Source of the DNA: an uncultured Actinomycetes bacterium
Lineage (GTDB): Bacteria > Actinomycetota > Thermoleophilia > RBG-16-64-13
DNA length: 64,000 bases
Direction: 5' to 3'
NCBI GenBank assembly: GCA_963706025.1
Contig: CAVPLM010000003.1
Coordinates: 160,001-224,000, forward strand
Position numbers and translations under genes: made by a program. Every line of letters begins with the position of its first letter. Position 1 is the first letter of the stretch. The notes beneath the pieces were generated by a model, which saw only the letters and a program-made list of their open reading frames with translations, did not search any database and was not told where the DNA came from. Shown here piece by piece: positions 1 to 64,000 of the stretch.

Positions 1-93
1 GAGCAAGCGGGGCGGCACGGCCCGCAGTAGGCAGCCAGAGGCTATTCCGATAGAATTCGGGAGATTCGGTGCGCCGAGACAACTATCCGAAGG

Positions 94-606
94 ATGGTGG
101 CCATGGGCCGCTTTCTCGATGAACGGGGACGCATCTTCGGCAAAGTGAACGTCGTCGACATCCTCGTCCTTCTCGTCATCATCGCGGTGGTCGTCTTCGC
201 CGTGGTTCGTTTCACAGGGGCGAGTTCGGAGGCCGTACCTCTGAAAGTGACCTACACCGTGGAGGGTGTCCGCCAGCTGACGGTCGATGCGATCCAAGAC
301 GTGGTTGATGTGAACGGGACGGTGAGGGACGAGGGGGGCACGGTCCTCGGCAAGGTTGACAGTATCGAGGTGACGCCTACAGAAGTGGAGTACATGACGC
401 CTCAGGGTCAACCGGAAGCCTTCGATTCGCCCATCTTCAACGACGTCAAGATCATCGTCCGCGGCGAGGGTTCTAAGTCCGGTGAAACCCTGCGCATCGG
501 CAGTGTCCCTATGCGGGTAGGCAGGAAGATCACCCTGATCGGCAGCGGGTTCGAGGTCCAGAGCGTGATCTGGAAGGTCCGCGAGGGCCAGGAGGCACTG
601 AAGTAG
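94..606 (+). CDS. DUF4330-like membrane-anchored protein
   Basis: N-terminus FLDERGRIFGKVNVVDILVLLVII followed by a TM helix and a beta-rich domain, as in DUF4330; start may be ATG 103. Confidence 0.75.
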   Translation: MVAMGRFLDERGRIFGKVNVVDILVLLVIIAVVVFAVVRFTGASSEAVPLKVTYTVEGVRQLTVDAIQDVVDVNGTVRDEGGTVLGKVDSIEVTPTEVEYMTPQGQPEAFDSPIFNDVKIIVRGEGSKSGETLRIGSVPMRVGRKITLIGSGFEVQSVIWKVREGQEALK

Positions 607-613
607 CGGGCGT

Positions 614-681
614 GGCCATGAAGGGAGCCCGGCCATGAAAAGGGCGCGGCCGTGAAGAAGGCGTGGCCATGAAGGCTGTGG
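614..681 (+). repeat. Four degenerate 17-bp tandem units (core GGCCRTGAA) forming chained mini-ORFs
   Basis: GGCCATGAA at 614, 631 and 665 and GGCCGTGAA at 648; exact 17-nt period. Confidence 0.85.
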
Positions 682-2774
682 AGAGCTCGCTCTCCTATCG
701 GGCCGGCCGGCGCGGCGCCACTTGGCTCGCGTCTGCCGCCCGGAACTCGTGGGTGGGCCGATTCTTCCAGTCTCTGACCGGGACCCCTCGGCAGGCTTTC
801 GCGGACAGCGAGGTCTTCGGCCTGCGGCACAGCGGGGCGCAGAAGCTTGAACGGACCGGCCATCCCTATAGCGTGCTCATCATCTCCCGACCGTACCTTC
901 GGATGCGCGGCACGGTCGGCGGCCGTGCCGGCGCCATCCGGCCGGAGGGCAGGTGGTTCGGCGGCGGGAGGTGGGTGCTGGTGGTGGGCGCGGGCGTCTT
1001 CGCCCTCGGATGCGGGCGCGTGGCCTCACTCATCGTCCAGGGTGTGAGCACCGATGACGCCGGAGCGGCCCTGGCCGCGCCCGGTCTGATACTGGTGCCA
1101 GCAGCTCTACTGGTGGTGATCGGGGCGCTGCTGTTCGTGGCCGGTCCCGGCTTGGTCACGGCCTCGCGCACCAGCATGGTGGCCCGCGGGGCCCGATGGG
1201 TCGGTTACGCGGTGGTGGAAGGGCGAGCGGCGGCCCCGGGGGCGGCGAGTGGGGACGTGGGGGCTCCTGCCTTTGCCCAGGCTCCGGCGAACCGCGGCCC
1301 GGGTGGGAGCGGTTCCAGGGCGGCCCCTCTGTGGCGGCGCATAGCCAGCCCGCTCGCAGTCGGTGTGGCACTGGCGGCAGCCGCCGGACTGTTGGGGGGA
1401 CTCACGTATGGCTCCGGCCCCTTCCTCCTGGTAGCTTTCGTCGTAGCCGTGTGCCTACTGGCCCTTCTGCTCTGGCGGCCGGAGGTGCTACTACTGCTGC
1501 TGGCTCTTTTCCCGTGGCTGGACTGGATGGCAAGGCGGAGCCTGGGTGGGCTGGGCCCGCTCTGGGACGACGCCCTGCTCCTCCTTGCTGTGCTCGTGCT
1601 GCTCTGGGCCGTGATCGTGCGGCGCCGCTCGGAATTGTGGACCGTGCCTATCACCCTGCCCACACTGCTCGCCTTCGCGGCGGCCATTGGTTCGGTGGTG
1701 ATACGCGAGGTGCCGAGCGACGTGGCGTTCTTTGCTCTGCGGGTGTTGTTCCAGCCACTCCTCTTCTACTTCCTGGGTTTCCTCCTGCCGAAGAACAGGC
1801 GGGTAGTGCAGTGGGTGGTGGCGCTGTTCCTTCTGGCCGGACTGGCCCTAGCCCTGCACGGGCTCTATCAGTATGCGACCAACGCCCCCATGCCCGCCCG
1901 CTGGGTGGATCTGCGGGAGGTGGGGAGTATCTCGACGCGGGCGTATTCCATCATCGGGAATCCCAACGGCCTGGGCGCCTTCCTGCTCCTGGGGACCTTG
2001 CTATCGCTGAGCCTCGCCCTGACTCGGGGATTGGGAAGGCTCCAACGGTCGGTGATGGCGTTAGTGTGCGCCGTGTATCTGGCCGGGGTAGCCGTGACCT
2101 TCAGCCGAGGGGCGTGGTTGGGCTTGGGGGCCGGCATACTGGCTCTCCTCGTGGTGGCCCACCGCCGTTACCTCGCTCCTTTGGTGGCAGTCGGGGTCGT
2201 GGGTTGGTTCGTCATCCCTCAGCAGTTCGTCAATCGCCTGACCTTCGCCTTCAGTTCCGCGTACATCGCCAAGAGTCTCACCGCCGGCCGGCTGTACGTC
2301 TGGAAGATGGCCCTCGACGATATTGCCGCCCACCCCCTCTTCGGACTCGGTCTGGGTACCTTCGGGGGGACGAGCGCGACGCTGTTCAGCTTCAGCCGCT
2401 TGTGGGTGGACAATTTCTACCTGCAGCTGGGAGCGGAAGGAGGGCTGCTCCTCCTGGCCCTCTTCTTGTGGGTGCTCGTGCGCGCGGCCAAGGGACTGCT
2501 CAAGGGCCACGGGATGACATCGGACCCCTTCCTTCGGGCCCTCACTGCCGGGGTGTTCGGAGGCTGGATCGCCGTTGCCGTCGCCAACATCACCGCGAGT
2601 GTGTGGGAGACCCTGGTGGTGGGAGTGGGATTCTGGTTCCTGGCCGGGCTCGCGACCTCGGCGGCGCTGCAATCCGCCGAGGTGGAGGTGGCAGCGGAGA
2701 GGGCAGAGGCGAGTAAGGGCGTCGCGGCCGCGAAGGAAAGCCGGGGTGCCGCGGTGGCGGAGGAGGGCGTGTGA
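669..2774 (+). CDS. O-antigen ligase / Wzy_C family polytopic membrane protein
   Basis: Many TM helices; motifs RAYSIIGNPNGLG, TFSRGAW, HPLFGLGLGTF, DNFYLQLGAEGG. Confidence 0.85.
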   Translation: MKAVESSLSYRAGRRGATWLASAARNSWVGRFFQSLTGTPRQAFADSEVFGLRHSGAQKLERTGHPYSVLIISRPYLRMRGTVGGRAGAIRPEGRWFGGGRWVLVVGAGVFALGCGRVASLIVQGVSTDDAGAALAAPGLILVPAALLVVIGALLFVAGPGLVTASRTSMVARGARWVGYAVVEGRAAAPGAASGDVGAPAFAQAPANRGPGGSGSRAAPLWRRIASPLAVGVALAAAAGLLGGLTYGSGPFLLVAFVVAVCLLALLLWRPEVLLLLLALFPWLDWMARRSLGGLGPLWDDALLLLAVLVLLWAVIVRRRSELWTVPITLPTLLAFAAAIGSVVIREVPSDVAFFALRVLFQPLLFYFLGFLLPKNRRVVQWVVALFLLAGLALALHGLYQYATNAPMPARWVDLREVGSISTRAYSIIGNPNGLGAFLLLGTLLSLSLALTRGLGRLQRSVMALVCAVYLAGVAVTFSRGAWLGLGAGILALLVVAHRRYLAPLVAVGVVGWFVIPQQFVNRLTFAFSSAYIAKSLTAGRLYVWKMALDDIAAHPLFGLGLGTFGGTSATLFSFSRLWVDNFYLQLGAEGGLLLLALFLWVLVRAAKGLLKGHGMTSDPFLRALTAGVFGGWIAVAVANITASVWETLVVGVGFWFLAGLATSAALQSAEVEVAAERAEASKGVAAAKESRGAAVAEEGV

Positions 2775-3997
2775 GAGGACTTCGCGTGCTCCACGTGATC
2801 GGCGGCGGAGACAGTGGCGGAGCGATGACGCACCTGCTGCCGCTACTCTCCGCCCTGCGCCGGACGGGCTGCGACGTACATCTGCTGTGTCTGGGGGAAG
2901 GCAGGCTCGCGGAGGAGGCCTCGCTCCGGGGATTGCCCGTGGCCGTGCTGCCGATGGGGCATGCCTGGGATGCATCGGTCCTCGAGCCCCTGCGCCGCAT
3001 TTTGGCAGGCGGCCCCAACGATCTGGACGCACTGCGCGCTCGCGGAGCCGGAGGGCAGTCGCGACCGGAGGGGCTTGATCGGTCCGTGCGATCCCGCTGG
3101 GACGTCGTGCACACCCATGGAATGAGGGCCAACCTGCCCGTGCGTCTGGTGCTGAAGGTCCGGCGTCGGAGGCCCTGTTTGTTCACCACGGTCCATTCCG
3201 ATCTGCGGCTAGACTATGCGTCCCCACCTCTGGCCCGCTTCTATCAAGGTCTTGACCGGGCCACGCTGTCGACCGTCGACACGGTGATCTGCGTGTCCGA
3301 AGCGCTACGCGCGCTGCTAGTAAGTCGCGGTCATCCGGCGAAGTGCCTGGTGACCATTCGCTCGGGGATAGAGTTGCCCGAAGAGGGAGCCAGACCGGTC
3401 GAAGGCGCCGGGACGTCCGCGTCGCGCGCACGGCTGGGCACGATCGCCAGGCTGGTCCCGGTCAAAGATATCGACCTTCTTCTGGAGGTGGCCGCCCTGC
3501 TCTGCCGAACCCATCGGGAAGTGGAGGTGGTCATCGTCGGAGACGGCCCGGAGCGGGTGCGACTCGAGAGACGAGCACGGGCTCTGGGTCTTGCCGGCGT
3601 GGTGCGCTTCACCGGTCGCAGGGAGGACATAGCGGCTCTGCTCGGCGGATGGGACGTCTACATGGTGACCTCCACTTTCGAGGGCGGAGTGTCGATGGCT
3701 GTACTGGAGGCGATGACTGCAGCCTTGCCGGTGGTCACGACCGCCGCCGGTGGGGTGGAGGAGGCCGTGAAGGCCGGCGAAACAGGCTTCGTGGTGAGGC
3801 GCGACCAGGAGCGGGGCGCGCTCGCCGCTGCGCTGGCCGAGCGCGCCGCCGCTCTGTTGGACGACCCGGAGCTGCGTGTTCGGATGGGGGCCGCCGGAGC
3901 GCGGCGGGTGCGCGATGTCTTCGCGGTCGAGCGGACGGCTGAGGCTACGCTGCACGCCTACGAGCGCTGCCTCGCCGCCCGGGGCGCATTACTCTAG
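2771..3997 (+). CDS. Glycosyltransferase family 4
   Basis: VLHVIGGGDSGGA, VVHTHG, ARLVPVKD, VLEAMTAALPVV. Confidence 0.9.
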   Translation: MRGLRVLHVIGGGDSGGAMTHLLPLLSALRRTGCDVHLLCLGEGRLAEEASLRGLPVAVLPMGHAWDASVLEPLRRILAGGPNDLDALRARGAGGQSRPEGLDRSVRSRWDVVHTHGMRANLPVRLVLKVRRRRPCLFTTVHSDLRLDYASPPLARFYQGLDRATLSTVDTVICVSEALRALLVSRGHPAKCLVTIRSGIELPEEGARPVEGAGTSASRARLGTIARLVPVKDIDLLLEVAALLCRTHREVEVVIVGDGPERVRLERRARALGLAGVVRFTGRREDIAALLGGWDVYMVTSTFEGGVSMAVLEAMTAALPVVTTAAGGVEEAVKAGETGFVVRRDQERGALAAALAERAAALLDDPELRVRMGAAGARRVRDVFAVERTAEATLHAYERCLAARGALL

Positions 3998-4026
3998 GTC
4001 CGACGCAGAAGACGAGGAGAGCCTCG

Positions 4027-5256
4027 ATGCTCCGTGGAAAAGACATAGTCTGCATCTCGTCGCTCGACTGGAACGCGATGTGGACCAGCAAACAGCAGAT
4101 CATGCACCGGCTGGCGCAGACCAACCGGGTCCTCTATGTGGAGGAGCCGGTCACCATGTTGGCGCCTCTCAAGGTCCCGGCTCGCTGGAAACGCTGGGGG
4201 GCGGTCGCTCCTAAGTTGGAGAGAGTGGACGCGGGACTCTGGACGTTGACCCCGCCGCCGACCCTGCCCTTCGGCAACATGAGGCCGGGTGTCAACCGCG
4301 TCAATCAGAGTGTGCTCGCACGGTACATCCGCTGGGCGATGGGACGTCTGTGGTTCGACGAGGAGTACATCCTCTGGACGTACCTGCCCACCTCGCTCGC
4401 CTTGCTCGACGGGCTGGGGGGCACGCAGCGAGGTCCACGCGAAGAGCGCTTCCCGTCCCTGGTGGTCTACCACTGCGTGGACGAGCACTCGGCCTTCCCC
4501 GGGTTCGTGACTCCAGAAGTGGTCAAGCTCTACGACGACGAGCTGACCCGGCGCGCGGACCTGGTCATCACCACCTCGGAGAACCTTCGTCTTTCCCGGC
4601 GGGCGCTGAACCCCGAGACGTATGCGATCCTAAATGCCGCCGATGTCGAGATCTTCAACCGGGCCCTCGACCCCGAGTTGCCGATCGCTGCGGATCTGGC
4701 CGCGATCCCGGCTCCCCGGTTGGGGGTAGTGGGACTTCACGACTTCCGTCTGGATGTGGAGGCACTCGAGGCTCTGGCTCAGGCCGAAGAAGGTTGGCAG
4801 GTGGTGCTGATCGGTCCGGTGAAACCAGGCCAGGTGGACGAGCCCCGGCTCCGCCGGTACCCGAACATCCACTTCCTGGGCGAGAAGCCCCGGCCGGAGC
4901 TGCCCGGCTACCTCAAGGGGCTGGCCGTAGCGCTCGTGCCCTACAGGGCCAACGAATTGACGCGCAACATCTTCCCTCTCAAGCTCTTCGAGTACTTGGC
5001 GGCCGGGCTGCCCGTGGTCGTGGGCGGCCTGCCCGAGTTGCGCCGCTTCGATGGGACCATCGGAGTGGCCGAGGGGCCGCAGGACTACCCCGGCCTGGTC
5101 AGGCGGGCGATCGCCGAGGACGGTCCCGATAAGCGGGCTGAAAGGGTAGCGCTGGCGGCCGAGAACACCTGGGATCGCCGGGTCGAGGAGATCTCTTTGC
5201 TGGTAGAAGAAGCGCTCGAGCGCCGAGGTCTGGGAACTCCAGAGGTGGGACGGTGA
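4027..5256 (+). CDS. GT-B glycosyltransferase (TuaH-like)
   Basis: DWNAMWTSKQQIM, VVYHCVDEH, PLKLFEYLAAGLPVV. Confidence 0.85.
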   Translation: MLRGKDIVCISSLDWNAMWTSKQQIMHRLAQTNRVLYVEEPVTMLAPLKVPARWKRWGAVAPKLERVDAGLWTLTPPPTLPFGNMRPGVNRVNQSVLARYIRWAMGRLWFDEEYILWTYLPTSLALLDGLGGTQRGPREERFPSLVVYHCVDEHSAFPGFVTPEVVKLYDDELTRRADLVITTSENLRLSRRALNPETYAILNAADVEIFNRALDPELPIAADLAAIPAPRLGVVGLHDFRLDVEALEALAQAEEGWQVVLIGPVKPGQVDEPRLRRYPNIHFLGEKPRPELPGYLKGLAVALVPYRANELTRNIFPLKLFEYLAAGLPVVVGGLPELRRFDGTIGVAEGPQDYPGLVRRAIAEDGPDKRAERVALAAENTWDRRVEEISLLVEEALERRGLGTPEVGR

Positions 5257-7504
5257 GGGTACTCTTGCCGACCATCCGCGACCCCGACCAGATCGGAGGC
5301 GGCGGGACGCATCTCACGATGCTCATCGATGGCCTTCGCGAGCTCGGTCACGAAGCCGAGGCCCTCTATCTGACCGCCACCATGCCCGGGTTGGCCGGCC
5401 GCGCCTCCCTGGTGTGGCCGGCTGGGGCGCTCAACCGGGTGCGGACCGGCTGGGGCATGGTCTACTCTGCCGATATGCGGGGGCGGATGCTCGCCCGCGC
5501 CACAGCGCGTGAGCTCAAGCGGGCTGCGAGGAGCGCCACCGACACGTGGAGCGCCACCGATACGGGTAGCGCTACCGACACGGGTTTCGGGCCTTGGGAG
5601 GTGCTGAACGCCCAGGAGGTGTACTCGGTCCCTTACCTGCGCTCGGTGGCCGACACCCTGGGCATGCCGTTGGTGCTCACTTTGCATGGTTACCCGCTCT
5701 ACGAATCGGTGTCCGAGGGTTACAGTACGTCCTCTCGGATGGGCCTTCACTACCTGATGCGGGCTGAGATGAGGGCTCTCCGCCTGGCCGACGCGATCGT
5801 GACCGTCGATACCAGGTTGTATCGGCACGTCTCGGGACTGGTCCCGGAGCGGGCGGACACCGTCTTCACGCTCATGAACTTCATCGACACCTCGGTCTTC
5901 GCTCCCCTGGACGACCCGGCCGAAGAGACTCTTCTCCGGAAGGAACTTCGGGCTGCCTGGGGAGTCCCCGAGGACAAGATCGTTCTGCTCTGCCCTCGCA
6001 GGCTGGTGAAGAAGAACGGAGTCGTATACCCCTCGCTGGCCCTGGCCGAGATGGAGGAATCCGATCGCGGCCGCTTTCTCCTGTTGCATGCCGGGGAGGG
6101 GGGCGAGCGAGAGGAGATAGAGCGCATCGTTGCGAAGAACCGGCTGGAGGAGAATGTCCGTCTCCTGGGCGGGCAGGGTCCGGAGGCCATCCGTGAGCTC
6201 TACCGCTTGGCGGACATCGTGCTGGTGCCTTCCGTCCACTCGGAGAACGTGGAGGAGGCGACCTCGCTTTCCGCTCTCGAGGCGATGGCCTCGGGCCGGC
6301 CCTTGATCGCGGGCAACGTGGGCGGCCTGGCCGAGATGGTGGAGAACGGCGAGACGGGTCTGCTGGTGGCGGCCGACGCCGGAGCTGTGGCGGCGGCCAT
6401 CCTGGGGCTGGCCGCCGCCCCGGAGCTCGCGGCCCGCATGGCGGTGGCAGCCCGGGAGTACGTGGTGGCGCAGCACTCCCATCTCCGGGCAGCGGCGGCC
6501 TACGCCGAGATCTACGGGATGGTGCTGTCCCGTAAAGGTGCTCGTGATGCCGCGGCCGAGCGGACGGTCGCGCCGCCGGGAGTCGCCGGGGCGCTCCTGG
6601 CCGATGCCCAACCGGCGGAGGCCGAGAAACCCCCTTGGCCGTCGCTGTCGGTGTTGGGATTCACCTTGGACGCGGTCTCCGTGGAGCAGGCTGCCCAGAT
6701 CGGTCGTCGCCTGGGCGGAAGGACCTGCGCGCGCGACTCGCACACGCATCGCCGTTTCCTTCAACCCCGAACTGGTGGTGCGGGCGCACCGGGATCCGGT
6801 TGCCGCCGAGGCCCTTCTCCAGGCCGATCTCTGCTATCCGGACGGCGTGGGGGCTGTGTGGGCGGCCGGGCGCCAGGGGGGTCGTCGGTGGCTGGGCACG
6901 GAGGCGACCGACGGACGATCCGCCCCCGCAACCGCGGTGCCTGCGCCGCCCGAGCGAGTGCCGGGCATCGACCTGGCCGAGCGGGTACTGGAGTTGGCGG
7001 CGGAGCGGGGTTTGTCCGTGTTCTTCCTGGGGGCGGCTGAGGGCGTAGCTGCCGAAGCCGCCAGGCGCCAGGTCGAGCGTCTACCCGGGCTCAGCGTCGC
7101 CGGCATCCATCATGGCTACTTCGATTCGGCCCAAGAAGACCAGGTAGTGCGGATGGTGAGTGAATCCGGGGCCCAGATCCTCCTGGTGGCGATGGGCGCC
7201 CCGCGACAGGAAGTGCTTCTCTATCGCCATCGCGACCGGCTGGGCGCCGGAGCGGCGCTGGGCGTGGGCGGCAGCTTCGATGTCTGGGCCGGCACGGTCA
7301 AGCGCGCGCCCACATGGACGCAGACCGCGAAAGTCGAGTGGCTCTACCGTCTGGTCACCGACCCTCGCCGGGTGGGGAGGCAAGCTGGCGCTGCCCCGAT
7401 TCGCCGCACAGGTGATGCGCTGGTCGCCCGACGACTACGGGCCGCCTCGCCGCGGCCGAGCCGCGGGCAGGGGCGGCCCCGAACGCAAAGGCGCCGACTC
7501 TTGA
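5253..7504 (+). CDS. GT4 glycosyltransferase fused to a WecB/TagA/CpsF domain (two apparent +1 frameshifts, ~6700 and ~7383)
   Basis: GT4 motifs (LEAMASGRPLI) in ORF 5253; TagA motifs (SFNPE, DLCYPDGVG, RVPGIDL, VAMGAPRQE, GVGGSFDV, KRAP, EWLYR) in the next frame; C-terminus LALPRFAAQV in a third frame, stop at 7504. Confidence 0.75.
5532..5585 (+). repeat. 3 x 18-bp in-frame tandem repeat (SATDTW/SATDTG/SATDTG)
   Basis: agcgccaccgacacgtgg / agcgccaccgatacgggt / agcgctaccgacacgggt. Confidence 0.9.
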
Positions 7505-8721
7505 GGTACTTGATCAGCGGCTACTACGGTGAGGGTAACGCTGGGGACGAGGCGATCCTCGCCGGCATCCTCCAGGAGGTCGGCCGCCACGACCCGGACG
7601 CTCGCTTCACCGTGCTCTCCTTTTCCCCGTCGGACACGGAGCGCCGCCACGCCGGAACCGGTTTGGATCTGGAGGTAATCTCGACCAGTCTGCGTTCCCC
7701 CGGCCGCCTGTGGGCGACGATGAGATCCGCCGACCTCCTCATCAGTGGGGGCGGCAGCTTCCTGCACGAAGCCGACTTCGAGTCCTTTGGCCGTTCGTTC
7801 CTCTTCCGGGAGGGCAAGGTCCGGCCGGTGCCCTACTTCCTCTCGATCGTCTTCATGGCTCGTGCCGCCGGCCTGCCGGTGATGTGGTACTCGCAAGGCC
7901 TGGGGCCGCTCCACACGCGCTCCGCCAGGCGTCTGGTCGCGGCCGCGGGCTCGATCTCCCAAGTGGTGACCTGGCGCGACCAGGAATCCGCTCGTCTGGC
8001 CTACGAGGTGGGCGTGCGCTCTTCGGTGCAACTGGTCGTGCCTGATCCCGCGTATGCGCTCCGCCCGGCTCCCGTGAAGGCGGCTGCCCGGCTCGTCGCC
8101 GAACAAGGCATGACGCCCGGAGCGCGCTACCTGGCCGTGTGCCCCCGACCGTGGTTGCAGCGTACCGTCTATCTGGAGAGACTGGGAGAGGCTTTGGAGC
8201 AAGTGGCAGCAGCCCTTGATCTGGCCATCCTCTTGGTGCCCCTCCACGAGACCCTGGATCCTCCGGTCTGCGAGGTCCTGGCGGCGCGGCCCGGCCTCGC
8301 CGGCCGCGCCCACATCCTGCCCCCGGGCGCCTCCCCGACGGTCCTTGCCGCGGTCCTGGGCGGAGCCGAAGTGGTGGTGGCCATGCGTCTACACGGCGGC
8401 ATCCTCGCCGCGACGGCGGGAGCACCTGTGGTGACCATGGACTACGATCCAAAGACCCGCGCCTTTGCCACCCAGACCAAGCAGCTGCCGTGGGTGGTGA
8501 GTGTCGACGCGCTGGAGGACGGAGGCTCCCCGGGGGAGGCGGCGCTCGTGCAGGCCATAGTGGATACAGCCTCCCACGTGGAGGCGCGACGGGCCGCGCT
8601 CGCGCGGGCAGTCGCGCCCCTCCGGGCCGAGTCCGGACGCACGGCGCGCTTGGCCGTGCAACTCGCCGCTCTGGGCGTCCACGAGGCCCGCCGCGGTCGT
8701 CCCTGGCGGAGAGGCGCATGA
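7501..8721 (+). CDS. csaB: Polysaccharide pyruvyl transferase CsaB
   Basis: TTG start overlapping the upstream TGA; LISGYYGEGNAGDEAIL, LISGGGSFL, QGLGPL, MRLHGGILA, YDPK. Confidence 0.9.
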   Translation: MRYLISGYYGEGNAGDEAILAGILQEVGRHDPDARFTVLSFSPSDTERRHAGTGLDLEVISTSLRSPGRLWATMRSADLLISGGGSFLHEADFESFGRSFLFREGKVRPVPYFLSIVFMARAAGLPVMWYSQGLGPLHTRSARRLVAAAGSISQVVTWRDQESARLAYEVGVRSSVQLVVPDPAYALRPAPVKAAARLVAEQGMTPGARYLAVCPRPWLQRTVYLERLGEALEQVAAALDLAILLVPLHETLDPPVCEVLAARPGLAGRAHILPPGASPTVLAAVLGGAEVVVAMRLHGGILAATAGAPVVTMDYDPKTRAFATQTKQLPWVVSVDALEDGGSPGEAALVQAIVDTASHVEARRAALARAVAPLRAESGRTARLAVQLAALGVHEARRGRPWRRGA

Positions 8722-8797
8722 CCGCCTTGCCCCGGGCGCCCGAGGGCTCCGAGGGGGGGTCGCCCGATTCCCCGGATCCAGCGCGGGCTCCACCGAG

Positions 8798-10570
8798 GTG
8801 TCGCCTGATCCTCCGGATCCGGCCGCCGGACAGGCCGGTCCCGGCCCGCCCGCGCCTGAGCTGGGCTCCGTCCCCGGCTCAGGCGCGGGGGCTGCCGATG
8901 GGCTCGCCGCCCCCATTGGCGCGGCCGGCCCCGCGGGCCGCGCGCCCGGCCCAGCCGGCGCGGCCGGGCCCACCGGCGTCGCCCGCTCGGTCCGATCGGT
9001 GGTGGGCAAGGCCGCGATCGTCATCGTCACGGCGACACTGGTGGGGCGACTCCTTGGTCTGGTGCGCGATATCGCCGTCGCCTACTTCTTCGGGGCCCAG
9101 GCCGACACCGACGCGTTCTTCCTAGCCTATCGGATCCCCTACTTGCTGGTGCTGATGGTGGCCGGGGCGCTTACCGCCACCTTCGTCCCCCTCCTAAGCT
9201 ACCGGCTGGCCACCGGCCGCAAAAAAGAAGCCTGGGATCTCTCCATCAACATGGGCAACATCATCGCCGTGATCCTGGTGGCGGTCACCGTCGTGCTGAT
9301 AATCCTCGCTCCTTGGATCATCCCCCTCGTGGGCTACGGTTTTGACACCGCCACTGCGGACAAGGCGGTCTTCCTGTTCCGGATCCTGATGCTCGGATTG
9401 GTTTTCGAGGGCCTGACCGGTCTGGTCGTCGGCATGCTCAACTCGCTCAAACGCTTCGCGCTTGCGGCGTTCGCTCCCGCCGTGGGCACGGTCGTCGCCC
9501 TGGTGATCATGGTGGCTTTGGAAGAGAGCATCGGGATCACGTCGCTGGCCATCGGGAGCGTGCTCGGGTGGGTGGCCGGACTGTTCGTCCTGTTCCCCGG
9601 CCTGCGGGGCCAGGAGATCCGCTATCGCCCGCGCATCGACTGGCACGACCCGGGCGTGCGCGAGGTGGGGGGCATGATCTGGCCCATCCTCATCGGGTCG
9701 GCGGTGGGCAAGGTGAGCATCTTCGTAACCCAGATCCTGGGTTCGATGCTCGAAACGGGATCGATCTCCAGCCTGAGCTACGCGGAGAAACTGTTCCAAC
9801 TGCCCCTAGGGTTGTTCGTCGCGGGGATAACCGTCCCCATCTTCCCCCTACTCTCGGAACAGGTGGCTGCCAACGCTCCTGAACGTGTCAAGGCCACGGT
9901 CAACTTCGCCATGCGGCTCATGGGATTCCTCATGGTCCCGGCCACCGTGGGGATCATCCTGCTCCGCTATGCCATCATCGGGCTCATCTTCGAGCACGGG
10001 GAGTTCACAGCCGAGGACACCACCCGCACGGCCTGGGCCCTCCTGTTCCTGGTCCTGGGGCTCTACGCATACGCGGGGCGAGACACTCTCACGCGGGTCT
10101 TCTATTCCTACCACGACACCCGGACCCCGGTGAAGATCAGCGTGATCACGGTGGTCATCAACATCGGTCTTTCCTATCTCTTCATGCAGTACCTCGGCGT
10201 AGGCGGACTGGCGCTCGGATTCACGGTGGCGCTCACGGTCAACTTCCTGGTTCTCACCTGGCTTCTCGAGCGGCGGATCGGGGCGATGGGGTTCGGGAAC
10301 ATCTTCGGCTCACTGCTGCGAGTGACCGGCGTCTCGGCGGTCATGGGGGTAGTCGTTTGGACGGTCGACTTCCTGCTCTCGCGCGAGGTCGGAGAGACCG
10401 TTGGGGGCAACGCGTTGCGGGTCGCGGCCGGTCTCGTGGTGGGGGCGTTCGTCTTTCTGTCGGTGGCTAGGCTTGCTAAAATGCCCGAACTTGCCGAAAT
10501 AACCGATATGCTCCGCGCGGTCCTGAAGCGGCCGACGCGTGAGCCCGCCGGACCGGGCTCCACGGGGTGA
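8798..10570 (+). CDS. murJ: MurJ/MviN flippase
   Basis: GRLLGLVRD, DAFFLAYRIP, FQLPLGLF, RVFYSYHDTRTP; the true start may be ATG 8718 with a frameshift. Confidence 0.9.
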   Translation: MSPDPPDPAAGQAGPGPPAPELGSVPGSGAGAADGLAAPIGAAGPAGRAPGPAGAAGPTGVARSVRSVVGKAAIVIVTATLVGRLLGLVRDIAVAYFFGAQADTDAFFLAYRIPYLLVLMVAGALTATFVPLLSYRLATGRKKEAWDLSINMGNIIAVILVAVTVVLIILAPWIIPLVGYGFDTATADKAVFLFRILMLGLVFEGLTGLVVGMLNSLKRFALAAFAPAVGTVVALVIMVALEESIGITSLAIGSVLGWVAGLFVLFPGLRGQEIRYRPRIDWHDPGVREVGGMIWPILIGSAVGKVSIFVTQILGSMLETGSISSLSYAEKLFQLPLGLFVAGITVPIFPLLSEQVAANAPERVKATVNFAMRLMGFLMVPATVGIILLRYAIIGLIFEHGEFTAEDTTRTAWALLFLVLGLYAYAGRDTLTRVFYSYHDTRTPVKISVITVVINIGLSYLFMQYLGVGGLALGFTVALTVNFLVLTWLLERRIGAMGFGNIFGSLLRVTGVSAVMGVVVWTVDFLLSREVGETVGGNALRVAAGLVVGAFVFLSVARLAKMPELAEITDMLRAVLKRPTREPAGPGSTG

Positions 10571-10643
10571 CCCGCCGGCAGTGACGGTGAGCCGAGTGGC
10601 AGGAGAAATCCTGCCCGGGGCGTAAGCAGGTAGGTAGACAGAT

Positions 10644-12405
10644 ATGGCCGCGACAGGATCCAACCCCAAGGAAAGACACCTGGCGCAGCCGCCAAGAGGC
10701 TTTCGAGGTACGGTGCCGAGCCGGCGAGGGCTTCACTTCCCGATCTGGGCAGCGGCGGTTCTGCTTCTGGCCGCCCTCGCGTTTCTGGTCTTCCCGACGG
10801 CTCGTGGCTCGGCGGAGACGGTCTCGATCGAAGCCGCGACCACCGACGGCATCGTCGTGCCCATCATCTTCCCTCTCGAGAATCGCGTGGCCTGGACCGA
10901 CACCTTCGGCGCAGCGCGCTCGGGCGGCCGTACCCACGCCGGCAACGACCTGATGGCGCCGAAGATGACGCCGATACTGGCCGTGGTCGACGGCAAAATG
11001 GACTGGCTCAACCTCACCGGCAAGCTCTCCAGCTACAACAACCTTCCCTACTACAATATCCTGTTGCGCGGTGACGACGGGAACGACTACTTCTACATCC
11101 ATCTCAACAACGACACTCCGGGCACCGACGATGGCCTGGGCGGCGTGCAGTACGCCTATGCGCCCGGTCTGACCAACGGGACGCATGTGCACCGGGGCGA
11201 CGTCATCGGCTATGTCGGCGACAGCGGCAACGCCGAGGACACCAGCAGCCACCTTCACTTCGAGATCCACCTGGGCGGCTACGTGGCCGCCTCAGGCCGG
11301 CCAGACGCGGACTCCCAGCGCTATCGACCCGTACGCGAGCCTCAAGGCTGCCCCCACCCTGGCTGAGTGGATCGCGGCCGGCAAACCGCCGCTGACCACC
11401 ACCACGACGACCCCTGGGGCCACTACTACTACCACCGCTCCGAAGCCTACAACCACTACGACGGCTCCGAAACCCACCACTACCACTACCACTCCCAAGC
11501 CGACTACCACGACGGTTCCTACCGGCGCGGTTCCGGGGTTCACCGACGTCCGTACCAGTGACTGGTTCTACGCCGACTTCGCCCAGGCCCGAGCGGCAGG
11601 AGTGGTCACCGAGGCCGCCGACAAGCGGTTCCGGCCCTACGACAAGGTGTCGCGGGCTCTCTTCGCCGTGTACGTGGTGCGGGCCATGGCCCCGGCGGAA
11701 CTGAGCGCATCCGGTTCCGTAGCCTCCAGCGTCGCGGCCGCCGGCCCGCCCGCTGACCCGGCCGATGCCACTGTCTCAGCCGATGCCGTCGATGACGGCA
11801 CCGCTGCCAGCGCCGTCGATGGGGCTGCCGATCCGGCCGACAACGCCGCCGACCCTGCCGCTGTCACCGACCCCACCGGCGCCGCAGCTCTGGACGGTGC
11901 CGCGGCCGCAGGCCTGGACGGCGCGGCCGAGAGCGCGCTCACCGCCACGGTGGCCGGCGGCACGTCGGCCATTGCACCGACCACCGCCAACGCGGCGGAG
12001 ACCGAAGGTACTCCCACCTTCACGGATGTGCCTTCCTCCTACTGGGCGTACAAAGAGATACAGATCGCTGCTCGGCTAGGCCTAGTCCGCGGCACCGGTG
12101 ACGGCACCACGTTCTCTCCCGACCAGTTGGTCACCCGGGCGCAGATGGCTACGATGATGTGTCGGGCCTTGGGATCCGACCCCAACGACAACTGGGCGGG
12201 AACCGCCGCCGCGGCCTATCTGGTCTACAAAGACGTGCCCAAGGGTTACTGGGCTCAGGGATCCATCTTCATGACGAACTACCTCGGGCTGATGTGCGGG
12301 GACGCCAAAGGGTGTTTCCGTCCGGAGGAGAATGCCAATAGGGCCCAAGCGATCACCGTGATGGCCCGTCTCCTGAGGTTGCTCGAGGGAGGTTCGGGCT
12401 CATAG
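10644..12405 (+). CDS. M23 peptidase + Thr-rich linker + SLH domains (frameshift ~11295)
   Basis: HAGND (HxxxD), YIHLN, HLHFEIH; then T-rich linker and SLH motifs FTDV..SRALFA, TRAQMA, NRAQA. Confidence 0.85.
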
Positions 12406-12473
12406 TCCTTCCGAGGAAGCACATACTCCGCCGGGAGAGCCCCGAGCGCCCGGCGCCCGCGGCGCGCCTGCGC

Positions 12474-14100
12474 ATGGGCCGGGCCCGCGTCGTCGCGGGC
12501 AGGCCGGCACTCGCGGCCGCGCTCCTTGTCGCCCTCCTGCTCCTCGCCACCCTGCTCCTCCTCGCTCCCGCGCCCGCTCCGGCGTCGGCAGCCGCGTCCG
12601 CCTTCCCAGATGTGGGAAAGGGCCACGTGGCCTACGACGCGATCGAGTATATGGCCGGCGCCGGCATCATCTCCGGTTTCAAGGACGGCACCTTCGGCCC
12701 GGAGAAGACCCTCACGCGGGGCCAAGCCACTAAGATCCTGGTCTTGTGGCGGGGAGTGCCGCTCAACTCGGGCGGTCCCTACTTCTCCGATCTGGACTCT
12801 GTCTACGGCAAGTATGTTCAGGCGGCCGCGGCTCAGGGCTGGATCACCGGCTACGACGACGGCAGATTCCGCGCCTACAACACGCTGACCCGCGAGCAGA
12901 TGGCGATCATCATGGTGCGGGCCATGGGCTGGGATGCGGACGCGCGCAAGCTGAGCGGAGCGCGCGTCGCCGAGATCCTCTCCGCGTTCTCCGACCAGGC
13001 GAGCATCACCGCCGACGCCCGACCGTATGCGGCCCTGGCGGTAGAGCGCGGGCTGTTCAATGGCTCCAAGGGCGAGTTCAAGCCCCAGGACGGCATAACC
13101 CGGGGCCAGTTCTCCCTTGTGGTACTCCGGGCTGAGCTCAGCATGAGGGCCGTCATCCAACAGGTGCGCGTCGCCGGAGACTATCCCGATAGGACCCGCG
13201 TGGTCTTCGACCTCTCCCGCGCCCCGGGCGCGGTGACGGCTGCTATCTCGGTCGATGGCACGCTCACCGTCGACTACGCCGGGGGAGCCATCGCCGGGAC
13301 GCTCAGCCAGGCGACCGACTCCGCCGAGGTCAAGTCGGTCGGCGCCAGGCAGTTCGCCTACAATCCCCGCACCGTGCGCATCGCCCTGAAGCTTGCCCGT
13401 TACCGGACGTTCCGGGTGATGTCGCTCGCCCCTGGCGGCAATGAAGGCTACCGTATCGTCGTGGACGTGTTCCCGCGCCTCGACGGCCCCGAGGGAGACG
13501 GGCCGCCGCTGATCTGTGTCGACCCAGGCCACGGAGGCATCGACTCCGGCGCCGTCGGCGCCACCGGTACCTTCGAAAAGGACTTCAACTTGAGCATCGC
13601 CCTGCTGCTCGCCCAGAACCTGCGCGCTGCCGGCCTGCGGGTCATCATGACCCGTGAGGACGACACTCTTCCCGGCGCCACGGTCTCGGAGGCCCTCTAT
13701 CGGCGGGCGGAGATCGCCAATACCGCCCGTGCCAACCTCTTCGTGAGCGTCCACAACAACGCCGCCGGCGACCCGGAGGCCGAAGGAACCGAGACCTTCT
13801 ACTGGGGCACGCCCGGACAACTACTCCGTCGAGGGCAGGCTGCTGGCGGAGGCCATCCAGCGGAACCTTCTCGAGGCCATCGACTCGGTCGATCGGGGGG
13901 CGCGCACCCACTGGCGCAACCTGGTGGTCCTGGCCGAGACCGACATGCCCGCGGCCCTGGCCGAGGTCGGATTCGTCACTAATCCCGAGGAAGAAGCGAA
14001 GCTCAAGGACTCCGCGTACCAGAAAGCGGGTGCTCAGGGCATCGCCAACGGGGTCCTCGAGTACCTCAAATGGTCCAATACGGTCTACACTAGTGAGTAG
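12474..14100 (+). CDS. SLH + AMIN + N-acetylmuramoyl-L-alanine amidase (Amidase_3), frameshift ~13812
   Basis: Three SLH repeats (TRGQ, TREQ, TRGQ), TRVVFDL, DPGHGG, FVSVHNN; continues in another frame as LVVLAETDMPAALAEVGFVTNPEE to TAG at 14100. Confidence 0.9.
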
Positions 14101-14209
14101 CAGCTGCGGGCGACAGCTTTTGCAGAAGCGCGCAGCGGCTGGATGAGAAGTAGTCAGCCGCACCCGTCGGGGCCTGGGACCTTGGGGCCGCGACTCCGAC
14201 CGGGAGGTT

Positions 14210-16119
14210 TTGTTCGTGAAGAATGATCGTTCCCGTTTCCGGGCCAGGAGCCACCGCCGGATCTTGGCCGCGGGACTGCTTGCCCTATCGCTACTCCTTG
14301 GCGGCCTGGCCTTCGCTCCTGCCGCGCGCGCGGCAGGGGACGACTTCGTCTTCACCGGCCGCGGCTGGGGCCACGGGGTGGGAATGAGCCAGTGGGGCGC
14401 CTGGCAGGCGGCCCGCGAGGGTGTCACCTTCGACGAGATCCTGGCCTTCTACTATCCCGGGAACCACCCTCGGAAGCCTCTCGGATCCCAATCCCGAGGT
14501 CAGAGTCCGCATCTCCAGTCAGCCCTGGACCAGCAATACCACCAACTTCGTCCAGGTCGACCTCAAACCGGTGGTGACCCGGGCCATACTGGTCAAGCAC
14601 ACCGCCTCGGGAGACGAGTACCGAGGTGATCCCTGCGGGCACGCTCATCAACGTGCTGAACAGCGGAGGCAGGGTGCGGGTGGTCACCCCGGCCGGCACG
14701 CAAGGACCGTTCGACTATGTCGAGCTGCAGCCGGCGCGCACCGGGGACGATCCCGCCGAAGGCCGGGTCGCCATCCAGCTCAAGACCAGCGGGGCGACCT
14801 ACGACTATCGGGAATACTGGGGCTCCATGCGCGTCCAATACGGCGACGACCCGGGTGAGCTGTGGGTCTACAACCTCGTGCAACTGGAGAAGTACGTGCG
14901 CAGCATCGCCGAGGTCGACTACGACTGGGCAGTCCCGAAAGCCGCCGCCTACGCACCCGAGGCGGTGAAGGCCCAAGCGGTCGCGGCCCGTACCTATGCC
15001 GTCGCCAAGAACGGTCCCCTGGCCGACAACCAATACGACCAGTGCTACAGGGGCTACACCTTCGAGGCCAAGTATCCGGGCATCGCCCAGGCGGCCGAAG
15101 AGACGACCGGGCTGATCCTGACCTACCAGGGCAAGGCCATCACCGCTAACTTCTCCGCCCACTCCGGCGGCTATACCACCGATTCGGCCTGGTCGGGCAC
15201 CAAGCCGGCCTACATCGTCGCCCAGCCCGACCCCTGGAGCCTCAAGGCTCCACCGGCGAGCATGCACTCCGAAGGCCCTGGTTGGAACTGGACCTACACG
15301 ATCTCAGTGGCGAAGCTCTCCGCTGAGTTCGACGTGGGCTCGATCAGCCGGGTGGAGATCGTCGCCCGCGACACCGGGGATCCCGACAGTCATGCGCGGA
15401 CCCTGCGTCTCACCGGTGATCAAGGCACGACCACCGTCTCCGCCACAACGCTCAAGAGCCGCCTGGGGCTGCGCTCCACGCTGATCCTGACCGTCACCGG
15501 CGGTGAGCCCCTGGCCCCCGGCGAGTTCTACGACGTGGGTGCCGGCCATATCTACCACGACCAGATCGCGAGGGTGGTGACCGCCGGACTGATGAGTGGT
15601 TACGACTCCGGGCTTTTCAAGCCGGGCAACTCGGTCACCCGCTGGCAGTTCGCCAAGATCGCCGTCAACCTGCACAACATCCTGCACGCGGACGACCAGA
15701 TCGCGGTGGTGAATGTGACCACCGCCCCGTTCGACGACGTTCCGATGGACAAGAACGTGGTGGGCGACGTGTCCGACTGGGTGGCTGCCGCCAAGAAGGC
15801 CGGCCTGGTCTCGGGGGTGAGTTCCACCAGCTTCGAGCCCTACGCCGTGGTACGCCGCGACCAGATGGCCACCATGATGTGCCGCGCCTTGGGCTGGGAG
15901 GATGAAGCCGCCGCCCTACCTGTCGACACCCCTGGCTTCGCCGACGTGCCGCACACCAACGTCCACTGGGGCGCCGCCACCTATCTGAAACTGCAGGGGG
16001 TCATCCTGGGCTATGAAGGTCCGGCCGGCAGCGGCACCGTGGTGCTGCGGGTCGAAGAGGCCATCAAGCGGCAGCACGTGGCCGTCATCCTCTGCCGGGT
16101 GCTCGACTTAGAGCAGTAG
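14210..16119 (+). CDS. SpoIID/LytB domain protein with C-terminal SLH domains (frameshifts ~14461, ~14620)
   Basis: GRGWGHGVGMSQWGA, ILAFYYPG, EAVKAQAVAARTYA, FSAHSGGYT, LGLRST; C-terminal SLH motifs. Confidence 0.85.
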
Positions 16120-16241
16120 GGGCGGCAGGAGCGGCACGCCCGGGACGCGACGGCGGGCGCGAGTCAGGGCCAGGATCTGCCAAGAGTCGACCATACCCGT
16201 CGACGTGAAGCGACCCGGCCTGCGGGGTCTCGCGTCGACCG

Positions 16242-16661
16242 TCAACCCTCGTTGGTGCCCGCCCCTGTCCACGTGCGCAGGGGCCTCACCTCCGCGATGC
16301 GCTCGAAGTCCTTGTCGGAGTGCAGCAACACCCCATCGTGCTCGAGGGCGACTTGGGCGATGAGGCAGTCCACGGTTCCTCGCACGGAGATGCCCTGCGC
16401 TCGGCAGTCGAACATGATGCGGGCCGCATCGACGTGAGTGTGCCACGGATCGAATGGCGAGAGCAGGTTCTGCGTTTCCAAATAGGAGAGCAGCAGGTGC
16501 CACTCCTGGGCGTCGCGCGCCCCGGCGAGCAACTCCTGACAGCAGATAGCAGGGATGGCGAAAGGAATCCCGTCGACCTCCAATTGCTGGAGCCGGAGAG
16601 CGGCAGTCGTCGACTTCCCTTTGAAGAAGTCGACTAGGACCGACGTGTCGACCACGATCAA
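16242..16661 (-). CDS. vapC: VapC PIN-domain toxin
   Basis: IVVDTSV, ELLAG, DCLIA, HSDKDF. Confidence 0.9.
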   Translation of the reverse strand: MIVVDTSVLVDFFKGKSTTAALRLQQLEVDGIPFAIPAICCQELLAGARDAQEWHLLLSYLETQNLLSPFDPWHTHVDAARIMFDCRAQGISVRGTVDCLIAQVALEHDGVLLHSDKDFERIAEVRPLRTWTGAGTNEG

Positions 16662-16861
16662 GGGAGATCTCGCCGCAGTTCTCGGTGGTCGTACCCTTCG
16701 GCGAATGCGATCTTGCCCTGGAGCTCCAGTAGGCTGCGCCGCCGCTTCGAGCTGATGAGGACCCGCAAGGCCTCTTCCACGAGGGCGCGTTTGGTGCCGA
16801 TACCGGTCAGCCGGCGGGCCTCCTCGACCAGTGCCTCGTCGAGTTCGATGTTGGTGCGCAT
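16658..16861 (-). CDS. vapB: VapB antitoxin
   Basis: 67 aa, MRTNIELDEALVEEARRLTGIGTKRALVEEAL; overlaps the vapC start. Confidence 0.88.
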   Translation of the reverse strand: MRTNIELDEALVEEARRLTGIGTKRALVEEALRVLISSKRRRSLLELQGKIAFAEGYDHRELRRDLP

Positions 16862-16884
16862 GTCATGCCTCGTGCAGTGCTCAG

Positions 16885-16909
16885 GTGTATACAGATACAC
16901 ATTATTATA
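16885..16909 (-). promoter_or_regulatory. vapBC -10 box and probable autoregulatory operator
   Basis: Minus-strand TATAAT at 16904-16909; palindrome GTGTAT-acag-ATACAC at 16885-16900. Confidence 0.6.
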
Positions 16910-16952
16910 CACAACCGGAGAATGAACGTGTTGGGTGTCGAGAAAGCGTCGC

Positions 16953-17198
16953 TCAATCTGGGCGTCGCCTCCGCTTACTGACAAGCTGCAGGATCTCCTC
17001 GCGCGAGAGTCCCACGTCCCGGAGGATCTTGGCGAGCAATCCGGGTCCTAGCATCTCGCCTGCGTGGATAGGGATCACAGTGGTGCGGCCGTCGACGTGT
17101 CGGAGGAGACAGTGACTCCCACGCCTGCGGATCAGTTCGAAACCAACTCGCTCAAGAGCGGCGAGAAGCTCCGCGCCCGTGAGCCTGAGCGGAGGCAT
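16953..17198 (-). CDS. hicA: HicA toxin
   Basis: LERVGFELIRRRGSH, TVIPIH, GLLAKILRDVGL. Confidence 0.9.
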   Translation of the reverse strand: MPPLRLTGAELLAALERVGFELIRRRGSHCLLRHVDGRTTVIPIHAGEMLGPGLLAKILRDVGLSREEILQLVSKRRRRPD

Positions 17199-17416
17199 CA
17201 GGTGTCAATAGTCAGCCTCTGTACTCCGACGAATCTGAGGGGTCTCTCGCCGGACACCGCCTCCAGTGGGTCGCGGCACACTTCGATGGCTTCCCTTATC
17301 CGCTCCATCAATTCGTCCAGCGAGCGAGCCTGTGTGTGGCAGCCGGCAAGGGCGGGTACGGAAGCGACGAAATACCCCTCGTCATCTTGCTCGATTATCA
17401 CGTCGAACGCAGACAT
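17198..17416 (-). CDS. hicB: HicB-like antitoxin (short, lacks a DNA-binding domain)
   Basis: VIIEQDDEGYFVASVPALAGCHTQARSLDELMERIREAI. Confidence 0.88.
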   Translation of the reverse strand: MSAFDVIIEQDDEGYFVASVPALAGCHTQARSLDELMERIREAIEVCRDPLEAVSGERPLRFVGVQRLTIDT

Positions 17417-17831
17417 TGTCAGTCCGATGGCCATCGCGGTTCTCCCTATGGTTCGAGAGTCTAGCACTCCGGTAGATCGAGCTTGCGGTCAGGGCCGAGT
17501 GTATTGCGGGCGCTGCCACACGGGGCTACGACTTTGGCTGGAGAATGGCGGGTCCCAGCGGGTCTGCCGGCAGAGTGTGAGAAGACGCCGGGGCCCCGGA
17601 CTCGGCGGACTTCCTTCGTTCGTCCGCTGGAGCCCGGGGCCCCGGCGTGCTATGAGGGGCACCTCGAGGACCGGAGGGGGCGGGTCGTCTCGAGGAGAGG
17701 GGGACTTAGTCAGTGGCTCGGCTCATACGTCGACCCCTTTCGTCGTAACCTATCGCCACTATACTCGCGAGGGTATAAAGACCCTGTAAAGTGCGGCCGA
17801 GTCTGGAGAGCGGCTATAATGGCTGCCATGC

Positions 17832-19884
17832 TTGCCCCAAGACCACCGCGCCTCGTGCGCGTCACGCCCGTCATGGCAGCATCCGGCATTGCTGGCGATC
17901 GTCGCCATTGCCTGCATGGCTTCCGCTCCTCCTCCTGCCCTTGCGTCAACCACCACTTCACAGGCCGCCGCGGCTGCGCCGGCCACCGTGGCTTCGCCGG
18001 CCGCCGCGTCCGCAGTCGCAGCTACGTCCCAGGTCGTTGCCGCGTCCGACCCGGCGGTCGGCCAGATCGACACCTTCTGGGTCAAGGACTGGAACGGGGG
18101 GGGCTACTTGCAGATCGAGGCGACGGTCGCGTACGTGGGCGAGAGCTGTGTGGTCTACGCGCAGAACGGCGAGTTCGTCGCTCCGATCACGATAGAGCGG
18201 CTGGGCACGGAGTTCGATTCGGCCGTATACCCGAGATTGACCGAGGTCTTGGGGGCAGAGCCGCGCCCTGGCATCGACGACGAGTCCCGGATCACCGTAC
18301 TTCTCTACGATTTCGCCGACGTCAGTATCAACGGCTACTTCTCTCCCCTCGACATCGCGCCGCCGGCCGGGCAGGGCTATTCCAACCGGCGGGAGATGGT
18401 CTACCTCAACGCCGAGGTGGTGGCTTCCGAGCCCGAGAACGCCGGGTCGCTCGCGGCTCACGAATTCGCGCACCTCATCGTGTACTACCGTGACTATTTG
18501 CTCGAGCAATCCCCCAGCCGTACGGAGGAACCTGCATGGATGTACGAGGGCTTCTCCACCTACGCGGAGCACGTCGCTGGGTATGATGGTCGGACCAATA
18601 GCCAGCTTCGCAGCTTCGCCAACGATCCCGGCACCAACCTCACCAGCTGGGGCGACTACCGGGTCCATTATGGGGCCTCCTATGCCTTCATGAGCTATCT
18701 GGCGGTGCGGGAGGGCCAGGGATTCATCACCGATCTGGTGAGCCAACCGGCGGACGGCATCGCCGGCATCAATCAAGCGCTCGAGGACAGGGGGGTCGTC
18801 TTCGACACATTCGACACCCTCCTGGACGACTGGATGGTGGCGAACTTCCTCGACGGACGCGATCCCGAAGTGTATCCATACTCGTATCCCGACCTTCATG
18901 TAGCGGCCGCTCCTGTGACCGTCGCCGGCGTGTTTCCTTTGACCGGCTCGGAGTACGCGACCAACTTCGGTGCCGTCTATCTCGACTTCCCGGCGATCGA
19001 CCCGGAGTCGACCTTCCGAGCGGTTGTCGACGGGGATCGCACAGCGCCCCTGCGGGCGGCCCTGATCTCCTGGGATTCGGCCGGCATTCTGGCGCCCAAC
19101 GTGACCATGCTCCAGATGGTCTCCGGCGATGGGAACGGTACGGCCCCAGCTGGGCTACGACCGGCACACGCTGGCGGTATGGGCCCGGGGGGCCGAAGGG
19201 AAGGACGCCCTCTACGCGTTCCGCTACACCGCCTCGGTCGGTATCCCCGGCGGTCCCGAGTTCGTCGACCTGGGGCCCGAGGATCCCTACTATCCGTATG
19301 TCGCGGAGTTGTTCATCCGCAATGTGATCAGCGGCAAGGAGATCCCTCCGGGGTCGGGCTTGTGGTACTTCCTCGGGGGGGAGAACGTGCTACGCGCTCA
19401 GTTCGCCAAGATGATAATGGAGGCTACCGAGCTTCACACCCCGGCCATCGACCATCTCGACGACCCGACCTTCTCCGATGTGCGCCTGGCGTCCGACGGA
19501 TCCGGCGTCCCCGAGTCGACATACGACTACATCGAAGAGGCGGCCGCGCTGGGCATTGTGCGCGGCTACAGCAATGGCCTTTTCCGCCCCTACAACCCCA
19601 TCACTCGGGGGCAACTCGTGCTCATGATCACCCGGGGAGCGGTCGCTGCCGGGAGACCCTTGCCCGAGTACACCGGCAGCGCTCAGGTGTTCGCGGACGT
19701 CCCCGCCTCGCATCCGCTCTACCGTGACATCATGACCGCCTACTACGCGGGGATACTGAACGGCAGCACCGGCAAGGACGGGCTGCTCTATTTCAATCCC
19801 TACTCGTTCGCCAGCCGCAACCACGTGGCCAAGATGACGGCCAATCTCATCGGCCATCTGGAGGGCGCCGCGACCGGTAACTGA
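17832..19884 (+). CDS. HEXXH zinc metallopeptidase (M30/hyicolysin-like) with C-terminal SLH domains (frameshift ~19153)
   Basis: NGYF, SNRREMVYLN, AHEFAHLI, WMYEGFSTYAE; SLH motifs RAQFAKMI, TRGQL, SRNHVAKM; TATAAT at 17815-17820. Confidence 0.75.
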
Positions 19885-19962
19885 CGCTTCGTCAGTTCCC
19901 CGGGGCTGAGCGGCCGTTCGCGCGGCCCTCGAGCTTCTCGAGACATACTCGGGGCTTGGCGT

Positions 19963-19988
19963 GTAACCTTTGACTCCGGTTCATCGTT
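19963..19988 (+). promoter_or_regulatory. Candidate ECF-type autoregulatory promoter GTAACC-N16-CGTT
   Basis: AAC...CGT pattern with 16-nt spacer, ending 10 nt before the ECF sigma ATG. Confidence 0.55.
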
Positions 19989-19998
19989 TATCATAAGA

Positions 19999-20826
19999 AT
20001 GAACATGGTCAAGCTCCGCCGCCCAGACGCGCCGTCTCGGGAATCGGATACGGATCCCCGGGGCGGGGCGAACCAGGACCTTCCCGGTGAGACAGTCCCA
20101 GCTCCGGATGGCTCCGTGACCGTCGATGCCGACGTCACCGAGCTCGAAGTAGGCATCGCTGGTCTCGACACCGGGACGGTTGAGGTCGCCCGGGATGCGG
20201 TGGTCGCGGACACGATCGCCCCCGACACGGTCGTCCTTCTGCCCGATGTCCAGGCGACGGAGAAGGACCGCCGGCGCGAGCACCGTCTGGTCGAGGCTGC
20301 CTGTCGCGGGGAGAGTTCCGCCATCGAAGCTCTCTACCGCACGCACTTCGACACCATCTTTCGGTATGTTCTCCTCCGCCTCGGCTCGCCCTCGGCGGCC
20401 GAGGACGTCACCAGCCAGGTGTTCCTGGGGATGGTGAAGGGACTGGGACGCTATCGCGACGAGGGCAAGCCCTTTGTTGCCTGGCTCTACGGGATTGCCC
20501 AGAAACAGATCGCCTTCTTCCAACGTGGGCAGAGCCGGGCGCCGAACCCCGTGGACCTCGATGCCGCCGCCGAATTGGCGGCCCAGAGCGCCGGCCCCGC
20601 TGCCACCGCCGAACAGCGGGAGCTGCGGGCGGGGATCGCCCGGGCCCTGGGCAAGGTGCCGGAGGGACAGCGCGAGGTCATCATGTTGCGCTACATCCTG
20701 TCGCTTTCGCTGGCCGAGACCGCCGCCGTGGTGGGCCGCACCGAAGGGGCGGTAAAGCAACTGCAGCTGCGGGGCTTGGCGACGCTCAGGGACATCCTGG
20801 GGCGGGAAGGCGTGCACCTGCGCTGA
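19999..20826 (+). CDS. ECF RNA polymerase sigma factor with acidic N-terminal extension
   Basis: AEDVTSQVF, FVAWLYGIA, QREVIMLRY, ETAAVVGRTEGAVKQLQLRGL. Confidence 0.92.
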   Translation: MNMVKLRRPDAPSRESDTDPRGGANQDLPGETVPAPDGSVTVDADVTELEVGIAGLDTGTVEVARDAVVADTIAPDTVVLLPDVQATEKDRRREHRLVEAACRGESSAIEALYRTHFDTIFRYVLLRLGSPSAAEDVTSQVFLGMVKGLGRYRDEGKPFVAWLYGIAQKQIAFFQRGQSRAPNPVDLDAAAELAAQSAGPAATAEQRELRAGIARALGKVPEGQREVIMLRYILSLSLAETAAVVGRTEGAVKQLQLRGLATLRDILGREGVHLR

Positions 20827-20989
20827 CCGGCGTCGAGCCGCTGGGCGGGCAGTGCGGGACCCGGGAGGCCAAAGGTTGTGGCCTGGCGGCGCCGACGGGA
20901 ATACAATCAAGGTAGAGCGAATGCACGGAGCAACGACGCACTGTGCCGACGCGCGATGCTGAGGACTTTGGCCATAGAGTAAGGATCAC

Positions 20990-22637
20990 ATGGCACTCAG
21001 GGAGATCCCGGTCCGGAGACTGATGGCCGCCTTGATCGGCCTGGTCGCCTTGGTCCTGGTGCTCGGATTGGCGTTCGCGCCGCCGGCCCTGGGCGGCGAG
21101 GCCTACTATCGAGGCGGTGACATCCCGCTCGACAATCCCGACTGGATGGCCGGCCTTTCCGACGACCTACTCCTGAGCCAGTTGTCGCTTCCCGGCACCC
21201 ACGACACCATGGCTCGAGACTGGCGACTCCCTGGCGACCTGCCAGGATGCGCCCCTGGCCGATCAATTGCAGGCGGGCATCCGGGTCCTCGACATCCGCT
21301 GCGAGAACGACTACTCAGCAGCACGCAGGGGCACTACTTCTCGCTCTGGCATGGGCCTCTCTTCCGCTTGGGGACGTTCGACCAGGTCGCCGACGACTGC
21401 AAGGCATTCCTCGCGGCTCATGCCGGAGAGACCATCATCATGAGGATCAGGCAGGAGACTGACCATCGCAAATCCCAAGGTCACCCAATCGTTCACCGAC
21501 ACGTTCAAGTGGTACCGGGACACCGAGTATCCGGGTCTCTTCGCAGATGTCGGCGACGGCAAGACCATCCCCACCCTCGGGGAGGTCCGGGGGAAGGTGG
21601 TCGTCCTGCAGGACTACGACTACTCGCCCTTCTGGGGCATCCGCTACATCACTCCCGGCAGCCATCCACCCTTCGACTCCCAGGACAACTACGTGGTCCC
21701 CTTCTCCAAGGCCGGCTTTGAGGCCAAATGGTCTGGCATCTACCGTCATCTCTATGCGACCAACGCGGGGAACCGCACCGACGACCTGGTACGTGAACTA
21801 CCTCAGTGGAGGCACTGAGACGTACCCGGAGCGCGTCGGCGGGCGGCTACTTCGAGGCTTCTCGGCGGCGGGTATGAACGATCGCATGCTGACTTGCTGA
21901 GGGCATCGGCTCCCCTGAACCCCCCATCCGGGTCGGGACTGGCCAAGCTCCCGCTGACGTGCACGGGCACTGTGATGATCGACTTCCCCGGGCCGGGATT
22001 GATCCAGGCGATCATCAATCTGAACGGCGGGGTCCCAATTGGCTTCCCCGACGTCCCCGCCTCCCACCCCTACTACGACGCCATCCAGGGTATGGCCGAC
22101 CAGGCCATCATCGGCGGTTATGCCAACGGCAACTTCGGTCCCGAGGACCTGGTCATCCGCCAGCAGTTCGCCAAGATGATCGTGCTCACCCTGGGACTAC
22201 CGGTGACGGAAGACGACTGGCAGGACGCCAGCAAGCCCTTCCTGGATCTGGACCCCGACGACCCGGCCAAGCTCTACCCCCATGAATACGTGGCCGTCTG
22301 TGCCCTAAACAACATCACCAAGGGCACAAGCGACCCCACCAAGTTTGCGCCCCTTAACAACATCACCCGCCAGCAGGTGATCACCATGGTGGTGCGGGCC
22401 GCCGATAACCTGGCCCCCGGCACCCTCGAGGCCGTACCCGCCGACTGGAACGACGGTGTTCTCTCCTACTCCGACCCCACCCACGGGCCCAACATCCAGA
22501 AGGCCGAGTACAACGGCCTGCTCGACGGCATCCGGGCCTCTCTGGCCACTCCCGGGCTTGCCGGCTGGAACACCGGAGCCAACGCCACCCGGGGCGAGGT
22601 AGCTCAGATACTGTGGAACCTGCTGCGGAGACAGTAG
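20990..22637 (+). CDS. Phosphatidylinositol-specific phospholipase C (PLC-X) with SLH domains; several frameshifts
   Basis: Signal peptide; LSQLSLPGTHDT, QLQAGIRVLDIR, GETIIMR, PTLGEVRGKVV, WYVNYLSG, GTVMIDFPG spread over three frames; SLH motifs RQQFAKMIV, TRQQ, TRGE. Confidence 0.8.
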
Positions 22638-22837
22638 ACCAATTCGGTAGGTCGATGCAGTAGATCGACGCAATGGCGGACCGTGGCCTGAGCGCGGCTT
22701 AAAGGATGCATCCGCGAGCGGCGCCGATGTGTCAATGACGCCGACCGGATATCCCAGGTGCACCCGAGCTCAGTGAGTCAAACGGGCATTCCACCGTGAC
22801 TTTTCCGCCGCCCCGGCAATAGAGCTTCTGATGAACT

Positions 22838-23847
22838 ATGTTTAAAGGCATCTTCGACAAATCGGGAGCGGCAAAGCAAGGCAAGGGCCAAGGGTCTGCG
22901 CCTGCCGTGGCTTCGGTTGAAACACAGCCGGCCTGTCACCGCCCCTCGACTGCCCCGTTCCCGTGGATGAGGCCATGCTGGCCATCAGCCGTGAGTTGTC
23001 CGGTCTTGCGCAGGTACCTGTGGCTCAAGCCGCCAGGGAACGCGGCTGGGCTTCCCTGCAGCGCGAACTGGAGCGCCGCCCCGTGGTGGCGACCGGCGCG
23101 GGCAGCGCCCGTCCGGTCCGCCCGGCCCACTCGCGCGGCTGGCGATGGGCTCTTGCTTCCGCAGCGGCAGCGGTCGCCGTGATCGCGGCTCTCCTCGGCA
23201 CCTACGGTGGGGGCCTTCTGCAGACGGCCGACAATGGCGACCAGACCACCACGGTTACCTCCGTGGTGAGCACCGACACCACTGGACCGTCCACCACCGT
23301 CGGCACCGACGGCACCACGGTTACCAGCGAACGTCCTGGAACGACGCAGGCCCCCGGCACCACCGGGGTCCAGCCCGGCACCACCCAGAGCCCCGGCACC
23401 ACCGGGGGCACTCAGCCCAGCACGTCCACCACCGGTGGCTCCACCCCGACAACCGGCGGCGGAGGACCGAGTACCACGCGACCCTCCTCGACCAGCACCA
23501 CCAGCCAGCAGCAATACACGTCAGAGCAGCGCGAAGGCTCGGCCTGGGCTGCCGTCCAGTATCTGGCCGAACTGGTCATCACAGGCAACACCTCAGGCGC
23601 CCGGGCTCTTGTAGCCCCCGAGGCCCAGGCTTCCCTCGCGCAGATGATGATGTCCTTGAGCGAACCCTACGGCTACAAAAGAACCGGCCTGCAGTCGCTC
23701 TCCGACAGCATCGTGCGCGTGACCATACAGATCAACGACAGGGTTATGAACCCGAACGGCGAATTGAAAGAAGCTCTGCCCAAGTTCGTCATCAAGGTAC
23801 GTGTGGACGACAAAGGCGCCGTCATAACGGCCATCAACGCAGGATAG
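22838..23847 (+). CDS. Putative anti-sigma-like bitopic membrane protein with Thr-rich stalk (frameshift ~22950)
   Basis: Helical cytoplasmic N-terminus, one TM (WALASAAAAVAVIAALL), T/S/G/P linker, small C-terminal domain; lies near the ECF sigma. Confidence 0.5.
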
Positions 23848-24129
23848 TGACTAAGGCCATGATGACCATCGAGCTTTCGCGTTCTCCCCTTTACACGCTA
23901 TACTCGACGCTCCGTGCAGCTTGTCTGCACTTTTTTGCTGGTCTGAAACGGCCCCGGGCTCTTGCCGCCCTCGGCCCAAACAGAGTTTGCCACTCCGTGT
24001 TGGTAGGCACGGATGTGAGACCAAAGAAGAAAGGAGGTGACTCGTTCTTCTTCCTACACTACCGCTTCACCAGTAGGAAATGGCAAGAACTATTTTGCTA
24101 TGAGTAAACAAGAAAAGAGGAGTGGTCTC

Positions 24130-27100
24130 ATGCAGAAACGCACCCTAAAGGTAGCGCTTCTGGCCGTCCTCGCCACGATCCTGGTACTGAGCTTCTCCAG
24201 CGTCGCCCTCGCGGACCAGACCTGGAGTGACCTGCCCGATACGGTGACCGCCAAGTACGGCATCACCGACAATCAAGTGGCAGGCATCTCCGATGGTTTC
24301 CCCAACGGCACCTGGAAGCCGTTCCAGTCGGTTACCCGCGGCCAGTTCACCAAGATGGCGGTGCTGGCCTTCGGTATACCCCTGGCGAATCCGGCCACCC
24401 CGTCCTTCACGGACGTGCCTAAAACCCACATTTTCTATCAGTACATCGAAGGGGCCAAAGCCGTGGCCATAGCCAACGGCACCGGCTCTACCACCTTCAG
24501 CCCCGATGCGATGGTGACCCGCCAGCAGGCAGTCGCCATGGTGTCCCGCTGGGTGGCCCAGGTAAACGGCTATGATCTCGCCACCATGTACACGGCTGAT
24601 CAGATCACCGCTCTACTGGCCCACTTCGGCGATGCGGCTTCGATCAGCTCCGCTCTCAAGGCGGAAGTGGCCTTCGCCTATGACATGGGCATCACCACCG
24701 GCGACGCCTTCGGCAACTTCGCCCCGCTCGCCAACATGATGCGTATCCAGGGCGCGGCCTTCCTCATCCGGGCCCAGGGCCTGGTGCCGCCGGCGAATTG
24801 GACCGCCGATAAGATCGAGTTGGTCTCCCCCGACAAGAGCGAGAACCTGATCGGCAAGACCCATCAGGTCACCTTCAAAGTCACCACCGCCGACGGCCAT
24901 CCGGCCAAGAACGTGCTGGTGGACTTCGACACCATGTGGGCCACCCCGTACTACGTGGGTAACATTTCCCCGCAGGCGGCCATGACCAACAGCATGGGTG
25001 AAGTGACAGTCAACCTGCTCTCCGCCGAGCCCGGCACCCAGCGCGTGAGCGCCGCCGTGGCCGGTCTGTCGGCCATCTACACCACCAAGTACTGGGTGGC
25101 TCTGGATGAGGTCTACCTGACCGATCCCGAAGGCGAGATGGATCCGGCCGACCTGAACGAGCGGGAGAACAACGCCGGCGAAGAGGACACCTTCTGCTAC
25201 CGCGTGGTGGTCTTCGGCCCCGGCCCGCTCTCGACCAGCCAGTACGACTGGTACAACGTCTACGATCCGGAAGCCGATCTGACCGATCTGGACACAATGG
25301 TCCGGTTGGGACGTCTTCGATGACTTCGACGACTTCAACTATGAGACCGAGCTCTCGCATCATGGCCGACGGCTACCTGCCGCGCACCATGGCCGGCATC
25401 GATCTGGAATGGCTGCTCGACTGGAACCTGGATGACGACTCCGTAGGTACCGTGGTCTCCAAAGACACCAAGACCGACGCCGACGGCCTGGGCTGCATCA
25501 CGCTCAAGTCCACCAAGACCGGTTGGGTCGAAGTCTCTGTCGTTGCCACCTATCCGGAGAACCCCTATCCGAAGCAGCTGTTCCTGCATGACACCTTCAT
25601 GCCGGATACGGGTCACGATTACGACTGGGAAGATCAGCCGGCCGAGTCTGATGACTACGGCTACAAGACCTGGATCCCCCACGTCATCGGTGGCGACGAT
25701 GAAGGTCCCATCACTCCCGCCTACGCCGTCAACAACACCGGCGAGGTGGAGCAGTTCGACCTGGAGCTCAAAGACGTCTATGGCAACCCCATCCCCGGTT
25801 ACACGGTGGAGTGGTGGATCCAGGGCACGGGCTTCTTCAAGACCGACGACAGCTCCTGGAGTGGCATCGGTGAGCAGAACAAAGACATCGATGTGACCGA
25901 CGCCGACGGCATGGCCAGCGTGTGGCTCAAGTCCCTCACCCCGGGCCAGACCATCGTCCACTGCAAAGTCATGGACAAATACGGTCTCCCCTACAAAGAG
26001 TGGAACGTAGTCAAGCAGTGGTACTCGATCGATCAGGTCATCTTCGCCCAGGTCGTGGACGGCGCTGTTGTCCATGACACTTATGAAGAGAACGTGGTCG
26101 GTACCGGCCACACCTGGGTCGCATTCGTGGGTGGCGCCAAGTATGTCTACACCCTGTATGACATCAACAACAACGGCCTCCGTGACGACCAGGCTCACTT
26201 GACCAGCAAGGCCGAATTGGCCGCCTACGAGGCGGACGGCGGCACCCTCTTGGTGGCCAAGATGGTCAACAACGTTCTCACCTGGGTCGACAACGATGGG
26301 GATCCCATCATGCCCGGCATGGTGTACTCGCCCCAGATCAAGGACAGCAAGGTGCGCGTCTACTACACGTCCTACGTCGAGCTCAAGCTGAGCGGTGCTG
26401 AGTTCATGCACGACGTCGACAAAGACGACGTAGCTGAGGTCTGGTCCGGCCTGGCCGGCAAGACCGTCTACTTCTTCAACAACATCGGCGCCCTCGGTGG
26501 GGCCCCTGTATCCAACACAGCGCTGCCCACCAAGACGGTGCTCGATCAACGACTATCCCACGGTCGCAGGTGGATGGCCGATATGGGTCGGCTCCATCAC
26601 CTCCCCCACCATGAAGGTGACGGATGCGATGGGCGTGGCCACTGTGGACATCAACTCCACGACCAAGGGCTGGCAGTTCGTCTACGCGGTAGCCGATTAC
26701 ACCGACAACCCGCAGGACGGCGATCCACTGAAGCCGCTCGACTGGGCTGAGCTCCGTTGGGCTTCGGCTGACAAGCTGTGGACTCCTGCCGGCGCGGCCG
26801 ACGAAGACCCGATCGTAATCTTCGCCCAAGGCAACGTAGCCGGCGACCGTTGGGTCAACCCGGTTCTTCCTGCTCTGCGTGAAGGTCTTGACGCCACCGG
26901 ACTGGTCCAGATCGGTCCGCCGAACGGTGTGCAGGCGACCGCGACGGCGACGGTTTCTGCTGGTGTGGTGAGCTTCGAAGGTCTGCCCAGCGGCGATGGC
27001 TACAGCACCGACGACCTTGGCGCCCGCAGTCACCGCTACCGTAGCCCAAGGCTCGGGCGCGGCTGCGACTGCCACCGTTGGAGGCGCGGGCGACCGACAA

Positions 27101-28516
27101 CCGGTGATCCAGATCAGCGTGACCGCTGGTGGATCCGGCTACGTCGTGGCTCCCACGGTCGTCATCCATTGGTCGCCGCAGATATCCCCGGTGGCACGCA
27201 GGCGACCGCGACCGCGAACATCGGCAGTGTCCGCTCCGTCGTGAGCGTCACCATCACGAATCACGGCTCCGGCTACACCGCTCCTCCCGCCGTGACCTTC
27301 ACCGCTGCCGCGGCGCTGGTGACGACCGGGACGATCTCGCGATGTCACCGAATGGCCCAGGTGACCGCGATCACCCCCGCCGCCGGCGTCTTCGGCTGAC
27401 GGCACCTACCCGGTTACCGTTCCGGCTCCGATCATGAGCAGGCGACCGCGAGCGCGACCATCTCCGGTGGAGTCATCGCCGGTCTCACCCTCGACAACCC
27501 CGGTGCTGGCTATGCCACGGCTCCCGTGGTCACCTTCGCTGGTCCCGGCGTCCGGTGCGGCTGCGCACACAGCGCTGAATGTGCCGCCGGACGGTCGCGG
27601 TGTACGACATCGATTCTTGACTGCCGGAGGCTCCGGCTACGAATTGAGCGGTGGCCCCATCGTCGACAATCCGAACTACGAGATCATCGCCGTTCAGGTG
27701 TTCGATGAGTACGGGAACGCCCTCGAAGGTTACAAGGTGACCTGGGAAGTCGTGGGTCAAGGTACCACTACCCCTGGCACCATCGATACCTACCATCCGT
27801 TTGCTCACTTCGAGGATCCGGACTATGACGAGCCCGTTGAAGGTGGAGACGACGCCGGCGTAGGCGACCTCAACCCGTACGTCAACAGCAATGCGTGGTG
27901 GGGTGACTTCGCCGATGGCGTTCACCCGCAGTACGCGCATGACGCCAATGACGACGACTATGCGTGGGGCTGGACTCTGAACCAGCTGATCGACTTCGAA
28001 CTCGACCTGATCAGCGCCGCTCACGTGACCCTCGTCATGGACGAGACTCGTGACGAGCTGGTGGCCATGGTCAGAAACAACGAGGCCGATCACTTCACCA
28101 ACATCGTCAACATCAAGGTCTACACTCCGGACGGCGCCTTCATGGACCAGTTCGAAGTGACCAAGGTGTGGGACCTGGATGCGCCGACGCTGACCACCAC
28201 TACGCTGTTGGTCGGCGAGACCAAGTCCGGTCCGTGGTCGCCGGCTCTGACCAGCGCCGTTACCGAGCTTTATGGGCTGGTGGGGGCTCTGGATCAGTAC
28301 GGTGACCCGATCGCCTCTTCTCTGCTCAAGCTCAGGATCACTGGTCCGTTCAACGACACCTACCAGGGAATCTCGGTTGGCATTGGCCCCAATATGCTTC
28401 CCGTCTTCACCGCGGCTGGGCTGCATACGCTGTGGGTCTATGAAGACCTCAACAGCAATGGCAACCTCGACGTGGGCGAAGTGGTTAGCACTCCGGCCAC
28501 GATCACCGTTCCGTAG
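24130..28516 (+). CDS. Large S-layer-type protein: signal peptide, N-terminal SLH repeats, Ig-like (Big_1-like) domains; multiple frameshifts
   Basis: SLH motifs TRGQFTKM, TRQQAV; repeated TDADG/TNSMG Ig motifs; frames 24037, 25320, 26497, 26996, 27526 and 27434 join into one product; RBS GAGGAG; own terminator. Confidence 0.75.
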
Positions 28517-28555
28517 GAGCGACACAACATAAGGGTCGGCATCGACCGACTCTGA

Positions 28556-28590
28556 GAGGGGGCCCGCCGCAAGGCGGGCCCTCCTTTTTT
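28556..28590 (+). terminator. Rho-independent terminator after the S-layer gene
   Basis: GGGCCCGC-cgcaag-GCGGGCCC stem followed by TTTTTT. Confidence 0.85.
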
Positions 28591-28796
28591 GCCTCTTCAC
28601 CCTTGCCCGTTGTCGTGCTCTCCCTCTGTTGCCGGGCCTCTCTTGCGGTAGTCCACGAGCGGGGGCTTCGCGCAGGAGAGCCTCATTCTTGGGCTGTCTC
28701 GCGGTCTCCGTGCTAGACTGACCACGTTCGGCGCCGGACTTCGGTACGCGTTCGCGTTCGCCACCGGCCAAGGACTGAGGGAAAGGGAGGAGAGAG

Positions 28797-30830
28797 ATGA
28801 GACTCGGCTCCAAGAGTGTCGTGGCCATTGTCATCCTGGCCGCAATCCTGATCATGACTATGGCAGGCGGAGCTCTGGCTGCTCCACCGTGGCCCGACGC
28901 ACCCAACTCCTGGTGGGTCAGCAACTACGGGGTCACCGAGACCCAGGTGGGTACTGTCGCCGATGGCTACGCCGACGGGCTTTTCCGGCCCGCCAACTCC
29001 GTGACCCGGGGCCAGGCCACCAAGATGGTGGTGAACGGTCTGGGTGTCGATACGCTCGATCCGGCCGCGGCGACGTTCCGGGATGTGCCCAAAGGGCACA
29101 CCTTCTTCGTTTATGTCGAGGGTGCTTACGACGCGGATCTCGTCACCGGCTATCCCGTGACCGGCGGCCTCGAGTTCCGGCCGAACAACAACATGACCCG
29201 GCAGCAGGCCAACACCGTGCTGGGACGCTACCTGTCTGATACCGAGATTCTGGTCACCGGCGTGATCCACGGGACCGGCGGCCTCACCTACGCCTCGCTG
29301 GAGCTCTGGTATGCGGCTCAGGGGAGTTTCTATCTGAACGGCTTCCTGGATGCCGCTCAGGTAGCCCTGGTGCACCGGCCGGCCACCGCCTACCTGGTCT
29401 ACCACGGGGTAGTACAGGGATCGAACGGCAGGCTGAACCCCCTTGCGACGCTCAATCGGGCTCAGACGGCTGCCATGGTGCTGCGCACGGCAGAGGAAGC
29501 GGACGAGATCAGCACCCCGCCACCGGCTCCCACCGGGCTGGCAGTCATCCCGGCCAGCCCTGGTAGGGATACCACCCCGCAGGTGACGGGCACGGCTCTT
29601 CCCAGCAGGCCGGTTGCAGTCTACGACACCTTCGGCGGGGCCACGACGAAACTCACCGAGACCACCACCAACGCGGCCGGCATCTTCTACGCCGACCTGA
29701 CGGTGCCTCTGGTCGACGGCACTCACGTGTTCACGGCCAAGGTCAAGAATGCGCTGGGCGTGGTGTCGCCGGCGTCGGCGCCGCGCAACTACGTCCTGGA
29801 CACCGTGGCGCCTACCGGTTCCATCACGGCGCCGGCGGTGCCGTTGGGGCAGCTTGATGCAGCGGTCAACAGCGACAACCCGTTTTCGCGGCGACTGCCG
29901 CGGATGAGCGGAGTGGGGTCGACAGCGTGGCGTTCGAGTATGCCACCGCCGCGGCCCCCACGACCTGGATCCCCGTCTCGACGGACGAGGACGGCGCGCC
30001 CTACGCGGCTGTGTGGGGAGCGACCTCCCTGGCCAACGGACAGTACCTGTTCCGGGCCGTCGTCACCGACGCCGCCGGCAACACCGCCACCCTGGCGAGC
30101 GTCAAGGTCACCGTAGACACCACGGCTCCCACCGTGCAGATAGCGCCTGGATCGTCTGGAACCTCGGGTCGATGACGTCTTCTACACGAAGGAACGCAAG
30201 CCCCTGTTCGGCGCGACCGCCGAGGACCTCACCGGCGGAGCCGCGGGGACTCTGCCGAGCGGGGTGGCGATGGTGGAGTTCTTGTACGCGCCTATCACTC
30301 CGGCGCCGGATGCCTGGGGCGACTTCTCCCTGATCTCCTCCGATCCGGGCAGCTCCGGCTTTGCCACCTATGATGCCGCCGGTATTCCTCCCGCGGGTAT
30401 GCCGGACGGCCACTATCTGTTCGCGGTCCGTGCTACCGATCGGGCCGGCAACGAGAGCCTGCTCCTGACCGGCAATCCCGCGACCTACGTTGCGGGAGTG
30501 ACCCAAGAGGTCGTGATCGACAACGCGGCCCCGACCGGGAGCATCACGGCCCCCGCTGCCGGGACCGTGACGACCACCACGCCGGCTTTCACTGCCAACG
30601 CGAGCGACGCGCTCTCCGGAGTGAAGCAGGTGGTCTTCCAGTATTCGGAGGATGACGGTTCGCCCAATTGGATCACGTTGTCGACAGACACCGCCGCTCC
30701 CTATCAAGCCCTTTGGGATGGCGGCCTCACCGACGGAACGGATTACCTGCTGCGGGCGGTGATCACCGATAGGTTGGGCAACGAGTTCGTCACGCCGACG
30801 GTGGCCGTTACGGTCACCCTCCCCTTGTAG
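28797..30830 (+). CDS. SLH protein with repeated Ig-like (Big_3-like) domains (frameshifts ~29890, ~30150)
   Basis: SLH motifs TRGQ, TRQQ, NRAQ; DTTP..TGT, DGTH, DTVAP, TDAAGN, TDRAGN. Confidence 0.78.
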
Positions 30831-30832
30831 GA

Positions 30833-32156
30833 ATGCGGCCCACTAGGTACGGGGTGGTGGCTGCGACGAGGGCTGTGATGCGGAGGCGGGCTCCCTTCGC
30901 GGCGCCGGATAGGGCCAGAAGGGGCCCGGCTGGGCTACTGCGCACGATCTTGGTCACCGCTGCGCTGGTGGTCATGCTGACGATCCTGGTCTTTCCCGCG
31001 GGGGCCGAGGCCGTCAGCTACAGCGCTCAGGAACTGCAGCTCGTGCAACTGCTGAACGACTACCGCGACGAGCCTGGGCCTAGAGCCCCTCATGGTATCC
31101 GACCTCGTCTCCGACGCCGCCGAGAAACACAGCTCCGACATGGGCAAGTACGAGTTCTTCGCCCACAACACCGTGGCTTCGGATTGGTTCCCCGTCGGCG
31201 CCGACGCCCGAGTCCGCATGGCGATGTGCGGCTATGCGTATCCCATCGCGTGGGGTGAGGACATCGCTGCCGGCTTCTCCAGCGCTTCGGCGTGATCCAG
31301 GCCTGGAAGGACTCCCCCGAGCCACAACCGGCTGATGACCATCCTCGTACTACCGAGTGGCGGGGGTCGGGCTCGTCTACACTCAGGGCTCTCCCTACGG
31401 CTACTACTGGACCGTCGATTTCGGGGCATACGTCGACTCGACCGCTCACTGGCCGGGGACCCCGCCATCTTCGACGACGACCACCACCGCTCCGCCGGTG
31501 AGACCACCACCACGACCTCACTCCCTGTTACCACGACGACCACGACGGCTTCGACGACCACCACCGCGCCCAGTACGACCAGTACCACTCTCGCGGGGGT
31601 GAGCTTCCCCGACGTCCCTCCGGCGCACAGGTTCTACGAGGAGATAGTGGGGCTCGCTTCGGCCGGAGTGGTGTCGGGGTACGATGACGGGCTCTTCTAT
31701 CCCAACGACCTTGTGACTCGGGCCCAGTTCGCCAAGATAATCGTACTGGCCTTGGGCAGGCACACGGCCGAGATCGACAACGTCGCGGACCCCACCTTCA
31801 CCGACGTCCGCTACGCGGGCAGCGACTACCCGTTCGACTACGTGGAAGAAGCGGCGGGACTGGACATCATCCAGGGCTATAGTGATGGCAGGTTCGGCCC
31901 CCAAGCTAACGTGATCCGGGCTCAACTCGCCCTGATGCTCGTGCGTGCGGGCGGAAGCAGCCTTGAACAGCCGCCGGCCGACTATTCAGGTCCGTTCGCC
32001 GACGTGCCTACCTACGCCCGGGAGGCGGTGCGCATCGCCTTCTATAACGGCCTCCTGAGCGGCAAGACGACCGCCGTCTTCGACCCCTACGGAAACGCCA
32101 CCAGGGGACACGTGGCGAAGATGGTATACGAACTCCGGCAGGTGCTCGGGCTTTGA
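30833..32156 (+). CDS. CAP/SCP domain + Thr-rich linker + SLH protein (paralogue 1; several frameshifts)
   Basis: VSYSAQELQLVQLLNDYR, HSSDMGKY..FAH, GEDIAAG, WKDSP, YWTVDFG; SLH motifs TRAQFAKII, TRGHVAKM. Confidence 0.78.
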
Positions 32157-32374
32157 GTCGTCTGCGCGGCTGCACAGGAGCTGCAACGATCGTCGCGCCC
32201 AACCAAGGTGAAGCACGCCGAGAGTTGCCGACGTGCCCTCTCCGCTTCGCCCAGACAGCGGATGTTTCTACTCAGACGCTAAAGTCCGGGCCGCCCTATG
32301 CCGACATATCTCGTACCACATTTGTCGGCAACAGCCGTGGCTTCTTTCGGCCACGATCGACAGGAGGAGCGGCG

Positions 32375-33757
32375 GTGGGAATCTCCGTCCTGGTTTCAAG
32401 AGGAAGATCGGTCAGATTCACAGCTTGGCTTTTCATCGGCCTCTTGGCGCTCGCGCTCCTCGCCGGCGCTGTGCTGGCCTCGCCGGCCAAAGCGGCCGTA
32501 AGCTACAGTGCCGAGGAGATCGCCTTCGTCCAGCTGCTGAACGATTATCGAGTGAGCAACGGCCTGCAACCCCTGCTGGTCTCGGACATGATCTCGGAGG
32601 CCGGTGACCGGCACGATTCCGACATGGGCAAGTACCGGTTCTTCGATCACTACACCAAGGGGTCCGACTGGTTCGCCATCGGGGCTTCGCCCTGGGACCG
32701 CATGGCGGCCAGCGGCTACAACTACAACACCTACAAGGGCGAGAACATAGCTGCCGGCTACGCTACCGCCGCGGCCGTGTTCCAGGGCTGGAAGAACTCG
32801 CCCGGCCATAATGCCAATATGCTGGGAGCGAACTACAAGGTACTGGGCGTGTCACTGGTGTACGTGAGCGGTTCGCCCTACGGCTCCTACTGGACCACCG
32901 ATTTCGGCGGCTATGTCGATCCCACGGCCCACAGCGTTGGCTCTCCACCGTCGTCGACCACGACCACGGTCGCCCCCACCACGACTACCACGGTAGCGCC
33001 GACCACCACCACTACGGCGGCGCCGACTACCACGACCACTAAGGCTCCCACCACAACGACGCAAGCGCCGACGACCACCACCACCAAGCGGTCGACCACG
33101 ACCACGACCAAAGTCCCCCCGACGACGACCACAACCGTCAATGTCCCGCCCCCGACTACGACCACGACCACCACGCCCCAGTCCACCACCACGACGACGG
33201 TCGCCACGCCCGTCTTCTCCGACGTCTACCCCAACACGCTCTACGCTGCTGAGATCAAGTTGTTGGCCAAGCGCGGGATCATAAGCGGCTACGGAGACGG
33301 GACCTTCAGGCCGAGCAAGCTGGTCACTCGCCAGCAGTTCGCGAAGATGATCGTCCTCACCCTCGGCTACGACGTCAGCCCGTTGTCGGCCTGCGGCTTC
33401 AAGGACGTGGATGATCGACTGGACCCCAACGACCCGCTGTATCCGGCCGGTTATGTGGCCGCGTGCGCGGCTGCCGGCATCACCGTGGGCAAGACGCCCG
33501 ATACCTTCGGGCCTTGGGACAACATCACCCGGGCCCAACTCATCACCATGGTGGCTAGGGCCGCCCGCCTGCCTGATCCGCCTGCCGGCTACGCGCCGCC
33601 CTTTGGAGAATTCTCCCCCGTCCACTATCCGTGGGCGATCAAGGCAGCTGCGGCGGGCGTACTGGATGGGCTTGCGGGCATGGGTCCCGGCTTCGACTTC
33701 TGGGTACCCGCCACCCGAGCCGAGGTATGCTTGCTGCTCGCCGGCCTGCTGGAATAG
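32375..33757 (+). CDS. CAP/SCP domain + Thr-rich linker + SLH protein (paralogue 2)
   Basis: GTG start after AGGAGG; LLNDYR, GENIAAG, WKNSPGHNANML, YWTTDFG; SLH motifs TRQQFAKMIV, TRAQL, TRAE. Confidence 0.88.
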   Translation: MGISVLVSRGRSVRFTAWLFIGLLALALLAGAVLASPAKAAVSYSAEEIAFVQLLNDYRVSNGLQPLLVSDMISEAGDRHDSDMGKYRFFDHYTKGSDWFAIGASPWDRMAASGYNYNTYKGENIAAGYATAAAVFQGWKNSPGHNANMLGANYKVLGVSLVYVSGSPYGSYWTTDFGGYVDPTAHSVGSPPSSTTTTVAPTTTTTVAPTTTTTAAPTTTTTKAPTTTTQAPTTTTTKRSTTTTTKVPPTTTTTVNVPPPTTTTTTTPQSTTTTTVATPVFSDVYPNTLYAAEIKLLAKRGIISGYGDGTFRPSKLVTRQQFAKMIVLTLGYDVSPLSACGFKDVDDRLDPNDPLYPAGYVAACAAAGITVGKTPDTFGPWDNITRAQLITMVARAARLPDPPAGYAPPFGEFSPVHYPWAIKAAAAGVLDGLAGMGPGFDFWVPATRAEVCLLLAGLLE

Positions 33758-33781
33758 CCGGCCTGCTGGAATAGCCGGCCT
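33740..33781 (+). repeat. 17-bp tandem duplication spanning the stop codon
   Basis: gccggcctgctggaata twice, then gccggcct. Confidence 0.9.
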
Positions 33782-33894
33782 ACCCCCAGCCGGTTTCCCC
33801 CCCATGTCGGAGCCACGCGACCGCCTGGTCACGAGGCTCCGTGCCCGGTAGAGGGTCCAGGACGATCTGCTCGATTACGACGCGGACACTCCAG

Positions 33895-35340
33895 CTATTC
33901 TGAAACCGCCGCCTGGTCGATCTCGGTTCTGCCCAGCCAGAAGCACGCCAGCGGTGCGGGGACCTTGAGGGCTAACACCTGAGTCGAGGACGGTAACTCA
34001 ACTACACCGAAATCACTGACGTCCTTGGTTATGACGTAACCGCGCTGTACCTTGCGAGCCTCGCAGAACTCAACAAGCCCCTTGAGCGAGGCCGCTCCGG
34101 TATTCGCCGAGCGGTACTTCACTTCGAAGGGGACGAGGCGGCCGGCAACATCTGCAATGATGTCGACCTCGTGGCCCGACCGACCCCTCCAGTATGAAAA
34201 GCCGACGCTGTTCCGGTAGTAGCGCGTGTAGACGTGTTTGAAAAATGCAGTCTCCACGGCGCCACCGAGAGCAGTGTCGTCTTCGAGGAGGGCCCTCCCC
34301 TTGAGAAGGACGCTTGGTCCGATCGCTGGGTCCGCTAGATAGACTTTGGCTCTTCCGCGGAGCACCTCTTTCCCGTATCCGAAAGGCAGCAGCCGATAGA
34401 CAAGGTGGGTCGCCTCCAGCAAATCTATGAAGCTTGCGACAGTAGGTCGTTTCAGCTGCAGTTCTTTGCAGATTCCGGCAATATCGAGGATGCCCCCATT
34501 ATGAAGGCAGAGGTATAGGAAGACTTGCTCAAGCTCGATGACCCGCCTGACGCCAAAAAGGGCGGTCATGTCGCGCTTCAGCACTTTGTCGACGATATCC
34601 TCCCGCAATAGCCTCTGGCCGGTCACAATATTGTCGGCAAGCGCAACCTGAGGAAAGCCGCCACGAAGGAGGTACTCGTTGAACAGCGGCACGAGCGGTT
34701 TGGCATCCTGCGCGACCTTCACGAATTGCTTCGGAGACCATTCAAACAGCTTGGCGAGAGAGATGACCTCCGCTACTTGTGGTATCTCCGCCCTCCGAAT
34801 GTTCAGGTACTCGTAGAAGGAGAGAGTCGCCAAACGGATGGTGTGCCACCTGCCGACGCCCGACTCTTGTCCCTCGCGCGAAAGCGGGGTTGCAGACCCC
34901 GTCACGGCTATGCGGCGGCGCTTCTCGAAGTCCACCTGGTGCTTGAGCCACGTCTGCCAGTCCTTGACAACCTGGATCTCGTCAAGGAACAAGTACTGGG
35001 GACCTTCCGCCGGCGAATCGTGCTCCCGCCAAAGCCGCAGGACTGTCTCCAGCCCTACCAGCTTGAGCAGGGGATGATCGAACGTCGCATAGAGAATGTT
35101 CTGAGCAGGAACACCCTGGTTCAGTAGGTCCTCGATCGCCTGCAGAAAAAGGGTGGTTTTACCCACTTGCCGTGCTCCCGAAAGAAGAAGGGCCCGGCCC
35201 CCAGGCGGGTTCTTAGCCCAGGCCGCTATTTCTGCAAATGCGGCCCGTCTCCAGACAGGTAGTTCGAAGAAGCGGCTGCCCGCCCACCAAGGGTTGAACT
35301 GCCGAAGTACGGCGTAGAGCTCGGCATCTGTTGCAATCAT
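33895..35340 (-). CDS. AAA_14 ATPase with DUF4143 C-terminal domain
   Basis: Walker A GARQVGKT, Walker B LFLDEIQ, VTGS, GGFP, KVYLAD, EVDII..PFEVK. Confidence 0.9.
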   Translation of the reverse strand: MIATDAELYAVLRQFNPWWAGSRFFELPVWRRAAFAEIAAWAKNPPGGRALLLSGARQVGKTTLFLQAIEDLLNQGVPAQNILYATFDHPLLKLVGLETVLRLWREHDSPAEGPQYLFLDEIQVVKDWQTWLKHQVDFEKRRRIAVTGSATPLSREGQESGVGRWHTIRLATLSFYEYLNIRRAEIPQVAEVISLAKLFEWSPKQFVKVAQDAKPLVPLFNEYLLRGGFPQVALADNIVTGQRLLREDIVDKVLKRDMTALFGVRRVIELEQVFLYLCLHNGGILDIAGICKELQLKRPTVASFIDLLEATHLVYRLLPFGYGKEVLRGRAKVYLADPAIGPSVLLKGRALLEDDTALGGAVETAFFKHVYTRYYRNSVGFSYWRGRSGHEVDIIADVAGRLVPFEVKYRSANTGAASLKGLVEFCEARKVQRGYVITKDVSDFGVVELPSSTQVLALKVPAPLACFWLGRTEIDQAAVSE

Positions 35341-35628
35341 GGCTCAGATTCTACCACTGCAGTCTAATTAGTGAAAGTGTACTTTAACTATTGCGTGTAT
35401 TTAGTGCGTTTGGCTGGCTTTTGCGTGCTAAGCAGCTGCCTGAGCCGGCCGCGGCGACCGTGGCAAGTAACAGTCCGGGCCCGCCCTGAGAGCGGACTCG
35501 GACGTGCCTGAAAGGCTCTATTACGTAGACAAGCCGAACCGCGTCGGCCATTGTTGTATTTCTGCCCCTGACTGGTCCTGAAAGCAGCAAGTCAGAAGGA
35601 CAAGGGCGAGGTAGCGAGTCGGGTGGGT

Positions 35629-35657
35629 TTGACCGATCCTGGCTTGGGGCATATAGA
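35629..35657 (+). promoter_or_regulatory. Housekeeping sigma promoter of groESL
   Basis: TTGACC-N17-TATAGA immediately upstream of the CIRCE. Confidence 0.7.
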
Positions 35658-35666
35658 GTGTACAAG

Positions 35667-35693
35667 TTGGCACTCAGAGGCAACGAGTGCCAA
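35667..35693 (+). promoter_or_regulatory. CIRCE element (HrcA operator)
   Basis: TTGGCACTC-agaggcaac-GAGTGCCAA, a perfect 9-9-9 inverted repeat upstream of groES. Confidence 0.95.
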
Positions 35694-35772
35694 TCCCACC
35701 AGAGGCGTTTCATCGCGCGTTCGAGGCGAGAGCAATCCAGCACCCGAACGTGAGTACAGGAGGTTATTGCGC

Positions 35773-37762
<1,990 letters not shown>

Positions 37763-37807
37763 AGAACGTCAACTCCTATCAGGGCCCAAGAGGCCCACTA
37801 GGAGCAG

Positions 37808-37876
37808 GGGGGCCATCGCGGGCCAGCGGGTAACCATGTGGAGCCCGCCGTAGCCTGCGATGGCCCCCATTTTCTT
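37808..37876 (+). terminator. Long hairpin / probable groESL terminator
   Basis: GGGGGCCATCGC...GCGATGGCCCCC followed by ATTTTCTT. Confidence 0.65.
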
Positions 37877-37965
37877 GTATTGAGCGGTGACGAACTCGTC
37901 ACCATGTAACTGACCGGGACGGACGGGAACGAACCGGATAGCAGGGTTCGTGACCCTCCGGTCGC

Positions 37966-39054
37966 TCAACTGCGGCCGGTCCGCTTGTGGTAGTCCTTTG
38001 CCGCCTTGTGGACGATCTTCGACTTGCGCTCATTCTCCGCACGGAGACGCGCATCCGTCTTTGCCGCGGCGAACTGCGCCTCGCCCATGAGTTTGTGATA
38101 GCTGGCCAAGCGCTCGGACGGCAGCGTTCCTGACTCGACAGCAGCCCGTACCGCGCAGCCCGGTTCGTCGTTGTGCGTGCAGTCGCGGAAACGGCAAGAT
38201 CGGGAGGCCTGGTCTATCTCCGGGAAGACCGAGGTGATGCCCTCCTCCGACCCGGTCAGGCCAAACGCCCGGAGCCCGGGAGTGTCGATGAGCAGGCCGC
38301 CGCCCGGCATCTGGATCAGCTCGCGAGCCACGGTCGTGTGCATGCCGCGCCCGTCGCTCACGCGGACTTCGCGCGTCGCTTGCCGCTGCTCGCCGAGGAG
38401 GGAGTTGATGAGCGTGGATTTCCCGGCGCCCGAAGGGCCGACCAGAACCGCGGTGCGATGATCCGAGATGTATTCCAGGATCGGCTGAATGCCGTTACCG
38501 GCGAGCGCGTTCATGACGAGCACTTCCGCCCCGAGCGCGACCGACTCCACGGCTGCACGGGCTGCATCTGGGTCGGCGGAGAGATCCGCCTTCGTGAGCA
38601 CCACCACGGGGACGGCCCCCGAGTCCCATGCCACAGAGAGCTCGCGCTCGATACGGCGAACGTTGGGCGGCTCGGCGATCGGGTGAACGACGAGCACAGT
38701 ATCGATATTGGCGGCCAACACCTGGACGTCGGAGGTCTTCCCGGGATCACCGCGCGTGATGGCGCTGGCGCGCTCAAGTACTGCCTCGATAAACGAGGTG
38801 TCGAGGCCGTCGGAGGCCAGCACCGCCACCCAGTCGCCGACAGCGGGCAGATCCGCCACACCGCTGGCGGACTTCAAGAGACGGGCGGACAGCGTCGCGC
38901 GGACGACCCCGTCTGATGTCGCTACCAGGAGACTGCCGCGGTCGCCGCGGATAACGCGGCCAGGCTTCAGACCATCCGCAGCGTGGGGTTCGAAGAGCGC
39001 CTGCCAGCGAGGGGAATAGCCGAGTGCTCGAAGTGGGGAAGTGTCAGGATTCAT
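37966..39054 (-). CDS. rsgA: Ribosome small subunit-dependent GTPase A
   Basis: PAVGDWV, AANID, TKADL, GPSGAGKSTLIN, DTPG, CRFRDCTHNDEPGC. Confidence 0.95.
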   Translation of the reverse strand: MNPDTSPLRALGYSPRWQALFEPHAADGLKPGRVIRGDRGSLLVATSDGVVRATLSARLLKSASGVADLPAVGDWVAVLASDGLDTSFIEAVLERASAITRGDPGKTSDVQVLAANIDTVLVVHPIAEPPNVRRIERELSVAWDSGAVPVVVLTKADLSADPDAARAAVESVALGAEVLVMNALAGNGIQPILEYISDHRTAVLVGPSGAGKSTLINSLLGEQRQATREVRVSDGRGMHTTVARELIQMPGGGLLIDTPGLRAFGLTGSEEGITSVFPEIDQASRSCRFRDCTHNDEPGCAVRAAVESGTLPSERLASYHKLMGEAQFAAAKTDARLRAENERKSKIVHKAAKDYHKRTGRS

Positions 39055-39160
39055 CCGATGGAGTCAATTTGCCTCCTCTTAGATTCTGCATGAACTATAG
39101 CCGCTATTCCTCCGATGACGGGAACTCCCGCCGTGTCCGGACCCCCTGCACTACTCTGGC

Positions 39161-39186
39161 GTTTGAGCAGGCCCCCGCCGGGGTAG
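39161..39186 (+). promoter_or_regulatory. Candidate SigB/SigF-type general-stress promoter
   Basis: GTTT-N16-GGGTAG, 32 nt before the small hydrophobic gene. Confidence 0.5.
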
Positions 39187-39218
39187 CTCGGCTTCACAGA
39201 ACGAAGAGGGGAGAGAAC

Positions 39219-39362
39219 ATGCTCTGGCTCATCCTGTTCATCATCATCGTGCTCGTCGTCTTCGGCTTGGGCTTCGTCTTCAAGGCCCTGTTCTGGGTGG
39301 CACTGGCGCTGTTCATCGTGTGGTTGATCTCTCTCGTCGTCTCGCTGTTCCGCCGCCGCTAG
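39219..39362 (+). CDS. Small hydrophobic two-TM protein (47 aa)
   Basis: MLWLILFIIIVLVVFGLGFVFKALFWVALALFIVWLISLVVSLFRRR; purine-rich RBS. Confidence 0.8.
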   Translation: MLWLILFIIIVLVVFGLGFVFKALFWVALALFIVWLISLVVSLFRRR

Positions 39363-39414
39363 AGCGAGATAGACGGGAACACGGCCGAGAGCACGAAGGG
39401 AAGGTGAGACAGGC

Positions 39415-39525
39415 ATGCCGAGGATGGGTAACCGCCGGGGGAACGCGCTGTGGTGGGCGCTGGCGGCGCTGGTCGTGGTGGTGATCGTGGTGGTAGTGGT
39501 CCTCTTCCTGGAAGGCATACTCTAG
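39415..39525 (+). CDS. Small single-TM protein (36 aa; below the ORF-track cutoff)
   Basis: MPRMGNRRGNALWWALAALVVVVIVVVVVLFLEGIL; GAAGGTGA upstream. Confidence 0.6.
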   Translation: MPRMGNRRGNALWWALAALVVVVIVVVVVLFLEGIL

Positions 39526-39545
39526 TCGCGGGAGGCACGATTAGC

Positions 39546-40070
39546 ATGTTGAAGGCAAGCGAACTCATCCATCGTCTGCTGATAACCCGCGACGCGGGGG
39601 AGCAGGTAGGGAAAGTCGAGGACCTGGTCGTCGACCAAACGGGCAGCCGAGTCTTGGGAGTACTGGTCGACGAGAAAGGCTGGTTCAGCGGCGCCCACGT
39701 CGTACGCTGGCCGGCAGTGCTTAGCGTAGGCGCAGACACCCTCGTCATCGATTCCAAGACCAGCGTAGTGAAGGCTTCAGAGGTCCCGGAGATGAAAGAC
39801 GTGTTCGATCGCGGCAACGTGCTCGCCGGAGTCCGCGTACGCACCACCGACGGGCAGGATCTGGGCAAGTTCGAGGCCTTCTACTTCGACGAGAAGAGCG
39901 GAAGGATCTTGGGTTATGAGCTTTCCGGCGGTACCGGCCGGAAACGACGTTCCCGCTCCTTCCTACCTACGCCCACCAGTTTCGAGGCGGGCAAGGACGT
40001 GGCCTTCGTGTCGCCCGAGGCGGCCGACACCTTGCAGGACTTGGAAGAGGCACTCAAACAGAGCTGGTGA
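39546..40070 (+). CDS. Tandem PRC-barrel domain protein
   Basis: GEQVGKVEDLVVD and GQDLGKFEAFYFDEKSGRILGYELSGG. Confidence 0.88.
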   Translation: MLKASELIHRLLITRDAGEQVGKVEDLVVDQTGSRVLGVLVDEKGWFSGAHVVRWPAVLSVGADTLVIDSKTSVVKASEVPEMKDVFDRGNVLAGVRVRTTDGQDLGKFEAFYFDEKSGRILGYELSGGTGRKRRSRSFLPTPTSFEAGKDVAFVSPEAADTLQDLEEALKQSW

Positions 40071-40143
40071 GCTTAGGCGGGTCAGGGCTGTTGGGAAGTG
40101 CCCTCGTCCGGCTCAGTGCGCGCTCCCAGCGAGACAAGGCCTC

Positions 40144-40231
40144 GCTTCAGGCCCTCGAGATGACACCGGGCCCGCCGCGAAGCGGGCCCGGTGTCATCTC
40201 AATCGGTGCTACAGAGCCAAAAACGCTACTG
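40144..40231 (+). repeat. ~88-bp hairpin-containing block, copy 1
   Basis: Perfect 19-bp arms at 40157-40175 and 40182-40200; direct-repeat copy at 46065-46153. Confidence 0.9.
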
Positions 40232-40307
40232 GGCTTTCACAAACATGACAGAATCGGTCATTGTGGTATTTCTACCCCTGGCTGGTCGTGTAAGACCCTA
40301 CATAGAA

Positions 40308-40362
40308 CTCGAAAACCGTTGTGCCGCGCAAGCGGTACCGGGGGTTCGAATCCCCCTCTCTC
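40308..40362 (+). other. 3' fragment of tRNA-Ser(CGA), att-like remnant
   Basis: CTCGAAA anticodon loop, ACCGT, long variable arm GTGCCGCGCAAGCGGTAC, GGGGG-TTCGAAT-CCCCC T-arm, TCTCTC; no D-arm or 5' half, no CCA. Confidence 0.85.
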
Positions 40363-40416
40363 AACCTGGTCCGGCAAGGAATTCATTGGGCTCCGCCGCA
40401 ACCCGGGGCGCACGGG

Positions 40417-43074
40417 TTAGGCTTCAGCAGGCGGCGGGGTTTCAAGCGCCCGTTCTCTGCGGCCTCTCATCGCCTTTAGGCCTTCGAACCAGGCCACGCT
40501 CAAGAGTCCGGCCGTCAGGCAGATCAGCAAGTCCACCGAGTGGAGCACACCGAAGCGGAACAACTCTCGTAGGGCAGGCACATACAGCACAAGTCCCAGA
40601 AAGGCCAGGGCTCCGCCGACCACCCACCACAGCGCGGAGTTGGGGGAGCGAAGCGTCGCGAGGATTCCCCGGCTCCAGGACCGGTTGGTCAGAATCAGGG
40701 CCAGGTTTGCGACGATCAGCGTGGCAAACGTCAGGGCCCGGGCCTGCTCGGCACTCTGTCCCCGAGCCAGAGAGATCCCGTATATCACGAGCAGGATGGC
40801 CAATACCACCAGGCCCTGGAGGACACTGATTCCGAGAACCTTGCGGCCGAACAGGGGCTCCTTCGCCGGTCGCGGTGGGCGGTTCATGATGCCCTTTTCT
40901 TCCGGTTCGGCCTCGAACACCACTGAACACGCGGGGTCGATGATCAGCTCCAGGAAGAGCACGTGCACGGGAGAGAAGACCAATGGCCACCGGAGCACGA
41001 GCGGGATGAGTGTCAAACCGATGATCGGTGTGTGGACGGCGAAGATGTAGGCTACCGCCTTCTTGAGATTGTCGAAGATCCGCCGACCCAGCCTGACGGC
41101 TGCGACGATGGACGAGAAGTCGTCGTCGAGAAGCACGAGTGACGAGGCCTCCCGCGCGACGTCCGTGCCCCGTTGGCCCATGGCCACCCCTATGTTGGCG
41201 GCTTTCAGCGCGGGGGCGTCGTTGACGCCGTCGCCGGTCATGGCCACGAGTTCACCTCGAGCCTTGAGTGCACGGACCAGCCTCAGCTTCTGCTCGGGTA
41301 CCATCCGAGCGAAGATGTTGCAGTCCCCGATGCGTTCCTGGAGTTCCGACTCCTTCAAAGCCTCCAACTCTGGTCCGGTGATAACCACCTCCGGGGCATC
41401 AAGACCGATCTGACGGGCGATCGCCCGTGCGGTCCCCGGGTAGTCTCCGGTGATCATGATCACTCGGATGCCGGCGGTCCGGCACTCTTTGAGCGATTTT
41501 GCAACGGAGGGGCGGGGAGGGTCCGATAGTCCCACCAGCCCCAGAAAGGTGAAGTCGAAATCGTGCTGTGCCCCGGGCCACTCGTCCCCCCGGAAGACAG
41601 CCCGTGCTACTCCAAGCACTCTGAGGCCGTCCTCAGCCATGGTCTCGATGGCGCGAGAGAGGTCCCGGTGCTGGGAAGCGTCCAGATGGCAGAGGTCGGC
41701 GATAGCTTCCGGTGCGCCCTTCGCCGCGATGACGTAAGCATCGCCTCTGGGCGAGCGCCAAACGTGTGACATAGCCAGAAGCTCACGCGAGAGCGGGTAT
41801 TCGTGAACAAGCTGCCAGTCGCCATGCAGGTGCTCGGAGCCGGCGAAGTATCTTGCGCCCAGCTCCTTGAAGGCCTTCTCCATGGGATCGAAAGGATCGA
41901 GCTCGCTGGCGAGGATCCCGTATTCCACGAGTTCGTGGAACTTCTCAAGGTAGGGAGCGTCCAGCGTGATGCCCTCAGATCGCCCGTCGCTGCCGGAGAC
42001 CTCACCGGCGGCCTCTTCTGGAGCGGCGGCCCCTTCTCCCGGGACTGCGAAGAACCGGCCGCCGGCGAAAAGGCGGGCGATGGTCATGCAATTCAGCGTC
42101 AAGGTGCCCGTCTTGTCGACGCAGAGGACGGTCGCCGAGCCGAGGGATTCCACGGCCGGGATCCTGCGGGTGAGGACGCTCTTCTGGCTGATGCGCCACG
42201 CGCCCAGGGCCAGAAAGACCGTGAGCACCACCGGGATCTCCTCAGGCAGCGTCGCCATGGCCAGCGTCACTCCGGCCAGAAGCCCTTCCGTCCAGCGACC
42301 GCGGGTCAGGCCATAGATGAGCACGACCAGGAGGCAGACGAAGAGCCCTATGAGCGCCATGTTCCGCACCAGCCGCCCGCTGTGCCGTTGGAGGTCGGTC
42401 GGCTCACGATCGGTAGATTCGAGCGCCTGCCCGATCCTACCCATCTCCGTGCGCGGCCCGGTGGCGATCACTTCCGCGATTCCCTGACCCTGTACTATCA
42501 GCGTCCCGGCAAAGATGTTGGGAAGGTCGTCGCCCCCCGGCCGGGCAAGGGGGGCCGACGCACTCAAGGGGTCGACGGAAGCCAGCTTTCGGACCGGTAC
42601 CGACTCGCCCGTGAGTAGCGACTCATCGGCCTGCAGGTTGTCACATGAGAGAACGAATGCGTCGGCGGGCACGCGATCGCCCTCGGCGACGAGGACGATA
42701 TCTCCCCGGACTACTTCTCTGCCAGGGATCCTGAGTTGCTCCCCGCCCCGGATCACCCGCGCCCGCGGGCTGGACAGATCGCGCAGGGCTTCCAGGGCCC
42801 GCTCGGTCTTGCGCTCCTGATACATGGTGATGCCCATCACCACGAAGACGAAGCCCAAAAGCATGGAGGCTTCCTGTATATCGCCCAGGGTCGCGTAGAG
42901 TGCCCCGGAGAACACCAGAAGCAGAAACATCGGCTCTCTGATCACGCCTAGCGCTATGGCCGCGAGCCCGCGCTTCTTGGCGGACGGCAGCTCGTTGAAC
43001 CCCTCAGAGCGGAGCCTCTCGCCCGCCTCCGCGGGCGAGAGGCCGCTTGGATCATCTGCGGGATCGGACCTCAT
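40417..43074 (-). CDS. Type II cation-translocating P-type ATPase (Ca2+-like)
   Basis: LTGES, PEEIP, DKTGTLT, KGAPE, TGDY, TGDGVNDAPAL. Confidence 0.95.
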   Translation of the reverse strand: MRSDPADDPSGLSPAEAGERLRSEGFNELPSAKKRGLAAIALGVIREPMFLLLVFSGALYATLGDIQEASMLLGFVFVVMGITMYQERKTERALEALRDLSSPRARVIRGGEQLRIPGREVVRGDIVLVAEGDRVPADAFVLSCDNLQADESLLTGESVPVRKLASVDPLSASAPLARPGGDDLPNIFAGTLIVQGQGIAEVIATGPRTEMGRIGQALESTDREPTDLQRHSGRLVRNMALIGLFVCLLVVLIYGLTRGRWTEGLLAGVTLAMATLPEEIPVVLTVFLALGAWRISQKSVLTRRIPAVESLGSATVLCVDKTGTLTLNCMTIARLFAGGRFFAVPGEGAAAPEEAAGEVSGSDGRSEGITLDAPYLEKFHELVEYGILASELDPFDPMEKAFKELGARYFAGSEHLHGDWQLVHEYPLSRELLAMSHVWRSPRGDAYVIAAKGAPEAIADLCHLDASQHRDLSRAIETMAEDGLRVLGVARAVFRGDEWPGAQHDFDFTFLGLVGLSDPPRPSVAKSLKECRTAGIRVIMITGDYPGTARAIARQIGLDAPEVVITGPELEALKESELQERIGDCNIFARMVPEQKLRLVRALKARGELVAMTGDGVNDAPALKAANIGVAMGQRGTDVAREASSLVLLDDDFSSIVAAVRLGRRIFDNLKKAVAYIFAVHTPIIGLTLIPLVLRWPLVFSPVHVLFLELIIDPACSVVFEAEPEEKGIMNRPPRPAKEPLFGRKVLGISVLQGLVVLAILLVIYGISLARGQSAEQARALTFATLIVANLALILTNRSWSRGILATLRSPNSALWWVVGGALAFLGLVLYVPALRELFRFGVLHSVDLLICLTAGLLSVAWFEGLKAMRGRRERALETPPPAEA

Positions 43075-43400
43075 TCTTGACCGAAGCCGCCGAGGAGATC
43101 TTGGAGAAGCGAGGTCCGCCGCTGCTTGCCAACCGGTTTCTGGTCATAGCCATGATCGTCGCGATGCTTGTTGTCACGGTCGTGATCGTCATGATCACGA
43201 TCGTCTCGCCTCTCCGGCTCATGGCGGGCGGTGCCTGTCTGGCTGACGGGGGCGGCCGGCGCTCCTTTGGCCTCCATTTCGATGAGTTTGTCGATCTCGC
43301 CACGATCGAGCCAGATACCCTTGCACGACGGGCAGATGTCGATCATCAGGCCCGAGCGCTCGATCTCCTTCAGTCTTTCTCCGCAGACCGGGCAATCCAT
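43071..43400 (-). CDS. zf-TFIIB-type zinc-ribbon protein with His/Asp-rich tail
   Basis: CPVC...IDICPSCKGIWLDRGEIDKL; ATGA overlap with the ATPase. Confidence 0.88.
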   Translation of the reverse strand: MDCPVCGERLKEIERSGLMIDICPSCKGIWLDRGEIDKLIEMEAKGAPAAPVSQTGTARHEPERRDDRDHDDHDRDNKHRDDHGYDQKPVGKQRRTSLLQDLLGGFGQE

Positions 43401-43556
43401 AGATCCTTCCTTTCTGTTGCGTTCACACACGTCGCGTATCGCAGATGCCGGCGGTGCCGCCAGGCCTTCAGGGCCAGGGGCGCGACGGAGATCCCCACGA
43501 TGTCGGATAGCAGGCCGGCAGGATCGAGAAGATAGTCCAGGGGACCGATATCCATG

Positions 43557-43901
43557 CTACCTAGCCTCGGTCTCGTCGAACCCAGGCCGAGGCTGTTCGT
43601 GTCCGCGTCTGTCGGGCTCCGAGCAGATCACCCCACCTACTCCGAAGCGGTTTCGCATCCTGCGCTTCGCGTAGTTGATCATGTGCCCACCATGGAGAAT
43701 GGTGTGCAGGGCGGTGAGCACGACCATGCTCCAACCCATCAGTCCGTGTAGATCGTCGCCCAAACCGAAGAACTCGGCCTCGTCACTGCCCAATGCGGTG
43801 AGGATGGAGAGAACCACGGCAAGCAGCAGGAGCAGGCTCACGACGAAACTCGCGTCCTGACGGATCGTTCTGGCCGTTCTTGGTGATCTTCTCTCGCGCA
43901 T
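43557..43901 (-). CDS. Small two-TM membrane protein (DUF4405-like, heme-ligand-type His residues)
   Basis: TM helix, LHGLMG, ALHTILH. Confidence 0.55.
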   Translation of the reverse strand: MRERRSPRTARTIRQDASFVVSLLLLLAVVLSILTALGSDEAEFFGLGDDLHGLMGWSMVVLTALHTILHGGHMINYAKRRMRNRFGVGGVICSEPDRRGHEQPRPGFDETEAR

Positions 43902-44013
43902 CAGGTCTCCTCCGGCACTGCCGTCCTGCATGGGGCCGCTCCGACGGGATCGAAGAGGCCTTCTTCACAGTGATTATGCCGACAGGCACCTTAAGAGCGG
44001 ATTAAGGCGAGAT

Positions 44014-45204
44014 TCAGCCACCGAACGCCACGCTGAACGTGCTGCCCTTTCCCACCTTACTTTCCACATGGACGGTCCAACCATGGGCCTCGACGATGCG
44101 GGCCACTATTGCCAGGCCCAGACCAGACCCTTCCTCGCCGCGGGCGGATTCCGCCCGGTAGAAACGATCGAACACGTAAGGAAGCGCCTCCGGTGAGATC
44201 CCCACCCCGGTGTCACTCACGGAGAGACCATCGGACGAGAGACGGAGTACGATCTTCCCTCCCGGGGGCGTGAACTTCAGAGCGTTCGTCAAGAGATTGT
44301 CGATGAGTTGCCTCACTAGTCCCTCGTCGCAGTCTACGATCAATCCCTCGGCAAGCGTGCTGGTGAGCTCGATCCCAGCTTCGCCGGCCGCCGGCTGATG
44401 CTGTTCCACCTCACTCGCCACGAGAGCCGACATGTCCGTCGGCGTCGGCGAAAGAGCCAGCTCGTCTAGTTCAGCCAATTGTAGAAGGCGCTCGATAAGA
44501 CGCGAGCCCTGCTTCAGTTCGTTCTTGGCTACCTGGATCTCGCGCTCGTGGTCTCCGCTCTTCAGCGCAAGGTCGAGCGAGGAGCCGACCGTGGCCAGGG
44601 GAGTGCGCAGTTCGTGGCTCGCATCATGGGTGAACTGACGGAGGCGGACAAACATCGCTTCCGCCGGAGCCAGGCTTCGTTTGGCGAAGAGCAGCCCGAA
44701 AACGAAGGTGAGCGACGTCACCACGATGGCCACGATGCCGAACAGCATCGCCTCACCGGGCAATTCATGGACGTCTATGCGTTCCGGCCGCGCTACCTGC
44801 AGATAAGTCGCCGCTTCCCCTGCGCCGCCCAGAGGGACCTCGTATACACGGTAATAGCTCCCCGACCCTTTCACAGTAAGGAACCGGGCCGTCGTCCCTG
44901 CTTGCATCGGGACCGACAAGCGCCCAAATAGGTCGCTCGCGAAGATCACCTCCCCTTGGCCCGAGAACACGCGGACGGCGGCGTCATGGAGGGTTGCGGC
45001 GGCCTCTGGGATGGCGGCGGCGTCCTCAGACGCCTCTGCGAGCTTGGTCTCAAACTGGACTGCGTCGGTCCGTAGCTGATCGTTTGTCGACCGGTGCGTG
45101 CCGAAGTACTGTACGCCTATGAACGCGCCCCCCACCAGCAGCATCAGAGCGAACACCAGCCCGGTGAACTGGAGGGCGATCCTGTAGCGGAGGCGGCGGA
45201 ACAT
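44014..45204 (-). CDS. Sensor histidine kinase
   Basis: Two TMs, DASHELRTPL, NLLTNALKF, DTGVGI, FDRFYR, GSGLGL. Confidence 0.93.
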   Translation of the reverse strand: MFRRLRYRIALQFTGLVFALMLLVGGAFIGVQYFGTHRSTNDQLRTDAVQFETKLAEASEDAAAIPEAAATLHDAAVRVFSGQGEVIFASDLFGRLSVPMQAGTTARFLTVKGSGSYYRVYEVPLGGAGEAATYLQVARPERIDVHELPGEAMLFGIVAIVVTSLTFVFGLLFAKRSLAPAEAMFVRLRQFTHDASHELRTPLATVGSSLDLALKSGDHEREIQVAKNELKQGSRLIERLLQLAELDELALSPTPTDMSALVASEVEQHQPAAGEAGIELTSTLAEGLIVDCDEGLVRQLIDNLLTNALKFTPPGGKIVLRLSSDGLSVSDTGVGISPEALPYVFDRFYRAESARGEEGSGLGLAIVARIVEAHGWTVHVESKVGKGSTFSVAFGG

Positions 45205-45209
45205 GGCCT

Positions 45210-45869
45210 CTAGGCGGGGACGAAGTAGCCCTTGCCGGGAACGGTACGAATAACGTCCTTGCCCAGCTTGCGACGTAGGTAGGCCACGTGTACATCGACC
45301 GTCTCCAGGGGGATCGACGCGCTGTGCTCTCCCCATACATGCGCGACTATGGTCGCCCTGTCTTGAGCCACACCCGCATGTCGCATGAGGTATTCCAGGA
45401 GTCCATACTCCTTGGGGGCCAGGTGCACGGCCTCACCGTCCTTGCGCACTTCGTGAGTATTGGTGTCGAGGGTGACCTGTCCCGCCTGAAGGAACGGATT
45501 GGATGCCGTACCCCGGCGCCTGAGGAGTGTGCGGACCCGGGCTGCCAATTCCTCCATATCAAAGGGCTTTACCTGGTAATCGTCGGCGCCGGCATCGAGC
45601 CCCTGGACGACGTCCCGCTTGGCGCCGCTCGCCGTAAGGATGAGTACCGGAGAGGCGTTCCCCGCGGTGCGGAGGCGGCGGCACACTTCCAGACCGTGTA
45701 GACCGGGCAGGTCGAGATCGAGGATGATACAGTCATGCTCCTGACGCAGCGCCCGGCGCAGCCCCTCGGCCCCATCGAAGCACACCGAGGCGGCATAGTG
45801 TTCCAGCTCGAGGTATCGCCGGATGTTGTTGGCCAGAGTCCGGTTGTCTTCGATTATGAGGATCTCCAT
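45210..45869 (-). CDS. OmpR-family response regulator
   Basis: IIED, LDLDLPGLHG, GADDYQVKPF, VDVHVAYLRRKL, IRTVPGKGY. Confidence 0.95.
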   Translation of the reverse strand: MEILIIEDNRTLANNIRRYLELEHYAASVCFDGAEGLRRALRQEHDCIILDLDLPGLHGLEVCRRLRTAGNASPVLILTASGAKRDVVQGLDAGADDYQVKPFDMEELAARVRTLLRRRGTASNPFLQAGQVTLDTNTHEVRKDGEAVHLAPKEYGLLEYLMRHAGVAQDRATIVAHVWGEHSASIPLETVDVHVAYLRRKLGKDVIRTVPGKGYFVPA

Positions 45870-46064
45870 CTGGCCTCCCGATCTTTGCCCCAGGTCCGCT
45901 CAGAAGGCCAAGATACCCGAATCTCGCCCGCCGGTCAGCATCGAGCGTTATGTTACGCTCAAGTATAGTCATATGGGCACCTTCGACGACCCCTCAGTAC
46001 CCCGCGCGTCTGCGTCTTCGCTTGCCCTTAGGCGCCCGTCGCAGTCCGGCACGGAGCGTCTGCG

Positions 46065-46153
46065 GCTTCACGCCCTCGAGATGACACCGGGCCCGCCGCG
46101 AAGCGGGCCCGGCATCGACTCAATTCGCGCTGCGAAGCCGAGAAACGCTACTG
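46065..46153 (+). repeat. ~88-bp hairpin-containing block, copy 2 (overlaps the NlpC/P60 stop codon)
   Basis: gcttcacgccctcgagatgacaccgggcccgccgcgaagcgggcccgg...aaacgctactg matches 40144-40231. Confidence 0.9.
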
Positions 46154-47176
46154 CGCAGGCACGAACTTCACGGCATCGGCCACCACGTAGCCGTTGGCTC
46201 CGGTGGCAAAGATGCTGATGCTTCCCGTTCCGGTGCTGTAGCCGGCGCCGAAGTTGTAGCGGCCCAGCGAGTACCAGGTCCCTCCGTTCAGTCGCTGGTT
46301 GATGTAGCGATCGTATTGGCCGGCGGGAGTGTTGACGTGTACCAACGCTACCGAAGCCCGGTTGGAGCCGCTTGTCCAGCGTAAGTAGATGGTGTACGAG
46401 CCGGACGAAGGGAATCGGGGCGTCCAGCGGGCCCAACTGGTGCTGGTGGTGGCAGCCTGCACCTGGTAGTCGTCACCGTAGTACCCGGAGACGCTGGTGC
46501 TGCGTGTCCAGTTGCCGCTCAGGTCCTCCCCACCGGTGCTCTTGGCGGTCGGATTGTCAAGAATGATCCCGGATGTCACCACGGAGTCCCGCCGGCGGGG
46601 TTCGTACTCGCTGCCCAGGTAGCGGCTCACCCTGCGCACGGTCAGGCCGCTGCCGGGAGCCTCGTAGATGATGGGCGAGTTCCAGGTGTCGCCACCGGCA
46701 TAGATGACCACGTGTCCGGAGACGCCGTTGTTCTTGACTAGTACGTCGCCCTCGCGCAGGAGCGAGCGGTCGCTCAGTGCGGACCAGGGTCCCAGGCAGT
46801 TGAAGAAATCGTAGCTGGTGTAGCGGGGGTAGATAGAAGTGTTCTCTCCATCCTCCTCCTGGTAGAGGAGTGTCCGAGGCACTTCCCAACACTTAAGGGT
46901 ATATCCGGAACAGTCGGGTCCGGGGCCGCCGCCCAGGTTGGGAGTCCAGCTCTCCCGGCCCCAACTGTAAAGGGCGCCGATGCCCGACTCCGCCCGGGCG
47001 ATGATCTCAGCCCGAGTCACGCTGGGGATGCCGGCGCGCGCGTCCGATGGCGCAGGACCGAAAAGCAGGCCGACAGCGGCCAGCGCCAGCATGAGGCCGC
47101 CGGCCAGGGCCGCGTGGCGGGAGCCAGTGGAGGTTGGGATGCGGTAACCGGCGCGAGTGTTCGGTCGACGTGTCAT
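46148..47176 (-). CDS. Secreted NlpC/P60-like cysteine hydrolase with C-terminal golvesin/xanthan-lyase-type beta-sandwich
   Basis: YSWG..GPDCSG, GHVVIY; C-terminal GNWT.S....YYGDDY, ARWTP, NQRLNGGTWYSLG, VVADAVKF. Confidence 0.75.
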   Translation of the reverse strand: MTRRPNTRAGYRIPTSTGSRHAALAGGLMLALAAVGLLFGPAPSDARAGIPSVTRAEIIARAESGIGALYSWGRESWTPNLGGGPGPDCSGYTLKCWEVPRTLLYQEEDGENTSIYPRYTSYDFFNCLGPWSALSDRSLLREGDVLVKNNGVSGHVVIYAGGDTWNSPIIYEAPGSGLTVRRVSRYLGSEYEPRRRDSVVTSGIILDNPTAKSTGGEDLSGNWTRSTSVSGYYGDDYQVQAATTSTSWARWTPRFPSSGSYTIYLRWTSGSNRASVALVHVNTPAGQYDRYINQRLNGGTWYSLGRYNFGAGYSTGTGSISIFATGANGYVVADAVKFVPAQ

Positions 47177-48582
47177 GGCTGCCTCGCTTCGGCTTCGGCG
47201 AAGGAATGAACCAGGATGCTGTAGCCGCCTTCGCTTCCCCAGGGCTGGAAGACGCGGCCGTCCGGGGCCACCACGTAGGGCTGACCCAGGTAGACGAACG
47301 GTGAATCGGTGAGCCAGAGAGTGTCGGGAGTCGCTCCGGTGGATCCGGCGCCGGCCCCGGCGCTCGCACCGTCGGCCGGCCCGACTCTGCTCCGCCCACC
47401 GCTTATGACCGGGCCCTCACCCTCGGTCGAGGCCAACCGGGTGAGCACGAGTGACGCCTTGCGGTTACCCGATACCTCGGGCTTGAGCAGACGCGCGCCG
47501 ACGATCACTCCGCCGTTTCCGTCGCCATCCACCGACACCAAGTGCTCGACTTTGCGACCACCGGCCAGGACAGGGCTCGAATCGCCTGTCTGTGCCGCCT
47601 TCAAGGTGGTGGTGTCGAGGTCGAAGAACTTGACCCGGGCATTCCGGCCCGGCTTGAAGGTGACCTGAGCCACACGGCCAAGGCTCCGGTCCATCGGCCG
47701 CCCGGCGACAATGCGGGCAGTCGCCCGGCCCGGTTCGGGCTGCCGGGCCGCCGAGGCGACACCGCCTTGGACGTAGACCCCAGCGTGGGCCAGCAAGAGT
47801 ACCGTCTCGTGCGAGACTTCCAGACACGGACCCTGGTCGGTCGCGAATAGACCGGTCACCACGTCGTTCAACTCCGGGAGAGGCACGGCGCCAAGGTGTG
47901 TCCCCCGCCAGTCGAAGGTGACAAGGCTCCGGTCGGAGTCGCAGTCGAGCACGTACAGCCGATCGTCGTCCACCGCCAAAAACCGTGGAGCTGCAAGCGG
48001 GATGGGCGCCGAGCCGGCCGGCTCTCCGGTCGGGCCTAGGAACAGCAGCCTGCCGTTGACCGAATCGAGCACCGCGATACGTCCGTCGGGCGCTACGGCC
48101 AGTGCCTCCGGACCTCGGGCCAGACCTTCACCTGGTTCCAGGAGGCCGACCTCACCGGGATTGCTTCCCCAGGGCAAGGTGACCAGCAGATCGCCGCTCG
48201 CTGGGAGGCCGGTCACAGAGTCGGTGGCCATGATTTCATCGGCCGCTGTGGTGAGCTGCGCGTCGACTGCTGAAGGTTCGGACGGCGACATGATCGCCGC
48301 CTCCTGGGCGGCGACATTCACCGAGGGCTGTCCTGCCCCCAGGACAAACCCGGGCGTCGCGAGCGCGTACGCCGCGAGCGCGCACAGGCCTGCGCCTGCT
48401 GCCCACGCTATCAGCGTTGCCGGGCGCGGGCTCCTGCACAGGCCTATCCACCGTTCCCGTCGCAGACGAGGCGATGGTGCTCCCGGCACGCGGTCGCCGG
48501 GAGTGGCGCCGCCACTGGGAGGGGCGCCGCCCCTCGGACGGGCGCCGCCACCAGGACGGCGCTTCAGGGTTATTCGGACCAT
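47173..48582 (-). CDS. Membrane-anchored or exported protein with NHL-like beta-propeller repeats
   Basis: TM segment; GPEALAVAPDGRIAVLDSVNGRL, PRFLAVDDDRLYVLD; AGGAGGAG RBS. Confidence 0.6.
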   Translation of the reverse strand: MVRITLKRRPGGGARPRGGAPPSGGATPGDRVPGAPSPRLRRERWIGLCRSPRPATLIAWAAGAGLCALAAYALATPGFVLGAGQPSVNVAAQEAAIMSPSEPSAVDAQLTTAADEIMATDSVTGLPASGDLLVTLPWGSNPGEVGLLEPGEGLARGPEALAVAPDGRIAVLDSVNGRLLFLGPTGEPAGSAPIPLAAPRFLAVDDDRLYVLDCDSDRSLVTFDWRGTHLGAVPLPELNDVVTGLFATDQGPCLEVSHETVLLLAHAGVYVQGGVASAARQPEPGRATARIVAGRPMDRSLGRVAQVTFKPGRNARVKFFDLDTTTLKAAQTGDSSPVLAGGRKVEHLVSVDGDGNGGVIVGARLLKPEVSGNRKASLVLTRLASTEGEGPVISGGRSRVGPADGASAGAGAGSTGATPDTLWLTDSPFVYLGQPYVVAPDGRVFQPWGSEGGYSILVHSFAEAEARQP

Positions 48583-48787
48583 GGTCTCCTCCTTTGCTTC
48601 GAGTGACATCGTGGTCCGAGGCTAAGTAGGGCCGCCAACGAGGGGCCATGAGACCAAGGGTCGGTGTTGGCGCGAGACGGTCGAACCCGCCGGTGCGGTA
48701 CACTGGGTCGCGGCGCGGTCACGTGCCGGCGGGCCGAGGTCGCCGGCGAAAGAGGTCCGTGCCTCGACAGATCCGCAGGGGGTCACC

Positions 48788-49564
48788 TTGATCGTTTTGT
48801 TCTTCGCCGACGTCGTGGGAAAGCCGGGCCGCGAGCTGCTCGCGGCGAGGATCGCCGACGTGCGCGCGCGCTTCCGGGCCGACGCGGTGATCGCGAACGG
48901 CGAGAACGCCACCGACGGCAAAGGCATCAGACCGGCTCATGCGGAAGATCTTCTCGGCGCGGGGGTGGACGTCATCACCACCGGCAACCATGTCTACAGG
49001 CAGCGGGAAGCCTATCGGTACCTCGACGAGCAACCGCGCATAGTCCGGCCCTTCAACTTCCTCGACTCGAATCCCGGCCGGGGCGTGACTGTGGTCGACA
49101 CGCCCGGCGGGCGGCTGGGCGTGGTCAACCTGAGCGGCGATCTCTACCTGTATCCGGCCCGCTCGCCGTTCGAGGTAGTGGACCAGGCTTTGGAAGAGCT
49201 ACACGGGGTGCGCAACGTCGTGGTCGATCTCCATGCCGAGGCGACCAGCGAGAAAGTGGCCATGGGCTGGTATCTGGACGGCCGCGTGAGCGCTGTGATC
49301 GGTACCCACACCCACGTCCGTACCGCCGATGCTCGAGTCCTGCCCGGGGGCACCGCCTATATCACCGACGCGGGGATGTGTGGTCCCCGGGATTCTGTTA
49401 TCGGCGTCAAGAAGGAACTCGTCCTCGAACGGTTCCTGACTCAGTTGCCGGTGCGTTTTGAAGTGGCCGACGGCGACGTGTGGCTGGAGGGCGTGGTCGT
49501 CGAGATCGGTGAAGATGGCCGCGCGCTCCGCATCGAGCCCTTCGAGGTCGGGGCCGACAGCTAG
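48788..49564 (+). CDS. ymdB: TIGR00282 (YmdB-like) metallophosphoesterase
   Basis: DVVGKPGR, NGEN, TTGNH, DLHAEATSEK, GTHTHV, TDAGMCG. Confidence 0.93.
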   Translation: MIVLFFADVVGKPGRELLAARIADVRARFRADAVIANGENATDGKGIRPAHAEDLLGAGVDVITTGNHVYRQREAYRYLDEQPRIVRPFNFLDSNPGRGVTVVDTPGGRLGVVNLSGDLYLYPARSPFEVVDQALEELHGVRNVVVDLHAEATSEKVAMGWYLDGRVSAVIGTHTHVRTADARVLPGGTAYITDAGMCGPRDSVIGVKKELVLERFLTQLPVRFEVADGDVWLEGVVVEIGEDGRALRIEPFEVGADS

Positions 49565-49628
49565 GCGGCCGACCCTCGCCGCCGGACCGTCGTCGTCGGC
49601 CCTCTTCGGCGTCGTTTGCGCGACCCGC

Positions 49629-50270
49629 CTAGTATGCGATGCAGAAACGCTGCCGGATGTGGCGCGGCTCCTCGAGCTCGTCGATCATGGCCACGGCGTA
49701 GTCCTCCACCGAAATGCGGCACTGGCCTTCGGCGTCCATCATCACCTGGTCGCCGCCCAACCGGAACTCCCCGGTGCGTTCCCCCGGAGCCAGCATCATG
49801 GCTGGGCTGAGGAAGGTCCAGTCGAGTTCCGGCTCCTCCCGCAGCAGGTAGAGGAACTCACGCGTGCCCAGCGCGCCGGCCTTCCACTCCTCTGGGAACC
49901 CCGGCTGGTCGATCACCTGCTGCCCGGGGGCGAGCTCCAGGCTGCCGGCTCCTCCCACCACCAGCAGGCGACCGATGCGCGCCTTCTTCGTGGCCGCGAT
50001 GATCGCCTTGGCTCCCGCGACCATGGCCTCGTATTTGTCGGCGGTATCCGCGTCGGGATTGTACGCGGCGATGACGGCGTCATGGCCCGCCAAGAGACGC
50101 GCCAACGCCTCTGCGCTCAGCGCGTCACCCTTGTTGGCCGTAAGGCCTATGTGCGCCGGTAGCCGCTCAGGCCGCCGCACGATGGCGGTGACCTCGTGGT
50201 TGCGACTCAGCGCCTCGTCTAAGATGCGCGAGCCTACGAAACCCGTGGCTCCTATCAAGGCGATCTTCAT
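49629..50270 (-). CDS. NAD(P)-dependent oxidoreductase (putative NADH-flavin reductase)
   Basis: IGATGFVG, VVGGAGSL, DWTFLSPA, ISVEDYA. Confidence 0.9.
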   Translation of the reverse strand: MKIALIGATGFVGSRILDEALSRNHEVTAIVRRPERLPAHIGLTANKGDALSAEALARLLAGHDAVIAAYNPDADTADKYEAMVAGAKAIIAATKKARIGRLLVVGGAGSLELAPGQQVIDQPGFPEEWKAGALGTREFLYLLREEPELDWTFLSPAMMLAPGERTGEFRLGGDQVMMDAEGQCRISVEDYAVAMIDELEEPRHIRQRFCIAY

Positions 50271-50297
50271 CAGCCCTCCCTCCTTTTCACCGGTCTC

Positions 50298-51729
50298 TCA
50301 GATTCGGCCGCTCAGGTCCTGGAACACCAAGCCCGTCGGCAATTTGGGGTAGAAATACGTGGCCTTCTGGGGCATGCGCTCTCCACCGAGGGCGACCTCC
50401 CGGATCTGGTCTAATCCGGTGGGGTTGAGGAAGAACCCTGCCTGGAACTCGCCTGCTTCCAGACGGGCGAAGGCGTCGTCGGGATCCTTGAAGAAGGTCA
50501 CGTGCGCCTCCACGGTCCCCTCTCCGCCCGGGGTCGTGTTGCCGCCCGTGGCTGTGCGGCCGCCCGTAGCCGAGTGGCCGGGGGCGATGCCGAGCGTCTT
50601 CCCCAGGATCAGCGTGGACAGCACGGTGACGTCCAGAAGCTGGTAGGCGGTGCTGTGATCTGGGGCCGCCGCCCGCGCGGCCCCCGGGTCGGCGAGCCGG
50701 AGGCCGTAGGCGCCATCCAACGTGCGTCCCCACAGGCCGAACGCGCCTCGGGGATGGTCCCGGAGATAGGCTGCGATGGCCGCCTGAGCCGTCGGCAGCG
50801 CCGACGGCGCCACCGCCCGCCAGTGGTTCTACTGAGAACACGCCGGCAAGCGACTGAGGCAGGGCCGTCACTGCCTCCGGATCGAGGCCGGAGATCAGCC
50901 GATGGGTACCGTATATGGCCAATCCCGGGTCGGACATGTTGCCGAAATACGCGAGGACGTAGTCGGAGGCATGCAGCCCTTGCCCAAGACCGGGCGGAGC
51001 AGCAGCGGTCTGGGCGCCCGGCGCGCTGTCGGTATCGGGCGCGCGGAGTGTCTTGTAGCGGAGGGCAGTCTCGTAGCGATGATGGCCGTCGGCGATGAAG
51101 AAACGCGTTGCCCCTAGATTCTTGCGTATGGCCTCCAGCAGGCCGGGGTCTGAAGTGGGCCACAGCTTCGTGACCGTGCCTTCCTCATCAGTCACCGTCG
51201 CGACCGGGGCCTGCGTACCCATGGCGCTCTTCCACGCCGCGGTGATCTCATCGCCGGGCAGATCGTAAAGAAGGAAGACGGGGCTGAGGCCCATCGCGGT
51301 CGCGGTCAGCAATCTGTAGCGGTCCTCCTTGGGTCCCGAGAATGTCTGTTCGTGTGGGAAGACCACTCCCTCGTCCAACCCGAAGAGCCGCATGAGGGCC
51401 AAGAAGCCGTGTCGGATCCTGAGGCGGCCGTCGGGGCCCGTGAAGCTCTCTTCCACGAAGGTGACGGAGGGTTCCGCATCCCGGACCAGGATGCCGCTCT
51501 CTTTCCAGCGCGCCAGCTGGTCGGCGGCACGAGTGTACTGGTTGTCGCACTCACTATCGCTGGGCATGGTCATGCCCAGGTCCACTCGGACGACGTTGTG
51601 CCGGCTGCGGTCGTAGAGGCGGGACCGGAGTTCCGGACCGATGACATCGTACGGCGGCGCCACCACCTGGGACAACTCGCCGGCTGAGGGAGCATAGCGC
51701 CACGCGCGAAACGGGATCACGGTCTCCAA
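50298..51729 (-). CDS. DUF1015 family protein (frameshift ~50810)
   Basis: PFRAWRY, APPYDVI, PHEQT, IADGHHRYETA; C-terminus MPQKATYFYPKLPTGL in a second frame. Confidence 0.88.
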
Positions 51730-51945
51730 GCATGCCTCCACAGGTCCGGGGATAGGTGATATGCGGCCCCCGAATGATATCACCGGCCATGGAGTGTACC
51801 GTAGAGGGGCCTCAGGTCGACCCACCCGTTGCCTGCAGGCGTGCAAATCGTTACATTGGGAATAGACAAAAGTACATTCGGTTCAGTGCCGGAAACGGGC
51901 GATCGTCAGGTCTCTCGCCCGGCCTACGAGGGAGAAGGTGCGCTG

Positions 51946-52359
51946 ATGGGTCTGATGGACAAATTGGCCGAGGGTGCTGAACGGGCTGCCAAGGAAGCGG
52001 AAAAGGCATTCGACAAGGGCAAGACCAAGGTCGGTGAGCTACAGGTCGAGATGCAGATGGACGGATTGGCCAAGAAGCTTGGCTACTTGGTTTTCGATTT
52101 CTACCGAGGGCGCCAAGTGGACCAGGCGCTGCGGCAGAAGATCCTTGACGATCTGTCCCGTCTTGAGGATCAACTACTCCGAGCTCGGGCCGAGGCTGCG
52201 GCCAAGGCCCAGCCCGAGGCGGCCGCCGGCGCCGCGGCTGCCGATCCGACCTCGAACCCGGTGGACGTCGAAGCCGACGGCCCGGCTGCCGCGACCGCTG
52301 AAGCGGCCTCGGTGGACGATCCGTCCCCGGTCGCCGGCGACTCGCCACCGATCTCGTGA
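51946..52359 (+). CDS. Hypothetical helical protein
   Basis: MGLMDKLAEGAERAAKEAEK...LGYLVF; GGAGAAGG RBS; low-complexity tail. Confidence 0.7.
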   Translation: MGLMDKLAEGAERAAKEAEKAFDKGKTKVGELQVEMQMDGLAKKLGYLVFDFYRGRQVDQALRQKILDDLSRLEDQLLRARAEAAAKAQPEAAAGAAAADPTSNPVDVEADGPAAATAEAASVDDPSPVAGDSPPIS

Positions 52360-52371
52360 AGGGATGATTCT

Positions 52372-52941
52372 ATGACCGATGAGATCCACGAACTCAGCGA
52401 GGTGGAGCTGGCCAGATTGATGGCCGGCGACCCGCGCGTCCTTTCCCGCTTGGCGGCGGGCGAGCGCATTCGCGCGAAGACTCCCTTCCGATACCCGGGG
52501 CGGCGAGGACCCGTGGTGGTGTATCTGACCCCTGAACCTGGGGACGCGCCGCCCGCGGCGAGCACCGCCGGGCAGCCGGACGCCGCGGTGGGGGGAGGCT
52601 CGGTCTCCGCCCCCGGCGTCACCGCCGCTTCGCGGCCGGTGCGTATCTCCGACGGGGGAGACCTCATCAAGAGCCTCGACGAGCAGGGCATGGACCTCTC
52701 GGTCGACATGATTCTGAGCAAAACCGTCTTTCACGCCGCCAAGCAGATGGAAGGCGGGACCGTCGCCAACGGTCAGATCTGTTTGGATTCCACCGTCGGC
52801 AGGGTGGCCGTTGATCTCTGGCGGTTCCTGCAGTTGGTGGCCGAGATCATCGGTCTGCGCCATTCCAAGTACAAGGATGCCCTGCTGCGGCTCTCCCGGC
52901 GCCAAGACGCACCCGATCTGCTCCACTGGGACGGCCAGTAG
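52372..52941 (+). CDS. DUF1828-like protein
   Basis: KTPFRYP..VVVYL...VRISDGG resembles DUF1828, with an Ala/Pro insertion. Confidence 0.55.
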   Translation: MTDEIHELSEVELARLMAGDPRVLSRLAAGERIRAKTPFRYPGRRGPVVVYLTPEPGDAPPAASTAGQPDAAVGGGSVSAPGVTAASRPVRISDGGDLIKSLDEQGMDLSVDMILSKTVFHAAKQMEGGTVANGQICLDSTVGRVAVDLWRFLQLVAEIIGLRHSKYKDALLRLSRRQDAPDLLHWDGQ

Positions 52942-53015
52942 CTCGACGACCCGGGACTAGCCCGACAGCGGACACGGGACACCGCGGCTCGCGCGATCCT
53001 CCGCGAACCGGGGGA

Positions 53016-53411
53016 TCAGGCCACGGTCGTATAGGTCTCGAAGACCGGCGGGTGGTCGAGGTGACGCTTGACCGTGCACTGCTCGGCCGCCCGGACGATG
53101 GCATCGCGGTATTTCTCCGGAAAACCCGCGGGAAGTCGGATCTCGATGGAGATCTTGCTGATCAGTCCCGCCTCGCGGTCGCTCTCAGTGCGCAGAGTTA
53201 TCCCGGCCCCTTCGGTCGACAGGCCGCGTTGCTGCATGAACGTGAGCACGAAGATGCCTGCGCACGTACCGATGGAGGTCAAGAAAAGATCGAAAGGGGC
53301 GGGCGCGGTCCCCTCGCCGCCTGCATGCTCCGACTGGTCGGTCTCGATCACGAAGCCCTTGTAACGGGCGTGAACCTTCTTGTTGCCGGGGAAGTAGACC
53401 TCCATGTCCAT
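53016..53411 (-). CDS. OsmC family protein
   Basis: GGEGTAPAPFDLFLTSIGTC ... AEQCTVKR. Confidence 0.9.
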   Translation of the reverse strand: MDMEVYFPGNKKVHARYKGFVIETDQSEHAGGEGTAPAPFDLFLTSIGTCAGIFVLTFMQQRGLSTEGAGITLRTESDREAGLISKISIEIRLPAGFPEKYRDAIVRAAEQCTVKRHLDHPPVFETYTTVA

Positions 53412-53524
53412 CAGGATCTCCTTGGGGAGAGTTTGGCACCCGACAGCATAGCGTACGAAGTGGCAGGGTAGACCCCGTCGGAGGTGATCCGCGATGAAAG
53501 GCGGTCAGGGAGTATCAGTGGCGA

Positions 53525-53872
53525 TCAGAAGCTGGCGGGTTCAATACGCTCGGAACGGGCGCGCCTTATCAGGTCGAGATCCCCGCGGCTCGGACCTATC
53601 AGGTCCGGTTCCGGGAGTGTCTCCAATTCGGCAAGCGCCTCCAGCACGCAGGCGAATCCCTCTTCGACGGCCAGGGAAACATAGATCACCTCGGGGCGAT
53701 CGAGGACGGCCATCTGCTCGAAGCCGCAATCCGGACACCAAAGACGGAGTCTCCAGCGGGACTCGTCTTCCCGTTCCCAGTCTGCGGCCTGGACAAGAGG
53801 TGAGGCACACGATCGGCAGAAGATCCGAGGAATGGGATTGCGGGACGTCATGCTGTCAGGACCGTCACTCAC
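53525..53872 (-). CDS. Small zinc-ribbon protein
   Basis: CRSCASPLVQ...WRLRLWCPDCG; start uncertain (GTG 53872 or ATG 53851). Confidence 0.7.
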   Translation of the reverse strand: MSDGPDSMTSRNPIPRIFCRSCASPLVQAADWEREDESRWRLRLWCPDCGFEQMAVLDRPEVIYVSLAVEEGFACVLEALAELETLPEPDLIGPSRGDLDLIRRARSERIEPASF

Positions 53873-54030
53873 GGTGCCTCTGTCTCTCTGCGCCGGCAGG
53901 CCGGCCGCGGTCAATTGCCAGTAGGTGGCCTGGACTGCGCCACAAGACAAGTATCGGCCGGGGGGGCGGCGGGGTTTAGCGAAGAGCAGCAGATGGGCCG
54001 TTCCCGCAGTCTCCCCGGCACGAGCAGGCC

Positions 54031-54816
54031 CTACTCAGCTTCCGTTCCAGACTCCCCCTCATGTGAGGACGACGGTCTCGCCTGCCAGAACGTGGCCAAG
54101 GACACCAGTCGAGCGACGATGGTGATGAGAAAGATCTGCCCGAAGATCGCCTGAAACAGCCCAAGCAGTTTTGCCGGGTACGTTACCGGGACAAAGTCAC
54201 CGAGGCCTACGGTGGTCATGTTGACGAAGCTGTAGTAGTAGAGGTCACCGACAGCCATGGAGTGCCCAGGGGAGGCGGACGGCGCGATGACCGCCTCCCC
54301 GTGAGCCACTGACAGCACCAGGTAGAGAATGGCGAAATCGATGCCGACCAGAAGATAGGCGGACAGTGCCGCCGCTATGGTCTCCCCTGTCACCCGCCGA
54401 GCTGAGGCAATGCGACGAATGATGAGCGGAAAGGCCGCGATGAGCAGCATTACGAAGACAAGACCAGCCAGCGAAGTGACAACTACGCCGAGTACCGAAT
54501 TGCCCAGCCAAACAAGAATCACCGAGCCTGCCACTCCGCCGACGAACGCGATCCAGCCCAGGATCACCCAGACCCGTGAAGCACGTGATGCACGAACGGC
54601 AAGCAAGAGAGACGCCGCTGCCAAGGCCTGGCCGACCCTCCATCCCCACTCATACTCCGCCGCTCCGACGGTGAACACGAGACTGACGAGCAGCAGAACG
54701 AAGAGTGCGTAGTACGAGTCGGCCCCAGACAGCCGGCGTCGGTGACTCACGGCCACCTCAGCCTCCGACTGCCGCTCGGACGTCTCTTCGATGTCGTGCC
54801 TCTTTCTCAGGAGCAA
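54031..54816 (-). CDS. Potassium channel family protein (Ion_trans_2)
   Basis: Multiple TMs; pore YYSFVNMTTVGLGDFVP. Confidence 0.9.
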   Translation of the reverse strand: MLLRKRHDIEETSERQSEAEVAVSHRRRLSGADSYYALFVLLLVSLVFTVGAAEYEWGWRVGQALAAASLLLAVRASRASRVWVILGWIAFVGGVAGSVILVWLGNSVLGVVVTSLAGLVFVMLLIAAFPLIIRRIASARRVTGETIAAALSAYLLVGIDFAILYLVLSVAHGEAVIAPSASPGHSMAVGDLYYYSFVNMTTVGLGDFVPVTYPAKLLGLFQAIFGQIFLITIVARLVSLATFWQARPSSSHEGESGTEAE

Positions 54817-55176
54817 TACCTCCTCCTAGCACCCACGCACGAATTATCATGGAAGCGAGCGCTTGGTCCCGTATCCCGTTTTCGACGTCGGAGCTTCGTT
54901 TCCCCCCGCCGCGCGAGTGGGTGCGACCATGGTCGGGATGGTGTCGAGAGAATTGGCGCATGTGCCATTCGTTCGGCTAAGATGGGCTCGTCATACCCGG
55001 CCGGCCAACTTGCAGACCGGGCTCGACAGGACACGAGTGAGGGCGCGCAAGAAGGCGCACCGCGGAGGGTTCATGGGGCTGAACCGGGCAAGACGAGCCG
55101 GCCTTCATATCGCGTCCATGCTCTGGGGCGGCCTGTTCAGTCCACAGGTGTGGTGATCGTGACCCAGAAGGAGCCC

Positions 55177-57483
55177 GTGGTGGGTGAGACGACACAGAAC
55201 GGACGAAAGCGTCGTCGCTTTCCCCTTGCCAGCATCGTCGTGGCAGTCATCTTGTTCCTACAGGTGGCCTTCTACTTCCTGGTCGGGATAGCCGATCTGT
55301 TCTCCGTGGGAGTGCTTGGCAGCAAGCCCGCAGCTGACTTCATCGTGGAGGGCGCGCTCAGCCCCGAGGGGAGCCTACTGGTTGCTGGCGGGTTTGCTCT
55401 GGTTTTTGGAGCCTTGGGCCTAGCTGTCATGGTCGGTCTCTTCTTTGGGCGGAGATGGGCTTGGGCGTCCGCCATGACCTGGGCCACTCTGTCCCTCGCG
55501 CTTGGTCTCGTATACTACTTCCGAGGGGACCCCAGATACTGGAGCATGCTTGGGGCCGTGGTATTCGTACTGGCTCTCAACCAGGCTTCCGTACAGCGGG
55601 CATTCACCAAACAGAGCGCGCGGGTGACTCCCGCGACGGGCTCCCAGCAGAGTGACATGGTCTCGGCGCCGACGGAAGCTTCGAACCTGGAGCTGCTGCG
55701 CACCTTCGAACCCGTGCTGCGCTTCACTAAGGGAGAGCGCTTCTTTCCAACCGACGTTGAGAGATACGTGTCTCGATCGAGCCTCTGGGTGCGTCATCCC
55801 GACGGCAAGGAGGAGGTGCTGGCGAGGAGAGGTGAGCTCGACATGGAAGGGCTTGCCCGGCACCGAGAGCATGTCTTCGGTACCGTGGAGTATCTTCGCT
55901 TCAACGATACCCTGAGCGTGGCTGAAGGCGCCCGGGCGCTCTCCGAGGTGCGCCGACTACGCAAACAGGATGACGCAGTCTTTCGTCCGGGAGTGGGCCG
56001 GCTTGCCCGGGTTGGGTTTGCCCCTCGAGTAGTCGATGCCTTGTTCTCTCTTTCGCTACTTCTGAGGGGAAAGGTACATCCGGTGACGGCAGCTGCCGCC
56101 GAACTCGAATACCACCGAATGTTGCTCCAAGACCAGAGGCACCCATACTACGGCCGGGTTGCCCGCCGAGGAGGCTGGACCATACTCCAGTACTGGTTCT
56201 TCTACTGCTACAACAGCTGGCGGTCAGGGTACGAGGGGGCGAACGATCACGAGTCCGACTGGGAGAACATCCTCATCTACCTGTATGAAGAAGACGGCCG
56301 TCTTCATCCTGAGTGGGTCGGTTATGCATCGCACGATTTCCATGGCGACGATCTGCGCCGGCGCTGGGACGACCGCGGGCAGCTCGAATTGGTGGAAGGA
56401 CACCCGGTGGTATGGGCGGGAGCCGGATCTCACGCCTCGTATTTTCAGCAAGGCGAGTACCAGGCAAAGGTAGCGCTTCCCGTGCCCAACTGGATACGGG
56501 CGGTGTCCAGAGGACTGACCTTCTTTTGGACTCGCATTCTTGGGCAGGCCGGCAGAACGTCGGACCCGCTGCGCATCCCCTTTGTGGACTACGCACGAGG
56601 CGACGGAACGAGCATCGGTCCAGGCCAAGAGCACGGATGGGAGCCGGTCGTCATCGACGAGTCCACTCCCTGGGTCAGTCGCTATCGCGGCCTGTGGGGC
56701 CTCTTCGCGAACGACCCCACCTCGGGCGAGAACGCTCCTGCCGGGCCGATGTACGAGCGTAGCGGTGAGCCTCGGCGCTCTTGGTACGACCCCCTGGGGT
56801 TTGTCGGGCTGGATAAGGAGCCGACCCCGCCGGCTGCCAAAGACTTGCTTGCGCAAGAAAGCGCCCGGATCGAGCAACGTCAGCTTGACGTGGACCGGCT
56901 TATCGGACAGAGGCTCTCTGAGTTGCACGTCATCAGCGCCGAGATGCTGGCGATGGAAGGCAACCCGAATCTCCGCACCCGCTACCTCAAGTCGGCCGAT
57001 GAAACAGTCTCCGTGAGAGACGATCTCCGTCGTCTGCAGCAGGAGCTCACCGAGAATGAAGCGGTGCTCGGGGCTGTCAGGGAGAAGATGGCCACACTGG
57101 AAGAAGGCCGGAGATCCGACCCTCGGGCTCACATCAAACAGCTTGCGCAGCCTGTGCCTCAGGCTGACTTACGGCTCAATCGAGCGGCTGAGGCGTGGGG
57201 TGCGGTAAGCCTGAGCCTTATCCTGCTCGGCATCGTGGCTTTGCTGGTTCTTGCTCGCGATCATCTCTGGATCGGGCTCGTAGTCATGATCGGGGCCGTG
57301 CTGCTTCTGGAGGCGATCCTTCGGGGCCACTATGTTCGTACGCTCGGAGGCATCGCTGCGATACTTGCCGTGATCTCAGCCATACTCCTCATCGTCCACT
57401 TGTGGCTGTGGGTCATCGCGATAATCCTGGCCGCACTAGCATTGTTTCTGATGGTGCAGAAACTCCGGGAGCTGTGGAGCTAG
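55177..57483 (+). CDS. Membrane protein with central Vps62/NPP1-like domain, coiled coil and C-terminal TMs
   Basis: Four N-terminal TMs; FEPVLRF..GERFFP, YYGRV, LQYWFFYCYN, HESDWE, GSHASY, YRGLWG, PAGP; GTG start after AGGAG. Confidence 0.7.
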   Translation: MVGETTQNGRKRRRFPLASIVVAVILFLQVAFYFLVGIADLFSVGVLGSKPAADFIVEGALSPEGSLLVAGGFALVFGALGLAVMVGLFFGRRWAWASAMTWATLSLALGLVYYFRGDPRYWSMLGAVVFVLALNQASVQRAFTKQSARVTPATGSQQSDMVSAPTEASNLELLRTFEPVLRFTKGERFFPTDVERYVSRSSLWVRHPDGKEEVLARRGELDMEGLARHREHVFGTVEYLRFNDTLSVAEGARALSEVRRLRKQDDAVFRPGVGRLARVGFAPRVVDALFSLSLLLRGKVHPVTAAAAELEYHRMLLQDQRHPYYGRVARRGGWTILQYWFFYCYNSWRSGYEGANDHESDWENILIYLYEEDGRLHPEWVGYASHDFHGDDLRRRWDDRGQLELVEGHPVVWAGAGSHASYFQQGEYQAKVALPVPNWIRAVSRGLTFFWTRILGQAGRTSDPLRIPFVDYARGDGTSIGPGQEHGWEPVVIDESTPWVSRYRGLWGLFANDPTSGENAPAGPMYERSGEPRRSWYDPLGFVGLDKEPTPPAAKDLLAQESARIEQRQLDVDRLIGQRLSELHVISAEMLAMEGNPNLRTRYLKSADETVSVRDDLRRLQQELTENEAVLGAVREKMATLEEGRRSDPRAHIKQLAQPVPQADLRLNRAAEAWGAVSLSLILLGIVALLVLARDHLWIGLVVMIGAVLLLEAILRGHYVRTLGGIAAILAVISAILLIVHLWLWVIAIILAALALFLMVQKLRELWS

Positions 57484-57611
57484 TCCGACCTTCCCCGAAG
57501 TCGGCCGGGAGGCCACGGATACCCGGGGACGTATGAGGTTTGGAAAAAACTGGTTCCGGAAATTTATACCGCCAGGCGTATCCGCCAACCACGAAATGAG
57601 GAGGGAACACA

Positions 57612-58014
57612 ATGAAAAGGCCGATAGGAGTATGGATCATAGGCATCCTCGCGCTTATTGTCGCGATCCTTCGCATCTTGGGCGCGGTTCACGGCCCTGG
57701 GTGTCGGCGGGCTGGCGATGACCGGCACACTGGGCGAGGAGGCGGGGAGTCTCGGGGCAGAGGCCCTGGGGGTCGGGATAGCGTCGCTGATTAGTAGGGT
57801 CATCCTTGTCCTGATCTTTGCCCTGGCCTTCCTGGGACTGCAGCCCTGGGCCTGGGCGGCCCTGATGATCATTCAGTTGCTCACCATAGTGGTGGTAGTC
57901 GTGCAGTTCATCTTCGACGGCTTTCACTGGTCTTCGCTTACTACCATCATCATCCCGGTGATCATAGTCTTCTACCTCACCAGACCGAGAATCAGGCAGG
58001 CGTTCGGAGACTAG
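57612..58014 (+). CDS. Small four-TM membrane protein (frameshift ~57680)
   Basis: MKRPIGVWIIGILAL in one frame; LQPWAW...VFYLTRPRIRQAFG in the next. Confidence 0.7.
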
Positions 58015-58084
58015 CCGGTACAGCCGGGACCCGCGGATGCAGGATCTGACCCAAAGACCAGACTCAGAACCAGGAGGCCAAGTA

Positions 58085-58411
58085 GTGATAGTAACCACCA
58101 CATCGAGCATCGAGGGAATGAGGATCACGGAATACAAGGGAGTCGTCAGCGGTAACGCTATTCACGGCATCAATATCGGGAAAGACTTCAAGGCTATCGG
58201 ACGGAACATTGTCGGGGGACGCTCGCAGGCGTACGAGGACGAGCTCGGCAAAGCTCAGTCCGAAGCGATGGCTGAGATGGAAAGCGCCGCCGCCGATCTG
58301 GGAGCGAGCGCGGTCGTTGCCGTGAGGCTGGACGTCGAAGGCCTCGGAGCCCAGAACAACATGCTCCTGGTCAGCGTTACCGGGACTGCGGTGGTCGCGC
58401 AGCCTCTCTAG
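58085..58411 (+). CDS. YbjQ/UPF0145 family protein
   Basis: IVTTTSSIEG..ITEYKGVVSG, IVGGRS.AY, LGASAVV, MLLVSVTGTAV. Confidence 0.92.
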   Translation: MIVTTTSSIEGMRITEYKGVVSGNAIHGINIGKDFKAIGRNIVGGRSQAYEDELGKAQSEAMAEMESAAADLGASAVVAVRLDVEGLGAQNNMLLVSVTGTAVVAQPL

Positions 58412-58470
58412 GACCCGTGCCCGGGATATCGGCTCGCCCGGACACTAGACCGGCCGGGCAGAGAACGAGC

Positions 58471-58496
58471 GAGGGCCGTCCTTCGGGGCGGCCCTC
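58471..58496 (+). terminator. GC hairpin with UUCG loop after ybjQ
   Basis: GAGGGCCGTCC-TTCG-GGGCGGCCCTC. Confidence 0.6.
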
Positions 58497-58500
58497 TCAA

Positions 58501-58538
58501 TGCCGCGCAAGCGGTACCGGGGGCTCGGACCCCCCCTC
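58501..58538 (+). other. Second, degenerate 3' fragment of the same tRNA-Ser
   Basis: TGCCGCGCAAGCGGTACCGGGGG identical to 40322-40344; T-loop mutated to CTCGGAC. Confidence 0.8.
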
Positions 58539-58572
58539 AAAGCGGCTCGATCCCGAATCGCCAGACGGGGCT

Positions 58573-59283
58573 TCAGGCAGGCTCCGGTTCGGCCTTGGGC
58601 TTCCCGATCAGATAGTGGTAGAGCAATCCTCCGACGGCGCCACCGATGATGGGCGCCACGATGAACAACCAGAGCTGGGAGAGAGCCCAGCTGCCCTGGA
58701 ATATGGCCGGCCCGATGCTTCGGGCCGGGTTGACCGAGGTACCGGTCACCGGAATACAAATCAAGTGGATGAGGGCCAGGGTCAGACCGATGGCGAGCGG
58801 GGCGAAACCCTTGGGTGCGCGCTCGTCGGTGGTCCCCATGATGACGAAGATGAAGATCAGGGTGAGCACGAACTCGGCCACAAAGCCCGCGGCCAGGCTG
58901 TATCCCCCGGGGGAATGCTCGCCATAGCCGTTGGAGGCGAAGCGGTCGGCAGCGGAGAAACCATCCACTCCGCTGGCGATGACGAAGAGCACCGCGGCGG
59001 CCACGATGGCCCCGATCACCTGAGCAACCATATACGGGCCGACATCTCTACCCGGGAAGCGCCTTCCTAGCCACAGCCCGAACGTCACCGCCGGGTTGAA
59101 ATGGCCTCCCGAGATGTGACCCACGGCATAGGCCATGGTGACCACGGAGAGGCCGAACGCCAGTGCTATCCCCAGAAAGCCGATACCAAAGTCCGGGAAG
59201 GTTCCGGCCAGAACGGCGCTCCCACAACCTCCCAGAACGATCCAGAACGTGCCGAAGAACTCGGCTATCAAGCGCCTTCCCAT
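58573..59283 (-). CDS. aqpZ: Aquaporin Z
   Basis: [40 protein letters not shown]. Confidence 0.95.
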
Positions 59284-59600
59284 ACCCACCTCCGCTCCAA
59301 GGATTACCCGCTGGCGGCGACGGACTTGGACCGGGTCTAGCCCGCGGTCCCGACTCCGCCTCCCAACCAGTCACAGTGTAGTGGATGCGCCTCGCATTAT
59401 GGAATCCTTTGCTTGCGCGACTCTGGCCCACACTGTAGAGTCCGCCGTGTGAACGGTAGGGGTGTTCCGGAAACGACCGTCAGAGAGAATCCCATGTCCA
59501 CTTCCGAGATGGCTGCCGGCGAGCTGCCCGGCTGCGACTCACGTATCGGCCTGGCGCCAAATCCGAGGCTGGAGACCGCTGCCGAGCCCGGGGGCTCGTC

Positions 59601-60701
59601 GTGAGAACCATCTCCACGGAGATCGCGTCACCGGCACCTGCCAAGCGCTTGATCGTCGTGCGTAGCATCCACGCCGGCCGCGACCTCGAGATGTTCCTGG
59701 TCACGGCGATCGCGACGATCCTCATCGTTCGCGCCGCCCTGGCGGCCACCGGCTGGCCACAGCTCGGCGGCGGCAAGATCCACGTCGCCCACCTCCTGTG
59801 GGGCGGGCTCGGTATGCTCGTCGCGCTCATCTTGTTCATGGTCTTGCAGGGGCGGCTTTGGAAACAGGTGGCGACGCTGCTCGCCGGCATCGGCTTCGGG
59901 CTGTTCATCGACGAGCTCGGCAAGTTCATCACGTCCGACAACGACTACTTCTTTCAGCCGGCCGTCGCCATCATCTACCTGCTGTTCGTGATGCTGTTCC
60001 TCGTCGGGACGGCGATTGTCCGCTGGGTCCGCATCTCGCCACACGCGGCGCTTGTGAACGCGTTCAGCCTGGCCCAGGAGGCCGTCATCCGCGACCTGGG
60101 CGAGGCGGAGCGCACCCAGGCCCTTACGTTGCTGGCGCAATGCGACCAGACCGAGCCCCTAGTGCAGGACTTGACACAGATGTTCAGCGCCATGCGCTCG
60201 CCGGCGAAGACGCCACCGCGCTTCTATATGCGCCTCAAGACGCGGCTCCGGACCTTCTACCAGTCACTGCTCGGGAAGCGCTGGCTCAAGGCACTCGTTG
60301 TGGGCTGGTTCGTGCTCGTCGCTCTCGGCAACCTGCTCCTTGCCATTCTCGTCGTCGTTGTCGCCGCGGCGGGGGAGTCGGGCTCACTGACTCTAGACTT
60401 CTGGAGGTACGGACAGCTGGTCTCTTCCGCCATCGGCGGCGTCCTAGTGGTTGTCGGCCTGATCCGCTGGCGCAGCTCGCGTCTGGCTGCGTACCGCTGG
60501 TTCGAGCGCGCGCTGCTGTTTACCATCTTCGTCACCCAGTTCTTCACTTTCTATAACAACCAATTCACGGCCGTCTTTGGGTTGGTCATCGCGCTCCTCA
60601 CCTATGTGACGATCAGGCTCATGATCCGCGAGGAGGAAGCTCGCGAGGAGTCGCGGTCGCCACACGAATCTGAGGGGTCTGCCCCAAGCCGGCTAGACTG
60701 A
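59601..60701 (+). CDS. Hypothetical polytopic membrane protein
   Basis: TGWPQLGGGKIHVAHLLWGG, GIGFGLFIDELGKFITSDNDYF; about 9 TMs. Confidence 0.8.
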   Translation: MRTISTEIASPAPAKRLIVVRSIHAGRDLEMFLVTAIATILIVRAALAATGWPQLGGGKIHVAHLLWGGLGMLVALILFMVLQGRLWKQVATLLAGIGFGLFIDELGKFITSDNDYFFQPAVAIIYLLFVMLFLVGTAIVRWVRISPHAALVNAFSLAQEAVIRDLGEAERTQALTLLAQCDQTEPLVQDLTQMFSAMRSPAKTPPRFYMRLKTRLRTFYQSLLGKRWLKALVVGWFVLVALGNLLLAILVVVVAAAGESGSLTLDFWRYGQLVSSAIGGVLVVVGLIRWRSSRLAAYRWFERALLFTIFVTQFFTFYNNQFTAVFGLVIALLTYVTIRLMIREEEAREESRSPHESEGSAPSRLD

Positions 60702-60949
60702 GGCTATCGCGCGGGCTGGCGGCCGGCCTGCTACGGCGGATAGTCATCGACAGCGCTGGACCCCCCAGGCGAAGCCGATATCGGGGTTGTCGGCCGCGAC
60801 GAGGAAGGGATCAGAAACGCGGCGCTCAGCGGCAGACGGGGCGGCAACCTCCCCGGCCGGCCGAGTCCAGCTATCTCCGCGGCGCCATCTTTCCACCTCA
60901 TTGTCCTGCAATCGCCAATCAAACGGTTGCTCGATTCGGCGAGAGCGAG

Positions 60950-61108
60950 GTTCCACCTTTGGTTGTATTCGCTTCCGAGCCCCACTCCGTTACCCTGCAG
61001 TACCCGGTCGGCGGGGGAACGGAGGGTGAACGGGGGGTCCAAGGTGAGCACTTTCATCCTGGCAGTGGACCGCCCGGCTGAAGAGGCGGACTTCGCACTT
61101 CTGCGACA
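60950..61108 (+). repeat. ssb-element remnant 1 (upstream motif + 69-bp ssb fragment + 14-bp junction)
   Basis: GTTCCACCTTTGGTTGTATTC-N20-TACCCTGC; VNGGSKVSTFILAVDRPAEEADF coding fragment at 61026-61094; GCACTTCTGCGACA at 61095-61108. Confidence 0.88.
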
Positions 61109-61262
61109 TCCGCCTCAGCTCGCACCTCTTTATCAGACCTGCTGAGATCCTCGATCTCCTCTCAGGTAACGAACTCTCCGCGCGGCACCGACCGACTGCT
61201 CCGTATCCGCTGTCTGGCGAGGCGGTCGTGGCGGGTGCTCGTGAGTGCGGGCCCGGTCGCTC

Positions 61263-62567
61263 CTAAAGGTCCTGCCGCGCACGTGGCGGGACCAGCTTCG
61301 TGCGTGAAGGCTCGCGCACGAGAAGGAGGATCAGGATCGCGCTGAGCACCAGCAGAAGAGCGGCGGTGACGAAAGCCCTGCTGGCGCCAAAGCGGTCGTA
61401 GATCCACCCTCCCAAAAGCGGACCGATCACTCCGCCCAATGCAGCCGCTGCGGTGTAGTATCCCAGCGCTGAACCCTGGTGGGCACGGTCTGCAAGGTCG
61501 GTCACCAGTGCCTCCTCGGCGGGTATCGCGGCGGCGAAGGCCGCAGCCTCGAGCACCCACAGAACGGCCAGCGGCCAGAGCGACCGCACGAATACGACCG
61601 CAACGGTAGCCAGCGCGGCCACCACCAGCGCGGCCACGATCGGTGGGCGCCGTCCGACGCGGTCGCTGATGCCGCCCAGTCGCGAGGGGAGCACCGACCC
61701 GGCGACGGCTGCCGGCAGGAAGGCGAGGGCAAGGGCGAGCATGCTGGTCGAGACGTTGTCGAACAGGTACGGCATCAGGATCGGGCCCAGGAGCGCGGTG
61801 GCGACCGCCGTCAACACCACGATACCCATCAGGAGCCTCAACTGGCCGGGGAGGCGCCACGCTCCACCCCCGGGGGCCCTTTGATCCTCGGCAGCTCCAG
61901 GTGTCTTCTCGACGCGGCTCCCGCCTTGAAAGAGAGTCTCGGGGATCTTCCGCCATACGATCGCGGCAGCGACCAAGGTAGCGACTGCGTACCCGAGGAA
62001 GAGCAGGCGCCAGCCGCCGACGAGCGTCAGCCATCTTCCGGTTTCGTCGCCTTCGAGCAAACCGAGAAGAGCGAAGCCCACGAGAGACCCTACGAGGGTG
62101 CCGCGAAAGGCCATTTCTTCGATGCGCCCGTATTCCCTTCCGCGACAGTCGACAGGCGCTAGGTCCGACACGATGGCCAGAGCCGCAAGCCACGTAAGAC
62201 CCGATCCCACGCCCTGCGCGACCTGGGCGAGATACAGACCGCCCACCCCTGATGCGAGGCCAAAGGCAACGTTCGATAGGGCATAGGCCAGCAGGCCGGC
62301 GATCAGGAAAGGCCGCCGGCCGAGACGGTCGAGCCCGCGCCCGATGAGGGGCTGGGAGATGACCACGATCGCCGCGTAGGCGGAGAACAGCCCACCGATC
62401 GCGAGAGGGCCGGCTCCCATCCCGCGTGCGATGAGGGGCACGCCGAACAACAGCATGCCGAAAGGAAAGGACGTGAGGAACACGCTGAGCCGCAGACGCC
62501 GGAGGTGCCGGTCGTTAGCAGAGGTTCTCGCGTCGTCCGATGCGAGGGGTGCGCCCGAGTCAACCAC
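61263..62567 (-). CDS. MFS transporter
   Basis: Motif A GRGLDRLGRR and GGISDRVGRR; 12-TM pattern. Confidence 0.92.
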   Translation of the reverse strand: MVDSGAPLASDDARTSANDRHLRRLRLSVFLTSFPFGMLLFGVPLIARGMGAGPLAIGGLFSAYAAIVVISQPLIGRGLDRLGRRPFLIAGLLAYALSNVAFGLASGVGGLYLAQVAQGVGSGLTWLAALAIVSDLAPVDCRGREYGRIEEMAFRGTLVGSLVGFALLGLLEGDETGRWLTLVGGWRLLFLGYAVATLVAAAIVWRKIPETLFQGGSRVEKTPGAAEDQRAPGGGAWRLPGQLRLLMGIVVLTAVATALLGPILMPYLFDNVSTSMLALALAFLPAAVAGSVLPSRLGGISDRVGRRPPIVAALVVAALATVAVVFVRSLWPLAVLWVLEAAAFAAAIPAEEALVTDLADRAHQGSALGYYTAAAALGGVIGPLLGGWIYDRFGASRAFVTAALLLVLSAILILLLVREPSRTKLVPPRARQDL

Positions 62568-62680
62568 TGCAGGCTCCTATTCGTGTCGAATCTGTCCCGT
62601 ACTCTCTCACACTCGACTGGCCAGAGATAGCATGCAGGGAAGCGCAACCTGTGCCTCGGGAAATGGGGCTCCATTCGGGA

Positions 62681-62784
62681 TTCCACCTCGAGGTCGAGGG
62701 GGTGAACGGCGGCTCGAAGGTGTCGAGCTTCATCCTGGCGGCAGATCGCAACGCCGAAGAGGCGAACTCCGCACTTCTGCGACA
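62681..62784 (+). repeat. ssb-element remnant 2
   Basis: TTCCACCT; VNGGSKVSSFILAADRNAEEANS fragment at 62702-62770; GCACTTCTGCGACA at 62771-62784. Confidence 0.88.
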
Positions 62785-62828
62785 CTGTGTCTGCTCCGGC
62801 ACGTGCCTGTCAGTCTGTGCTTGAAGCT

Positions 62829-62963
62829 TTGATCAGCGACGCAGTGAAGTCCGCATTGGCCGAAGATGCCGAGGATCTCCAAGCGTTCGAAGAGCGTGCT
62901 TCAGAGCCCGACCTTCTGTTCGAGACCGTGGTGAAGGCTCTGAAGGCGGATGGGAAGATTTAG
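62829..62963 (+). pseudogene. 5'-truncated CopG/RHH-type antitoxin
   Basis: LISDAVKSALAEDAEDLQAFEERASEPDLLFETVVKALKADGKI*; N-terminal DNA-binding part absent. Confidence 0.7.
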
Positions 62964-63210
62964 GGTCTTCATCAAGCCCTCCGCCGTCCATGAGATCGAG
63001 GGGATCGCTGAAATGAAGCAGCGACAACGGATCGTCGCAAGTATCGGTGCCTTGAGTGACGATCGCCGCCCTCCGGGCAGCGAGAGGCTGACCGGCCGGG
63101 AGCAATACCGTGTGCGGCAAGGTGCCTATCGGATTGTCTACGCGATCGAGGACGACCGCCTCGCGGTGTACCTGGTCAAGGTGGGTCATTGAAGCAGCGT
63201 CTACCGGTAG
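62950..63210 (+). pseudogene. RelE/ParE toxin with premature stop
   Basis: RPPGSERLTG, YRVRQGAYRIVY, KVGH*SSVYR*: TGA at 63190-63192 where Arg is expected. Confidence 0.75.
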
Positions 63211-63328
63211 GTTCCATCGGCGAGTCGGATTGCGCCCGACTAGCGGAGGATCAGAGCAACGACGTCGAAGTCGTCCGCCGGCACCTTGAGGTCTTGAGGC
63301 TGGAACCAGTAAGTCCACTCTTTCGGTA

Positions 63329-63377
63329 GTTCCATCTTTGGTTGTATTCACCCAGGGCGCGCCTCCCGCTACCCTGC
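63329..63377 (+). repeat. Bipartite motif upstream of the intact ssb, shared with remnant 1
   Basis: GTTCCATCTTTGGTTGTATTC-N20-TACCCTGC. Confidence 0.85.
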
Positions 63378-63479
63378 TATCCCGGGCCGCCGCTGAAAGC
63401 TGAGGAAAGGCCGCGCGGCGGATAGGACACCATCCAATCCCGGAGGGACGAAACCAGTACTGAGAGGGAGGAAGGAACC

Positions 63480-63767
63480 ATGAACAGCGTGCACCTGATC
63501 GGCCGTCTGGCCACCGACGTGGACGTGAAGGAGGTGAACGGCGGGTCCAAGGTGAGCAGCTTCATTCTGGCGGTGGATAGGAATGCGGAGGAGGCGGACT
63601 TCTTCCGGATCAAGGCTTGGAACTCGCAGGCCGAAGCCGCGGGAGACCACTTGGGCAAGGGCCGGCGGATAGCCGTCGAAGGCTCCCTTCGTCAAGACGT
63701 CTACGAGAAAGACGGGGAGGAGCGGAAGGCCGTATCGGTGGTCGCCAAGAGGTTGGAGTATCTCTAG
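63480..63767 (+). CDS. ssb: Short single-stranded DNA-binding protein (OB fold only, no acidic tail)
   Basis: MNSVHLIGRL, FILAVDR, ADFFRIKAW, LGKGRRIAVEGSL; strong RBS. Confidence 0.92.
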   Translation: MNSVHLIGRLATDVDVKEVNGGSKVSSFILAVDRNAEEADFFRIKAWNSQAEAAGDHLGKGRRIAVEGSLRQDVYEKDGEERKAVSVVAKRLEYL

Positions 63768-63771
63768 GCGG

Positions 63772-63809
63772 AAAAGGGGCGCCGGCGGCGGATTCCGCCG
63801 CGGGCGCCC
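63772..63809. terminator. GC-rich hairpin after ssb
   Basis: GGGCGCC..GGCGGA/TCCGCC..GGCGCCC, preceded by AAAA (a U-tract on the minus strand). Confidence 0.5.
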
Positions 63810-64000
63810 TGAACACAGTCCTCGCGGGGTGCATCGTTCCAGCGGAGAGAAAGGAATGAGCGACGCTGGTAATCTGGGGTCGGAGAAGACGCCGTCTACA
63901 CCGGTGCGACGTTCGAGCGCTGCAGCAGAAGCATGGGGGTGATGTCATTGTCGGGCGCAACAGAGCAGCGGGCCCGGATACTGGCGGCCAAGCTCAATCT

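Follow-up and report, generated by a model that had tools for sequence, protein, structure and literature searches.

Repeated ssb fragments in an uncultured Thermoleophilia genome as probable stacked attL scars of large serine recombinase elements

Phage-type large serine integrases (Bxb1, TP901-1, SPbeta SprA/YokA) are three-domain large serine recombinases (LSRs) found beside their att site, act on an imperfectly palindromic attP of ~50 bp built around a central dinucleotide, and can insert their element inside a protein-coding gene. All three features recur at the locus described here, which lies in a window of 64,000 nucleotides (the whole stretch of DNA analysed) from an uncultured Thermoleophilia bacterium: the first is seen in relatives, and the third in genomes G006 and G028, where ssb is split. 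Other features set the locus apart from the phage systems: insertion is into a paralog of ssb without the tail, a stretch of 12 bp is common to attB and attP, an LSR is absent from many junctions, and the target gene of the window stands whole beside what appear to be stacked attL scars. We consider it likely that the repeated ssb pieces of the window are such scars, left by LSR elements at one spot in ssb; judged from sequence comparison, the locus is a real insertion hotspot served by an enzyme of a known kind. A limited literature search, confined to main texts, found no report of an LSR system at ssb. The source genome is a metagenome-assembled genome (MAG) of 30 contigs (completeness 92%, contamination 7.3%), and was compared with 61 genomes of its family, uncultured Thermoleophilia/Gaiellales of soil and sediment.

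Two 5′ fragments of ssb, at 61024–61094 and 62700–62770, end at the identical base and continue with GCACTTCTGCGACA. With the intact gene they form one 85-nt direct-repeat family, comprising 61024–61108 as the reference, 62700–62784 (79%) and 63532–63616 (69%, intact gene). The 14-mer GCACTTCTGCGACA has just two exact copies in the window, at 61095 and 62771; by itself it is not significant (at least two matches with up to two mismatches in 11 of 100 shuffles), and what gives it weight is where it lies and its presence in relatives. The upstream motif TTCCAYCTTTGGTTGTATTC is found only at 60951 and 63330 (0 of 100 shuffles), both copies being followed after 20 nucleotides by TACCCTGC. Third codon positions hold most of the differences between copies (9 of 13 in remnant 1, 9 of 15 in remnant 2 and 25 of 33 in three modules from relatives), and a serine codon is swapped between AGC and TCG; the bias implies that the fragments had been functional 5′ ends of ssb until their displacement. 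On the common end base and 14-mer, the bipartite motif upstream of remnant 1, the largely synonymous differences and the origin from functional ssb, the first-pass annotation is thus borne out. Each remnant derives by internal deletion from a full module (motif, 5′UTR and 41 codons), and the “TTCCACCT” of remnant 2 is a leftover of that deletion rather than a separate site. The small ORFs overlying the remnants, 60927–61145 and 62540–62824, are not genes and should be annotated with caution.

The intact ssb (63480–63767, 95 aa) has the SSB OB-fold (Pfam SSB 2e-22; 36 PDB SSB matches). It is a paralog without the tail, and the canonical ssb lies at position 803522 of contig C3. Chimerism of the intact gene was considered from the identity of its 5′ and 3′ parts to relatives and set aside; the nearest relative changes between the two parts, with a gap of only ~4 nt, a difference too small to count over 123 and 162 nt.

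The insertion had been taken to start at 60950. In the same-genus genomes G001 and G002, as well as in locus L041, the left flank of the window is joined straight to the ssb motif; because of these empty sites, the inserted block, as aligned, is ~9.3 kb long (53990–63330) and starts at ~53990 rather than 60950. From left to right, the parts of the block and the intact unit are as follows.

53990–54049, plus strand: left edge of the block; synteny with the empty alleles stops at ~53981–53990
54044–54049, plus strand: lone GTTCCA, a residue of the ssb upstream motif
54050–60949, no strand assigned: oldest part of the insertion, without a recognisable att site
54742–57483: 913-aa ORF with no Pfam match
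58037–58411: YbjQ, in the oldest part
58573–59289, minus strand: MIP aquaporin, in the oldest part
59601–60701: 366-aa membrane protein, in the oldest part
60950–61082, plus strand: module 1, putative B arm of attL1 (motif 60950–60970, TACCCTGC 60991–60998, ssb codons 18–37)
61083–61108, plus strand: putative attL1 core, with GA at 61083–61084 (inferred crossover) and P′ half-site GGCGGACTTCGCACTTCTGCGACA
61109–62619, minus strand: P′-proximal stump of a small LSR element, with an MFS transporter (61263–62567, minus strand)
62683–62758, plus strand: module 2, putative B arm of attL2, an internally deleted ssb 5′ module
62759–62784, plus strand: putative attL2 core, with GA and the P′ half-site variant GAGGCGAACTCCGCACTTCTGCGACA
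62785–63236, plus strand: toxin–antitoxin stump, with a ParE/RelE-family toxin at 62950–63192
62787–62963: ORF of the 5′-truncated antitoxin, within the toxin–antitoxin stump
63237–63328, plus strand: short piece with 82% identity over 78 nt to sequence after a P′ arm in metagenome contig L196
63329–63767, plus strand: intact unit (motif 63329–63349, TACCCTGC 63370–63377, 5′UTR, ssb CDS 63480–63767)
Around core 63591–63602, plus strand: putative attB of the intact ssb, with GA at 63591–63592

The oldest part is partly common to G003 and missing from G001 and G002. In module 1 the deletion removed the 5′UTR and codons 1–17, and a full version of module 2 occupies the equivalent place in G003. 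Full-length copies of the toxin–antitoxin pair are present in the source genome (C3:762810–763317) and in G003, G036 and G002, while the piece at 63237–63328 probably remains from a third element. Both the MFS gene and the bulk of the G003 cargo run antisense to ssb. A second MFS copy (C3:752340) has a half-site-like word, GAAGTGCGAAG, 40 nt away and outside the aligned homology. Rfam finds zero families in window positions 58000–64000, and near other sites its sole matches are tRNAs.

At the shared junction, GAGGCGGACTTC followed by GCACTTCTGCGACA forms a site of 26 bp. It has 27 matches (up to three mismatches) in 15 of the 61 family genomes, against none for the reversed control, and further copies in 28 metagenome stretches; the viral contig collection contains no exact match. 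Downstream of the 70 distinct sites the sequence falls into at least 56 unrelated clusters, in keeping with the earlier proposal of a fixed recombination point reused with varied cargo. The 26-mer also occurs with left arms other than ssb, including short palindromic sites of ~50 bp lacking long homology; arrays with such arms have no conserved neighbour gene, generic ABC ATPases forming the biggest cluster.

The symmetry of the sequence indicates that the 26-bp junction forms half of a palindromic attP of ~50 bp, whose centre is the GA of GAGGCGG. The P arm matches the reverse complement of P′ at 14–17 of 24 positions in eight pairs (shuffles 0–4 of 1000), with the symmetry centre at GA. An IMG/VR provirus P arm matches the P′ of remnant 1 at 17 of 24 positions, and in G036 the arm variants co-vary, GCAGAATTGC with GCAATTCTGC. 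The putative attB (~63567–63617 in the window) occupies ssb codons ~30–47, with codons E-A-D-F inside and the target point at codons ~37–41. The P′ half-site begins with 10 bp, GGCGGACTTC, that ssb also has; homology to ssb therefore always seems to end at one base and to be followed by the rest of P′, the 14-mer. The common “cut” is the right edge of the 12-bp identity between attB and attP, with the crossover likely at the GA 10 bp leftward.

No recombinase was found in the window, as the first-pass annotation had stated, and the whole source genome, at 92% completeness, has no match to PF00239 or PF07508. PF07508 has 36 matches in 22 of the 61 family genomes. In G006, G025, G028, G024 and G008 no more than ~3 kb separates the LSR from one half of a split ssb; the first four encode full-length enzymes with Resolvase, Recombinase and Zn_ribbon_recom domains, and LSR remnants are present in G036 and G008. 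The ssb-linked LSRs form one clade with a mutual identity of 55–61%; clade members are at least 45% identical to the LSR of G028 (L191:3060–4454) and the remaining family LSRs at most 30%. The nearest solved structures are those of phage serine integrases: 9iu2 (1.2e-14), TP901-1 and SPbeta YokA. The halves of ssb in G006 lie 59 kb apart as attL and attR, with the LSR adjoining attL and an Amidase_2 lysin near attR. The IMG/VR provirus fragment (CheckV completeness 46, attL end absent) has the order LSR, 130 nt, TGTAGGCAGAAGTGCGAACTCTGCG-GA-GGCGGACTTC and ssb 3′ end, its 14-mer being inverted and adjoining the LSR gene; this LSR (L223:4001–5389) is the sole one seen beside an arm matching the 14-mer of the window. 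No full-length LSR of the ssb-linked clade was found in the 15 genomes with the exact 26-mer, one of which (G034) carries a single LSR of a different clade, and none of the 28 metagenome contigs with the site has an LSR near it. Genomes with a clade LSR have diverged P′ arms, and for the clade members of G013 and G018 ssb is not adjacent in the stretches examined.

In the mechanism that we propose, the short ssb paralog would serve as the chromosomal attB for one clade of phage-type LSR. Integration at the GA of GAGGCGGACTTC by an element whose ~50-bp palindromic attP consists of a P arm, a central GA and a P′ arm would give attL, in which GA joins the ssb 5′ part to P′, and attR, in which GA joins P to the ssb 3′ part. 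The window would then hold two attL scars, each followed by the P′-proximal stump of a decayed element (MFS in one, toxin–antitoxin in the other), with the intact ssb at the right end. After each insertion the element body, the LSR and attR would have been lost, and a complete ssb 5′ module with its promoter re-supplied, either by recombination with DNA of a relative (guided by homology in ssb and downstream of it, and completed by an illegitimate join within the element) or by tandem ssb 5′ modules already there that serve as extra attB sites. Repeated cycles would stack the units, the newest lying closest to ssb, and the cognate element would carry an LSR and an attP with GCAGAAGTGCGAA on both arms. 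Since the source genome has no LSR, the array is probably frozen unless one arrives in trans. Canonical attP × attB integration splits ssb, and by itself does not account for the entire ssb 5′ module being duplicated. When sequences upstream of the motifs were tested as donor flanks, 62620–62682 matched G003 only, and 63237–63328 matched a P′-proximal cassette piece rather than an ssb flank, so this test lends the simple restoration model no support.

The origin of the MFS unit is clearest in G036, where the left part of a 4.3-kb element (attL, MFS, amidohydrolase, LSR C-terminal remnant, attR) is 85% identical to 61188–62619 of the window, and the unit is thus the stump of a small LSR element and not a purpose-made cassette. 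Of the gene-capture array proposed in the first-pass annotation, a site-specific, reused insertion point is supported and a dedicated capture system is not. A truncated-ssb unit in G003 is in the attB state, its counterpart in G036 being occupied, and G003 also has the order MFS, module, toxin–antitoxin. Arrays in relatives contain 2–5 complete attP-like sites between LSR-less units of 0.8–4.2 kb, and these require an extra step, either attR × attL fusion or non-canonical site pairs.

Such arrays, with neither an LSR nor a conserved neighbour gene, are what would be expected of an active platform resembling SCC or integrons, in which recombinase-less att-bounded units are excised as circles and re-inserted by a trans LSR that takes non-canonical site pairs; we regard this as rather unlikely. 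The 56 kinds of cargo that start after the site, the occurrence of one attL-plus-toxin–antitoxin unit at differing positions or loci in four genomes, and the high-quality genomes with arrays yet without an LSR also fit it. However, what lies to the right of the toxin–antitoxin unit is different in each genome, so the unit takes no discrete right end with it; the MFS unit is demonstrably an element stump; internal attP-like sites can also be produced by canonical attR × attL recombination of neighbouring elements; and the Logan contigs offer no well-supported cassette-sized joint. The joints that they do contain, 53985>63491 (public runs X1 and X3, sides of 33 and 25) and 60972>63480 (X6, side of 22), resemble empty or shorter alleles but, with their short sides and 90% likeness, may stem from relatives; the junction at 62771 is bridged by none of the Logan contigs listed for the public runs. 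Still more doubtful is the broader idea of a platform for cassette exchange that is still alive at the Gaiellales ssb locus and driven by an LSR, which would make it the counterpart of SCC or integrons in actinobacteria. Units without a recombinase, bounded by attP-like sites, would circulate between genera, and duplicated ssb 5′ modules would act as renewable or decoy attB sites by which the cell retains a functional ssb.

Very improbable is entry without any site-specific enzyme, by which circles bearing an ssb 5′ fragment would integrate through homologous (Campbell-type) recombination and inherit their end point from one ancestral junction. At ~270 bp the ssb 5′ modules have the length that RecA-dependent recombination needs, and module-to-module recombination could explain the clean empty alleles, but the 26-mer occurs with non-ssb left arms and in ~50-bp palindromic sites lacking long homology, and it adjoins LSR genes; a single ancestral junction could not precede 56 unrelated sequences and yet keep a 24-nt arm.

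We attach hardly any probability to a tyrosine recombinase (integron IntI, an island integrase, or XerCD on dif-like sites) as the maker of the junctions. The source genome does have eight PF00589 matches, of which two are Xer-like and one, truncated, lies on contig C18 at a distance of 2 kb from a further relic of an ssb start. Against this, tblastn with seven of the eight found no relative in 93 array loci, the remaining arrays hold one tyrosine-recombinase fragment only (L148), and an LSR is indicated both by the form of the site, a long palindrome with a dinucleotide at its centre, and by the genes nearby. That search found no IntI-type recombinase in the 93 ssb-array loci, and none lies up to 25 kb downstream in the source genome itself. 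A Xer/dif site was also sought and rejected: the sole dif-like site, C5:363797 (ATGCACGATAATGTGCATTATGTAAAGC), found with the dif motif, is unlike the 26-mer. That metagenome assembly or binning created the repeats is scarcely credible: the MAG is in 30 contigs with 7.3% contamination and public-run contigs break at the repeats, but the ssb copies are ~20% different and hence not collapsed strain variants, the order MFS, module, toxin–antitoxin is repeated in G003, and contigs span both the remnant 1 junction (another study; X6 record 31, 61025–61331) and the stretch from the toxin–antitoxin pair to ssb (X4 record 23, 63073–63553).

With stacked attL scars as the preferred reading, gene fragments that end at one base would be explained by a concrete enzyme and site pair. 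The sites would constitute a new natural attB/attP family of LSRs, with a 12-bp shared core and half-sites of ~24 nt, a type sought by genome engineers, at a hotspot of gene flux (transporters, toxin–antitoxin pairs, regulators) in widespread uncultured Thermoleophilia. They also raise the question of how an essential-looking target is kept whole under repeated integrase attack, whether by module duplication and decoy attB sites or by restoration through recombination.

In active lysogeny, or regulated gene integrity, a host gene is split by a prophage and made whole again when the prophage excises. An LSR element likewise splits ssb at the native ssb–LAL locus in G006, G028 and the IMG/VR host stretch, but the ssb of the window is whole and no element there is able to excise. 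The recombination directionality factor of phage TG1 is an SSB (PMC11795197). It is speculation on our part that the tail-less SSB might be functionally tied to the integrase, its targeting controlling directionality or superinfection.

Integrons share with the ssb locus an array of small, mostly single-function units, a repeated site and a fixed insertion point with the newest unit nearest to it. The sites here, in contrast, are double-strand palindromes of the LSR type, most of the cargo runs antisense to the resident promoter, and neither an integrase nor a promoter layout of the integron type is apparent.

The composite SCC islands of staphylococci, at rlmH, have serine-recombinase att repeats at each junction in a tandem array by one conserved gene, which is functional there as is ssb here, and Ccr enzymes accept unusual site pairs. 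Tandem att-bounded units of this type number two in the window, both attL-bounded, and relatives have up to five sites per array; the recombinase-less units resemble the units called psiSCC in an SCC composite island. The ssb locus differs in phylum, probably in LSR clade, in having the 5′ third of ssb and not the 3′ end of rlmH as its target, and in the duplication of a whole 5′ module with its promoter, and its likeness to Ccr systems is functional only. In our reading, the ssb array would nevertheless resemble the SCC composite islands more than an integron.

The short ssb gene of the window encodes a genuine SSB OB-fold of 95 aa (Pfam 2e-22; 36 PDB matches) and is a tail-less paralog. The genome, a 3.66-Mb, 30-contig MAG (92% complete, 7.3% contamination; window G000:C3:160001-224000), has its canonical ssb at C3:803522. 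The same large LuxR/AAA-like gene (LAL) follows the short ssb in 45/45 close loci. The product is unusually conserved (93-100% aa identity in 29 close loci, L038-L082), despite DNA differences of 12-25%. The features of the region are, in window coordinates:

54742-57483, ORF of 913 aa with transmembrane-looking ends and no Pfam family
60951, 20-nt ssb upstream motif
61024-61094, first truncated ssb copy (remnant 1)
61188-62619, MFS unit, transporter on the minus strand
62700-62770, second truncated ssb copy (remnant 2)
63330, 20-nt ssb upstream motif
63480-63767, intact short ssb

A repeat search returned a single 85-nt direct-repeat family, whose members at 62700-62784 and, within the intact gene, 63532-63616 are 79% and 69% identical to that at 61024-61108. 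Both fragments were recovered by tblastn of the 95-aa product (E 2.5e-8 and 1.8e-7), and GCACTTCTGCGACA follows each exactly and is absent elsewhere in the window, confirming the first-pass annotation of repeated ssb fragments that end at one base and share a 14-mer. At up to two mismatches GCACTTCTGCGACA alone is not significant (11/100 shuffles); the upstream motif occurs only twice in the window (0/100 shuffles). The further claim that the copies differ largely at synonymous sites is borne out by remnant-versus-gene differences mainly at third codon positions (9/13 and 9/15; in three modules of relatives, 25/33), and the remnants diverged under purifying selection. Both arose by internal deletion from a full module (motif, 5'UTR, 41 codons), which G003, of the same genus, retains.

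Comparison with relatives, as had been proposed, reveals both empty and filled alleles. The equivalent of window 50000-53981 directly joins the ssb upstream motif in the same-genus genomes G001 and G002 and in locus L041, which delimits an inserted block of ~9.3 kb (~53990-63330), whose left edge leaves only GTTCCA (54044-54049) of the motif. Extra ssb 5' fragments, one to four, lie upstream of ssb in 8/45 close loci. The window cargo comprises the MFS transporter and a ParE/RelE-type toxin-antitoxin (TA) pair; in G003 the two units follow one another as in the window and additional ones separate TA from ssb, which fits growth on the ssb side. No recognisable att site was found in the older left part of the block (913-aa ORF, YbjQ, aquaporin, membrane protein). 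A 69%-identical copy of the 913-aa ORF is present at C5:864965-866773. The read evidence consists solely of Logan contigs: one from another study bridges the remnant 1 junction (X6 record 31), one connects the MFS unit with remnant 2 (X4 record 22) and one bridges TA to ssb (X4 record 23), so that misassembly, which the earlier annotation had allowed for, is unlikely. Empty-allele-like joints, weakly supported, are present among these contigs.

The junction represents a site rather than a breakpoint. Its conserved unit is 26 bp, GAGGCGGACTTC followed by GCACTTCTGCGACA, and at up to three mismatches it is found 27 times in 15/61 family genomes (reversed control 0), as well as in 28 metagenome stretches. 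Across all the sequence analysed there are 71 distinct sites with the consensus GGCGGACTTCGCAcTTCTGCg.Ca after the GA, and the site is evidently reused: for the 70 of them with sufficient sequence beyond the site, the following 120 nt form 56 unrelated clusters. By a strict test the left arm is ssb-like in 22/71, some of the other 49 being degenerate ssb arms; elsewhere a different left arm recurs (...TTGGTTGAGAAGACCGGAAT), with 2-5 copies of the site per array, and on the right such arrays close with that arm, GAGGCGGACTTC and TTCCGCATCAAGG, with ssb limited to 25-28 nt. Further sites are almost perfect palindromes. The two arms of eight P/P' pairs form imperfect inverted repeats, with 14-17/24 positions matching, a level attained by 0-4/1000 shuffles; arm variants co-vary within one element (G036). 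This symmetry centres on the GA opening GAGGCGGACTTC. The "cut at the same base" thus corresponds to the end of a 12-bp attB/attP identity, and the symmetry suggests that strand exchange most likely occurs at the GA (window 61083-4, 62759-60 and 63591-2). Elsewhere in the genome, C14:148968-149773 carries, in succession, tRNA-Phe, a HicA/HicB-like pair and an apparent second tRNA 3' end (~149560-149590, by eye); ~150 nt further on stands an attP-like 26-mer (149748-149773) whose left arm is not ssb.

The first clue to the enzyme came from the G036 array, which contains a large serine recombinase (LSR) reduced to a C-terminal stump. The search beyond the window, advised earlier, gave no PF07508 match in the source genome G000 and 36 matches in 22 of the 61 family genomes; in five relatives (G006, G025, G028, G024, G008) no more than about 3 kb lies between an LSR and one half of a split ssb. 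Four ssb-linked LSRs are full-length, three-domain proteins of 55-61% mutual identity; among solved structures, phage serine integrases come closest. Members of the clade, one of them from an IMG/VR provirus, show at least 45% identity to the G028 LSR, versus at most 30% for other family LSRs. The G006 element looks like a prophage, since 59 kb separate the two parts of ssb at the native ssb-LAL locus, the LSR adjoins attL and an Amidase_2 lysin is encoded close to attR. In the IMG/VR fragment the LSR gene is followed, after 130 nt, by TGTAGGCAGAAGTGCGAACTCTGCG-GA-GGCGGACTTC-TTCCGTATCAAAGCC, which continues to the ssb end; the P arm there repeats the 14-mer region of the window in inverted orientation (17/24 versus remnant 1; 0/1000 shuffles). 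In the 61-genome scan, genomes with the exact 26-mer have no full-length ssb-clade LSR; their arrays are thus either fossil or served in trans.

Several ssb-clade LSR genes encode ...REEADF... in the resolvase domain (L190:4686; L193:8514; L174, minus strand, position 1212), where the DNA (GAGGCCGACTTC, GAGGAGGACTTC) is almost identical to the att core, perhaps by coincidence. The ssb of L194 (G013:C39; reverse-complement 16159-16446) has an extra codon directly ahead of the core (DRAGGEEADFF), possibly an altered attB, and a clade LSR is found, not adjacent, at a distance of 13 kb. The resident ssb of L058 (G036; 9983-10418) has a partial tandem duplication, codons 1-45 being rejoined to CDS nucleotide 6, out of frame by coordinates.

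The MFS unit is 85% identical to L058 2849-4288. In L058 it is flanked on the left by attL, and to its right come an amidohydrolase and the LSR stump, then an attR in which the ssb sequence stops at gene position ~158. The MFS cassette, at least, is thus what remains, on the P' side, of a small LSR element. G036's truncated ssb unit is unoccupied (attB state) in G003, and truncated copies within arrays can act as additional attB sites. The TA unit has, in four genomes, a conserved left junction (attL and ~60 nt) and a different right side in each, the pattern expected from decay from the right; in the window the antitoxin gene is without its 5' half, and the stretch of 92 nt that separates TA from the ssb motif looks like P'-proximal sequence of another unit. 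Far from the window are a second, partial MFS copy (C3:752403-752917, 89%), ~40 nt from the half-site-like word GAAGTGCGAAG, and, 10 kb from it, a second copy of the whole TA pair (C3:762810-763317, 92%) with a full-length antitoxin. The earlier gene-capture reading is partly supported: the events are site-specific, repeated and multi-allelic, but the evidence does not extend to a dedicated capture system.

A specific site of palindromic architecture, linked to one LSR clade, occurs in empty and occupied states beside stump-like cargo. For the complete ssb 5' module right of each scar, we infer that two routes fit. Integration could have struck one of several tandem attB-bearing modules, with deletion afterwards; or the split ssb could have been restored by recombination with a relative's DNA, with joints anchored in ssb 3'/LAL and an illegitimate join inside the element, for which the donor-flank test gave no support. 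Adjacent elements recombining attR x attL might have produced the attP-like sites inside other arrays, as might an enzyme that accepts unusual site pairs. An underpowered ssb chimerism test and the flank test did not separate these options. A tyrosine recombinase was rejected as agent, none lying near the arrays (tblastn, 7/8 own matches, 93 loci; elsewhere one L148 fragment), as was a Xer/dif origin, the candidate dif site being unrelated to the junction; we take ATGCACGATAATGTGCATTATGTAAAGC (C5:363797-363824) to be the assembly's only dif-like sequence. At C18:13588-13760, outside the window, an ssb relic (upstream motif, RBS, first 22 CDS nt, then unrelated sequence) has a cut point different from that of the window remnants, and a truncated tyrosine recombinase ORF (C18:15757-16278) lies 2 kb away.

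In the literature searched, no account of this system was found. One article reports that the directionality factor of TG1 integrase is an SSB (PMC11795197), and by that analogy a functional tie between the 95-aa SSB and the integrase is conceivable.

Among known systems, the ssb-linked array appears to share its mode of working with phage-type serine-integrase systems. In its stacking it resembles composite SCC islands, with their recombinase-less units. Site promiscuity is a property of Ccr enzymes. The array appears to be neither an integron nor a set of Xer-dependent modules. New are the target, a tail-less ssb struck in its 5' third, the lineage, and the stacking of attL scars next to a target gene that is complete again, truncated copies of which act as extra attB sites.
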